Positions 1 through 64,000 of a DNA stretch of 64,000 nucleotides are shown one piece after another. The notes under the pieces are model-generated. The model was not told the DNA's origin. It was given only the letters and a program-made list of their open reading frames with translations, and ran no database searches. Both the position numbers and the translations under genes were made by a program. Source of the stretch: Anthoceros angustus. Its lineage: Eukaryota; Plantae; Anthocerotophyta. Position 1 is the stretch's first letter, and the number at the start of each line of letters is the position of its first letter. The stretch covers positions 1-64,000 of the forward strand of contig VJWM01000297.1 of the NCBI GenBank assembly GCA_010909165.1, in the 5' to 3' direction.

Positions 1-631
1 ATTTCGTCCAAGTCCTCGGCTTCATCAATTGGTTGCCAAGAATGATCTTTGTACAAGCCAATCAAGCCAAGTGGTCGTGAAAATTACGTTTTCAATCAGA
101 TAATTATACTTAATTTCCTAAATAAGGTGAGTATCATTTCTAAGTATTTGCTATGATTATTTCGTGTTTTCTAGTATCTAATCACGGTTTGTGTCTTTGT
201 TTCGTTTTGTTTGTAGGTTCCATTGTTGTTGAAGTAGAGTTCAATCTAGCGAGTTCAATCTATCGGTATTTACTCTTCATTAGTTGAATTTGTATTTCAT
301 GCCATTACGGATATACTGAAACTCCAAAGAAAAGGTTTCTTTGTTGGTTTTGTATATCCCGGATCCGCATGAATATTATTTAATGAAAATGTTTTTGTCG
401 ATTAGCGATTTTGGTGGGATTTCTAGAATGAGCTTCTAGACCCAATGGTATTCACTTTCGTCATGTTTTCTACTCTAGTGCTCTATTTTCTACCTTGATG
501 GTAGATGATTTTACCCACTTGTATGGTTCATTTGTTTTTGTACCTTGATGGTAGATGATTTTCTACTATAATGAATTTTACTCTCTGGGTAAAATAATGA
601 CCAAAAGGTCAATTTTCTCTCTAAAAATTTA

Positions 632-790
632 CACTACGAAAAAACCAGGCTGAGGCGCGTCGAGGCCCAGACGAGGCGCGACTTTCACGCTGTAGTGGCG
701 CGTTCACAACCGCAGCTGGTTGACTCAACCACTGGGCGGGCCCCGCCCAAGACGCGTCTTGTCGTGACTACCAGTGTCACCGGCTTCCGG
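632..790. repeat. CACTA-like terminal motif followed by a GC-rich cluster of short palindromes
   Basis: CACTACGAAAAAA starts at 632, at an abrupt AT-rich to GC-rich transition. It is followed by ggttga-c-tcaacc, tgggcggg-c-cccgccca, aagacgcgtctt and recurring ggcgcg motifs. No matching second terminus was found. Confidence 0.35.
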
Positions 791-1054
791 ATGGGGTCTC
801 CGAGGGTCGGTCTTCCCACACACACGCGCACAGACTCACATCTACTCTAATTCATTCCTAGGGGAGTCCGTGCTCAGAACTTCCCGGGAATTAGGCACTC
901 TGATCAGGAATACCGCGACGACTCGCCCGGTGTCGACCCCTACTGATCTCACTCCTCGCTTTCCCCCCCCTCTTTCTATTACTCCGCGTTTCCTCAAAAC
1001 GCAACCACAATTTCCCTTACCACAGCATACTCACCCTCTTCTTCCGAGAACCTC

Positions 1055-2900
1055 TCACCGCACATGAATACCCATCTCTCCTCCCAGCCACCAGACCTCA
1101 CCACGGGCCACACGGACCCCTCTCCTCATAGAATTAAACACGTTCATGGGCGCTTGTTGGAAGGAGGGATGGGGAACGTGATCGATGCTTGGGCGATTCA
1201 CTCGTTGCGATCTCACCCCGACTTTCCGCAGCACCCTTGCCCCTTCTCGGCGCATGTTGGGCGCCTCACCATTCAACTTGTCGGACGTGGAGCTTGGCCA
1301 CCCGCCTCGACTATCCAGGATCTTCCGGTCTTCTGTACGAGAAGGTCGCCCCGGGCTCCCTTTGATCGACGCGTCCCAATCAACCCACCGAGGATTCGAT
1401 ACGAGTTCACACCAAATCGTCTCTTTGAGAGACACCCAAAGGGCCTCTTATACATCCGGTGGTCCAACACACCTCTCTTTAGGGTCTAAAATTGTAGCTC
1501 CTACCACGAGCGCCTACCAATCTAAGCAACAACTCTCACGGTGATGGAACTCCCTATCCCTCGCCCGAAAAGGAAACCGGTCCTAGCGACTCCCCTAAAA
1601 TCAGTATGCCCTCACATTGGCCTGCCCCTATGGCCCATGGGGACCCCTCTCGCTCTTGGCCTCGCCTCATCCGAGCAATTTTCCCCACAACCTCCACCTC
1701 ACTCTCCTTTGAGTTTCCTCGCGCCTTCCGCGGACGTTGCACGCCTGACCTCTATGTCGTTCCCGCTCCTCCTCATTGGACATACCGTGCTCCTCCCTCC
1801 ATGCTCGGCCTCCGCCACTAGGGTTGTAAACTCCCACAGTCCGCACGTCCTGCTTTCTGCACCGTGGTGGAACTAGCCACCTCCCCTTGACTACTCAGCT
1901 GGCATATTGTGAGCATCCCTAGCATATATAGACACCTTTTATTCTAAAAATTCCCAATACCCAAGGACTCTATTTCCTCCCACCCGGGTCAAACCTAAGG
2001 ATCGAAAAATTATTATCTCCAAGGGCCAAGGACCATTCAGATAAAAGACGACTCGGGGCGATTCTCAAAGCACTTTGCTATTCACACATCCAAAACAAAA
2101 AAATCGTTCATCCGACACTTGGGAGCGGGGTTAGTGCACATGGTCTTCCTGCTATCACGGCGTTTGATGCCTTCTAGGATGCACAGATAGGTTGGGAGAA
2201 TGTTAAGCGCTTTGTGCATCACTACCTATACTCACCCAAGCTCCTGAGCTAGAGCCACTGTCCCTCTGACCATAGAGTAATGGGTCCCCGAGGATGAGAT
2301 ACGCCCGACAAGCCACTTGCTGCAGTTGCATTTACAAGCAAACTCTCCCCTTGCCGGAAAGTGATTGGGCCTGGCAGATGCACTCCGATTTCATTTTTCG
2401 CCCAAACCACGCTGGGAGAGTGTGTAGTTGAAAATCCATCATGATTGGTTTGTCCAAGTCTTGGCATGTAGATCTGGTGAGAGGTCCCCTACTCCTTGAG
2501 AAGTAGGTCAAGTTTGCCAACACCAGCATCACCTTTGCCTCAATGGCAAGGTGTAGGTCAGAAGAGCAATCGACAAGCATAAGCTCGCAGAGTTATGATT
2601 GAGCAGGCTTGAACCAATTGATGTTCAATCAGCGAAGGAGGATTGACTGGGATTGAAGAGACAAACTTGGGACATCAAGCAGTGACAAGTGCACACACAA
2701 TACTGGTTGGGTGACGATCATTATATGCGTAGGGATCCAAGTTTAGTGGTCGGCTTGGACCTTAACTTACGAGATTTCAAGCTTTACTATGGGAATATTG
2801 TGCCTGAGATGCGCCTCAAACATGGTGCTAATTTCTCATTACAATATGTCTTTGAACACTTGGCCCGATGCCTAGCTGCTGCAACTATATGGTTGGGGGG
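1055..2900 (-). mobile_element. Degenerate L1-like LINE fragment (RT C-terminal region to RNase H)
   Basis: ORF 2332-2580 LHLAIEAKVMLVLANLTY...TCQDLDKPIMMDF resembles the post-RT segment of plant L1 (LSLAGRVTLIKSVL...CKKLDKIIRDFLW). ORF 1055-1435 WDASIKGSPG...DSRGGWPSSTSDKLNGEAPN resembles the RVT_3 RNase H start. The fragment has many stops and frameshifts. Confidence 0.7.
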
Positions 2901-4136
2901 ACTCATTTAGCACAAAAGAGAAGGGCAGGTTAACTTATGGTATTTAAGTCTCACCAAGTATGGAAGGAGACAAACGAGGTGTTTGTTTTATAGCGGAAGA
3001 CTATTACACACAAACTTGTACAAGTAATGAATGAATTAATCTCAAACAAAAGTTGTTCATAAGTACATCGTCTTGTAACCCTAAAATGAATAGTCCCATA
3101 TTTAACTTTAATATACTTAACCATAGGCAGGTTAACCTACTAACCCTAACACGAGGGAAGTTTTTCAGACCACAGTCCATTTAAATTTGTGAGAGTCTCA
3201 TGCCTCCTACACAATCAACCAGACCCGCCAAAGATGCCAAGTTGTTAGTTCTCAAACTCTATTACATGTATAACAAGGCAAGTGTGGGCTTTGCCAGAAC
3301 TTAAAAAACAGATGTCAATATGCTTGTTTCGCACTATTACAAAGGTAAGCGAGATTTTTCAAATTCCACGTTTTATTGCATACAAATTGTCTATCCCATG
3401 AGAGAAGCTGCAAGGTAAGACTTAGCCACATACAAAAGTGCAATAATTGTGATTACCAAGAGCCTGAATCCATCATGTTGAGGCATATATTCATACTATA
3501 GGGGATAATTGGTTAGGCGATTTGTAATAGTCTACTTAGGAATGATCTGCACTCCTTCGTCTTGAAAGAGTAATGGGATCACCAATCGACATATAGGGAT
3601 AAATACCAATTACAAGTCAACAGTCGCTCAACTAAGTAGCATTTGCAGTTAGAACGCTGTAGAAAGGAGAAAGCATTTTCCAAATACCAAGCTTTCTAGA
3701 AGACTTGGGCTAGGCAAGTTGGCAATCCTTACGCTTAGGAGCCTACTAGTGCTAGAGCTACTCCAAGGCAACATCAGCAATTTAAGACTTCTTCTCCCCT
3801 TGATAATTGTAATTAATTTATTTGATAATGATCTAAATTAAAGAAGGTCAAATCTTATCTTGGAAAATATAAAAAATCAAGTAATTAAATTAAATACAAT
3901 ATCGGATTCCAACGCCTGGAATTCGCACGTGGAACCGTTTGCTAAACCTACCGATGACGCAGCCAACAGGCTCGACGGGCAAGTTGGGCTGACTGTCACA
4001 TGTCCTGGTCATTCATCCCAACTGGAACTCCCTGCTCGAATTTTCGATGACGCCACCTGTTCGTGCTTGAAGACAAGCTCATTGTTGCAGCGGGGACTTG
4101 CATATGGAATGAGGCAGACAGGACGGTAAGGAGGAG

Positions 4137-6100
4137 ATGCCGCAACCTTCTGTGGTGCTGGCCACAGCAGGTTATGACCACACCATCCGCTTTTGGGAGG
4201 CCACCAGCGGGCGCAACTACAAAACCCTGCAGTACCCCGACTCTGTATGTGCTCTCACTCCTGCACAATATGCTCGATCTCCTAACAGCTCTCCAATTAC
4301 TGGCTTACGCTCACGCTTGCACTGCGCGTCTTCTGGATGCAGCAAGTGAACAAGCTTGAAATCACGCCTAACAAGCAGTTTCTAGCAGCTGCTGGCAACC
4401 CACATATTCGCCTGTACGAGGTGAACTCCAATTTGCTTCCTCCGGTGAGTAAAAATTTCTGTCGACAATGATTGCTTTCTTGGGCTGTTTGTAGCTGGGG
4501 CGGATGTACCGGTGGTCTTTGATGAGCTGAACTGCGCATCTGCAATCGGCACAATGTTGGGATCCCCAGCTGGTCTCTCGTTTACGTTTTTCTCCCGCCC
4601 TGGAAAACTGCTCTTTAGGTCTTAACCTACGAGCACTCCAACAACGTTACAGCTGTGGGGTTCCAGTGTGATGGGAAATGGATGTACTCCGGGTCAGAGG
4701 ATGGCACCGTCAAAATCTGGGATCTCCGGTATTTACAGCCGCTGTGTTGTTTCGGTTTATCTGTTTGGACTGCTTGGTTGGACAGGTGGTGTTGTCGCCT
4801 TGTCTGTCATTCCCTAACATTACTCCTGTGGGATAACTTCAGTGCCCCAGGATGTCAAAGAGAGTATGAGAGCCGAGCGGCCGTTAACACGGTTGTGCTT
4901 CACCCTAACCAGGTACAATATCCGTGAGTCGTGAGACACATCTTCCAGCATTTTCCAGTCTAGCATCAGCTTGGCAATGCATCGCACTGCTATTACGTTT
5001 TTTGAATGTATTATCGTTTTGAATAATCGGATAGATATCGTTTCTGCAGCAAGAGTTGATTTCTGGAGATCAAAATGGGAACATTAGAGTTTGGGATCTT
5101 ACAGCCAACTCTTGCAGCTTCGAGCTGGTGCGTTTTGAGAGGATTCTTTCTCTCAGTTCGTAGTCATTATCCTTGAACGTCATTCAACAATCTAGTTTGC
5201 TGGGTGGGTTAATGTGATTAACGGTCTGTGTTTACCAGGTACCAGAGGTGGACACTGCTGTTAGGTCCTTAACAGTGATGTGGGATGGCAGCTTGGTTGT
5301 TGCAGCTAATAACAGTGGTGTATGCTATGTATGGAGCCTTTTACGTGGCAATCAGGTCAGCAAGTAGCTTGGTCTTCGTCATCTACCACTTTCTCCCTCT
5401 GTCTCCCAGAATCCACCTTGGCTAAAGTAAATGACAAAATTGCCACGGCTCTCCTGCAGATGATGACTCATTTTGAGCCGCTACAAAAGCTCCAGGCGCA
5501 CAACTCCTACATTCTGAAGTGTCTTCTGTCACCGGAATACTGCGAGTCAAACCGGTGTGCCTCCCTACCTGCATTTCGGGATTTCCTGGTGAATCTGTCA
5601 GTGTTGCTGATCACCACTGACCAAACTGGCTGAACTCATCCGTAGCTACCTAGCTACAACATCTTCTGACAAGACCGTGAAGATTTGGAATGTTGAAGGG
5701 TTCAAACTGGAGCGCACACTAGAGGGTAAGGTTGTCTCGTTTGGGGTTTTCCATCAGCGAGCAGGCAACGTCTTTCACAATTCCTCAATGGTGCCTTATC
5801 TAGCTCTGTTTGCAGGTCATCAAAGGTGGGTCTGGGATTGTGTCTTCTCGGTCGATGGCGCTTTCCTTGTCACAGGTATTTACGTCGTCTTGAAAGGAAA
5901 GTTTAATCCACCAATTTTGCAAGATCAACTCTCCAGTCTCGACGTTTTGATTCTTTGCTGTTTGGTTATCAGCGTCATCTGACGCAACAGCCAGGCTCTG
6001 GGAGATACAAACAGGGGAGGCTATACGGACCTATCACGGCCATCTCAAGGCCACAGTTTGTTGTGCTCTCCATGACGGCACGGAACCACCCTCTGGATAG
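4137..6100 (+). CDS. LST8: Target of rapamycin complex subunit LST8 (WD40), multi-exon
   Basis: Exons read [102 protein letters not shown]...[14 protein letters not shown]. Introns are GT-AG and the stop is TAG at 6098-6100. Confidence 0.97.
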
Positions 6101-6416
6101 CTTGTTCATCATGTAGGATTTTGTACAGGAGGTCTCTCAGCGTGTTGCTTAGGATTCCTCGTTCTAAGACGGTCCTCAGCCAGTACTTACATTTTCACAG
6201 AACTGTTTTCTGCCAACTACTGGGTTTTGTTAAGAGGGGGCTGATAATCTTTAAACTGCAATGTCGGAGAATGAATTGAGCGGGATTGTTCTCCTCAAGA
6301 TATTTAAACTATTTGAACTGACAACGGTACACGTTCTTCACAGACTTAATTTACAAGACGCTAGTTGTTTGCATCCAAAGAAAGAAACCGTCTCACCCCA
6401 GAGACTTCAGCTTTAG

Positions 6417-8635
6417 CTAGAACAGGTTGCTAGGCGAGTCACCTAGCAGCCTGTTAATGGTCCCCTGTAGGAGGAGTTTCTTCATGTATCTGTACCTCGT
6501 TGTCAGTTGAAGAAGCTTGGCATGTGAGCTCTCACAATCCAAGCCTGACACACAATCTCCCTCCAGCAGTCGTTCATCTTCCTCTATCGTCGAGGGCATG
6601 GACTGGAGTACCTGCAAGCACCGAGCAGCGATTGATGTCTCTGCGATGAGCTTGGGCCTCTGCGCAGGGTCACTTGTTGAAAACACTGGAACTAACTGGA
6701 CGGTGCAACGTGTCCATTCCGCTACACTCTCCACAGGCTTGTTCTCCCTGAGGCAGCTGAAGAAGGTTCTCAAGGCCACCGAAATATCTCCCAAGGAGTA
6801 ATCCTCAACAACCGTTGGGGTAAAGGTGGACTCCGCAACAGCTGTAAGTGCACCCAGAAGGCTGGGGTCTATTATACCCCTGGTATAGATCGATGGAGAC
6901 GGACTATATGGCAGAAATTGGAATCCAAAGTCTGCCCAATGATTGATAAGGTGCACCCATTCCTTGCTCTGTCCTGAAGAACCGTCACCTATGCTATCCA
7001 GTGTTTGACTCACTTTTAGCCAGATCATAAGCCATTGTTGCCCGCTGCATGTGTTCGATGCGGGTTGACTCTTGAGCCCTTGTCCACAACTCGTACTCCA
7101 AAGCTGCAAAAACCATCTTACGCTCTCCTGCAAGATACGATTTCGGCCGTGCATTCCCTTTTCAGACCTACAAGGAACAGACCGACCACTCTCTAACTAC
7201 CAAGGACCGAGCGGGCCTCCTCTTATCTTGTCTGATGTCATGTTGTACCTACCTCAAAAGACGGAAAGATTTGAGCCGTGTCCCAAGGATTATCTTCAAG
7301 CACAAAACCTGGAAAAGCAAAAACCGATAGGAAGTACTCACTAATCATTTCCACTACCGCGTAAACGACCATTGGTGCAACAAACAAGTATCAGTTACCG
7401 TAGTAGAGAAACAGATTGTCATTTGATCTTGGTCCAAACGATGCGAAAAGCTGCTCTCCCTTCCTCATATGTCGTCTGGCAACTATATCGAGCTTACCAT
7501 GCCAAGCCGGTTCAGACGACCAGTCTGCCTGCAACCCTCTCCGCAAGTAGCTTTAGTTTGATAGTTTACATTGCAGTGGCACATTTGGAATAAATTCTAA
7601 ACTCGGACCTGGTAGTGATAGTGATGGTTGATCATGTCCATGAATGGCATTAGCACATAGGGAGCATACTCCTCATCATCAGTAACGGGGAGTGTGAACG
7701 CACGACTGTGAACAATTGTGGCAGCCCACCCTACAACAACAGTACATTAAATCGGGATGCTTCAGTAGGCTCTAGAAACTGTCACCGGTCACTGAATTGA
7801 GAGTAACAAGGACGTCAAAAATGCTTACGGAACTCCTCGAAGGTCGACCATGCAGTTACTTCATCGTCCAGCAGAGCGTAGCTCTCCTTTATTGACTTGC
7901 GAACCTGCACAAGTTCTCGTAAGAGTGGCCACCATTGCACTTCATGTAGTTCCTGAAACATGAACAGGACACCAGGTCATGTCGCCAAAGGGAAGATGAG
8001 AAGAATGAAGAAAGCTTATGACACTATATTTCAGGCATACACAATTGGTACATTTGATTTCAAGTTGATCGGTGTTGGCACTCTTGATGGTAGGGCTCTG
8101 ATATATGGAGCCCATCTTGAGGACTCGCCTAGAGCCCTGAAGCACATGGCAACCACAGTTAACACCGGTTCGACCAAAAGCCCTACCAGCCCTCAAAACG
8201 GTTAGGGGTCACAGGAAGACAACCTTTCTTGAAGGAGTCGAGCTGCCGCCCGATCCCAACCATCAAGCACATGCATTGACTCCTTGTCATACAGCCCCAT
8301 GTTCAGCTGCCACACGAGACAAATGGAGAGCTATCAGCGATAACGAGAATCAGCAGAGACGTCAGAGGCAGCTGTTCTGTATTGAAGCAGCACTCTGCCA
8401 AGGATCTTACACATCTCGCAAAAACTCATTCTGCCTATCTGGCACAGCAAATAGGATGATGGCTCACAGGTAAAGACGATAATGTGTCACCCTGTGAGAT
8501 ATCCTCAACAGCAACAACTCCTCGCACTTTCCTGTTTTCATCAGTGATTCCCTCTCGCTTTCCCTCCACATTGATGTCCACAATGGCCAGCTTTTTCGAG
8601 ATAGTAAAATTATGTTCTTCACACCAGCTCAAGAA
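6417..8635 (-). CDS. SET-domain + Rubisco-LSMT substrate-binding module 2 (SETD3/LSMT-like protein methyltransferase)
   Basis: Exons read FLSWCEEHNF...RGVVAVEDISQGDTLSSLP, GWDRAAARLLQER, SSRWAPYIRALPSRVPTP, WAATIVHSRAF...LMPFMDMINH. The terminal exon has RCLQVLQSMPSTIEEDERLL...RYRYMKKLLLQ (RBS domain) and the stop is at 6417. Confidence 0.85.
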
Positions 8636-8774
8636 CTGTTCAAAATGTAAGAGATTAATAAATGTCTCTTTTAGCTCTGTCCAGACCCCTGGATGTACAT
8701 TAATCACAATCGAAGAACTTGATTAGTATGACAAAGCAGCAAAACTGAACAGGACTTCAAGACTTTCTGCTTAC

Positions 8775-11251
8775 CTCTTGAACATTTTCGCTCTCTGTCT
8801 CGACATCATCGGGAGGAGACCAGAGCTCAGTGTCCTCAGAAACACTCGACCCGCAGGACAGCTGGGAAACCATCTGCAGCAAGAGAAGTTTTTTGGTTGT
8901 CCGAAAGTTCACTGCCAGGTAGTCATTTTGACCAAGTTGCTCAATCTGCCATCTGCATGTTGGACAAGCTTGAGATGTGCCAATCCCTGCATAACCTTCC
9001 CATGACGCTGCTGCAAGCATGAGATAGTCCTCTCCCAAACTGGTTGGGTAGGAGTCCAGCAAAAATTGAAGCCGCCCTTGAATAGCTGCCATGGCAACCA
9101 GAAGAGCATCTTTCACATGTCTATCTTGTGATGGAAAGCGGTGGCAGCCTTGGGGTATGCTGGTACTGAGAGCTACACACGCTTTTGTCAACTCCTGAAG
9201 TCTTGAGTTCCATTCTATGCCTTCTCTGCCAGCTAAGTCACCAATTGCCACCCCATCAAAGCCCACCTGACTCTCACTTGAGAGATCAATCAGGTTCTTG
9301 GCAAAAGACAAAGCTGCAAATGTACATAGCATACGAGGATTGACAGAGCCATCTGCCCTTATGGCAAAGCCATCCATCGACTCAGTTCGTGTCCTGTTCA
9401 GATGCAACTCTGATTTCACTGCCCCAATCACATCTTGAACTACTGTGAGGGTCAAATACTTATTGCTGTTCAGACTGTCATCGGTTTCAATGTACCAATC
9501 CACCAGTTCCTGCCGAAGTGAAGGACAAGAGAAACTTGCATGAATAAGGAGAAAACAGAATTCTCCCCAGCAGAAAGCAAGGGTTTACAAGCTTCACAGA
9601 CGGTACGGTACCTTCAAGTCCTGAAAAATACATACTTCATTGTGTGGATTGTCTTTCGGTACAGAACCTGCCAGAAGCCCAATGTCAGACAACAAAACAC
9701 AGCTTCCAACGGAGAGATACCTTTGTCACAAACTAGACCACCAGAGAAGCTCACCACGGAAGACTAGCTCAGCTGCTGTGGATCTCACAGAGGTGCTCAG
9801 GGAAAGGGGCATTCCTTCCTCTACTCCTCCATTCGTCCTGAGAAGGACCTTGCCAGGAAGATAATCAGGATTCACTGCATGGAGATGAAGGAGAGGGGGT
9901 TGAGTGTTTGGATGATTGCAGAAGTCCTCAATTTAAAGAGTGGTCAATAAAAAATCGTTAGAAGACACTGCAGACAATACCTTGAGCTTCACCACCAGGA
10001 GAGCTAAGAAATGGTAGGATAAGATGCACAGGTCCATGAGCTATTTCCACCTTGCAAGCCGAGCTGTAGACAACAGAGAGTGCCCAGACTGGAACACATG
10101 CAAATAGGGACTTTAATACAAGAGTTAATGCAAGCGTCATGCAGCAAGTACCAGCTAACAACACACAGCTCCCACACTACCGTGACAGAGGATTCCAAAA
10201 ACTTCCGAGACTAAACCTTAACAGGGAACTAGACACACACATCATACCAAATTCATTAAACTTCACCCCTGGTATGTCATCTTCATGCAACACTTGATAT
10301 GCAGACTGAGCAAACTTTCTCATCGCATGTACCTCCTCGATTACAAATTGATCTTCAATGTTGTTCAGCTCCTGGCAATATTTGTTCCGTAGAAAGTGAG
10401 AACCTTGACAGAATCTTAGACCAGCTGCCTCTACGCTAAGGTTCAAGTCTGTCAAAATAGCGTACCAGATTTGAGAAAAACAAAGGTAGTGGGAAATAGC
10501 TTGGCAATAACTTGATAAATGGAGCCCATTGCGATGCTTCTCTAGCCCTGCATACATGTTTACGTGCCACATGTGTGTCTTGAAACAATCAAACAGGGAG
10601 GTAGGTTGGGCGGCAACTCCGCGACATTAAAATACCGTTCGCGAAGCAGCTTGGTGGCGAGCCGTATTTCCCACGGTGCTCCCACAAGTGACTTAGGGTC
10701 CTCGACTTCCAGAACATCAGAGATACAGGATGCCAGCTGCATGGCAAGGATGGTATCAGACAATGCTGAAAGAAAACTACAGACTGATTAATCGCTCCCA
10801 AAGAAATTCAAGCGATGACGGACAGGAAACTCCGCGATTGTCTCTTCCTTCCCCATGTCTTCTGCAGCGAAAGAGCCCAAGTGACAAAAGCTGTCCTTTT
10901 GTAGTCCACCAGGGGGGCACCAAGGTGTCTCGATTGAACGGAGAAAGAACTTCCGTGGAGCGCCATTGTCTCCTCCTGCTCTCCTGTGAGACCATTGGAT
11001 AAACTGCACCTCAAGGGAAGGACGTCACGTCCAAAACCTTGGGCACGCTTCAGCACTTTCACTCCAGGAGCTCATTAAAATCAGCTGTAGCTGACCTCTT
11101 CCAGGGACGAGTCTTCGCTAAATGCGGAGGGAGGCAGCTTGATTTTGTTGAGGCTTGACCAGCTCCTTAACCCCCAATTTCCGAGCGTCCGACGCTTTGT
11201 CCTCTCCAGATACCATCTCTTGGCAGATTCTCGCCGGTGGGAATAGTCCTC
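8775..11251 (-). CDS. SET-domain + Rubisco-LSMT substrate-binding module 1
   Basis: Exons read FIQWSH...FAAEDMGKEETIAEFP, APWEIRLATKLLRER, ASQWAPFIKLLPSYFPLP, VLLRTNGGVEEGMPLSLS, GSVPKDNPHNE, and LQFLLDSYPTSLGEDYLML...FRTTKKLLL (RBS). The 5' exon boundaries are uncertain. Confidence 0.8.
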
Positions 11252-11572
11252 CTGCAATGGAATCGGAGCTCAGCGTGAAGTGGGTGGAAACGCGTACTGG
11301 ATACAGGAACGAACAATTCAGCTAAGATCGATCTACATTTTCTGCCGCTTGGATCCGTTCAATCCTCAGTCAAATCCACGCTCGCAAGGGAGAGTGGCCG
11401 CAACACGTCCCCTTTGCAAGCGCTGAACGGACAAAAAGAACAGCAAACCGAATCCCAAAAATGCATCTGATAAGCTTCTTCAAATCACGCCAGCAACATC
11501 ACGCCAATGCAAACATGGCAACAACTTTTATCCTCGGATCAACGCGGCAGGTGATTCCGTCAGCTTCATTAC

Positions 11573-11686
11573 CGGAAGCGGAGCGGTACAAAGGGAAGCG
11601 GACGCAGATGCCAGCGGACACAGGAGAAGCAGCAAGAAGAAGAAGAAGAATGGCCGCGGGGGCCCTGACGAAGCTGCCATAGCCAT
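11573..11686 (-). CDS. Possible first exon encoding a signal-peptide-like N-terminus
   Basis: MAMAASSGPPRPFFFFFLLLLLCPLASASASLCTAPLP is followed by a CCG|gtaatg donor. Linkage to the SET gene was not demonstrated. Confidence 0.4.
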
Positions 11687-13109
11687 CCGCCTGCTGGCTT
11701 CAGCACAGCAATGCGTGCTGGTCCGGATCGAGGGGGATTGAAAGGAGTCACAGCACAGCCCATCCAAGCCATCCAAGGTCGCAGTCACCAGATTTGCTTC
11801 CGACTCGCTAAGCAAATCTTTCCATAATAATGTTAGCATCTACAAACACGTGCATTTCTGTTTAAGTACATACTTCTATGTACATATGTACATAGCGGGA
11901 CACGCTAGAGGGAGCAGATCGGCTGGCCAGACGTAGGACCCGCCACCTCCTTGGCATGGTGGTCCATGTCACCAGCTTCTCCCCTCTCTCTTTCCATCCC
12001 CGCGTACGCCACTTTCCGCCCTTGTTGTACATCGCTGGCTACCGGCACGGGCGTCAGTCTTTTCATTTCGAATAGGGTTTGCGGCCTTGCCTTACTGCGA
12101 GGAATGAGTGTTGGTGAGCATGTCGCCTCTGCCAGCAGCTCACCGTGCGTTGTGAGTGTGGAAGTAGGGAATCGCTCCTCCCCATGGAAGGCAAGCTGCA
12201 CTCCAGAGGCGGAGGGAGGGAGATATGGGTAGGATGAGGTATGTTTTGCTCTCTTCCGATTGTCCGCTGAGGTTATTGCCACAACAGGACGTCATGCACC
12301 TTGTCATGCAGTAAAAGCGACAACCATTTCTTCGTCACACCAGGTGCCGAACTGTGCTTGATTGTAACAGATTGCTACATGAGAGCGCCAGGATAAAACA
12401 TCCCTGGCGCTGGATGCTGAACATCGAAGGGTTGCCGTTATTCCAATTGCTAGCAATCCCCTTAGAAAGAGGGAGCTTGGCTAGCCGTGTACAGGGCTTG
12501 TTGTTGGTACCTTCGTTTGCTTCTTGTTGAAGCAATACATACAATGAGGAAAGTGGCGTATGGGGAGGAAAGAGAGTGAGCGGAAACTCGCTCGAGGGAG
12601 AACCCGCTCGCGGGAGTCCGGGCGCGCCCTCCCGAAAGGAGGACCAATGGTGCTTACAGTAATTGTTCCGTGCTTGGAACTCCGAAAGTCTTGTCCAAAA
12701 CGTATCCTACAGTTTTATGTAGGTATTGCAATTCTGAGTGGTTTGCCGAGGCCGGGCACGCATTTCAGATAGTCGCTGTGCTGCGTTCGGGATCGCGTGT
12801 CAGAGAGCCGATGTGCTGCATTCTGTCGCGCTCATGAGACATCTTGACCCGATTCCATCGGGCCTCCAATTGAGAGGAGGTCCACTAGTACTGGACGGAG
12901 GGGAAAGAGGGCAAAGGACAAAATTAGATGATCAGGGGGAGATGGAGAGAAGAGGGAAGGAGGAGGAGAAGGGCAACTTAGCTCATGCCTGTGCCAGACT
13001 GGTCCTTGGCATCTCGCCATCAGTACTGGACAGGGGGAGTACAGAAGTTAGATGAGCGGGGGAGATGGAGAGGAGGGGAGGAGGAGGAGCCTGCCCTGCC
13101 TGCTGGGCG

Positions 13110-13500
13110 CATGTTGCAGGTGCATAGAGAGACCTTGAGTCTTGCAGAAATTAAGTGACTTTGGAGTGTTGCAAAAACGAAATCCCAGAACATGGCCTGC
13201 CTATGTTGTCCATCCATAACATGCGCCAAAATGATGGCAAACCACGTGAAAGCATCTGGATTAGCAACCATTCTAAAAATGAGAAGCATACATCCGCAAG
13301 GTGAGGTTGCCCAAAACATGTCCGCCTCATACCTTTTTTTACACAATAAGAGCATGGACACGGCGACCCAGGACCACATCCCTCACACATTTGGTTAGGA
13401 CTGTAGGAAGCAACGAGTGAGAAATAAGAAATTTCGCCTGTACCAAACCACCCAGAGCCTCCACAGCCTCTGTAAGCTGCCCCTGCTCACATATTTTTAT
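13110..13500 (-). pseudogene. PLS-class pentatricopeptide repeat (PPR) gene remnant
   Basis: GQLTEAVEAL...VLTKCVRDVVLGRRVHALIV, then YEADMFW...FRMVANPDAFTWFAIILAHVMDGQHRQA. These are typical L/S/P motif fragments, broken by stops and frameshifts. Confidence 0.7.
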
Positions 13501-14639
13501 GCTCACAGTTCCAATTGTAAAGAGCAGCGTATTGCACGGGTAGAGGGGGGCAGGCAAATTTCTTGTATCAGGGGTTCCGGAAGGGCAAGGAGCGCAGCAT
13601 TCAGGTGGCCCACCTTGCAACGGAGCCGAGAAAAAAAGGGAGTATGTTGGGGGGGTCCGGTGCCGTCTTCGCTATGGAGCGCCACTCCAGCTATAACCCG
13701 TCGCTGGCTGGGTGCGTCCCGTCGTCCGCTGCCCTCACAAACAGGGTGGCCACAGGGGGACGATAACCTGGGTAGAGCCCGGTGACGGCCCGATTGTCAG
13801 CCCGCCGTCGCCCTCCCGCTCGCCCTTGCAGGAAGAATCCCTTGCTGCGTCTACGCAGGGGCTTCCGAACGAGCTGCTACGTCTGTGCAGTGTCGTCGCA
13901 AACAGTGTACCGCGCAAGCGACCGAGTACGTGTGAGACCGCGTACATGGCGACGGGCTCGCGGTCTACGCGGACGCGACGGCCAGCTTGGGGAGGCTCGG
14001 CGTGAGGGCGACACCGGGCCTCAGGGTGAGCAACAGCGAGAGCTGAAACCTCACTTCAAAAATCGTATTTCAGCAATTAAATGTAAGTGTTGTCTAAAGA
14101 GCCGCTTGTCATGTGGCTTAAGTTTGCTAAAAACAGGCAGTTCTGCGGGTAGTTCTGCTTTAAAAATTGCTCTAAAAATGGATAGTTTTGCTCTAAAACA
14201 GTAATTTCCGTTTTTAATGGCACCCTAGATTTCCATATGCATTTTGAGCGATCGCGCAGGGTTAGCGTCGCTTTCCATGCGCCCGAAACAAAACCAAAAC
14301 TACTAAAAATAGTATATTCCGCTTTTGGTGGGAGGAAAGATTCCCAACTTCGTTTTGGCCCTCCCCTCCCCTCCTTTGCGCTTTTCGCGCCAACATTTGG
14401 TGCCGTTACGGGCAATCGGCAGTGCCCTTCACCAGCACATCCGGTCACTTTGTGGAGCGACCACGTTGTTTCTTCTTCGTAGCAGAGATTGTCGCGCGTT
14501 GAGGCTGTCACGCAGCTGCTGAGAGATCTCCATTGCCTTCTGTAGTTCCACATAGACCTCCTCTTCCCTTCGCTCCATTGCCTCTACCTCCACCAACGCG
14601 AATGTCTTGGAAAAACAACGATTGTCTTGTGCTTCAGGC

Positions 14640-15240
14640 AGCTGTGAGAATCGAAGAGGAGAAACGGGCATTTGGTGGCGTAAAGGAGAAGATGAAGTCC
14701 GCAACGGTGAGGTGGGATGCAGTAGCCACTTATTGTGTGAAGCATGGCATCAATGCTTCCCCTGATTAGTGCAGATCCAAGTGGGAGCTGTTAAGGCAAT
14801 AGTGGAAGAAGATTTCTGACTACAGTCGGCATGGAATGCGAAGTGATCACTCGGACTATTGGAGAATGACTTCATCAGACAAAAAAGATAAAAAACTGCC
14901 TGTGGACTTCAATCAGGAATTGTATGAAACCATTGCGGCCTAGATGGTGGTTGTGAACTCAGCTGTTGACCCTCCATATGATACGATTGTCGACTCCAAT
15001 TTTTTGTAGACTCCGGGTACTTCAAGTTGCTCATCGATACCTACAAAGTCAGGCTCCCGTTCTCAACCAGATGTTGCAAGTGAGCCCACAGAAGATCCAG
15101 CAGATCCCCAACAATGGACAACAGAGAGGATTAAGCGCAGAAAATTAAAGGAGAAAGCCGTTGATGCCACACTGTCCACAAAGACTCAATCATTTGTCCA
15201 AGCTCTCGGTAGTGTTGCCCTACTAGAAAAGGCAGCCTAT
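14640..15240 (+). pseudogene. Myb/SANT (trihelix-type) DNA-binding protein remnant, of the kind found as a Harbinger accessory ORF
   Basis: KMKSATVRWDAVATYCVKHGINASPD*CRSKWELLRQ*WKKISDY...YWRMT...KLPVDFNQELYETI, with a C-terminal ...TQSFVQALGSVA. Several in-frame stops. Confidence 0.65.
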
Positions 15241-15490
15241 GTTACACTTTATGTTAAGATTTGGACCCCTGGATGTAACACTTATGTTGCAATTTTGGGG
15301 TCGTGTAACACTTTTTGGGCCGCTTGTTACACTTTGGCTTGGAAACCAAACCGGAGTGTTTGTTGCAACCATGTTGCAAGGGAGTTGCAATTTTGTTGAG
15401 ATGAAGTGAGAGTCGCTTTTGTCCTCTCTCAAGATTGCAACAGTTGCAACATATAAAGTGTTACAAGAAAAGTCTTGTAACACTTTTGGA
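15240..15490. repeat. Cluster of short subterminal-type motifs (TGTAACAC/GTGTTACA and GTTGCAA) in both orientations
   Basis: Numerous tgtaacact/gttacact/tgttgcaa/ttgcaac copies are packed into about 250 bp. Confidence 0.6.
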
Positions 15491-16049
15491 GGCTTGAACC
15501 TCCTCCCCATCTACCTTCCTCCTTTACTACATTTACCATATGAAATACTTGGTTTCCCTTATTACCTCGTATGAATACATATAAATAAATACATGTACGC
15601 ATACAGGTTTCGTAGAATACTGGTATTGGTAATATCGATAATTTCATGACATACGGTTATATTTCACTTTGTATAAAACATTATCGTCACCGATAACGCA
15701 TAAATTGTACACGTCCGGGATACTATACTTTGTATTCATCATTCACACACATGCGGATACATACATCCCACATTTCACCCAGCCTATTTTTGTCTATCCG
15801 GTGTCGCGCAACCTACCTTCTCTAGCGGGCGTTACGTGCGGCTTGTCCCCATGCCCATCGGCTTCTTGCCACCCAGCCCTTCTTATCGCATTTACTAGTT
15901 TGTCCTTACGCCTATGATTTTGCTGCTTGGCCAGGGTTCTTTGGCTCCATACATGGCGCTTCATCATTTCTAATTTCCTACTCCTCATCGTATGCATGAG
16001 AAGGAAACCTCCTACAACCCCTGCTTTGCGATTTTCTTCCTCCCTTCCT

Positions 16050-19000
16050 CTTGCGTTTCGCGACCCGGCTTCCCTTTCCATCGCATCCATCTCCCTTCCA
16101 CCCTGCACGCACCCACAGCACATACATCGCAGCATGCCCTTGATTACATGTCCAGCATATAGTGTGCTGGCGACCTTCAATTGCTTACCTTCCCACGCAT
16201 CCGGTTTTCTTATGTACCTCTTGCCACATCCTCCTTCCATCCTCGCTCTTTCGCTGTGGCGCCGCTCGTGCCCGGCCCTCGATGCCTCCACCACCTCCCC
16301 GCTTTCCTCTTTCGGCCTCCACCTTTGTCAGTGGCGTAGCCTCCAATGGGGCCCAGTGGAGGTCCATGCTTTCGGCGTCGGAGTGTGCCAGGTATGTGTC
16401 TGCAGTTAGGCACGCCCTCAATGTCGTCCATTGCCTCATCCTCTGCGCCCTTTGTTGTCGCCATCGCGCCATCATGTACCCCTTTTGCGATTTTCTTCCT
16501 CCCTTCCTCTTGCGTTCGTCCGCGACCGCTTTCCCTTTCCATCGCATCCACCTCCCTTCCCCTCTGCACGCACCCACACACATCGCAGCATGCCCTTGAT
16601 ACATGTCCAGCATATAGTGTGCTAGACCTTCAATTGCTTACCTTCCCACGCATCCGGTTTTCTTATGTACCTCTTGCCCATCGCTCCTTCCATCCTCGCT
16701 CTTTCTGGCGCCGCTGCCACGCCACCCGGCCCGCTCGATGCCTCCACCTCCCCGCTTTCCTCTTCGGCCTCCACCCTTTGTCACGTGGCGTAGCCTCCAA
16801 TGGGGCCCCGCTGTGGAGGTCCATGCTTTCAGCGTCGGAGTGTGCCAGGTATGTGTCTGGCACGAAGTTAGGCACGCCCTCAATTTCGTCCGCTGCCTCA
16901 TCCTCTGCGCCACTGTTGTTTTCGGCATCGTCATCGCATGTACCCCCTTTGCCTCTTTCTCCCTCCCCCTCGACAATTCCCTCATGGCTGCCACGCGCCT
17001 TTTGGCCCCCACCACGACCATGGCTTCTGCTTGCGGACCCGGTCCTCTCCTCGATCCGCCACCCGATCCTCCCACTCCCACCCCGTTTTGTTCGCAGCCC
17101 ACGCTGGACCCATGCATGTTCCTTCTTTGGTGACGACACAGGCCTCCCTGCTGAATCTCATCCGCCCTCCAATTCCATCCCTCATGTTCACGGCCCTCGT
17201 CACTCCCTCGACCCCATCTCCGTCCACAATGTGCGATTACGCCGTCACTGGCGATGGGCACCCCCAACACACGCCCTTTACCATGCTGCCCTCTTGACAC
17301 ACCCTCCTTCGTGAGCATGCCCTGGTGATACCAAGTCCTCCTCCCCACGCCATGGCGGCAGCAGGCACCCCCAATTCGTGTCCGTTACGGCCCCTCTCCC
17401 TACACATCTTCTCACACTCTTCATTCACACTATCACCGGCATGCATGGTCCATCACCATCGGGTGATCGTGGTGTCGTCGGCACCACGATGTCATTGCTC
17501 ATAGCCTCTCCCTACACATCTTCTCACTCTTCATTCACACTATCACCAGGCATGCATGGTCCATCACCTTCGGGTGATCGTGGTGTCGTCGGCACCACGA
17601 TGTCATTGCTCGTGATAGCCTCTGCACTGTTTCCCCTGCACCATCCCACCTTCATGGTTCACCAAGCCCCTCCCTCCATTCCTTTGATGTCTCTCCGATC
17701 TCCCCAAAGCAATCTACTCCGTCCTCCTAGTTATCCCCACATCCACCACCACCTCCCTTCCACCCTCCTCCCTTCCATCCTTCGTCTAAATGCCACGGAT
17801 CTGGATCCATCTCCAATTCCATGTCATTCAACAAAATAGTCATTTCCCTTGTTCTCCACGGCTAGCTTTGAACCTCGGGGTGTTTTCATGTATTCCATGT
17901 CTTACTTGTAGGAACTCCGACGGACCGCCCTTATCGCGAACCGCCCAGGTTGCATGGAGATCGTCCTCTTGACCTCCCAAATTCAGCCTCCTCTTGTTGG
18001 GTACCTACCATGCTTCTTCTCAAAGAACCACCCATCCACGCCCTCCCTTTCCCCAAGGGTTTGGCCCCCCTCCGTTTTGGCCAGCCTCTTTTCTGCAAGT
18101 TCATACTTGATGGCTCAAACTTCCGTTCTCTTCAGCATCCGCCAGGCAACATCTTCCCACTCCTCGTCCACCATGCTCGGCTTCTTCCCGCTCCTCCCTC
18201 CTCCCTTTCCTCTAATGCCGCCTTTGCGGCCTCCACGAGTTGCGCGTGCGAGTCATCTGCGAGAAGTGTCGGCTTATGCTCGACTTTACCACCAGGTCGG
18301 GGAAGGCGTCAGACACCGATTTCACTAACCGTGCCTTTTCCCCTCTCGGAACGTCGCGCCATCTTGCCATGTACCCCAGTTCATTCACAACCTTTGTCCG
18401 CACTAGTTTCAACAGTTCTTCGTGCCTAGCTTCGGTTAGACCCCCGAACAACATCGGATTCCATTCCCTCCCTCCTTTGTTTTTGCAAGGCCTCTTCAGC
18501 CATTTCACGCCATGCCTTTTATCAAGGCATCACCGGCATCGTTGTCCACCTCACACCACTCCATCGCATCCGGTGCGCTCCCCTCGCTTGTCAATTCACA
18601 CCTCCTCCCCTTGTCATCACCTCCCCCGCCTGCGTCGCCATTCCTCATCCGATTCTTGTCGTGCGCGGCGCCCACCACGACCATGGCTTGCGGACCCGGT
18701 CCTCCTCGATCCTCCACCCGATCCTCCCACTCCCACCCCATTTGTTCAGCCTGGCGACCCCATGTTCCCTTTGGTGACGACACAATTGCCTCCATTGCTG
18801 ATGCATCCGCCCTCCAATTCCATCCCTCATGTCTTTCACGGCCCTCGTCACTCCCTCGACCCCATCTCCGTCCACAATGTGCGATTACGCCGTCACTGGC
18901 GATGTGGGCACCACGCCCTTTACCGGCTGCCCTCTTGACACCCTCCTTTCGTTAACCGGCCTAGCCACTCGGTGATTACCAAGTCCTCCCTTCCCACGGC

Positions 19001-22000
19001 CATGGCAAACTTGTGATGTGGGCACCCCCAATTCCGAGTCGTTCGTGGCGCGCCTCTCCCTACACATCTTCTCTTCATTCACACTATCACCGGGCATGGT
19101 CCATCACCTTCGGGTGATCGTGGTGTCGTCGGCACGATGTCATTGCTCGTGATAGCCTCCCCGCCGCACTGTTTCCCCATCACCATCCCACCTTCATGGT
19201 TCACCAAGCCCGCCCTCCCTTCCATTCCTTTGATGTCTCTTTGATCTCCCCAAAGCATCTACTCTCTCCTCCTAGTTATCCCCATCCACACCACCACCTC
19301 GTCCACCAGTGCTCCCCTCTTCCATCCTTCGTCTCGGAATGCCACGGATCTGGATCCATCTCCAATTCCATGTCATTCAACAAAATAGTCATTTCCCTTG
19401 TTCTCCGGCAATAGCCTTTGAACCTCGGGGTGTTTTCATGTATTCCATGTCTTACCCAGAACTCCGACGAGACCCGCCTTCGCTGAACCGCCCACAGAGG
19501 TTGCATGGAGATCGTCCTCTTGACCTCCATATTTGCCTCCTCTTGATTTGGGTACCTACCATGCTTCTTCTCAAACCGAACCACCCATCCACGCCCTCCC
19601 TTTCCCCAAGGGTTTGGCCCCATCACCGTTTTGGCCAGCCTCTCTTTTTGCAAGTTCATACTTGATGGCTCAAACTTCCGTTTCAGCTCCATCCGCCCGA
19701 GCATCACTCTTCCTCGTCCACCATGCTCGGCTTCTTCCTCCTCCCCTCCCTCCCTTTCCTCTAATGCGCGCCTTTGCGGCCTCCACATCGAGTTGCGTGC
19801 GAGTCATCTGCGAGAAGTGTCGGCTTATGGACTTTACCACCGGTCGGGAAGGCCGATTTCACTAACGTGCCTTCTCCCTCTCGGGCGTCGCGCCATCTTG
19901 CCATGTACCCCAGTTCATTCACAACCTTTGTCCTCACTAGTTTCAGTCTTGTGCCTCCCGGACCCCGAACAACATCGGATTCCTTCCCTTCCCTCCTTTG
20001 CTTTTGCAAGGCCTCTTCACCATTTCACGCCATGCCTTTTATCAATTTATCACGGCATCGTTGTCCACCTCACAAACCACTCCATCGCATCCGGTTGCAC
20101 ACCCTCCCCTTGTCATCACCTCCCCACCGCGAATTGTCGCCATTCCTCATCCGATTCTTGTCGTGCGCGGCGGGACCACCGCACGGGTTGCCGCCCTCCC
20201 TCCTTTGCTTTTGCATTGCCTCCACATCCACCTCCCTTCCACCCTCTGCACGCACGCGCATAGCATGCCCTTGATTACATGTCCAGCATATAGTTACTGC
20301 GACCTTCAATTGCTTACCTTCCCACGCATCCGGTTTTCTTATGTACCTCTTGCCACATCGCTCCTTCCATCCTCGCTCTTTCCTGTGGCTGCCCCCCCGT
20401 CACACGGCCCCGCTCGATGCCTCCACACCTCCCCGCTTTCCTCTTTCGGCCTCCACCTTTGTCACGGTGGCGTAGCCTCCAATGGGGCCCATGTGGAGGT
20501 CCATGCTTTCATCGGAGTGTGCGGTATGTGTCGCGCAAGTTAGGCACGCCCTCAATGTCGCCCCTCATCCTCTGCGCCTTTGTTTTGCATCGCCATCATG
20601 TACCCCTTTGCCGTGCCTCTTTCTCCCTCCCCTCGACAATTCCCTCATGGGCTGCCACGCCTTTTGGCCCCCACCACGACCATGGCTTGCGGACCCGCCT
20701 CTCCTCGATCCTCCGATCCTCCCACTCCCACCCCATTTGTTCGCAACGGACCATGCATGTTCCTTCTTTGGTGACACAATTGCCTCCCCTGAAATCTCAT
20801 CCGCCCTCAATTCCATCCCTCATGTCGGTCACTCCCTCGACCCCATCTCCGTCCACAATGTGCGATTACGCCGTCACTGGCGATGGGCACCCTCCCAACA
20901 CACGCCCTTTACCATGCTGCCCTCTTGACACACCCTCCTTTGACCGGCATGGCCACTCGGTGATTCAAGTCCTCCCTTCCACGGCCATGGCAAGCGGTGT
21001 GGGCACCCCCAATTCGAGTCCGTTCGGCGCGCCTCTCCCTACACATCTTCTCACTCTTCATTCACACTATCACCGGGCATGCATGGTCCATCACCTTCGG
21101 GTGATCGTGGTGTCGTCGGCACCACGATGTCATTGCTCGTGATAGCCTCTGCACTGTTTCCCCATCACCATCCCACCTTCATGGTTCACCAAGCCCCTCC
21201 CTCCATTCCTTTTTGATGTCTCTCTCTCCCCAATGCATTCTACTCCTCTCCTAGTTATCCCCACATCCACACCACCACCTCGTCCATGCTCCCATCTTCC
21301 ATCCTTCGTCTCGGAATGCCACGGATCTGGATCCATCTCCAATTCCATGTCGTTCAACAAAATAGTCATCTCCCTTGTTCTCCAGCCGAACGAACTCGGG
21401 GTGTTTTCATGTATTCCATGTCTTACCAGTGAACTCGGGCAGACCGCCCTTATCGCGAGCACGAGGTTGCATGGAGATCGTCCTCTTGATATTCAGCCTC
21501 CTCTTGTTGGGTACCTACCATGCTTCTTCTCAAAGAACCACCCATCCACGCCCTCCCTTTCCCCAAGGGTTTGGCCCCATCTCCGTTTTGGCCGCCTCTT
21601 TGCAAGTTCATACTTGATGGCTCAAACTTCCCTTCGTTGCATCCGAGCGCAAGGCATCTTCCCACTCTTCCTCGTCCACCATGCTCGGCTTCGCTCCTCC
21701 CTCCTGCTCCCTCCTCTAATGCGCTTTTGCGGCCTCCACACACGAGTTGCGTGCGAGTCATCTGCGAAGTGTCGGCTTATGCTGGACTTTACCACCGGTC
21801 GGGAAGGCTTCGACACGATTTCACTAACGTCCTTCTCCCTCTCGGGCGTCGCGCCATCTTGCCATGTTCCCCGGTTCATTCACAACCTTTGTCGCACAGT
21901 TTCCAGTTCTTAGTGCCTGCTTGGTCGACCCCGAACAACATCGGATTCCTTCCCTTCCTGTCCTTTGCTTTTGCATTGCCTCCTTCAGCCATTTCACGCC

Positions 22001-22130
22001 ATTCCTTTTATCAAGGCACCGCATCGTTGTCCACCTCACACCACTCCATCGCATCCGGTTCACCTCCCCTTGTCAATTCACCTCCCCACCGCCGTCGCCA
22101 TTCCTCATCCGATTCTTGTGCGTGCGCGTT
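16050..22130 (-). pseudogene. Three imperfect ~1.5-2 kb tandem copies carrying a TnpA-like (Transposase_24, Ptta/En/Spm) coding region
   Basis: The anchor gatctggatccatctccaattcc occurs at ~17798, 19347 and 21323. Translation gives LLKLVRTKVVNELGYMARWRDVPRGEKARLVKSVSDAFP and SSMNLQKERLAKTVMGPNPWGKGGRGWVVRFEKKHGRYPNQEE. Confidence 0.6.
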
Positions 22131-22239
22131 TGTCCGCACAGGACCCCGGCCCCCACGCCTCGGTGCGTCTGCGATCGCCACCACCTCCCGTGTTGCCATG
22201 GGCTGCCTCCATATGTCCTCCATGAGCAGTGCCCGGCAT

Positions 22240-23700
22240 GCCAAGGTGCACGCAAGCGTCCAGCGAAACAAATTGCATCAACGTGTCTACTGCGATGAAC
22301 ACGTTCTTGTCAATCTAGTCTCGAACCACCACCTCATTTGACAAAACATCATCATCCCCGTTGAACGGCAATGCTCCAAGTCCGCCTCGGGGGATGTTCC
22401 ACGTCTCCATGTCCTCAAATCGCCATTGGTACCGCTGCCATGTTCCACTCTCCCCACAACTCTCGATGTCCCTTTGTGGGGCGGTGGCCTTCTCTTGGCG
22501 CGCAGCTGGATCGGAGTGGCTAGGTGCTGGGTGGATGGCGAGGATCGAGCTTGCCCTCTCATCCTCCCCACCACCTACGGTTTGGCGTCGGCGGCCGCGA
22601 CGCCCCGCGGCTGGTGCTCTCGCGTATCGATGTCTCCAAACTCGGCGGCCGCCTTCATCCATTGCCCGTTCGGCCGATCCCATGCAAGGCATTGGCTTGC
22701 CCCTTCTGCGGTTGCCAAGCCAAGGTGCATAGCGTCCGCGAAACAAATTGCATCAAGCGTGTGATGCGATGAACACGTTCTTGTCAATCTAGTCTCGAAC
22801 CACCACCTCATTTGACAAAACATCATCATCCCCGTTGAACGCGACGCATGCTCCAAGTCCGCCTCGGGGGATGTTCCACGTCTCCATGTCCTCAAATCGC
22901 CATTGGTTCTGCCATGTTCCTCTCCCCACAACTCTCGATGTCCCTTTGTGGGACGGTGGCCTTCTCTTGGCGCGCAGCTGGATCGGAGTGGCTAGGTGCT
23001 GGGTGGATGGCGAGGATCGAGCTTGCCCTCTCATCCTCCCCACCCACCTACGGTTTGGCGTCGGCGGCCGCGACGCCCCGCGGCTGGTGCTCTCGCGTAT
23101 CGATGTCTCCAAACTCGGCGGCCGCCTTCATCCATTGCCCGTTCGGCCGATCCCATGCAAGGCATTGGCTTGCCCCTTCTGCGGTTGCCAAGCCAAGGTG
23201 CACCATAGCGTCCGCAAACAAATTGCATCAACGTGTGTACAAATGCGATGAACACGTTCTTGTCAATCTAGTCTCGAACACCCACCTCATCAGCAAAACA
23301 TCGCCATCCCTTGCGTTGGACGCAATGCTCCAAGTCCGCCTCGGGGCCGGATATTCCACGTCTCCATGTCCTCAAATCGCCATTGGCTGCCATGTTCCCT
23401 CTCCCCACAACTCTCGATGTCCCTTTGTGGGACGGTGGCTTCTTGCGCGGCTCGGATCGGAGTGGGTGGTGGGGTGGATGGCCAGATAGCGATCCGAGCT
23501 TGCCCTCTCATCCTCCCCACCTACGGTTTGGCGTCGGCGGCGCCGTGGCGCCCGGCGGCGATGGTGCTCTAGCGTATCGCAAACTCGTTAGCGGCCTTCC
23601 TCCATTGCCCGTTGCCGGGCACCGCCATCGCCATCGAAGGCATTGGCTTGCCCTTCACTGCGGTTGCCAAGCCAAGGTCGCCCGCAAAATTCAAAGCTCT
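22240..23700. repeat. Three ~475-bp tandem copies inside the CACTA element
   Basis: The anchor gatgaacacgttcttgtcaatctagtctcgaac occurs at ~22294, 22768 and 23247. Confidence 0.9.
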
Positions 23701-23799
23701 TCATATGGAAAGCCTTTGTTTTGCAAAGTAGGCCGTCATCATTTATTGTTTTACGAGATCAACGTCCTCACTATGCTTCACCTTCCATGACTAGTGTTT

Positions 23800-26700
23800 T
23801 ATATTACGACAAAACAGTATATTGCCCATTAGTGCGCAGTCGAAGCGCGCATCAATGCTTGATGCCATAATCGTCTTCATCGAATATTGCCACTAAAGAC
23901 AACGTTGTTTTGCGGTGTGGCGTTGGTTACTTTGCTCACTTCTCCGGAAAGGTTGCCCCTCCCTCGGCGTCCTAGGCCACGCCACGCTGCCTCCTCCCCG
24001 CTCCTCATCCCTCCATCCCCGGCGGTGTGGGCAGCGATGGCCCGGCCTATGTTACCATCCGCCATCTCCGGATGCGGCATGCGATTCACTGCGATGGCCA
24101 CAAGCGGACCATCGATTGAGCGCACTGTACGCAAACTTTCCCGTGTTTACAATATCAAATCCGTGTACGACTTTCGTAGATGGCCTTGTCCCTCTGGGCG
24201 ACACTCGTACCATCTAACCTTCAACAAAATTGGCTTGATACTCTGCGAGAACGCAGCGGAGTATTTGTTCTATGTGCCGTAGAGCAGGCGCTCCTCTTCA
24301 ATGTCGCCGCCCTGTCGATCATGATAAACTTTGCGCACCGCCGCTTTGTACTCGGCGGCGTTTGTCCGCCTCCACGAGGTGGCGCCTTTGTTCCACATGT
24401 GACTATGTGCCGCTTGCACGCAATCCATGATTGCGGTCACTTGTCATGCAGGATGCCCATCCCATGCGTTCATAGCCCTTCTTCCATCCATCGTCTCCGG
24501 ATGCGGCATGCGATTCACTGCGATGGCCACACAAACGGACCATCGATTGAGCGCACTCAGACGCAAACTTTCCCGTGTTTACAATATCAAATCCGTGTAC
24601 GACTTTCGTAGATGGCCTTGTCCCTCTGGGCGACACTCGTACCATCTAACCTTCAACAAAATTGGCTTGATACTCTGCGAGAACCGCAGCGGAGTATTTG
24701 TTCTATGTGCCGTAGAGCAGGCGCTCCTCTTCACCGCCGCCACCGTCCCCATGATAAACTTTGACACCGCACTATCCTTTGTACTCCGCGTTTGTCCGCC
24801 TCCACCGCTCGAGGTGGCGCCTTTGTTCCACATGTGACTATGTGCCACTGCTTGCAACGCAGCCATCCATGATTGCGGTCACTTCATGGGTCATGCAAGG
24901 ATGCCCATCCCATGCGTTCATAGCCCTTCTTCCGTGGATCCGCTCCGAAAGTCCGCCGACCTTCCCTTGCACCGTATGTCCTAACTTCTTCCTCGTACAT
25001 GTCCAAACGGCGCATCACCTCCGTGTGATATAGCACATATGTATGCGCTGCGCCTCCACGGCATCCATAATGTACGCACGGCCGACACCGCACTATCCTT
25101 TGTACTCCGGCGGCGTTTGTCCGCCTCCACTCGAGGTGGCGCCTTTGTTCCACATGTGACTATGTGCCGCGCTGCGCAGCAGCCATCCATGATTGCGGTC
25201 ACTTCATGGGTCATGCAGGATGCCCATCCCATGCGTTCATAGCCCTTCTTCCGTGGATCCTGCGAAAGTCCGCCGACCTTCCTTGCACCGTATGTCCTAA
25301 CTTCTTCCTCGTACATGTCCAGCGGGCGCATCACCTCCGTGATACACATATGTATGCGCTGGCGCCTCCACGGCATCCATAATGTATGCGGCCGACCGCA
25401 CCTTCTCCCCATCGTTCATCTGCGGTCCATGCTTCTCCCACGTGGCGTAATAGCGGCGAGAAATGTCATGCGAAATGCAAACTCTCCTCACGCATGTACC
25501 CCACCGCTATCTGGACTCGGGTCTCGCTGTCGCCTTGTCCTGGATCCTAAATATCTCTCCACGGGTACATCCACCTAGTGTGAGCGGGCCCAAAGCGGCC
25601 ACCTCGTCCACTAAGTGTAGTATGAGGTGGGTTGATATATCAAACATCTTAGGGAAATTGCTTCTGAGCACATTACCCTCACTTGCCTCTTGTGCTTGGA
25701 TGTCCCGACTCGGTATCGTCATTGGCAAATCCACCGTAAAGGCGTCCTAGCTTTACAACCGCCTTGTACTCGGCTCTATGCACCCCGGAGGCGATGGGGA
25801 ATATGATTTCCAACATAATGTGCGATCATGGCCAACTTTCCGCTTTCCACCTTAGCTGCTATGTTGGACCCATAGCCTGTGGGCAGCTTGATGCGTTTAA
25901 TGCCCTCAATCACGGTCTTCAAGTCTGATTTGGACAAAACGTACGGCGCCTGCGGGTATTGGCCATCGTCACCTACAGGCCACAACCATCTTTTCCCTCC
26001 GCTTGCTTCCATGTCCATGCGCGATGCGATGTCATCTCGCTCTCCCGTCAGCGTGTGCCATATGGCCTCTGCATTGTTTTTTTCCACGTGCATCACATCC
26101 TTTGGCGCCCACACAAGCATGTGACGCCAATATGGCGAGACTACGAACAAGGGCGACATTCAGTTCCAAAGTTGCCGGCCCGACGGACGTCTGCAGGTGT
26201 CGCGGCTTCTCTGCGTGCCATATCCGTCACAATATCATCGAGCGTTGGCGGCCTCGGTTTGGATCGGAGGTCCGCCATCCATCAAACCAATCGCATCCTC
26301 CCACCGTCCCTTGTCATTGGTAGCCACCGAGCGATCCGACATAAGCGGGCTTTTCAAATCTCGGAATAGCGAGAATCAAGGTCCGACCGCAATCGACACA
26401 CGCTCGCGTCCCTCTCACTTGCAATCCAGTGAGGGTCCCCAACCCGGTAATCGGCAATGATGCGAGCCGTGCGTAACACGAAATGCCTCTTAGGATGGTT
26501 TATCGGCATTGAGAAATCTTCCATGTCCACCCCTCCATAACTCTTGAGTTCATCTACCGAGTGCCATGTACATCGAAATTTTTAACCATCCCGGTCTGGC
26601 ACAATCGAGGCATGATGACATGCGTCCTTTGTCTGGCCGGTGGCATGTTGTGCACAAATACCAAAACCGCCATATGGACGTGTTTGCGACACTAAAAGCA

Positions 26701-28500
26701 GGTTGAACTGCATGGATAATGCTAACCTCAAGTTCCTCGGCTCATCGAAACCATCAAGCGCATCTAGTGCTCTCCATGCCGGGTATCCGCCATCATGGAC
26801 ATGTCCCCATTCTCGCTTTGCCTCCCGACATACCAAGTCATCAATCGCTATTTCGCCATTCAAACATGCGTTTGATCGCGGTTTCAAGGGCCGGAGGACC
26901 TTCCGAGGACTCCCGGCCCGTTCATCAAACCCTTCCCTGAACCGCGGCGTCCCACACTTTGGGCAATGGTTGCAGTCCCCGTACTCGCCCCTGAACAGAA
27001 CGCAGTCTTTCTCACAAGCATGGATTTTCTCATATCTGGGGCCAAATAGGTGCAACAGTGACTTGGCCTCGTACATGTCCTTCGGTAGCTCGTTCGGAAC
27101 TGGCAAAAAATCCACACTTAAGAGCTTTAAGAGGGCTGTTAATGCGACGTCACTGATGTCATACATGGTTTGCCACGACAGCAACAATAGTGTGGCGCTT
27201 AGCCTGCTCTCTTTCCCCTCAAAGTGGTATAAAGGCGTCTCGCCGACAAGCGGTTCTCTCTTGTTCCGTGCATGCATGATCGTTGCTTCTAGCAAGTCGT
27301 CCGAGTGCATGTGGTACGTCTTCACAACCGTTCTCCTCTATGCTCATCCCGGAGCTACTATGGTCGGTCCCATTGCCATCGCCTCCCCTTCGGGACTCCA
27401 AGCTCGTTTCCCGTCCGTGGAGCCTCAAGGCCACCGCCATCGTCCATGACCAAACTTGGCCCACGCGAAATCAGACAGTGCAAATTAAGTGGAATGTTGG
27501 TGCGGAAAGGCGAGACCTTACCGCCGGGGCAGGCATGCCGCAGTGCAGCCTTGAGATGTGTGGAATCCGCTGAAGAGGTCTCCACACCGACGGCATGGAC
27601 ATGTCCCCATTCTCGCCTCCCGACATACCAAGTCATCAATTGTGCTATTTCCGCCATTCAAACATGCCGGGGTTTCAAGGGAAAATGCCGGAGGACCTTC
27701 CGGAATCCGCCTGCTCATCAAACCCATCCTCGAACCCACACTTTGGGCAATGGTTGCCCCCGTATCCGAATGTAACGCATTTTCTCACAAGCATGGATTT
27801 TCTCATATCCGGGGCCAAATAGGTGCAGTTGACTTGGCCTCGTACATGTCCTTCGAGCTCGCTCGAACCGGCAAAAATCCACACTTAAGAGCTTTAAGAG
27901 GGTCAATGCGACGTCCACGATGTCATACATGGTTTGCCAGAGCAACAATAGTGTGGCGCTTAGCTCTTTCGCTTTTAGTCCTTCCTCAAAGTGGTATAAA
28001 GGCGCCTCGCCAGCCGACAAGCGGTTCTCTCGCCTTCCGCTAGGGCATGATCCGTTGCTTCTAGCAAGTCGCCCAGTGAGTGCATGTGGTACGTCTTCAC
28101 AACCTGCCCGCCCATGCTCCATCCGAGCCGCCACTATGGTCGGTCCCATTGCCGCCCCTTTCATACTCCACCGAGCTCGCTTCCTCCGTCCGGGTGCGGA
28201 GACGCCCAAGGCCACCGCCATCGCCCATGACCAAACTTGCCGCCACGCCAAAACCAGACATTAGTGCAAATATGGAAGTGCAATGTTGGTGAAGGCAGCT
28301 TACCGCCACGGTTCGAGCCCGCAGTTTTGAGATGTGTCTGGAATCCGCTGAAGAGGTCTCCACACACCGACGGCATGGACAATACATGTAAACCTCATTT
28401 GCAAATCGTGGCATCGCGCACGTGTCCCCTCGTGACGGAAAGTAGGAATCGGTGACGGCAAAGACGCCACCGCCACGCATCTCCACCGTTATTTCATCAC
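23800..28500 (-). pseudogene. CACTA TnpD transposase (Transpos_assoc, Transposase_21, DUF4218, DUF4216), frameshifted and partly duplicated
   Basis: FANEVYMYCPCRRC (28097-28504). LLKLLSVDFLPVPNELPKDMYEAK...YEKIHACEKDCVLFRGEYGDCNHCPKCGTPRF (26582-27325, repeated at ~27600-28130). DVMHVEKN...KLPTGYGSNI (25776-26159). FPKMFDISTHLILHLVDEVAALGP (25507-25734). PILLKVRWYEC (twice, ~24200 and ~24650). Confidence 0.9.
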
Positions 28501-28913
28501 CCATTCGCGAGCACTTGTATGTATGCGGGCATCATGGCGGGCGCAGACGCGCGCTCCAAACGCGAGAACTGTCCTCCATTCACCTTGTGGACGATGAGTC
28601 GGCGCGTTGATGCGGGGCGTCAGTTCTGCGCCAAGTTCATCCGGCGGTGAGAGCGGCCGTGGGATGAGGCAACCATGTGATGTGCGGGGCCTACACAAAC
28701 TCTCCTCGCGTGCGATCGGCGACGGATAGGTGGCGGCTATTGAAAGGGAGGACATGTGCGAGCTAGCGGTTGGGGCACACCACGCTAAGCGTCGTTGCAA
28801 ACATGTGTTGTTGCTAAACAAATGTCAACTTCTTCAAAGATTGACAATGGCAATTGGCGTGAAGCTGCATTGAAAGGCAATCTAAGATTGTCGGGACGGC
28901 CGCGCGCTGCCTT

Positions 28914-29250
28914 GGTAGTCCACCTCCTTGATTTGCACTTCGTCCATAGAAAGGGATAGTGTAGAGCTCATGCTCTCAAAGTCTCTATACAACTCCCATG
29001 TTGCGTGCGCCATTGCGGTGAAAGGCGGTGCACCCGGTGGCAGGTGTTCCATGCCGTCCGCATCCCAAGCCCATGCCTTGGTGTAGTCCACCTCCTTGAT
29101 TTGCACTTCGTCCATAGAGGGATAGTGTTGAGCTCATGCTCTCAAAGTCTCTATACAACTCCCATGTTGCGTGCGCCATTGCGGTGAAAGGCGGTGCACC
29201 CGGTGGCGCAGGTGTTCCATGCCTCGCCACCGCATCCCAAGCCCATGGGA
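28914..29250. repeat. Two ~170-bp tandem copies
   Basis: gtagtccacctccttgatttgcacttcgtccatag...cccaagcccatg occurs at ~28914 and ~29084. Confidence 0.9.
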
Positions 29251-31164
29251 GTGTGTAGCCATAGTGGCGCGCTTGGATGTGAAGCCCCCGCAGTTTTCTA
29301 TCCGAAACAATCGACTCAAACTTAAACCGCCTCCTTCGGATGTGGCCAAAAGTGTAGCTCGGGCGGTTGGCCTCTTCCTTGATGGCCATCGTCGATTCGC
29401 GGCGGATCACGGCCGCGCCGCAACACCAAGTGATTCCTCCACCGCCTTCCCTTTTGCATCGGTCGGTGAAGGCGGTGCGGTGTTGTGCATCTACCTTCAC
29501 CTTCCCCCTCAGCCTCCCTTTCGGCTTTGACTTGCGAGGCTTGCGAAAGTCACCGCCTTCATGCCCTCTTGGCTCCATGGTTTGCAGGCGAGACAATTGT
29601 AGCAGCGTGCTATCCGAGGAACACCTGGCAAAGGATCCCAAAGTTTGTGAATCCATTACATCCATCGGCGCACGATTGACACACGTCAAACATAAGTGGC
29701 GTGGCGGTGACATGTCATGTTTGCTCCGGTATTGATGGGCACCAACCCTATCCATCCATTCCGCGAAGCACATGACAGTCATCGACTTTATTACGACGTG
29801 ATGACAAGAACATGTGGTACAAAGTGAGTAACATTTGCATTGCCGCTTTAAGAATGGTGAGCGTACCCCGTTGTGAGGTATAACTCGCCTCGCAAACGAG
29901 GAGTGTATGCCCAAGAGACGGCAAAAGCTGGGGCCGGCGCCATACCTACCGTCCTTGATGGCGGAGAGCAACCTCCGTCCATCGGCCGATGGCCATCGCC
30001 GTGAACGAGGCTGCAGCCCTCTTCCTTGATGGCCATCGTCGATTCGCCCCGTGTTCGCCAACCCACCACCGCAATCTCGGCAATATGGGAGGTGAGGCGA
30101 ATGCTTGCACATAATAAAGAGAATCCAAACACATACGAGGTTGAAGAGGATACACAGTCACGGCTTGTGAAACGAGGGTTCGATCGCGATCTGTGCGCAA
30201 ACCTCCATCCCACATTGATGGCGGTCGGCATCCGTGACCATGCATAGACTTCCATTGCCACCCCAATGGCGGGTCCCGTTGCATGCACGGATGACACGTC
30301 CACCGAGAAGGCGAGTTCACCCCTCAGCGACGGGGGTCCTTGATGGCCATCGACCGGCGGGGTGTGCACCGGGGAGGAGAGAACATCAAACGCGTGGTTC
30401 TCCTTCCACTGCACCCAAGGTGGCTTCCGCCCTCCATTCGCTACACACATGGCAATTCGGAGGAAACAAGATAGAGGAGAGGGCAAGGGTAGGGAGTGGT
30501 GCGTCCTCACTATTCCACATTTGCGCCCGCGGAAGGACTACCGGCCACAACCATGAAGAGTGTGGCTAAGGTCATTTAAAAGGATTTCAGAGAGGTCCGC
30601 CAGACATCCACTTGTGCCCGCATGGAGGTCGTGAGGAATCTTTATTGTCGACTGCTCAATAAAGTGAAAACCCGCATGGCGGGCTTTCCGACTATCGATT
30701 TCCATGAATGACCACTTGCAAATTGCAATGAGTGGCGGTGGCGTGGCGAAGGAGCGGATTACAATGCCAAAGCGCGTGCCTCGAAGGATACAAAGCGTCA
30801 ACACGTCCGACTTGTCGAGCCATGCGGTTGTCATCATTTCATTATTTCAATGCGAGACTTGTTTCCTCCACCGCCATGTCTCCCGGATGATGGCGTGAAC
30901 GCTGGCCGGTGCTCGACCGACATTATGTTCGGCCGCGAGCATGGCGCGTACCAACATCTCTGGTTCACCGCATCTCTTGCATCTCGGTGTGGCAGGAAAT
31001 GATTATCACGGTCTTCCTTACATCACGGGGCCATGCCCTGCCATACGCAACCGTTCACCATCACTTATTGGCAATTGCAGCCGAGTTGGGGACATTAGCT
31101 GTATCCTTGCCTGGATTAAGGCAACCGATTCAACCGTCTCTGCGAGGTAGGGGAAATACCTGTT

Positions 31165-34100
31165 TCCATTGCCCTTGAGTCATGCATTATTAAAAGCGGA
31201 TTATGGCCTTCCAAGGTTCATAGTAGATGAAAGGACCATGCTCATTGCCATTGTGGTTATAATGTCCGCGGGAAATGAGGGAAAGATGGAGGCGGGTAGG
31301 CGCTGGTGGACATCATCCTCCTCCACCCCTCACCTCTTCGACTGAAAAACTACGTGGTCATTAAACATTACAATGGTCCTTGGGGATAAAAGTATTAAAC
31401 AATGTCCGAGCACATATGCGATGCATCTGGACATGCCATTCAAGTGCAACCACGTGTTACGGTGGGACACGAAAGGGGATGCACATAGAAATACGTGATG
31501 GCCAAACACAGAAGCGTACTGGATGAACACGGTGGAAGGGCGCGCGGAAAGCGATGCCATGGCAAGGGCTGGAGGCAGCTGACACACACCATGACTCGCA
31601 TAACATATATAGCAGGAAAAAAACACCGGTTCGAAACCTTCCAATTGTCCTTGTGTCATGGCATGTTGTTTGCGGGGTACTATGTTGGAAGGGCCAGACA
31701 ACATCCTTGGCCCATGGTAATTCTCATCACAGTTACCAAAAAACGTCCTTGAGCCTCGAAACACTTGTGAAAACCGCCCCCTATAAATGCGAAGCATGGT
31801 AACATGCCACATCTGAACAAATACATAAGTAGGAGAAACCATGGAGGTGCGCGCCGTAAGGACGTCGTGGCAATGACTGGATGAAGGTGGCAAACATGAG
31901 GACACCCACAACATATATGGAAGGGCCCTAAAAAACAACGGTTCATGGCATTCAATTTTGTCCTTGTGTCATGGCATGTTGCTTCATTTTAATCTAGGCA
32001 AAACATCCTTGGCCCATGGTCATCCAATTACATTCACAAAACCGTCCTTGGGTCACGAAACATTAGGTATAACCGCCCCTATATATGTGGATCACGGTGA
32101 CATGCCATACGACATGAATAGGAGTACCAATGGAAGCAGCGCAAGGGCGGCATGGCTATGTGAGGCGGTGGCAACAAGAAGGACTCGCATGGGTATAGAA
32201 GAAAAACCAGCGGATCCAAGCCATCCTTGTGACATGGCATGTCGGCGGGCCATGTCATTAGAAAAGGACAACGTGCATGACCCATGGTCATTCAATTGCA
32301 TGCAGTAAATCGCCGGGTCACGAAACACTAGGAAATCGGCCTCCTATATATGTGGGATGGTGACATGCCATATTAGAACTTGAAGAAGCGGAGAAACAAT
32401 CAGGCGCCGAGGGGCGCGTGCAATGTCTGAGGTAGGTGTTCAACCTTAGGTCTCGCACAACATATGTAGAAGGTAAAACAACATTGTTTCTACCATTCAA
32501 ATTGTCCTTGGGTTATGGATTGTTGTTTGGGGCGATGCATTTATATGCGCTCATAGCATCTTGGCCCATGGTCGTCAATTGAAACCAAATCGTCCTTGGG
32601 TCACGAACACGTGTGAAAAGCTGGCTATATATGCAAGCATGCCATATTTGAACAAATAGGCAATGGAACGGACTTGCGGGAAACATGGCATGGCAGCGGC
32701 AGTGGCATGCCATTTCACTTCGCCCCTCCCGTCCACAAGGTTACCACCTTGCGAAAACTAGCTTGCGCTTTGTCTTGTCGGTTAGGGCTATCCAGGCGCG
32801 ATTGGCGTGGTTCTGCTATGGTTTGGGACGTGGACTTGAAGATTTGGTGGCGGTTCGATTAAGCCTACAACCCCCTCCATTGCCCTTGTCATGCATTATT
32901 AAAAGCGGATTATGGCCTTCCAAGGTTCATAGATGAAAGGACCATGCTCATTGCCATTGTGGTTATAATGTCCTTCAAGCGGGAAATGAGGGAAAGATGG
33001 AGGCGGTGGCGCTGTGGATGATCTCCTCCCCTCCCACCCCTCACAAGTCTACGACAAGTGAAATAACTACTTGGACCATGGTCATTCAATTGCATTAAAC
33101 AATGGTCCTTGGGGGGTATTAAACAATGTCCGAGCACATATGCGATGCATCCGGACATGCCATTCAAGTGCAACCACGTGTTACTGGGACACGAAGGGAA
33201 TGCACATAGAAACACGTGATGGCCAAACTTAGAAGCGTCTTGGATGAACACGGTGGAATTTGCATGCAATGGGCGGTCACATACATGAACATATAGCGAA
33301 AAAACACGGTTCCAAACCTTCCAATTGTCCTTGTGTCATGTTGTTTGCGGGGTACTATGTTGGAAACACATCCTTGGCCCATGGTAATTCTCGCATTACC
33401 AAAAACGTCCTTGAGCCTCGAAACACTTGTGAAAACCGCTATAAATGCGAGCATGGTAACATGCACATCGAACAAATACATAAGTAGGAGAAACCATGTC
33501 ATAAGGACGGTGGCAATGGTTGGGAAGGTGGCAACATGAGGACACAACATATATGGAGGGCCTTAAAAACAATTCTGGCATTCAAGTTTGTCCTTGTGTC
33601 ATGGCATGTTGCTTGTTTAAAAACAAAACATCCTTGGCCCATGGTCATCCAATTGCATTCAAAAACCGTCCTTGGGTCACGAAACATTAGGTATAACCGC
33701 CCCTATATATATGGATCACGGTGACATGCCATACCCGAATAGGAGGAGTACCAATGGAAGCATGCGCAAGGGCGGCATGGCTATATGCGAGGCGGTGGCA
33801 ACAAGAAGGACTCGCTGGCATCCGATATAGAAGAAAAACCAGCGGATCAAGCCTCATGGCATGGCATGTCGGCGGGCCATGTCATTAGAAAGAACAGACA
33901 ACGTGCATGACCCATGGTCATTCAATTGCATGCAGAAATCGTCCTTGGGTCACGAAACACTAGGAAATCCTCCTATATATGTGGACATGGTGACATGCCA
34001 TATTAGAACTTGAAGCGGGTGTGAGCGCACGCAAGGGACGGCGATGCAATGTCGAGGTAGGTGTTCAACCTTAGGTCTCGCACAACATATGTAGAAGGTA

Positions 34101-34505
34101 AAACAACATTGTTTCCTACCATTCAAATTGTCCTTGGGTTATGGATTGTTGTTTGGGGGCGATGCCTTTCGTATGCGCTCATAGCATCCTTGGCCCATGG
34201 TCGTCCAATTGAAACCAGTCAAAATCGTCCTTGGGTCACGAACCAAAGCGCATATGCCAAGCATGCCATATTTGAACAAATAGGCAATGGAACGGACTTG
34301 CGGCGGGAAACATGGCATGGCAGGCGAGCAGTGGCATGCCATTTCACTTCGCCCCTCCTCACAAGGTTACCTTTGCGAACCCATCGCCGCTTCGCTTTGT
34401 CTTGTCGCGGTTAGGCTATCCAGCGTCGCGATTGGCGTGGTTCTGCTATGGTTTGGGACGTGGACTTGAAGATTTGGGTGGCGTTCGATTATTCAACCCC
34501 CTCCC
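31165..34505. repeat. Hierarchical repeat: two ~1.65-1.7 kb copies, each built from recurring shorter motifs
   Basis: The anchor ccattgcccttg...tcatgcattattaaaagcgg occurs at ~31165 and ~32878. The motif catccttggcccatggt...ccaattg...cgtccttgggtcacgaa recurs many times inside each copy. Confidence 0.85.
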
Positions 34506-34539
34506 ATTGCCCGTGACTTGGATGGCGTGTAGTGATTGG

Positions 34540-37500
34540 ACGCGGAGGAGGAGGAGGGCGGCATCATTTGTTTGCGCCAGCTGGGTGGGCACGTGCGAGG
34601 TCAATGGCGAGGAGGATGGCGGTGCCGCTTTGGCATGCTAGTGTGGAATTGCTCAGCAGATCGAGGCCGGGGGCGCGCGGCGATGTGGGCGTATCGCCTC
34701 TCTGGACGGCGGGAGTGGATGCGGGAGGTCCTTCCGTGAGCCGGATGGAGGCATGGATGTGCCTCGTGGGGAGGGAGGCATGGAGACGGAACAAGTGGAA
34801 GGTGTTGGTGATGAGGAGGAGCGGCAACAAATCCTCCTCATTCCATCCGACTGCCTCCAATATGTGGGAGCTAACGGTGGAGCTTGTGGGTGCGAGGGGA
34901 CATGCCGGCGCGACGCGGGTATGAAAGGGCCCTCCACAGGAGGCACGAAATTGGACGAGGTGCGTGAATGAGGACCGCGGTGGGCTTGTGGAGGATGATG
35001 GTGGTGTTCAGGGGCCAGCTGGATGGCGGATGGAGAATCGGGCTCTTCTAGAAGAGCTTTTGTTTGTGACCATGGGGACCTCCGTAGGAGTGTGCAGAGG
35101 AGGTCTCAAGGGCAGCAAAGTGCTGCCTTTGGAGCCGATGCCAATGAGGCTAAGGAAGAGGAGGGAGGCCACGCACTGCTCGAGTCGAGAGGCACGTGAC
35201 GAGGACACCACCGGCACCGAGGATGGTGGCGGGAGGGAGGCGGTGGGAGTGGAAATGGCTGAAGAGGTGGAGGAGGACCTCCGACAACATTGATTGAGGA
35301 GAGATAGGGAGCACGGAAAGTTGGCGGTAAGCCACTTGGCGACATTATTGCCGTGTTGTGCAGTGCATGGTCGTGGGGGTTTACATGGCTGAGCCTGTGT
35401 GATGGAGGGTGGGTGGAGAATGAAGATGAGGAGGAAGAGCCCACCGGCGAGGAGGGAGTCCGGAAGGCCTTCCAGCGTGTTGGAGCTAGTGTGCGAAGAT
35501 GCGCTTGATGCTCCCATGGTCGAGCCACGACGAGTCTTTGAGGGATAGATTGGTGAGGAAGGTGGAGTATGAGTTTCCTAGCATAGGCGAGGATATCGTG
35601 GCTAGGTTTGCGGGGCTTCGGACAAGAAACCTAGCGTTGGCAAGAAGGTGCGACAGTGCTTATTTGGAGGAGAAGGGAAAGATGCGAAATGGCTCCACCC
35701 TCCGACGTCGGAAGGCATGGAGGCGGGGGGAGCAAGCGGTGGTGACGTTGCACAAGCACGGTGGTGTGTGGCCAACCCCACAAGCGCAGCAACTCGACTT
35801 GCAAAGCACGAGCATGGGACCAATCCATTTGGTCCCATGGGAGCAAAAGAGTTCGAGAGAAGGTATGTTCAACGGTGGGGAGGAGCAAAAGAGAGTTGAA
35901 ATGGGCTGCGAAACATGGATTGGAGAGCATGCCGAACTACTGGAGTGGTATGGCGATAGATCGGGGCCTTGGTGGAATTGCTGTGGTCGAGATCAGTCGC
36001 ATGTAGGACATGAAGGCGTGAGCGAACGGTGTGTGCATGGCTACAGTCGGAAGGAGAAGGAAGGTATGTGCGGTGAAGGGCACGAAAAGATGGAAGGAAC
36101 CATAGCATGTCCCGAGGGGAAGGGAAGGGAAGGTGGGGAAGGAGGGAGGCATCACACTCAAGTGATGTCGGAGGCAGTGGGGATGGTGTGGAAGGTGGAG
36201 GTGTGAGTGCGTTGCCACCCACAAGACGAATCACAAGATCTGTCTCAAAAAGTGTGAGTTTGGTGGCAATGACGGCAGGGATGAATTAAATGCAGGTCCT
36301 TTTGCCTAACGTAACATAGTGCACGGTGGTTATGCAGCCTATGGGGCCAGGAGTGCAAGGCTTGAGCGTGGAGGTCAGTGGCTCGAATGCCGGCACAAGT
36401 CGACATGGCGGAGAAAGCAGGCGGAGGCTGCTAGGCCAAAAGGGTCGCAAAGGCAGCGGTTGTTGAAGATGCGGGAGTCGGACTCGGATGACGTCAAGAG
36501 CGAGTTGCCGCCATCGTGTGGTATGTGCAAGTCCATGTCTGGCAATAAGCCTGGATTGAGTTGAGTTGTGGACGCTGGTAGATATTGATGCCAGTTCCTA
36601 CCTTCCAGCTGTGCAGAGCTTGGAGCAAACGGCAAATGGAACACGCACCGGGCGAGCGCATCAAGGGGGCATCCACAAAACCGCCATCGCAGGTACCGTG
36701 GTTGGTGGAGGTGGAGTGCTTGTGGTCGAGCAACTTGCGACGCGATGCTAGTGCGTCGAGGGCGGCGATGTGGGCGATCGCCGCTCTGCGAGGCGGGAGT
36801 GGATGCGGGAGGGTCCCGAGCCGATGGAGGCATGGAGGCCTCGTGGGGAGGAGGAGCGGTAGTGGAAGGTGTTGGTGATGAGGAGGAGGGAGCGGCAACA
36901 AATCCTCCTCATTCCATCCTGTCTCCAATATGTGGGGAGCTAACGGTGGAGCTTGTGGGTGCAGGGGACGGCACGCAGAGACTTTGAAAGGGCCCTCCAC
37001 GCGAGGAGCGAAATTGACGAGGTGCGGGTGAGCGAGGCGGTGGGCTTGTGGAGGATGATGGTGGTGTTCAGGGGCCAGCACTCTGGATGGCGGGATGGAG
37101 AATCGGGCTCTTCTAGAAGAGCTTTTGGTGATCATGGGGACTCCGTGGGGAGTGCGGGAGGGTCTTTCGAAGGGCGCAAAGTGCTGCCTTTGGAGTTTGC
37201 TACAGGAGGCTAAGGAAGAGGAGGCCCACACTGGGTCGAGAGGCACCGTCGAGGAGGACACCACGGGCACCGAGGATGGTGAAAGCGGGAGGGAGGCAGT
37301 GGGAGTGGAAATGGCTGAAGAAGAGGTGGAGGAGGACCTCCGACAACATTGACAGGAGAGATAGGGAGCTGAAAAGTTGGCGGTAAGCCACTTGACGACA
37401 TTATTGCCGTGTTGTGCATGCATGGTCGTGGGGGTTTACATGGTGGAGCCGTGTTGATGGAGGGTGGGTGGAGAATGAAGATGAGGAGGAAGAGCCACGA

Positions 37501-38800
37501 GGAGGGAGGCGGAAGGCCTTCCAGTAGCGTGTTGGAGCTAGTGTCTTGGCGAAGATGCGATTGATGGTACCATGGTCGAGCCACGAGACTTTGAGGGACA
37601 GTTGGTGAGGAAGGTGGAGTATGAGTTTCCTAGTGAGCGAGGATATCGTGGCTAGGTTTGCGGGGCTTCGGACAAGAAACCACAACGTTGGCAAGAAGGT
37701 GCGACAATGCGCTTATTTGGAGGAGAAGGGAAAGATGCGAAATGGCTCCACCCTCGATCGGCAAGAAGGCATGGAGGCGTGGAGCAAGTGAGCGTTGCAC
37801 AAGCACGGTGGTGTGGCCAACCCCACAACAAGCCGCAACTCGACTTGCAAAGCACGAGCATGGGACCAATCCATTTGGTCCCATGGGAGCAAAAGAGTTC
37901 GAGAGAAGGTATGTTCAGCGGTGGGGAGGGAGCGCAACAAAAGGGGTTGAAATGGGCTAAACATGGATTGGAGAGCATGCGACTCTTGTGGTATGGCGAT
38001 AGATCGGGGCCTTGGTTGAATAGCTAGGCGTGGTCGACAGTGCGCATGTAGGACATGAAGGCGTGAGCGATGGCGATGCGTGTGCATGGCTGCGGTCGAA
38101 GGAGAAGGAATAATGTGCGGTGAAGGGCACGAAAAGATGGAAGGAACCATAGCATGTCCCGAGGGGAAGGGAAGGTGGGGAAGCAGGAGGGCATCACACT
38201 CAAGTGATGTCGGAGGCGGTGGGGATGGTGTGGAAGGTGGAGGTGTGTGTTGCCACCCACAAGGCGAATCACAAGATCATCTCAAAAGTGTGAGTTTGGT
38301 GGCAATGGCGGATGAATTGAATGCGAGGTCCTTTTGCCTAACGTAACATAGTGCACGGTTATGCAGCCTATGGGGCCGAGTGCAAGGCGAGCGTGGAGGT
38401 TAGTGGCTCGAATGCCGGCACTCAAAGGGTCGACAGCGGAGAAAGCAGGCGGAGGCTGCTAGGCCAAAAGGGTCGGCAGCATTGAAGATGCAGGAGTCGG
38501 ACTCAATGGTCGAAGAGGCATGTTCCGCCGCTGTGGTATGTGCAAGTCCATGTAAGCTCGGATTGATTTGTCTTGTGGCGGTAGATATTGATGCGTTCCT
38601 ACCTTCCAGTTGTCGAGCTTGGAGCAAACGGCAAATGAACACGCACCGGGCGCGCATCGAGGGCATCCACCGCCATCGCCATGCGTGGTTGGTGGAGGTG
38701 GAGTGCTTGTGGTGGCCTTGACAGCTTGCTGTCGAGGACGGCGATGGTCGATCACGAGCAGAGGAAGGGAGATTTGCACGCACACAAGTAGCGGTCATTC
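34540..38800 (+). pseudogene. Second, divergent TnpA/Transposase_24-like gene, present as two ~2 kb tandem copies
   Basis: LRDRLVRKVEYEFP...KVRQCLFGGEGKDAKWLHP...AKHEHGTNPFGPMGAKEFERRYVQRWGG at ~35520-35900 and ~37580-37960. The motif layout parallels the minus-strand TnpA-like copies. Confidence 0.5.
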
Positions 38801-39489
38801 CATATTTCGTAGCGTTACGTGGCATTCGATAAGTTTAGCAAGCTGTGGAATGAAACTCGAAAACAATGGCATATGTGCTGCAAGCCGCACATGTTTGTAT
38901 AAGAAGCGAAAGTCCGGATTGGGAAGTCTAGATTGGGAAAACGCACAAGGCGTTTGAAGAAACGTAATGCGCATGTGTCGCATTTGGTGGTAAATATGAT
39001 GAGGTATTAATGTAGGAGGTGTATACTTATAACTATGCCATGGGTAGATATCTGAATTTGTACCTATACATAAAGAGTATGTATTCATTATATACATATA
39101 TATATATCGTATTTAGTCACATATATAGGATTACACATAACAAGTCGGCTCAATGTATATATAGATGGACATATAAATAATGTAGAATCCTACTATACAT
39201 GGTTAGGTTATAGCAAGGGTTTCATGTGTACATGGGGCTTGAAAACAAAACCGGTGTGGACACAAGGGTGCATTGAAGAGGGAAGGTACATTAACCATAA
39301 ATGCATGGCTATGCAAAGGAGGTAAGATGGAAAGAATGAAAGAGAGATGACATGCCATATATGAGAAGCAAGAGGAAGAATAAAATCGGTGGGAGAGGGA
39401 GCTCATTGTCACAAACATATTGCAACACAGAGGGAAACAATAAAGAAATGGGTGTCATCGGGCATTAACTAAGAGTGTGATGTGAAAGG

Positions 39490-39900
39490 AGAGACCAGGA
39501 GCATGTTGTTAAGATGGTGAGAGAAAGTGGAAAAGAAGGTCACAAACTTAACACCAAACCAACAAACTTCATGATAAGCTCTTAATGGCGAGGTGTAGGG
39601 TCAGGAGACCACTTGCATGTTGTTAAGATGGTGAGAGAATGTGGAGGAGAGAATCACAAACTTAACACCAAGCCACCTAACTTTTTGAGTGTTCCCCATG
39701 GAAAGTGTTACATGAAATTGCAACAAAGGACTATAAGACAAGCAAGTTTTCATTGTATATGTTTGAAATCATAAACAATGCTAGCGAGAGGGAGGTTGTA
39801 CTTAGGAGGATGAGGTGATGAGAGAGAGAGCCAGGTTCATGTTAAGATGGTGACAGCATGAGAAGAAAATAGTGTCAATCTTAATACCAAGCCTAAAAAG
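39490..39900 (+). repeat. Three dispersed ~70-bp direct repeats
   Basis: catgttgttaagatggtgagag...cacaaacttaacaccaa occurs at ~39500, ~39615 and (diverged) ~39838. Confidence 0.7.
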
Positions 39901-39989
39901 CATGTTGCAATTTGGAAGTGTAACATGAAATTGCAATAAGGACTGTAACATAGGCTGCCTTTTCTAGTAGGGTTGAAGACAAGAGAGAC

Positions 39990-40172
39990 ATGCGTCATAC
40001 TGAGAGCATGCAGTTCGACAGAAGGAAGCATGAAGAGTTGTTGCAGTGCAACAAAGACATGGTTCACGTGATGAACAATATGGTGCAAGTTAACAGAGAG
40101 ATTGGGCTTGGTTTTGTTGCAGCTCTAGGAAAAATTGGAAACGGCTTTCTCAAGCTTGGTGATAAACTATGA
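39990..40172 (+). pseudogene. C-terminal coiled-coil fragment resembling a Harbinger Myb/SANT accessory protein
   Basis: RKHEELLQCNKDMVHVMNNMVQVNREIGLGFVAALGKIGNGFLKLGDKL*. It is convergent with the Harbinger transposase, and no Myb domain is visible upstream. Confidence 0.4.
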
Positions 40173-40674
40173 TATGTTGGTTGTAGGCTGTAGAGTGAAC
40201 TTCAGTTTCATATGAAACTTGGAGACTCGATGAATCAAGTTATAGAATCAGACACGTTGAATCCAGCCATGTGTACTTGGTGGAAAGTTCTTGTCGAGAG
40301 CTACACGACGGTATCAACTTTCATGTAATAGCAAACCTTTAGAAATCCGTATCTCCCTCCAGATGAAACAAAATTCAAGCTATGTGTACTTATTGGAAAG
40401 ACCTCGTCAAGAGCTACATCAAGGTATAACAACATATAGCATGGAACGTGTGTGGAGTGCACTACGAATACTAGAAGATGGAGAACTCAAGTTGAAACTC
40501 AAATGGAGGCAAAACTTTACAAGACTCTAGTTGAAACGAAATTGAAGCCACATAGACTTGTTTCAAAGCCCTTTTGTGGAGCTACAGTATGTGTGTCCAA
40601 ATGGCTTAGGCCAAATGAATATACATTTATAAGAACGTGGTCATTAAGCATCCTGCGCTTGGATCCGTACTTAG

Positions 40675-43048
40675 ATGGGGTGCCTAAAGGGAATGGATGC
40701 CCTTGGTGCAAGTAGCTTAGGCATACCATGGTACAAGTTGTTAAGTACCAAGTCCCATGACGGAAATCCATCCATAGTGGACTTAAATAAAATTCTTCTT
40801 CTTCTTCTTCTACTCGCTGGGGTTGGAGTCATGCTCCTTCTGCCCAACATAAGGGCTGCTAGCTTGTCCCTTTAAACTTTCCCCTACACGATCTGCAGCC
40901 CTTGCACTTGGAACTGTAATGTCGTCAGGATCATGCTGAGAGATTGTGTCTATGGCACGGTCAACATCACTATCCTGCATATCGATATTGATGTTATGTA
41001 GTATACAACAGCAGAATGCCAGTTTGCCAACTTGCTTTGGATCTGGTGAAATTAGACATTTGTTCAAGATACGCCATGTACCTTATACAATAAGCCAAGG
41101 TAGTAATGGGAAACCCATCACCAATTATGTACTCGATTCCGTGAGGCCCCACAAGCATATCGATCCATGGAGTCGCCTGTCTTTACGCTAGTCGGTATAG
41201 GAATTACGAGAACTCGAATCGCTTACGCTCTTGGCCACATAGACTTGTTTTCAAAGCCCTTTGTGGAGCTACAGTATGTGTGTCCAAATGGCTTAGGCCA
41301 AATGAATATACATTTATAAGAACGTGGTCATTAAGCATCCTGCGCTTGGATCCGTACTTAGATGGGGTGCCTAAAGGGAATGGATGCCCTTGGTGCAAGT
41401 AGCTTAGGCATACCATGGTACAAGTTGTTAAGTACCAAGTCCCATGACGGAAATCCATCCATAGTGGACTTAAATAAAATTCTTCTTCTTCTTCTTCTAC
41501 TCGCTGGGGTTGGAGTCATGCTCCTTCTGCCCAACATAAGGGCTGCTAGCTTGTCCCTTTAAACTTTCCCCTACACGATCTGAGCACTCTTGAACCTAAA
41601 TGTCGTCGGGATCATCTTTGAGAGATTGTGTCTATGGTACTGGCCAACATCACTATATCGCATATCGATATTGATGTTATGTAGTATACAACAGCATAAT
41701 GCCAGTTTGCCAACTTGCTTTGGATCTGGTGAAATTAGACATTTGTTCAAGATACGCCATGTACCTTATACAATAAGCCAAGGTAGTAATGGGAAACCGG
41801 CATCACCAATTATGTACTCCTGGATTCTGTGAGGCCCCACAAGCATATCAGATCCATGGAGTCGCTACTTGTCTTCGCTAGCTCAGATAGTCGGAATTAC
41901 CGAGAACTCGAATCAAGTTCTTGGCCAGCCAGCATAGACATCAATGAAGAGCATGCTCATGTCGACAGTACCTTGAAGAGTGATGCTGTAATTCTTCATG
42001 TGGTTTAAGTAAATTTGAGGTCATACCAGAGGCAATTCTAGCTCAATGGGTGACATCAATAGCTCCTCCTGCACTTGGGCTGTAATGTCGTCGGGATCAT
42101 GCCGAGAGATTGTGTATACTGGCACGGTCAACATCACTATCCTGCATATCGATATTGATGTTATGTAGTATACAATGAGAATGCCGGTTGCCAACTTGCT
42201 TTGGATCCGTGAAATTAGACATTTGTTCAAGATATACGCCATGTACCTTATACAATAAGCCAAGGTAGTAATGGGAAACCCAAGATCACCAATTATGTAC
42301 TCGATTCCGTGAGGCCCCACAAGCATATCGATCCATGGAGTCGCCACTTGTCTTCATATCGGAATTACCGAGAACTCGAATCGCTTACGCTCTTGGCCAG
42401 CCAAAGATAGACATCAATGAAGAGCATGCTCATGTCGACAGTACCTTGAAGAGTGATGCTGTAATTCTTCATGTGGTTTAAGTAGGCTGTTGAGGTCATA
42501 CCTGTAGGCAATTCTAGCTCAATGTGGGTGACATCAATAGCTCCTCTGCAATTTGGTAATCCACGGTGATTCCGGAAACCCATCTCCACCTCACTTGCCT
42601 CGATACCTGTTGGCCACTTTAACCTTGTCTAAGGTGGTGTGGAGGTTTGTGTGGTCACTCACCTCTCACGCAGCCCACCATGTGAATAATTCAGCAACTA
42701 CTCTGAGAGAATCTCCAATCCCCATTCTAGTGAGAACCATAGCCACTTGTTTTCAACATGCAACTTACAATTTGGCAAGGTAATGAGACCTGGAGGAGGA
42801 CGTCTGGTCAAGTCAGGAGCAACAATACTACAGATGTAATTGAATGTGGTTGGGGAGACTTTGATCATCTCTTTCCATCGGTCAGGATCTCTATTTAGAA
42901 CAATTGTCATGAACTTTGCCCACCAATGAAGTGACTGTGGCTTGATGTAGTACATGCCTACCCTTCTCTGAGGCTTCCAGTACAATCGAGCTGCTATGCA
43001 TACCAGCAGCCACATTGTGGTGAGGAGGGTGTCCTCCTCATCTGCCAT
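40675..43048 (-). mobile_element. PIF/Harbinger (HARBI1-like, DDE_Tnp_4) transposase; its 3' ~0.7 kb is present three times
   Basis: RWKEMIKVSPTTFNYICSIV, GLPNCRGAIDVTHI, KNYSITLQGTVD, YIIGDLGFP, KLAFCCCILHN. The anchor gagattgtgt(c)tat occurs at ~40939, 41623 and 42106. Confidence 0.9.
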
Positions 43049-43596
43049 TCTCGTGGAGGAAGGAGAACAAAAATTTGCACATTGCGTAGGCAATAAGCTC
43101 GCTTGTAGATGTAGCTACGACGCTGTATGCTATGCGCTTGGGATTATGGCCACAACGGCCATCATAGCTGCGAGAATCGAGTGCCCTTGACGATCAGCCA
43201 AGATCGCGCTAACAGCGAAGAACCACTTGTAACACCATAATATTTGAAGCGGCTGAATATACAAACCCGCTTCCGCAGAAAAGGGACCAGTTTTCAAAAA
43301 CACCCGGTGGGCACCAAATTCCCACATAGAGTTGTTTTCTGTTTTTGAGTGATGGTTCATGATATCCCTACCCTAAGGCAGGTACGTATTCCACCGATAA
43401 TGCTTCTTAGGTATGGTTTAAATGCATCGGCATGCCGGCGCCTTGCGCCATTTCCATCGGAGCGTCTGTCATTCGCGGTACATGATTGACTGAAAAAAGG
43501 TATGATGCAATGAACTAATTATGTATGTAGTGAAAAGGCGCCTCGCGTCTCCTTCTTCCTTCACTATAAGGAAACACAAAACCTAGCACAAATACC

Positions 43597-46262
43597 CTAG
43601 CTTCCGAGTTCTTCAGATGATCGAGTCTCGGTGGGCACGACGGATATGCTATCCATCACCAATTCAATGCTTTTGAGACGGGCGTGCTCGGGGTCTTCGA
43701 AGTTGTCGTTCTCCATCATGGCATTTTCGGCATCCAAAGGATCAATAGGATTGCTTTCGGTGTTGTAGTCCGGATGCCACACTGCGCTCAAAGTTCTCTG
43801 TCCATCATCCAAGATTTCCCCCGTTTTCTCCTTCATTCTGTTGAACCCCAAAGGTACAACCTGCGCTTGGGAGACACCCTTCTCGGACAAGCTCAATTCC
43901 TTTGCCCAAAACTAGGCTGGTCCTCGTCAATGTGGCTCGTGATTCAACTCCTCCTCAGCGTCCGGGAGTACTTCATATCCATGAATCCGTTGTGGGATGA
44001 ATTCCGCGCAACGCTTGTCCAAATCCACTGCAATGCAATTTCGACCACAAAGCAACGCGCGATTTGTCGTTCGCTCCACACTGCGCATCTACAATCCGGT
44101 CCCCTCTTCGAGAAGTTTTGATCGACTTGAGCATCAACCCCAGTGGCCTCTGATACGCACACACAACTAGCTTGTCCAATGACATATATAGCTGCTTCTT
44201 CACGACGATGTGCCCAATATTTGCCACGACCATTGTTGAAAGAGCCATGGACGTTGTTAGGCAACATTGAAACCCTGCTTAATTTGCTGGTAGTGGTAAC
44301 ACCCCAGCCCATCGTGATGTACTCCATGATCATATCCACCACGATCATTATGCATATTGGTTTTGTCCCACACAAAGGAGACCATTCCTCCACCAATGCA
44401 CCACCGCATTGCCTCCCTTACAATATGCACTCTTCCACACCATGCATAACTATCATTCGATTTCTTGACTTGTCATATCATGGAAAGAGTGAAACACTGT
44501 ACCAATTTGTGTCTGATCCATCTTCACATCATGCTTCCCTTTGTGGAATCCTCTTGGCACATCCATAACCAGCAATGTATACTTCCCCATCCTTAGAAAT
44601 CCTCGCATGTCCAACACATCTCTTGCAACCACTTGGTATTTAACAATAAACCCCGTTGTTGGCACAGTGAATGTCTGTAGGCCTTCCTCCATGTCCATGT
44701 CAGCCAGGGCTCTTTGTTCGTTCTCCAGACCTTTCAATGTGTGCACTTCAAGTATGAAAGCCTGGAAGTCTTGGCGATTTCTTGGATCTTCTACATCTTT
44801 CACTTGCTACACACAACACAGGTTAGGTGGTTAGTGCACAACAAGCTTGTCCGAAAAAATGCAGCGGGGAGGGCGCCGGCATGCCGGCGCCCTCCCCACC
44901 CCTACTTCCTTCTAAAGCCTCAATTCCAACATGAGGAATGGAGAGGGCGCCGGCATGCCGGCGCCCACATCGTTCCTACTTCCTGTACTAAAGAAGAGAT
45001 ATACCTTCCCATCGAACGCTGTTTGAAACCTTGCAATGACATCGTCCGAAGAGTGCATAGGGTATTCCTGCCGCACCATGTCGAAAGAGTCGCATCCTAA
45101 ATGCTTTGCCATAGCCACTTGTATGACATGAAGTTTCTTCCATAGAGTGAGCTCCTTCGACATACCATTGAGGTCAAGCAAACCTGTCAAAACCTTTTCC
45201 GTCACATTGATGAGCATTTTTGTCCAGTCTCACGGTGGAATTCCTTGAAGCTGCCATGGTTTCCCCTGCATCTCTTTCGGCTTCACGAAAACGCTTTCAA
45301 CCATCTTCACCTCCTCTCCAACTTTGCGTTTGCCCTTGCTCTTCTTCTTTGGTGCATTGCAACATGTTTGGCTTGTTAAGCTCCATCGCCTCCCACTTTG
45401 AAAAGATATTGTCGACATTTCTCCAAACCTTTCCCTCCAGTTTCGCAATGCATAGGATATGTGTCCTGTTGTCCACTTTGTTCTGCTTATACTGTTCATC
45501 TTCCCGGCCTTCGTCATCCTCGATCAGCCCTAACACCTTGTACAAATTGAACTTCCAGTTCATGCTCATTGTCACTCCGTCACGCTTTGCTATCTGCAGT
45601 TCATCTTTGAGGTATCTGACGTGCTCGATAAAGTTCATCTTCTTCCTTTTGTCCGACATTGTGTTGTGGTCAGTTGCCAATACTCGCATCTCCTGAAGAG
45701 TAAGCCCACAGTAAACATGAGCCTCCATCCATTGGAACCTTGCTTTCCCCGGAGAAATGTCACCAAGTTGCTTCATAGCGGCGTATGTGTGATTGCCTCC
45801 CAGCACTCCCATAATATATTTTTTTGCCCTGAACTTCGTCCAATCAAGTTTTTCGATATCCCTGCAGTCATACATAGTAGTGGCAGAACACCTTCTTCAA
45901 TCCGACCTTTCGAGATGACTCGAGCTAAATAGTTTGTCCATGCCTCATCTACTTGCCGAATCTGAGCATCTGGAGTGAGGAACGAAGCAGGCCTCAAATT
46001 CTCCAGCTTCACAAGGCATCTCGAGGCACCTTCTTCGCATGGCGATTCCGGACTTTTGCAAGTAATCCTCGTCCATCATGGAGGCCTCCAGTCTTTCTCC
46101 ATCAGTTAACACATGCAATGTTGGAATATCACTTCGGAAGCCACAGCAGCGCGACTTTTTCTTGCTTGAACCCTCGGCAGTGTCCACGCTTTGAGATCTG
46201 CTATTTCCACCCCCAGCCCCGAGGCTTATACTCGTTCGCTTACTCTTCAACCCTGATGCCAC
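43597..46262 (-). CDS. ParB-like domain fused to a beta-class N4-cytosine/N6-adenine DNA methyltransferase (N6_N4_Mtase-like); two exons, frameshifted as assembled
   Basis: N-half: LENLRP...QIRQVDEAWTNYLARVISKG...PLL...YIMGVLGGNHTYAAMKQL. A phase-0 GT-AG intron spans 44807-45004. C-half: YTLLVMDVPRG (motif IV-like, 44549-44563), SFVWDKTN, YQRPLGLM...GDRIVDAQCGA (motif X/I, ~44072-44152), TTNRALLCGRNCIAVDLD. About 820 codons after restoring roughly ten 1-2 nt indels. Confidence 0.75.
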
Positions 46263-46286
46263 TTATTCATAAGAACGCGAGGCACT

Positions 46287-46600
46287 GCCGGCATGCCGCC
46301 CCTCCTCATCGACCGCACCTTCACGGCGCATGCCGCGCCCTCCTCATCGACATTTCCACGGGCGCCGGCATGCCGGCGCCACTCTTCATCAACGGTGCAC
46401 CTTCGCGGGCGCCGGCATGCCGGCGCCGTCTTCATCACCGGTGCACCTTCACGGGCGCCGGCATGCCGGCGCCGTCTTCACGGCGCCGGCATGCGGCGCC
46501 GTCTTCATCGGCCGGTGCACCTTCACGGGCGCCGGCATGCCGGCGCCCCTCCTCATCACCATGTGGACCTTCACGGGCGCTGGCATGCCGGCGCCCCTCC
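46287..46600. repeat. Array of ~8 copies of the palindrome GGCGCCGGCATGCCGGCGCC with a ~40-48 bp period
   Basis: Directly visible. Further copies lie at ~43428-43441, ~44873-44892 and ~44946-44966. Confidence 0.95.
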
Positions 46601-46643
46601 TCATCAACCTGAGTACCAGTGGTTGTGATATCGATTGTAGTTC

Positions 46644-46724
46644 CATGGACTCACCTGGTGAGTCTTTCACATGCATGGACTCAGCCGGTGAGCCTTACAC
46701 ATGCCTGGACTCACTCCGTGAGTT
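46644..46724. repeat. Three 30-bp tandem repeats containing the palindrome GACTCACC-T-GGTGAGTC
   Basis: catggactcacctggtgagtc / catggactcagccggtgagcc / cctggactcactccgtgagtt. Confidence 0.85.
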
Positions 46725-46943
46725 GTAGTCATCCCAGGACCTGAGCCGTGAAAGGTGCCGATCATTTTGTCCTGTATGGAACCATGGGGTGGGTTAAAAA
46801 CGGGGCAGTATTTTATTAACAGCACTGTAGCACAATAGTTTTTTGCAGTTTTTCTATTTCCATAACAAGACATCTTGTATCACAAACTGCCAACTGCGAC
46901 CGCTCTGTTTGTTTTTTCCTTGTAAAAGGCTATTGAGAAGCAA

Positions 46944-47205
46944 GTTAGTAGGTAGCAGTACTTAAAACGGGTACCTTTCGTTTTGGCGGTGAAAGGTCCC
47001 AATTTAAGCACGATGTTAGTAAGTAGCAATACTTATCAGGTACCTTTCGTTTTAACGATGACAGGTCCCGATTTAAGCATGACGCAAGCAACGTATGGCA
47101 ATAATGATGCTTGTCACATCCTTTCACAATAAGTTAGTAGGTAGCAGTTCTTAATAGGGACCTTTTGTTTTGTGGCGGTGGAAAGTCCCGATTTAAGTAC
47201 GATGT
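46944..47205. repeat. Three ~70-bp repeats, each containing an imperfect hairpin
   Basis: gttagtaggtagcag...gggtacctttc-gttttggcggt-gaaaggtccc-aatttaagc starts at ~46944, 47015 and 47133. Confidence 0.85.
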
Positions 47206-47916
47206 AAGCAACATTGGTGGTAATGATGCTTGTTGCCGCAAATTCAAGCAACATGTATATTTCTTTTCGTACATGGAAAGTATGCAAAGCAATTTCTACC
47301 AAATTCGTTTTGATGCACATGGAAAGTGGCTTTAATGACGATGACAAGTTTATCTCTTCCTCACCCTACATCTTTTGGGAAGAAAGATTTATAGAGGAGA
47401 TGTACATGTAAACACTCTTTTAAAATGGTACATGTAAATACTATTTAGAATAGTGAAAGTAAATACTATTTTAGAATAGTTCATGTGGTCCTTTATCATA
47501 GATAGTAAGTTATATAAAATAGTATAGTGTATGTAATCCTCTACCATAAATAGTAAAGTATGTGTATGTGAAATACTATTATAATAATGTCTGCGTCGTA
47601 GAACTCAGGCCTTTTTTAAGGAGGTAGTATCCACCCATGTGTCTTGTAAATGTGCAGGGTTCACTAATACCTCGTTTCGAACCTGGAGGTACAAATACAT
47701 TCATGCCTCTTGTCTTTTTGCTCATGACGATTTTGTAACCTATATGTCTTGTGGAATTTTTTTTCTAGAGATTTGTTCTTATTCCAGGGCAAAGCATTTA
47801 AAAGAGCCCATGCAAGCCAAGCAAGATTATCATTAAAAGGTCGTTACAGCGAGCATAAAGGTTGTTAGGAATTTTTACCTTTGTATTAATTTTGGGGGAG
47901 CTTCATATTTAAAACT

Positions 47917-49205
47917 ATGATATATCTAAGTAGCCCATGTTACAGGCCCATGTTAGGGCTAGCAATCATTTTTGCTAGCCTTTTATTTGCAACAGCTAGC
48001 AACAATACTAATTATATCATGGACTGTCAATTTCATGGTTTATTTGCCTTTGGTGATTCACTAACGGATACCGGAAATGCTCAAACAATATTTCCATGGC
48101 AACATGCTGCATCCATATCTCCATATGGAGAAACTTATTTTGGTCGACCTGCAAATCGATTTTCAAACGGGAGGTTGGTAATTGATTTTATAGGTACTTA
48201 TCTATATATATTTTTATCATCATTTTTGCATTTATCAATTGATTTTATTTGTATGTGTTAGCTTTCTAACTTTCTACCTTGTTACCTTGTTTTGCAGCTC
48301 AAGCTTTGGGATTACCTTTTCTGAATCCATACCTAAGTAATATAGGAAATAATTTTCAATTTGGAGCAAATTTTGCTTTTTCTGGAGCTACTGCGACTAA
48401 TATCTCCTTTTTAGTACCTTTTCGCCTCAAGCAACAAGTGAATTGGTTGAAGCAATTTTATGTTGATGCACTTAGTCCATCAAATTATGAATCGGGGTGG
48501 ATTGGATCTTTTCCAAGGGAATCATATTTTTACAGGGGATTATACGTGGTCAATATTGGTAGCAATGATTATAATGCAGCACTACTCTTTCATAATTACT
48601 CTGAAAATGAGTTATTAATGATGATCCCCAACGTGGTTCAGGAAATTTTACTACGCTTGCGAGACTTGTATAACGTGGGAGCTAGAAATTTTATGGTTTT
48701 TAATATACCTCCCATCGGGTGTGCTGCAGAGTTTCTTTCAATGTCACCTACTGCTTCTACAGCATCTGCAGATTCTTATGATGCAAATGGTTGCTACATT
48801 CCTTACAACTCTCTATTGAGTATACATAACGATGAACTACGACGGGGAATTGAAACTTTACGGTCCGAACTTTATTTGGCAAAAATTGTCTATGTAGATT
48901 ACTATCAAGCAACGTATAATATATCTCGAGAATATGTACAATATGGTTTTACAGAAAGAATAGCCGCATGTTGTGGAGGAGGAGGAAAATGGAATTTTAG
49001 TCCAAATGCAACTTGTGGTTCAGTGAATGCGACAGTTTGTAATGATCCAAACCAATACATAAATTGGGATGGCATTCATCCTACACAAGCTTTCTATAAA
49101 ATAGTTGCAAGATCTATTTTAAAGGGTCAATTCATAGATCCTCCTAATGCTTTCACCGCTTGTAGTTTTGATTTTACCCAATTTGATGTTGTACCAACCC
49201 ACTAG
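47917..49205 (+). CDS. GDSL esterase/lipase, secreted; two exons (47917-48193, 48298-49205)
   Basis: Hydrophobic N-terminus, LFAFGDSLTDTGN, GRFSN-like RPANRFSNGRLVIDFI, GANFAFSGAT, IGSND, YINWDGIHPT. There is a single phase-1 intron. Confidence 0.95.
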
Positions 49206-49412
49206 GTTAGGATATCACAATCCAACCAATTTAATTTAATTGTTTTCATGTCTTTGAAGGGAAAAGGTCTAAAGTAGGGATGACAAGAATAAGGTCAAAG
49301 ATTAAGATTAGTTTGGGTGATTAGGGTAAACTACCCAATTAGTCACATGTTTTGACTAGGTCATTTGTATTTTTTTCGGTCGTGTTTATGGCTATAGCTT
49401 TGACAGAGCAAT

Positions 49413-49635
49413 CTTAGGATCCTAAGTACTACTAGTGATACTTTTTTTTATTTGTAATGGATATGATACTTAACTTGAGTGGCTCTCGTACTTTGTACTT
49501 TTTTTTATTTGTAATGGATATGATACTCACTTGTGCGGCTCTCTTACTTTGTTTTCTCTTCCGGTTCCGAGGATCCTAAGTGATACTAGTGATATTTTTT
49601 CTATTTGTAATGGATATAACACTTATTTGAGTGGC
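49413..49635. repeat. Three short AT-rich direct repeats, two preceded by a GGATCCTAAG...ACTAGT motif
   Basis: tttatttgtaatggatat...tg(a)gtggctct appears three times. The palindrome cttaggatcctaag lies at 49413-49426. Confidence 0.75.
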
Positions 49636-49845
49636 TCTTCACTTTTTCTCTTTCAACAACAACAACTAAGAGCCATCAGATGGAAGTCGTTTTTGATCGT
49701 TCCTGATAATCAATTTTTTATTGTACCTAATAATGGAACTGAAGATTATACCTATACTGCGACCAAATGTGCGAGTATAATTAAATCAAAAAATATTTAA
49801 TTAATATAACAAAATTAAATAAAATGAAAAGTGAAAAGGAAAACT

Positions 49846-50215
49846 TTACCAATTAGGAGTGCAAACGCGAGAGGGAAAAGCCACAGAACTAGATGCGAGA
49901 TAGAGCACTGGAAGTAAAAAGGTACATAGCCATCGCGGCAGAAGGAACTTGACTTTTGAGTAAAGCAAAAATCTCCGACCCATCCCCACAATTATCAGGT
50001 CAAACTCGTTAGACCTTCCGATTCGCTGAGCTGCTTGCACAGGGTCGTGGATGGATAACTCCTCGAATACCATAGATGGCGCTTCTGCACCGCTAGCACC
50101 TTGTGCTATCTCCTCCTGGACAACTGGCATAAGGAGCCTCGTGTTGCAACAAAAGAGGAAAGAGACTTGGTGTTGGGCTTAAGTCCTTTCACTGAGGCAG
50201 TACTCATCGGGCTCT
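49846..50215 (-). pseudogene. C-terminal fragment resembling a cation/H+ exchanger (CHX)
   Basis: PDEYCLSE...VFEELSIHDPVQAAQRIGRSNEFDLIIVGMGR...YLASSSV resembles the CHX tail. No transmembrane part is visible. Confidence 0.45.
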
Positions 50216-50527
50216 GAGCATAGCCTCAGTGTCCAGGCGTTTGTAGACAAATTACACCATCTATAAGCCCGCAGCAAGCTGAAAGAGCCAACAAATATAT
50301 CGATGATGATCGGAGGGCGCTGCTGGAAACCTTGCATATTTTGAGGGAGATTGACTTATTATCCGTAAGACATCCGGATCAGTCCTGTAACAAGGACCCT
50401 TTTCGGAATTTGCGGCTTACAAGGAGCCTGTATATGTCGTCCACGGGATTCCAGACTCTCTATGCAACCAAAAGTCCGGCCTTCGCTAACTAGCCATGAC
50501 AAAAATACTGCAACCCGAGAATTCCTC

Positions 50528-52805
50528 TCATGCTTCAACTTGCATCTTCTCGGCTTCCTCACGGATGGACTGGAAGAGGACGGATGAGAGGTAACGCTCA
50601 CCAAAACTAGGCAGAACCACCTGGGCAAGACAGAGCAGGAGGAGACGGAGCCAGCTTAGACGAAGACCCAGAGAGCACTCCGACCGCTTGCGCTGAGCAA
50701 ACATACACGTACCGCGATGAGCTTTCCTGCATTTTCAGGCCTCTTGCCCACTTGGATGGCTGCAGCGGCAGCTGCCCCAGAAGAGATACCAACCTAGGGA
50801 GGCACACACAACCACATATGTGAGGTGACAATGCAACTTCCTGAGCGAGCTCCAGTAACTGCGTTCAACTGTACCTACCAGCAAACCTTCCTTCAGCGCC
50901 AGTTGCTTGGCCATCTCGACAGCCTCAGCACTAGAGATCTGCCATGCAGGGCATCATCATACTTTGTCAGACTGCAAACCTTAAACGGTCTTTCAGAAAT
51001 GCCGCCAAAGGGCACCTTCAAAATCCTGCGCTAGCACCAAGGAGCACCTTTACATGCACGATACATAGGCCGACCAAAAAGATCGGTAATGACTGTGCCC
51101 ACCTGGATGACCTCATCCAAAACCTCGACATCCAAAATGCTTGGAATAAAACCTGCACCAATGCCTTGGATTTTATGAGGGCCTGCAGGTCAACCAGCTA
51201 GGACTGTCAAAGAAATCCCAAACACTGGATAGATCAGATTGATACTATCCAAGAACCTTTCCTACCAGGCTTGCCTCCTGATAGTATGTTGCTCTCAGTA
51301 GGCTCCACACCAACCACCTGCATGACCCAGCAGAACTCGTAAGAGGCTGCTCAGAGCTGGATATGCAATCAAAATGTCCTTAAGCTTTTGCTGATATAAC
51401 CTACCTTGACTTTGGGATTCTTGGACTTCAGAAAATGGCCTACTCCAGTGACTGTTCCACCTGTGCCGATTCCAGCAACAATGATATCCACTTTGCCTGC
51501 AGTATCTTCCCAAATCTCAGGACCTGTTGTCTCAAAATGGACCTGCACACGTGCATTATTTCTTAGAGTGCCAGAAAGCACAGCATGAATATGATCATGA
51601 TGTACAACTGTATCCCAGACTAAACGTACCTTGGGGTTGGCAGGGTTTTCAAACTGCTGCAACATGTAGGAGTTGGGAGTTTTCTTGAGGATTTCCTCTG
51701 CTTTCTGCACAGCACCCTTCATGCCCTTGGCTGGATCCGTAAGGATCAATTCAGCACCAAAAGCCCGCAACAATATCCGACGTTCCAGACTCATTGACGC
51801 AGGCATGGTCAAGATAAGTTTGTAACCCTTGGCTGCCGCAATAAAGGCCAAACCAATTCCCGTATTGCCACTAGTTGGCTCCACAAGAACGGTCTGCACA
51901 TCCAGGACTTCAATCAGGCGCAGCTCCACCAGCCCGGCCCAGTGCACCCAGTCCAAAGCATCCGATCCAACAAGCCACACGGCAACTCACCTTCCCAGGG
52001 GTTATCGCCCCTTTGCTCTCTGCATCAGTTATCATGCTATAGCCAATCCTGCAGTTCACGGACAAACCCCAACAGTCAGTTTCGGCGGTAAAGGACGCAA
52101 AACGGATAGGACGATGAAGCCCGCGAGCCTAAGCTTGATCAAGGCAGTCAACGCTTCAGAAGAGGAAAACTCCATGTTGCCAAGCAAGCCAACAGTAAAT
52201 AAAAACCTCGTCCTCACCTATCCTTTACGCTACAGCATGGTTCCATGATTTCCAGCTTGGCGGCAATATTTGCCACAGAACCTTCCACGACCTTATTGAG
52301 ATACACCATCGGCGTCTTCCCTATCAGCTGGCAAAATTCAAAGGCACAAGCTGTTACAAACACCGAAACCAAACCCCAGGTCCTGCTGAGTATCCCAATT
52401 GCCAGGCGCATCCGATTCCACCGCAAGGCAAACGCAGGCACGGGCAGAGACGTGCAAAGCAGTGCGGCAGAGCAGGCGCGCCCAGCCCACCTGAGTGACA
52501 TCCTCCGCAATGTTGAGGCCCTCCAGGGCGTCCTTGTCCGTCTCCGCGGGGGCCTCCGCCGCCACGGCGTCCAGCTTGCTATCCACTCGCAGCTTCTCCA
52601 TGTGCGTGGTCACTGCGTCCACCCTGCGGACTTGCGATAAGCGCTTGGCCGACAGCCTCGGTACCGTTAAGGTGCTGGTGGCTCCCAGTCGAAGTGCACC
52701 GCAAGAAGAGCCCGAGGACGAGGCGGCAGCTGACGAGCAGGGCGCGTCAAGCACGCGGGAAGAGACCGAGGCAGACAGGCGAGCGGCAGCGGTGGCGGCA
52801 GCCAT
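50528..52805 (-). CDS. OAS-TL: Cysteine synthase / O-acetylserine(thiol)lyase, organellar (transit peptide), multi-exon
   Basis: Ala/Ser-rich transit peptide, then IAEDVTQ|[13 protein letters not shown]...[98 protein letters not shown]. Confidence 0.97.
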
Positions 52806-54696
52806 GATTACTGATGTGTCTCTATATGTGTATCGCAGAGCTTCCTTCCAGAGTGTCCTCGTTGGGATCGATGGAGACAGCCTCGGAAGCAGGCTTGGAA
52901 GCTGGCCAGATGCACAATGCGACGTTAGTGCGGCCTGCTCACCTTACCTTCCTGGTGCGACCACGCGCCGCCCAATCCTTCGCCTGCAGGCTACTCTTGC
53001 ACTACCTACGCGCAGTTCCAGTAAACACTTCACGATGGTCAATTCTCACATTCTTACATCATGTTGTGCTGCATTGCTAAACACCCACCATCTAAACCGA
53101 CGCCAGACTGCGTACCGTTGATCGGACTGTAGAACTCGTTTAACCCCAGAAGGACGAATCGACTCAAAATGAATCAATAGTCCTGCCCTTTCAGTCTTGT
53201 GCTTTTTTTGACAATCCGCCTTGCCTTCGGACCCCTTGAGCGAACTACGCTGAGAGCATATGGAGAAAGGACAATTCTTGAGATGAAAAAACGGACTGCA
53301 ATTTCATGGCTGGAATCGGAGATGCCGCAAGATGCTTCCCAACCAGCACTGCAGACTGTTGAGTTTAGCGAACCCGAGACACGCCGTCCCCGCGAGTTGT
53401 AGCTGGTGGTAGATTAGTCCACCCCCACAATCCCTTGACGGAGGGAACTCTCGGGGTGAGGGTAGCTCCCGTGGCTATGTTTTAGGCATCAATTTTTCAG
53501 TTAAAAAAAATTAATTCATGTACCCGGGACTCCGATGAGCCCCAATTTTTCAGAGGATGTGCAGAGGGTGCTAGCATGTCTCCAAAAAGCTTGCTCACGC
53601 AGCGGATTCATGTGGCATTCTCCCCGGCCGGAGATGCTGGCAAAATTGTGGGCAATGCACCCAGGGCTCGTTTTATTCCCCTTGAAGGTATGGATGGAGG
53701 AGATGAGCATGCTAATTGTGGTCCGGACCACCAGCACACCTTCACATTATTTTTCTTGATTTAGTTATCTCAAAGAAATCAAAATAGAGAAAAACCCCCT
53801 CTTGGCCTGTTGGGGTTAATGTCACTATGCTGATCACACTTGCACATGGGCAATATCGGTAATGATCATTATTATTTAGGCTCATAAATATGAGGTGACT
53901 AGTATTGTTAAGTACTCTTTGTTCTTTGAAGATCGTTTTTCTACTGCTCTCGACGATAGCCTCGACCAATTCTTCTGAACCCCGTTTCGATCCGATCGTG
54001 ATCTCTGTTCACCAAAAGAAATTTGTAATCGAATATGTACATGGCGATTTCCCACTGTACGACAAGAGGCATTAGTAGCTCGGCTGCGATTGCGCGATTG
54101 CGCGACCAACCACGCGCCGCGCGGTCTGAGATATTTCTAGATAATTCCTGACGAAAGTATTCTCAACATGCCAGTACAGACCCTACACGCAACGAACCTG
54201 CCTTTTCCCCGAGAGATGCAACTCCAAGTTTCAACCTGCACAAAGTGGGCTCCATGTGAACGAAGCCGCTGACGGGAAAGGAATAGGATCGCGTCGCCCG
54301 GCCCGAGTCAACTCCGTGCCATTATCTACTGATCCACAGAGCATCATGAGTACAGGATGCATTTTGGGTCACCAGAAAGTTACATTAATGATACAAAAAT
54401 GAATTTTACCACAAATGAATAGCACCACATTGCAGACCACAAGCCCTGTCAGCTATACATAAAGGATCTGAGACGTTACCTACTCAAAAACATGCAGTGT
54501 ATGTTACATGATAGCCTCTGCGTTGACAAGGAGGCAGGATTGTGAACCTTTCTGGATTCACACACAGCACAGGCAGCAGAAAGTTCCGAAGAAGCTAGCA
54601 GCCAAGAACCTGTGAGCGGCCAGCTTCTGATAACTGACCTCAACGTACTGTTGTGGCCGAATACCCCTAGGACTTCAGCCAACCGCCCCAAATTGA

Positions 54697-56881
54697 CTAG
54701 GTTGACCTCCGCAATTTTGTGTTCAGAGGAGGTTCCTTGTAGGAGGCAATGCATGCGGTTGCCCTCCTCATTGGCCTTCCAGACACTGCACTTACAAGTG
54801 CTCGTTTCTGAGATAACTCTGGACTCTCCACTTTCAAAGCAACAGGACTTAGTCCGTGGCGTGACCGTTTCATGTCCTTGTCTGTGTCGGGCTCCATCTT
54901 TGCTGCTAGTCTTCTTCTATCGGGTGCACCAGTAGCACATTCCAAGTTCTCAGGTGAGCCAACAGCTTCCATAACAACACTACTTGGTCTTCGAAGACGT
55001 CCCTGCTTCTGGAGCTTGACAGCTGGCTTCAGATAATCTTCTGCTGCAGCTGAAGACACTGCTCTGCCAGTTTCTGACAGCAAGGACGGGCTTTCAAACG
55101 CATCAGCTGGGCTATCTTCCCTTGCTGAGCTGGAGATCGTTTCATCACCCTCACACAATCTGTCCATGGCCTCATGCTCCAGAACTTTGTATTGCCGGCT
55201 GTGAATACTCTTGGGTACAGCCAAGAGCACTTCCTGTGGAACCTTATATGGATCTTCCTTCGTTGCAGCAATACCCCTTGACCTCAGGCTCAGCCTGCAA
55301 ACAATTTGGAACAAGACTTGGTCAAACCTCTTTCACCTCGACCTTCAGAACTTTAGGCTGTGTCATATAGTTTACTCCACAGTGATTGACAGTACCTTCT
55401 ATACGTAGGAGGCTCATCTTTCATGCACGCAGACTCACTGCTGCCTGGCCTAGAATTTTGCATGTCCTCCAATAGCTGACCTGCAGGGCGAATGTATGGT
55501 AACATACTCCCAACACCAGATAGTGCTCAGAAAAGGGTCTTGACAGAACGGCACCTGGGGTCATGCTATGTCTTTTGGTCGAAGAAGCCTTACTCCGAGT
55601 TCTCAATGTTGTGGTTGAGCCTTTGCACACATTCTGCACATAGGAACATACACATAATCAACATAAAGGGGCAACAATGTGACACAATGCCTGGTAGAAC
55701 GCCTCTTATCAACCATACCTGCATCTGCTTGTCCATTAGGAGCATATTTCGGCTGTGTTCCAGTTCTTCAAGTCTAAGCTGCAAGTAGTTTAGAGAGTCA
55801 GGTTACTATGTAATCAAGGTGCCAATACAATATGACTAATCCCTAATAGCATCATTGCAAAGCGGCCGCTAGCAACTTTCTAAGACCAATGAATGTACAT
55901 GGCTAGTGCATATCGTCTATTGCTAGGACACTTGCACACGTCATTAGGGATATTGCTTTCCCTGCTGCCACAGAACATGGGAACAATATGGTTAGGTTAG
56001 AATTGGCAGTTTCATTGGCATACCCGAAGCTCAGCTTCCATAATCCTGAACATAGACGCCATCTGGTTGTGCTCATGCTGCAAAATTTTCATCTGTAGAA
56101 GTCCAGCAAATGACATGAGCTAAACACCTCTCACACGCATCAGGTCCACCACCCCACAAAAATCTCTGTGCACAAGCGGAAGTACTATGGTATTACTTGC
56201 TCCCTCAGTTGAAGATTTTCCTGTCAATGCCAACATTATCAGGCTGTCATGCCCTTTTACCACTCGAGAACAAAAAAGTGAGTATGGCAGGAGATACTAT
56301 TTTAACCGGTCTCTGCAGTCGTTTTGACAAGTGAACTTAGGACAATCAAAGGTTTTGTTCTAACCTTGGACAGCCTGGTATTGTGAAATATTATCTCCTC
56401 ATTCACAGCGGCTCTACGATGCAAATTGAACGTGTACTCCTTTTGAAGCTTTTGCACCTGCTCGGTCTGCGCTGCAATCATCGCACTAAGACCTTCGGGT
56501 TAAGGAGAAAACAGCGAAGAGGTACAAAAAGAACTAGGTTCACGCTGCAAAACTGCAAGGTCTGCCAACACATGAAACTAGGAAAGGATACTCCTTCTCG
56601 GACAACAATTTCGTCAACGTGAATATCTCCTGCAGCATACAACATTCAAGACAAGCTTGATGCACGAAACAAATTGCAGCAAAACTGGCCACTTTAGAGC
56701 GACAGACTGGAAACATAAAGAATTGATACAGCAGCCATACCTTCTGTAGTTCCTTGTCTTTGTTGGAAGGAATTAAATTATCCAGGCTGGCCGTGAACAG
56801 CGGCAGGTTTGTTAGATCAGACAGACGCCTCCTGTGACCTGGGGTGGCAGAGGCGCGCTTCCCTTGCCTATCGCCCCCCAT
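54697..56881 (-). CDS. SGO1: Shugoshin, multi-exon
   Basis: N-terminal RRRLSDLTN, coiled-coil exons (VQKLQKEY..., KILQHEHNQM..., LRLEELE), and the C-terminal SGO motif GRPMRRATACIASYKEPPLNTKLRR. The exact first and last exons are uncertain. Confidence 0.85.
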
Positions 56882-58323
56882 ACCGGTTGTAATACCGAAT
56901 GGAGCGATATCGTCTTGGTGGACTACCTATCTATCGTGTTTACCCTACCCACTATGCGGCGACTCCATCGCAGCCAGGAGACAAAGAGCAACCTGCTCTC
57001 TAGCAAGTGTAGAAGAAACCAGATCTGTTCATGATGCTGCAGACACGCGGAAGACTCAAGGACAGAAATGGTGCAACCATCAGTCACAACGTGAACACAG
57101 ATAACCCGGACGGATCATTCGACCCAGTACATTGTTCCTCTTCGGCCAGGCGAGGTTCACCGCTGCCTTGCTCTCATCCTTCATGTGATCACGGACACCC
57201 AGGCAAGTGGTCAGACACCAATGTTGCCCAGCATCAGTGATGCTACTCAGGATGCTCAGGTCTCAACTCCAGCCTGCCGCTTGATGGCCGGAAAGGGGCA
57301 AATTCCGGCAAGCACCATACTCTTCCTGCTGCATTTCAAATGTCTCCGCCTGCTGCTCTGAGCCGTGAAATGGAAGCAAATAATGATCGTACCAGTAAAT
57401 CCACGCTGTATCCACTGCCACAACGTCCAAGGCCGCTCTCCAGGTGTTCTATGCTTGCGAGGGGAGTGGAGCTGAACGCGGTCGCGAAAGCACGGCAAAC
57501 CGGCAGAAAATTTTCGAAGGCCAGCCCGCTCCAACTTTCAACGGCTACCTAGTTTCTTGGGAACCGCTTGCACCTCGTAGCGCCGACTACGTCCACCCCG
57601 ACATATGTAGGTTGTTAAAAAATTATAATGTGCACAACCCTTAGGAGGCATTTCTTATAAGCTCTGTATTTTATACAGGTCCCGGCATATATAGGTAGGT
57701 AGTTAGTCTTTGATCGGTCCATCCCATCTTCATACATTGACAATTATTATTATTTTTTATTTTATTATAATAAATGATAATTTTATATTTATTATATATT
57801 AGTATAGTATCCTCTATTTTTATTATTATTCATGATTTAAAACTTTATTGAGGAAGTAGCTTTGGAAACAGCAAAATCCTACATAAGGGACCCCAAGTGG
57901 TTTGTAGAACAAGTACTCACCAAAACATCACGGAAGGCTATACCCGGCTAGAGACCAACCCATCTGAGCAGCCTGAAGTATCAAATCTAGTGAAAGGGCC
58001 TAAGCACAACATTATCCCATATTGGGAGATAAGGCTCGAGATCCTCCAATTCTTCCATCATCTTTGTGAGCAAGACAAGCTCTTGGGTAATAAAGCCATC
58101 ACTTTCATCCTCTTCCTTAGTAAGCTCAAAACCTTTGTGAAATTTTCTTCTCTCACCGTGGATCTAGTCTTGTCTTAGCAGCTTGGTCTTAGCACCTTCA
58201 AACATTATCAAACATGGAGAAGGAGCAATCAAATCTGGCAAGAATATTGTCATATACAATAAGGGGATTATATTTATATTCCTCTTAAATTCCGAACAAT
58301 TGAACTAGACTCAATACCTGGTC

Positions 58324-60861
58324 TCATTCCACCCTCTCCGTTTTTAATCTGGAGATGAAGTCGGCATTAACATGCTTCCTGCCTTCTCTCGTCTCAACAG
58401 TAAAGGTGAACTCTTGAAGCAGCAAAATCCAATGGGCTATGCGTCCCAAAAGGTCAACGTTGTTCACAAGGTGCTTGAGAGCAAAATGGTCAACATGGAA
58501 CACAAACTCATACGAAAGTAAGTAGTGTCTGAATTTTCTGACCGAGTAGACCATTCTAAGTGCCTCGCGCTCTGTGGTGGTATACTTTCGCTCTGCGTCC
58601 GTCAGTTGTCGCCCAGCATGGTAGATCGGATAATTTTTCTTCTTTTCATCCCTCTGGCTAAGAACCGATCCGATGGCGAAGGCTGAAACGTCAACAAAAA
58701 CATGAAATTTCTTTCTCCAATCAGGCCCCCTCAGCGTTGGCACTGTAGCCAGTGTCATTCGTAGGTCCTGGAATGCCTCCTCTCGCTCCGACGTCCATTC
58801 CCACACCTGATCCTTTCTCAACAGACCCGTTAGTGGGGCAGCCTGTTTGGCGAAATTTGGAACGAAGCGTCTGTAATACCCAACCATTCCAAGGAAACCA
58901 TGAAGCTCCTTCAGCGTTGTTGGAGCTCTAAGGGCAGCTATCACCTTTACCTTATCTGGATCAACTTCTATACCTCGATCCGAAATTCGATGCCCCAACA
59001 GGATACCTTCCGACATGCCAAAGTAGCACTTCTCTAGATGCAAACACTATTGTGTTGCACGACATTGTCCCAGACACTTTTGAAGGTGCATCAAATTGTC
59101 CTTCACAGTTCCAAACACGCAAAAGTCGTCCAAGAAAACTTCCATAAAGTCCCGGAGGAAGTCCTTGAATATTTTGACAATAGCCCGCATGAAGGAACCA
59201 GGTGCCCCTATCAACCCGAATGCATTGCGTTTGTAGGCGTATGTTCCCCAATCCGCTAGTTGGCGTGGCCACTTTCCACGAGATGTTGTAAATCAAGTGC
59301 CCATCCAAGAAGGAATAAGCCATCCTGCCTGTGACCAGAGCTAAAATGTTGTCGATGAAGGGCAACGGAAAATGATCCTTCTTAGTGACTTTATTCAACC
59401 TTCGCCAATCCTGGCAAACCCGGATCTTACCCGACTGTCTCTTAGGCACCACAACGATCGGAGCTACCCATTCTGTGTTGACGATAGGATAGATCACATC
59501 CGCTTTGAGATACGGCTCCAACTGATCTTTTACCTTCAATGAGTACTTGGGGTTTAACTTGTACTGAATTTATCATCCTTGCTCCAGTCGTTCTTATGCT
59601 CTCCCCACTCTTTGGGTATACCCTGCATGTCGGTTACATCGGAGGCAAAGACGTCGATGAATACCGCAAGCAACTGTTTCATGCCCTCCTTAAGCGCTGC
59701 GCTCATTTTTGGAGAATTTGAGCACTTTTCCTGGAAGTACCTCAACGTCTTTGATTTCATCCGCTTGTACCCATTCACGCTCCACCGGTGCGGAACTGAC
59801 TCCAAACCCTTCCTCTGGCTCTCGCGGCTCTTCTTCTCGCATGCCCCATTCTTTGAACAGATCTTTCGAGGTGAAGCGCGTGATGCCTGTTCCATTCTCC
59901 TCAACCGATTGTTCCTGCACTTCGCTCCCTCCTTCTTCCATCAAAATTCCAATGCAACATAAATACATTATAACAAAATTTCACCGACACCGTGTGGGAT
60001 ATCTCTCCGATAATCATGTTCCTCATCAGACCAGGAGATGTGCGCGAAAGGGAACCTATCTTCTCCATCCGTCTCCCCTGATGTGTCCTCAGCTGTGGTA
60101 TACCCGTCCGTTTCTGTTGGGGTCTCGCCAGCGTACATATCCCTACTCCAGGATAAGCAAATCCTACCCTCCTTAGTCTTAGGATCCCACTCGAGAGGTT
60201 TGAAGCCATCTTCCTTTCTTCCCCACTTGAGCGTGCATTGCGATCCATACATCCAAGTTCGACCAATTAAAACGTTATACCCCGGCGACTTCTGCTTGAT
60301 GACTACATAATCCATTAGATAGGGAATGGTTCCGATGGTCGTTAGCATGCGTGTCAATTCCCCTACCGGCACCATTCTGGACATGTCTGCCAGCTGCAAA
60401 ACTTTGGAGGTATGCTCGATTTCCAACCCCAATTTCCTAGCCGTGTCCTCTGTCATGATATTCACGCCCGAACCAGTATCGAGAGGTACCCCTTTAATGA
60501 CGCACCCCGAGATCTCTACTTGGAGTTCAGCTGGGCCTTGGTTAACCATGGATACCAGATTCACAGCAAGTGGCCTTGGTCCCGATTTAGGAAGGCTCCG
60601 CTTTTTCTTGGGTTGGGCTTCCTTCAATGCCCTCCTGATTTGCTGCCGATACCGCGGGTTGTCTCTAAGGAGTTGTCCGAATGTGATCATGAAATGCTGG
60701 TCCATGATGGCTTCCGCTAGGTTAAAAGGAGCACTTGCTCGTTCCTTCCCTCCACCAGGGTTTGTGTTGGTTCCTGGCCCCAGACCTATGCCCGAGGCAT
60801 GCGGCTCTCTCGTGGTGGCGGACTCTCGTGGGAGGTAGGAAACCGTGTCCGTGGATTCCAT
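58324..60861 (-). mobile_element. Ty3/gypsy retrotransposon pol: aspartic protease, reverse transcriptase, RNase H (frameshifted); gag core and integrase not recognised
   Basis: VPLDTGSGVNIM (protease). WVAPIVVVPK...IRVCQDWRRLNKVTKKDHFPLPFID (RT). GFLGMVGYYRRFVPNFA, FVDVSAFAIGSVL, YTTTEREAL, WILLLQEF, NADFISRL (RT/RNase H). Confidence 0.92.
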
Positions 60862-60942
60862 TACTGTATGCGTTTTCTAATTAAGGGCAAAGGACTCGCG
60901 AGTATGGAAGCAACGTGATACTTTACCTTGTGAAATCCTCCT

Positions 60943-60953
60943 CCTTTTATAGG
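60943..60953 (-). promoter_or_regulatory. TATA-like box (CCTATAAAAGG) ~85 bp upstream of the protease-containing ORF
   Basis: The plus strand reads ccttttatagg. This is a typical LTR-type TATA context. Confidence 0.4.
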
Positions 60954-61258
60954 AGGCCTTCCATATACAACCTCCCTTGCTGGGTGACCCTACTGCAGGT
61001 CACCTTTCCCAATATTTTATTGTTTCCTACCGCCAGTATTTAAGACCTGGCATCTAAGTCTATTGTCTGATTCACCTAAGATCGTCCTTAAAGACTGTCA
61101 GTCTACATCACCTATCCTTCCTATTCTCCCAAACTCATTTATGGTCTTTGACCATACCTAGTCCTCATCCTGCTGGGGTGGTGACGCGTCTCCTACGGAT
61201 TGGCCCCCTCGCCCTCTTTTTGCTCCTGTCCCCTCCCCAAATCCTGTCATCTTCCTAG

Positions 61259-63847
61259 CTTGTGGGGCAAGTACCATTTTGCCCCTTCCTCCTGCTCCGC
61301 GGAGCGGCGCCCCAATTCCCTTCACCCTTCAGGCAAGCGCGCCCCTTCCGCGTGCCCAGGCGCCTCTCATTCCAACCTCCTCCGCCTGGCTGCACTCCTT
61401 TTGCAAGCACTCTACCGTGGTAGTCTGGTAGACTACCCAGGAGGGCCGACTACCTCACCGTGGTAGTCCGGGTCCCTATCTCCTTCCCTTCCTTTTATCT
61501 CCTCATCGGTGATGTCTCCTGGGGTCGAGATCCTTTTTGCTCCTTTCCTCCTGTTGTTTGATTTGTCCATACCTATCATGGAGCATGTCTTCAAAGGATC
61601 CTCCCCCCCCCATTTGTTGACCGATGATGTCCGCCCTGCTAATTTCTCCGGGCCTTCTTCGCGTTGGTCTCCTCTCCTGGCCCCGGTTCCTCTCTTGTTC
61701 GTGGGGTGAGGGAATTTCTCACCCCTTCCTGTCCTCCGACCCCGTCCTTGATCTCTTCCGGTGGAGCTGCTCCCTCCACCGCTCTGTCTCCTTCCCCAAG
61801 GGGCATGCCGCCGGACCCCCCGGCCCTTCCGTCCTCAACCAGCCTCAGTGGCACAGCTCCCCTCGTCCTCAGTGATGCAGTGACCTCGTGATGTGACCTA
61901 CCACGGTAGTCTGGCAGACTACCATGGTAGGGTGGTCACCTACCGTGGTAGGGTGACCCCCTGTGAGGGTGGGCTGTCCACCCTCCTTGCTCTCCGCGCC
62001 ATCCTCCCCTCTTGGCGCCGCGGTCTCTCCTCCATCCCTTGATTCTCCAGACTCCTCGGAGTCCATATCACTTGTGGCCTCATCAAAATCAGAGGCCTCC
62101 TGCTGCACCTGCAGCAGCATCTGTCGGTCGTCATCATGAGGACTCAATGTCCTCCTCTTGGCCAAACGCAACACCTCGTTGTTGGCCTTCAGTATCCGGT
62201 TGTGGAGATGGGCTCCCAAGCTATGATATTGCATCTAGAGGTCATCAAGCTCCGTGGGCCATTCTCCATCCTCACACCTACCCTTGTAGGCGTCCCTTGC
62301 GGTGGTCAACTCTCCCACCTTCACATGGAGGGTCACATTCTCCTCCCTTGCTTCTCTTAGCTAGTTGGCCAATTTCGCCTGAAGGGCATAATCTGCCCAA
62401 AATCGTCTCTTCCTCACCACCAGCATCCCGTGCACCATTTTCTTGTGGTGCTCCTCCTCCTGGGATCTCCTCCGCTCCAAGTCCCCTAGTTGCTGAGCAA
62501 GTCTTTCCCTCTCCGCTTGCCAAGCAATCTTCTCGCGCTCCAGCTCTTGCAGTTGCTGGTCTTGAGCATCTAGCTCTGCGCGCTTCTCTTCCAAATTGTA
62601 CTAGGTTCTCCGCAACTCCTCTTCCATGTCCCGGATTTTGATGGCTTGAGTAGCCGTCACCTGCTCCTGCGCCTCTACTTAATTGCTGGACCGCCTACTT
62701 CTCTCTCCCTACAGCCTCGGTCTTGCTTCTCCGCTCCTGCTCTAGCTGGGCAAAATGCTCCTCCGCCTTTTGCCTCCATGACTCCCGTTGGGTTGTTGCC
62801 TGGATCGCTCTTTCCTCCGTTTGGGTCAACCTTCCCTCCAGGACCTTCTCCGCTCGCCGCTGGTCCACAAGATCTCGTTGGAGCTTCTCCACAGCCTTCT
62901 CCAACTTGGCTGCCTTCTTATCGGACTCCATGGCCTCCAATTGCCACTTGGTCCTTGCCCTTCTCTCTGTCATCTCCACAGGCCTTATTCGCCCGGACTT
63001 CCTCTTGACACGCCCATAAGGAGGCTGGCCCCCTTCAAATCCACACGGCTGAGCACCTCACAGGCACTCAGCAAATCTCCTAGGGGCCCCAATTCCGCCC
63101 CCGTCGGCTTCTTGCTGGAATTCTCCAGCCTTCCTGCACTCCTCGGGCCATCGCGCGGCGGCGTAGGCCCTCGCACCGTCGCCCCATCGGCCCTTCCGCC
63201 TAGCGCGGGTGATGGCGGCCTGGGCGCCGCCCGCGGCGCCTCGCGCTGCCCCTCCTTCCTCTTCTTTCCTAGAGGCGCTGGCTGGCGGGTGCCCGCCACT
63301 CTGCGGTGGCTAAAACCCCACTGCTAGTCTGCTACCTACCATGGTAGGCTGCCTCCACCGGGTAGGCCGACGGTGCCTCTCCTCGCACCCATGCAATGGT
63401 GGGAACTCCTCCTACCTTTGGGCTGCTCCCCTCCACCGTGGTAGTCTGCCTCATAGACTACCACTTGGCCCTCTATGGCCGGATTTTGCTCTTCTCCTCC
63501 TTGCTCCTCTTGTGGGCAAGTACCATTTGCCCTTCCTCCTGCTCCAGCGCCTGCCCCAATTCCCTTCACCCTTCAGGCAAGCGCGCCCCTTCCGCGTGCC
63601 CAGGCGCCTCTCATTCCAACCTCCTCCGCCTGGCTGCACTCCTTTTGCAAGCACTCTACCGTGGTAGTCTGGTAGACTACCGGAGTAGGCTGACTACCTA
63701 CCGTGGTAGTCTGGTCCCTATCTCCTTCCCTTCCTTTTATCTCCTCATCGGTGATGTCTCCTGGGGTCGAGATCCTTTTTGCTCCTTTCCTCCTGTTGTT
63801 TGATTTGTCCATACCTATCATGGAGCATGTCTTCAAAGAATCCTCCC
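61259..63847. repeat. ~345-bp direct repeat pair (61259-61604 and 63509-63847)
   Basis: cttgtgg(g)gcaagtaccattt...gagcatgtcttcaaag(g/a)atcctccc is near-identical in both copies. Confidence 0.92.
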
Positions 63848-63860
63848 ACCGCAACCGTGG
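61620..63860 (-). pseudogene. Degenerate retroelement accessory ORF with a long coiled coil
   Basis: Consecutive same-strand fragments: KAAKLEKAVEKLQRDLVDQRRAEKVLEGRL, EKRAELDAQDQQLQELERE, acidic SDFDEATSDMDSEESGE. They are separated by single stops or frameshifts. Confidence 0.5.
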
Positions 63861-64000
63861 CGCGACTTTCGACAGCCACCGCGCGCATAAATCCGTGTTG
63901 TAGCAGGGGTCCGTCCCAAGAGAATGATAGGCTCGGTTGGCACGTTTTCAACCGATTCTCACCCCAACGTCGCGGGATTCCGAGGCTGCATGCACGGGTT

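Follow-up and report, generated by a model that had tools for sequence, protein, structure and literature searches.

Results

A broken ParB-methylase gene on the minus strand of the window

The window, by which we mean the whole 64-kb stretch of DNA analysed, carries at 43930-46021 on the minus strand a pseudogene belonging to a multicopy family of transposon-like genes in eukaryotes. Its members encode an N-terminal ParB/sulfiredoxin (Srx)-fold domain, then a helical middle part and, at the C terminus, an amino-DNA-methyltransferase (MTase) of the beta class (PF01555, CcrM/RsrI-like). The following features were delineated at and around the locus, from the 5' to the 3' side of the gene:

46644..46730, no strand: second short array of 30-bp units, each with an inverted repeat GACTCA...TGAGTC (repeat analysis)
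46284..46606, no strand: tandem array of about nine units of 46-48 bp, abutting the 5' end of the pseudogene
45872..46021, minus strand: putative initial portion of the ParB-like domain (RCLV...LENLRP...QIRQVDE...LPLL), assigned by eye against the family alignment and in another frame than the next piece
45339..45869, minus strand: ParB/Srx-like domain core (VLGGNHT..A, GLT..E...A.DHN) and following helical region, the best preserved piece (full-length family HMM, E 1e-37, HMM positions 258-431)
45233..45349, minus strand: Lys-rich linker and conserved P-x-x-M...PW..LQGI, entered by the frameshift at 45372-45349 and ending at a TGA at 45232-45230 (weak hhalign match at the expected columns, E 0.013)
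45005..45229, minus strand: helical domain of the middle part (..VLTGLLDLNGMSKEL...EYPMHS..FDGK), ending at the splice donor (full-length family HMM at 45217-44999, E 7e-12, HMM positions 501-573)
44807..45004, minus strand: phase-0 GT-AG intron of 198 nt at a conserved position, with two inverted palindrome copies
44456..44806, minus strand: N-terminal portion of the MTase domain, including a degenerate motif IV (LLVMDVPRG, 44575-44549; full-length family HMM at 44725-44468, E 9e-7, HMM positions 598-683)
44284..44382, minus strand: MTase segment VSFVWDKTN...LGCYH, corresponding to W-x-KPN...LGYY of the family, with a frameshift on each side (weak hhalign match at the W-KPN columns, E 0.011)
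44075..44206, minus strand: motif X and start of motif I (AYQRPLG...GDRIVDAQCGA), motif I being cut by a frameshift at ~44072 (full-length family HMM, E 0.024, HMM positions 770-814; MTase-only HMM, E 8e-4)
43930..44070, minus strand: remainder of motif I and C-terminal helix (TTNRALLCGRNCIAVDLD...RIHGYEVLPDAEEE), then TGA at 43929-43927 (full-length family HMM at 44070-43957, E 1.5e-4, HMM positions 818-855; another family HMM run, E 7e-6)
43428..43442, no strand: partial palindrome copy (CGGCATGCCGGCGCC), ~490 bp past the 3'-most coding piece that is supported
40813..43114, minus strand: degenerate PIF/Harbinger transposase relic (colinear sub-threshold DDE_Tnp_4 matches), a neighbour probably outside the element

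When the window was searched in six frames with the full-length family HMM (alignment A2), five colinear matches were obtained at this locus, and no other segment of the 64 kb matched at E<=1. Searches with Pfam returned zero matches for nine window pieces; these pieces attach to the family solely via the family HMM. The middle helical domain also aligned at 43% identity in tblastn with the relatives P0001/P0036, and this match stops at the splice donor. The initial annotation had joined the minus-strand ORFs between 43597 and 46262 into one frame of ~820 codons. All motifs quoted for that interval are present on the minus strand, and the pieces do exist and run colinear with a genuine protein family, but the length did not hold. 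Homology support was found neither for the N-terminal piece (46262-46047) nor for the C-terminal piece (43911-43600), and for the piece bearing LENLRP and QIRQVDE (46075-45875) hhalign and BLASTP gave spurious or weak alignments, none of them significant, its likeness to the family alignment being judged by eye. Because of these two end pieces and the by-eye assignment of the LENLRP piece, the supported reading amounts to ~630-700 codons.

The pieces are separated by frameshifts near 45875, at 45372-45349, 44456-44382, 44284-44206 and ~44072, the last of them within motif I, and a TGA lies in frame at 45232-45230. With at least five frameshifts and an in-frame stop codon, which the initial annotation had missed in treating the gene as intact, the window copy is a dead pseudogene relic from which no protein is made. 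The original view of a functional spliced plant gene in which the indels are sequencing errors draws on the clean intron and on the resemblance of the breaks to small 1-2-nt frameshifts. We consider it highly improbable: this many frameshifts and the TGA fall within ~2 kb, yet a neighbouring ORF of 308 aa encoding a GDSL lipase is intact, and Arg stands in place of the catalytic Tyr in a copy whose motif I is interrupted. On the basis of the frame breaks, the Tyr-to-Arg change and the interrupted motif I, the intact-gene reading was rejected.

A multicopy eukaryotic family with a shared intron

An exhaustive phmmer search with the best preserved piece of the N-domain yielded 35 relatives, the best of them 38-43% identical, while a word-indexed homologue search yielded only Ginkgo or Chara paralogs. 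The named relatives come from Chara braunii, Riccia, Adiantum, Ginkgo and Owenia (an annelid, for the N-domain only) and are all eukaryotic; further matches lie on metagenomic and Logan contigs that bear no taxon label. Neither a bacterial or phage name nor an angiosperm occurs among the named matches, and tblastn of the relative P0037 against 50,697 phage records gave zero matches. For the horizontal derivation put forward in the initial annotation, neither the phmmer nor the tblastn search turned up a close relative from bacteria or phages. Chara braunii holds at least 17 paralogs dispersed on separate scaffolds and Ginkgo five, which are 58-95% identical to each other; this dispersed multiplicity bears out the transposon-like nature that had been proposed for the gene. 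Apparently intact copies include a single-exon ORF of 858 aa in Chara at L003:35803-38376, the Riccia gene models and an intronless metagenomic copy.

The phase-0 intron described in the initial annotation is present, running from GT (45004) to AG (44807). It lies within two alignment columns of the intron of Riccia P0034 and at HMM position ~573, where the ORFs at loci L001, L006 and L007 also break; the position is common to the window, Riccia (L001, L007) and the Logan contig L006. Around the locus we found plant genes, namely a GDSL lipase (best match in Selaginella), a PALP exon and Shugoshin, along with a Ty3-type RT-RNaseH, in agreement with the earlier assignment to a plant nuclear genome. 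Methylases of bacteria and phages come closest among annotated families, so contamination by bacterial or phage DNA, or a very recent horizontal transfer, had to be weighed. Its probability is negligible given a spliceosomal-type intron at a position common to Riccia, the embedding of the locus among plant genes and an LTR retroelement, the exclusively eukaryotic named relatives and the lack of matches in the phage records. This plant nuclear context rules out contamination, and bacterial contamination was rejected on the shared intron position and the plant gene surroundings.

The N-domain is modelled as a ParB/Srx fold

The fold of the N-domain was modelled on a relative (P0002:60-237, 42% identical to the window piece) and not on the broken window copy. 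The AF2 model built with the family alignment reached a pLDDT of 86.5 and a pTM of 0.76, and in Foldseek searches of the PDB its top 38 matches were all of the ParB/Noc/Srx/PadC/KorB/Atu1540 type (probability up to 1.0, best E 2.5e-3), with a TM-score normalised to Srx of 0.61-0.64. In BFVD every named match was ParB-like, including phage proteins annotated as DNA methylases (e.g. from Mycobacterium phage Vincenzo). On this model the N-domain is a ParB/Srx fold. The assignment comes from the fold search, since the family N-domain profile matched nothing among PDB sequences at E<=10, and Pfam ParBc matched neither the window pieces nor 20 relatives. In ParB box II the motif G-x-x-R-x-x-A, which contains the CTP-binding arginines, is replaced by G-G-N-H-[ST]-x-x-A, in which the His is invariant and the Arg absent, such that the family GGNH[ST] is nearer in form to the GGCHR of Srx than to the ParB arginine motif. 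The ParB/Srx-type layout that had been read into the N-terminal half therefore stands as far as the modelled fold of the relatives is concerned, but it is accompanied neither by a ParBc match nor by the ParB arginines.

The methylase half resembles N6-adenine enzymes

Several relatives exceed the PF01555 cutoff of 26.7 bits (P0012 from Ginkgo with 65.7, P0027 with 42.3, P0034 with 28.8 and P0003 with 27.3), and the PF01555 match of the relatives' C-terminal halves has an E value of 7.6e-18. The methylase half also matches PHROG_67 (E 1.5e-27) and the NCBIfam CcrM model, and at the profile level the solved N6-adenine MTases DpnA, RsrI, CcrM and MboIIA. With the family profile, E values range from 6e-11 to 4e-9 for DpnA, RsrI and CcrM versus 1e-4 for the bdelloid N4CMT. 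The profile aligns across CcrM residues 15-258 in the permuted order motif IV, target recognition domain (TRD), motif X/I, the family motif IV 'IaDaPYGfa' falling on 'FADPPYNLQ' (DPPY) of CcrM. The window retains this order as DVPRG (44575-44549), WDKTN, QRP and D.Q.GA/TT. The proposed beta-class amino-MTase with its permuted motif order is thereby supported, by the order in the window and by PF01555 in the relatives; likewise, the proposed succession of a ParB-like and a methylase domain is borne out in the relatives, by the fold of the N-domain and PF01555 in the C-terminal half. Of the HMMER matches that had been anticipated, those to PF01555 occur in relatives, whereas the window pieces match no Pfam model and ParBc matches neither these pieces nor the 20 relatives.

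Motif IV itself deviates. LLVMDVPRG is present in the window as annotated but is not canonical: the family consensus reads D-x-P-Y-G and the window DVPRG, neither of which conforms to (D/N/S)-P-P-(Y/F/W). Variants across the family (DAPYG, DLPYG, DFPCG, DIPHG, DALYG, DISQG and DVPRG) show a variable second position, and the aromatic residue is replaced by H in Ginkgo, by C in one Chara copy and by R in the window. Because the motif is not canonical and its aromatic residue is replaced in several copies, the predicted methylase activity is uncertain. These departures, together with the low Pfam scores of several members, could be taken to mean that the methylase half is an inactive SAM- or DNA-binding pseudo-enzyme and the protein a DNA-binding regulator that writes no mark. 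We regard this as improbable. Where the uninterrupted frame is longest, in the 858-aa ORF and P0086 of Chara and in P0037, motif IV retains Asp, the second Pro and Tyr, which align on the DPPY of CcrM. Motif I (D-x-F-x-G-S-G-T) is intact in relatives (DLFSGSGTT, DGFSGSGT) and motif X (QKP) is well conserved, whereas the deviant forms sit in the window pseudogene (in which motif I reads DAQCGA and is split by the frameshift at ~44072), in one of many Chara paralogs and in the mutually similar Ginkgo copies. In its motifs and in the solved enzymes closest to it, the family appears nearer to MTases of the N6-adenine type than to N4-cytosine enzymes. The earlier description of the locus as a 4mC/6mA writer was overstated: the match to N4CMT is much weaker, and the window copy is dead.

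A Harbinger relic and a possible transposase gene as neighbours

The PIF/Harbinger relic, which contains internal tandem duplications of ~0.5-0.7 kb, lies on the same strand as the ParB-MTase pseudogene at a distance of ~0.8 kb, with the partial palindrome between them. Such accessory genes are reported to move between transposon superfamilies, and Harbinger elements to be able to carry accessory genes (10.1101/2025.02.11.637652). On these grounds the ParB-MTase gene might be an accessory gene of the adjoining Harbinger element, the two relics representing one composite transposon. We deem such an arrangement unlikely, as a Harbinger counterpart was found beside none of the relatives, two of them (L001 and L002) have instead a divergent DUF7869 gene 2-3 kb upstream, and no shared termini can be defined from a single copy. 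Terminal inverted repeats were not recognisable around the window locus. The DUF7869 neighbour carries a DDD/E-like triad (DGMDQ / QLDN / GHTHxxxDQ), by which it is a possible transposase candidate; its AF2 model, computed from a four-sequence alignment, has a pLDDT of just 44, and we found no mention of DUF7869 in the literature. No such neighbour was seen at the Chara, L006 and L007 loci, and tblastx, tblastn and HMM searches detected no DUF7869 remnants in the 64-kb window.

Palindrome and repeat arrays accompany the gene

Each unit of the array directly upstream of the pseudogene (46284..46606) has at its centre a GC-rich palindrome of 20 bp, GGCGCCGGCATGCCGGCGCC, in exact or degenerate form. 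The 64-kb window has seven palindrome matches, all of them within 44872-46595, with 0 expected by chance, and two copies within the intron are arranged as an inverted pair with 33-nt arms that are 91% complementary. At the Riccia locus L001 palindromes occur upstream, inside the intron and downstream, and at Riccia L007 there is an upstream array along with three intron palindromes, the array and the intron palindromes differing in sequence. Locus L002 has five copies of AAAAATGCATGCATTTTT at a spacing of 107 bp; at L009, whose protein is just 72% identical to that of L002, the ATGCATGCAT core is nonetheless kept at a spacing of 106 bp. The Logan contig L006 has at least seven copies of TTCAAGCCAGCTTGAA and no palindromes in its intron, the Chara loci have upstream tandem repeats without clear perfect palindromes, and in Owenia an array is located 2.6 kb 3' of the gene. 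The gene thus travels with lineage-specific palindrome or short-repeat arrays, directly upstream and, in three land-plant copies, also in the conserved intron. This association of the arrays with a ParB-MTase gene is new here.

Subterminal transposase-binding repeats, which are common in DNA transposons, would look alike, and this speaks against a view in which the palindromes are bound by the protein. So do the lack of clear perfect palindromes at the Chara loci and of any in the L006 intron, the missing ParBc match and ParB arginines, and the absence from the window of a transposase like that beside relatives.

We think it probable that the ParB-MTase gene relic and the arrays have a joint explanation, with a self-tethered methylase in the intact relatives. 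There, by analogy and co-occurrence, the ParB-like/helical module would bind the palindromes as a dimer, as ParB binds parS, the link between domain and palindrome being inferred in this way. Such binding would tether the methylase to the element's own DNA, on which it may deposit most likely N6-methyladenine and less likely N4-methylcytosine, and amino-methylation could then mark the element, for instance to protect it from silencing by the host or to set the timing of its activity. Published precedents exist for a mechanism of this sort (PMC12477816; 10.1101/2025.02.11.637652).

Alternatively, the arrays may be unrelated to the ParB-like domain. They would then serve as subterminal binding sites of a transposase, have a promoter or other regulatory role, or be satellites prone to hairpins, with the methylase acting elsewhere or non-specifically. 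Their location beside the 5' end of the gene, a possible site of promoters or element ends, would fit this, as would the differing upstream and intron sequences at L007, the 3' array of Owenia and the lack of clean palindromes in the Chara repeats. We hold this to be possible but rather unlikely: the same palindrome lies upstream and inside the conserved intron in both the window and L001, which is unexpected of terminal repeats, L002 and L009 share the palindrome core although their proteins have diverged to 72% identity, and the red-algal PAG3 genes, too, reportedly adjoin tandem inverted repeats (10.1101/2025.02.11.637652).

Discussion

Implications for amino-methylation in land plants

The window copy is a fossil only, which marks the past presence of the family in this genome and has no function of its own beyond that. 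A broader proposal, which we put forward as speculative and, on balance, unlikely, is that streptophytes (Chara, liverworts, ferns, Ginkgo and the source of the window) harbour active transposon-borne 'self-addressed' methylases, in which the ParB-fold module would read a fast co-evolving palindrome (half-site ~YATGC) upstream and in the intron and the enzyme would write 6mA or 4mC on the element, as a system independent of the 5mC machinery. If true, amino-methylation in land plants would exist independently of the 5mC machinery. Whether there are genuine 6mA or 4mC writers in land plants beyond Marchantia DN4MT1 is an unsettled question, for which the family offers definite candidates: apparently intact copies whose predicted cognate DNA sites lend themselves to direct tests. 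The named plant hosts all reproduce with motile sperm and no angiosperm is among the named matches, a pattern compatible with some link to chromatin at the sperm stage, as for Marchantia DN4MT1.

Comparison with known systems

As a kind, the system is already described, contrary to the suggestion of the initial annotation. [quoted passage not shown] 2025, PMC12477816), and related ParB/methylase reports exist for green and red algae (PMC4738411; 10.1101/2025.02.11.637652). Since ParB-like plus N4/N6-MTase accessory genes of transposons are thus already published for algae, we present here a land-plant/streptophyte member, which extends to land plants a class previously known from brown, red and green algae. 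Going by its description, the Sola1-1_Ec32 protein, encoded by a eukaryotic transposon, resembles our family in uniting both domains in one protein and in its proposed self-binding, self-modifying role. It is encoded opposite to the transposase, which may parallel the divergent orientation of the L001 and L002 genes relative to DUF7869. It differs in coming from a brown alga rather than streptophytes, palindrome arrays and intron sites are not mentioned in that account (PMC12477816), and the window copy, unlike it, is dead and adjoins no such transposase.

In red algae, accessory genes of Plavaka elements include PAG3, with a ParB domain and a 2OG oxygenase, and PAG2, with an N6-adenine methylase and a SET domain, and the ParB-containing PAG3 genes adjoin tandem inverted repeats (Petroll et al. 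2025, 10.1101/2025.02.11.637652). Features in common with our family are a transposon-associated protein with a ParB-like domain, adjoining inverted-repeat arrays and a methylase in the same elements; however, ParB and methylase reside on separate proteins with other partner domains, whereas they are fused here, and the transposon superfamily is a different one (EnSpm/Plavaka, Zisupton).

Fusions of ParB with a methylase in phages and bacteria, like the methylases of ParB-terminase loci (Iyer et al., PMC4738411, PMC5512222), have the same N-terminal ParB fold followed by a PF01555-type methylase, to which the eukaryotic family adds a middle helical region of ~200-300 aa, GGNH[ST], D-x-P-Y-G in place of DPPY, and introns. 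CcrM, M.RsrI, DpnA and M.MboIIA, the best matches among solved structures, belong to the same fold family with the same motif order but are stand-alone or restriction-modification enzymes with canonical DPPY and without a ParB domain. In the green lineage, a chlorophyte-type Dam carries a fused HTH of the ParB type (Iyer et al. 2016, PMC4738411) and similarly joins a ParB-derived DNA-binding module to an adenine methylase in eukaryotes, although with a Dam/DpnM (group-2) methylase and the ParB HTH rather than a beta-class PF01555 enzyme and the ParB/Srx N-domain. Finally, Marchantia DN4MT1 and bdelloid N4CMT are, like our family, bacterial-type PF01555 enzymes in eukaryotic nuclear genomes. 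By contrast, they are single host genes whose motif IV reads (T)SPPY (10.1101/2021.02.12.428880), whereas the family described here is multicopy and its motif IV starts with Asp (D-x-P-Y).

Identity and state of the window copy

Short open frames chained across three frames occupy ~46021-43930 of the minus strand. A profile of the full-length relatives (alignment A2), run on the whole 64-kb window in six frames (1,952 segments), matched exactly five segments, all minus-strand, colinear and at this locus, and a methylase-only profile agreed with this result.

Pieces of the ParB-methylase locus
45869-45339, minus: profile match, E 1e-37, profile positions 258-431
45349-45233, minus: Lys-rich linker, weakly at the expected profile columns
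45217-44999, minus: profile match, E 7e-12, positions 501-573
44725-44468, minus: profile match, E 9e-7, positions 598-683
44382-44284, minus: WDKTN piece, weakly at the expected profile columns
44206-44075, minus: profile match, E 0.024, positions 770-814
44070-43957, minus: profile match, E 1.5e-4, positions 818-855

The initial annotation had described a spliced gene of ~820 codons at 43597-46262. The motifs it quoted are all found on the minus strand of the locus and the profile recovers its core pieces, while neither of its outermost pieces (5', 46262-46047; 3', 43911-43600) has support and 'LENLRP...QIRQVDE' could be matched to the family only by eye. The observation is essentially right, except that the copy described is dead: joining the supported pieces requires repair of frameshifts near 45875, 45372-45349, 44456-44382 and 44284-44206 and read-through of an in-frame TGA at 45232-45230. 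A further frameshift (~44072) falls within SAM-binding motif I, and motif IV reads DVPRG, with Arg in place of Tyr. As a 308-aa GDSL lipase ORF nearby is intact, these breaks are unlikely to reflect sequence of poor quality overall. The window copy is a pseudogene.

Contamination, a concern of the initial annotation, was excluded on the basis of the following features, which identify the window as land-plant DNA.

Host-type and retroelement ORFs
48279-49205, plus: intact GDSL lipase ORF (PF00657, E 1e-28), closest to Selaginella (lycophyte; 45% identity)
51369-51980, minus: PALP exon (cysteine-synthase-like)
54697-55314, minus: Shugoshin C-terminal exon
58324-60861, minus: Ty3-type RT-RNaseH

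The GDSL ORF lies within an AT-rich island (35% GC) and is devoid of the N-terminal GDS block, which presumably resides in an upstream exon; a gag/protease-like ORF lies upstream of the Ty3-type RT-RNaseH. Elsewhere, 16000-38800 consists of nested tandem duplications (0.5-2.1 kb units, 80-89% identity), with a 473-bp repeat occurring three times at 22255-23678 and a strong GC skew that is opposite on the two sides of the block (-0.37 at 16-22 kb, +0.3 at 34-40 kb); its many long Pro/Ser-rich ORFs are probably not genes.

A conserved intron

The GT-AG phase-0 intron of the initial annotation was borne out. It extends from GT (45004) to AG (44807), spans 198 nt and contains stops, and its removal yields a protein colinear with the Chara copy and P0037, relatives that have no intron. 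The site coincides, within two alignment columns, with the annotated intron of the Riccia protein P0034, and the ORFs of the Riccia loci L001 and L007 and of the Logan contig L006 break at profile position ~573, the position of the window intron, which Chara copy 2 and the metagenomic locus L002 read through uninterrupted. On the basis of the shared site and these breaks, we conclude that this is a genuine intron of long standing in land plants.

The two halves of the protein

The proposed architecture, a ParB-like N-half joined to a methylase C-half, proved right. PF01555 is present in the C-halves of relatives from Ginkgo (P0012, E 7.6e-18), Adiantum (P0027), Riccia (P0034) and Chara (P0003), in agreement with the Pfam family named at the outset; the best phage-family match of the methylase half is PHROG_67 (E 1.5e-27) and its best NCBIfam match is the CcrM model. 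Searched against solved structures, the family profile of this half matched DpnA (E 6e-11), M.RsrI (E 9e-10), CcrM (E 4e-9), M.MboIIA (E 4e-9) and the bdelloid N4-cytosine enzyme (E 1e-4). CcrM 'FADPPYNLQ' aligns under family 'IaDaPYGfa', which identifies the family motif IV as D-x-P-Y-G, whose first Pro varies to A, L, F, I or V and whose Tyr is replaced in some copies. By established motif rules, an Asp or Asn in motif IV marks an N6-adenine enzyme, a Ser an N4-cytosine enzyme. The Marchantia DN4MT1 motif is TSPPY (10.1101/2021.02.12.428880). From its Asp, the family would be predicted to make 6mA more probably than 4mC; given this motif and the better matches of solved N6-adenine enzymes than of the bdelloid enzyme, the earlier emphasis on 4mC was too strong.

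None of the sequence methods detected ParB in the window pieces or the relatives. We therefore cite a confident AlphaFold2 model, made with the family alignment, of P0002:60-237, the closest relative to the window that retains the whole domain (pLDDT 86.5, pTM 0.76). In Foldseek against the PDB, its first 38 matches belong to one fold family (Noc, ParB, sulfiredoxin, PadC, pNOB8 ParB, KorB, Atu1540), with modest E-values (best 2.5e-3), and every named match among viral models is ParB-like, some of them being phage proteins that carry a DNA methylase annotation. These matches support a ParB-like fold for the modelled N-half. The position of the ParB arginine motif is occupied by GGNH[ST]xxA, with an invariant His, and CTP-dependent clamping as in chromosomal ParB cannot be assumed.

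Family and hosts

Exhaustive phmmer with a 199-aa window piece against 1.84 billion cluster representatives found 35 proteins, from Chara braunii, Riccia sorocarpa (liverwort), Adiantum nelumboides (fern), Ginkgo biloba and Owenia fusiformis (annelid), the rest being Logan, ENA and JGI contigs. No bacterial or phage name occurs among the 35, part of which carry no species name, and no named angiosperm protein, which could reflect sampling or genuine loss. All named plant hosts (Chara, Riccia, Adiantum, Ginkgo) have motile sperm. Ginkgo has five paralogs and Chara at least 17 further ones on separate scaffolds. One Chara 'gene' in the annotation merges two or three copies, among them a clean 858-aa single-exon ORF: the model GBG86584.1 (1825 aa) fuses two copies 24 kb apart, and L003 (BFEA01000570.1, Chara braunii) holds copies at 10001-12252, 35803-38376 and 44254-46307, the third fragmentary and near GBG86584.1.

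No methylase match came from the Owenia proteins. At L004 (Owenia fusiformis CAIIXF020000012.1), 18481-19008 and 28527-29043 encode the same ParB-like domain with no methylase half detected; eight TAGAATATTCTA palindromes lie 2.6 kb past the gene, and there is a faint DUF7869 match at 471-584.

Palindrome arrays

The initial annotation did not note the palindromes at this locus. Seven copies of the 20-bp palindrome GGCGCCGGCATGCCGGCGCC (at most 2 mismatches) occur in the window versus 0 expected by chance, all at the ParB-methylase locus: five in an upstream array (46284-46606, ~nine 46-48-bp units) abutting the 5' end of the gene, and two within the intron, inverted relative to each other. 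Downstream, at 43428, there is half a copy. Relatives have a similar anatomy with different sequences.

Palindromes at related loci
L001 (Riccia), upstream, 9153-9754: TGTATGCGCGCATACA-type palindromes
L001, homologous intron, 11650-11776: three TGTATGCGCGCATACA-type palindromes
L001, downstream: two TGTATGCGCGCATACA-type palindromes
L007 (Riccia), upstream: 22-bp array with GGATCC
L007, intron homologous to the window's: three ACCCATGCGWCGCATGGGT palindromes
L002 (metagenomic), upstream: five AAAAATGCATGCATTTTT, 107-bp spacing
L009 (its protein and that of L002 share 72% identity): TTTAATGCATGCATTAAA, 106-bp spacing
L006 (Logan contig): TTCAAGCCAGCTTGAA in at least seven copies, no more than 400 bp from the start codon

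The Chara copies have tandem repeats upstream, in which clean palindromes were not found, and the L006 intron contains none. Intron palindromes, two or three per copy and lineage-specific, occur in three land-plant copies (L001:11650-11776, L007:11757-11882, window 44866-44966); they could be a binding or autoregulatory site, or a sign that the intron arose by repeat-unit insertion. A YATGC half-site is common to palindromes of the window (44872-46595), L002:4921-5367, L009:100-223, L001:9153-9754 and L007:11757-11882, in the forms GGCATGCC, TGCATGCA, TATGCGCGCATA and CATGCGACGCATG across lineages, a recurrence that we regard as a lead, not a result. TGCATGCA is at the same time the plant RY/Sph element, a target of B3-domain factors.

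Transposon context

The mobile-element flavour of the initial annotation was the right interpretation. In Riccia L001 and metagenomic L002, the ParB-methylase gene has a DUF7869 gene (PF25273) on the other strand, 2-3 kb upstream; DUF7869 genes neighbouring ParB-methylase genes are located at L001:4215-8109, L001:18543-21752 and L002:1303-2797. The conserved DUF7869 motifs DGMDQ, QLDNxxRENKN and GHTHxxxDQxFS resemble the triad of a DDD/E transposase, in this case probably one not yet classified; the AF2 prediction (pLDDT 44) was too poor to judge the fold, and we found no mention of DUF7869 in the literature. No DUF7869 remnant was found in the window, where the GDSL ORF leaves less than ~1.5-2 kb upstream of the relic.

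A degenerate PIF/Harbinger transposase lies 0.8 kb downstream of the relic on the same strand. That such an element captured the ParB-methylase gene has a minority chance, no relative compared having this neighbour, and we treat the PIF/Harbinger relic as unrelated. At 40547-42550 it is internally duplicated in tandem (~0.5-0.7 kb units, 88-94% identity), with three copies of the C-terminal DDE_Tnp_4 segment.

Proposed mechanism and comparison with known systems

From co-occurrence and analogy, we favour a mechanism in which the ParB-like module would bind the palindromes of its element and, so bound, would steer the putative adenine methylase onto the element's own DNA. The authors describing the Ectocarpus transposon Sola1-1_Ec32, which encodes a 1104-aa ParB-like and N4C/N6A methylase protein opposite its transposase, proposed that proteins of this type bind the element that carries them and modify it; they also cite earlier green- and red-algal reports (PMC12477816). 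In red-algal Plavaka elements, PAG3 combines ParB with a 2OG oxygenase and is adjoined by tandem inverted repeats, and PAG2 combines an N6-adenine methylase with SET (10.1101/2025.02.11.637652); Iyer and colleagues described transfers of ParB-associated methylases to eukaryotes (PMC4738411). Proteins of this kind are thus already on record: 'undescribed' was too strong in view of the algal transposon proteins (PMC12477816), as was the claim of horizontal origin. By its published description, the Ectocarpus protein resembles the present family in uniting a ParB-like domain and a methylase; what seems to be newly reported here is the presence of such genes across streptophytes, including land plants, their conserved intron, and the palindromes sited within it.
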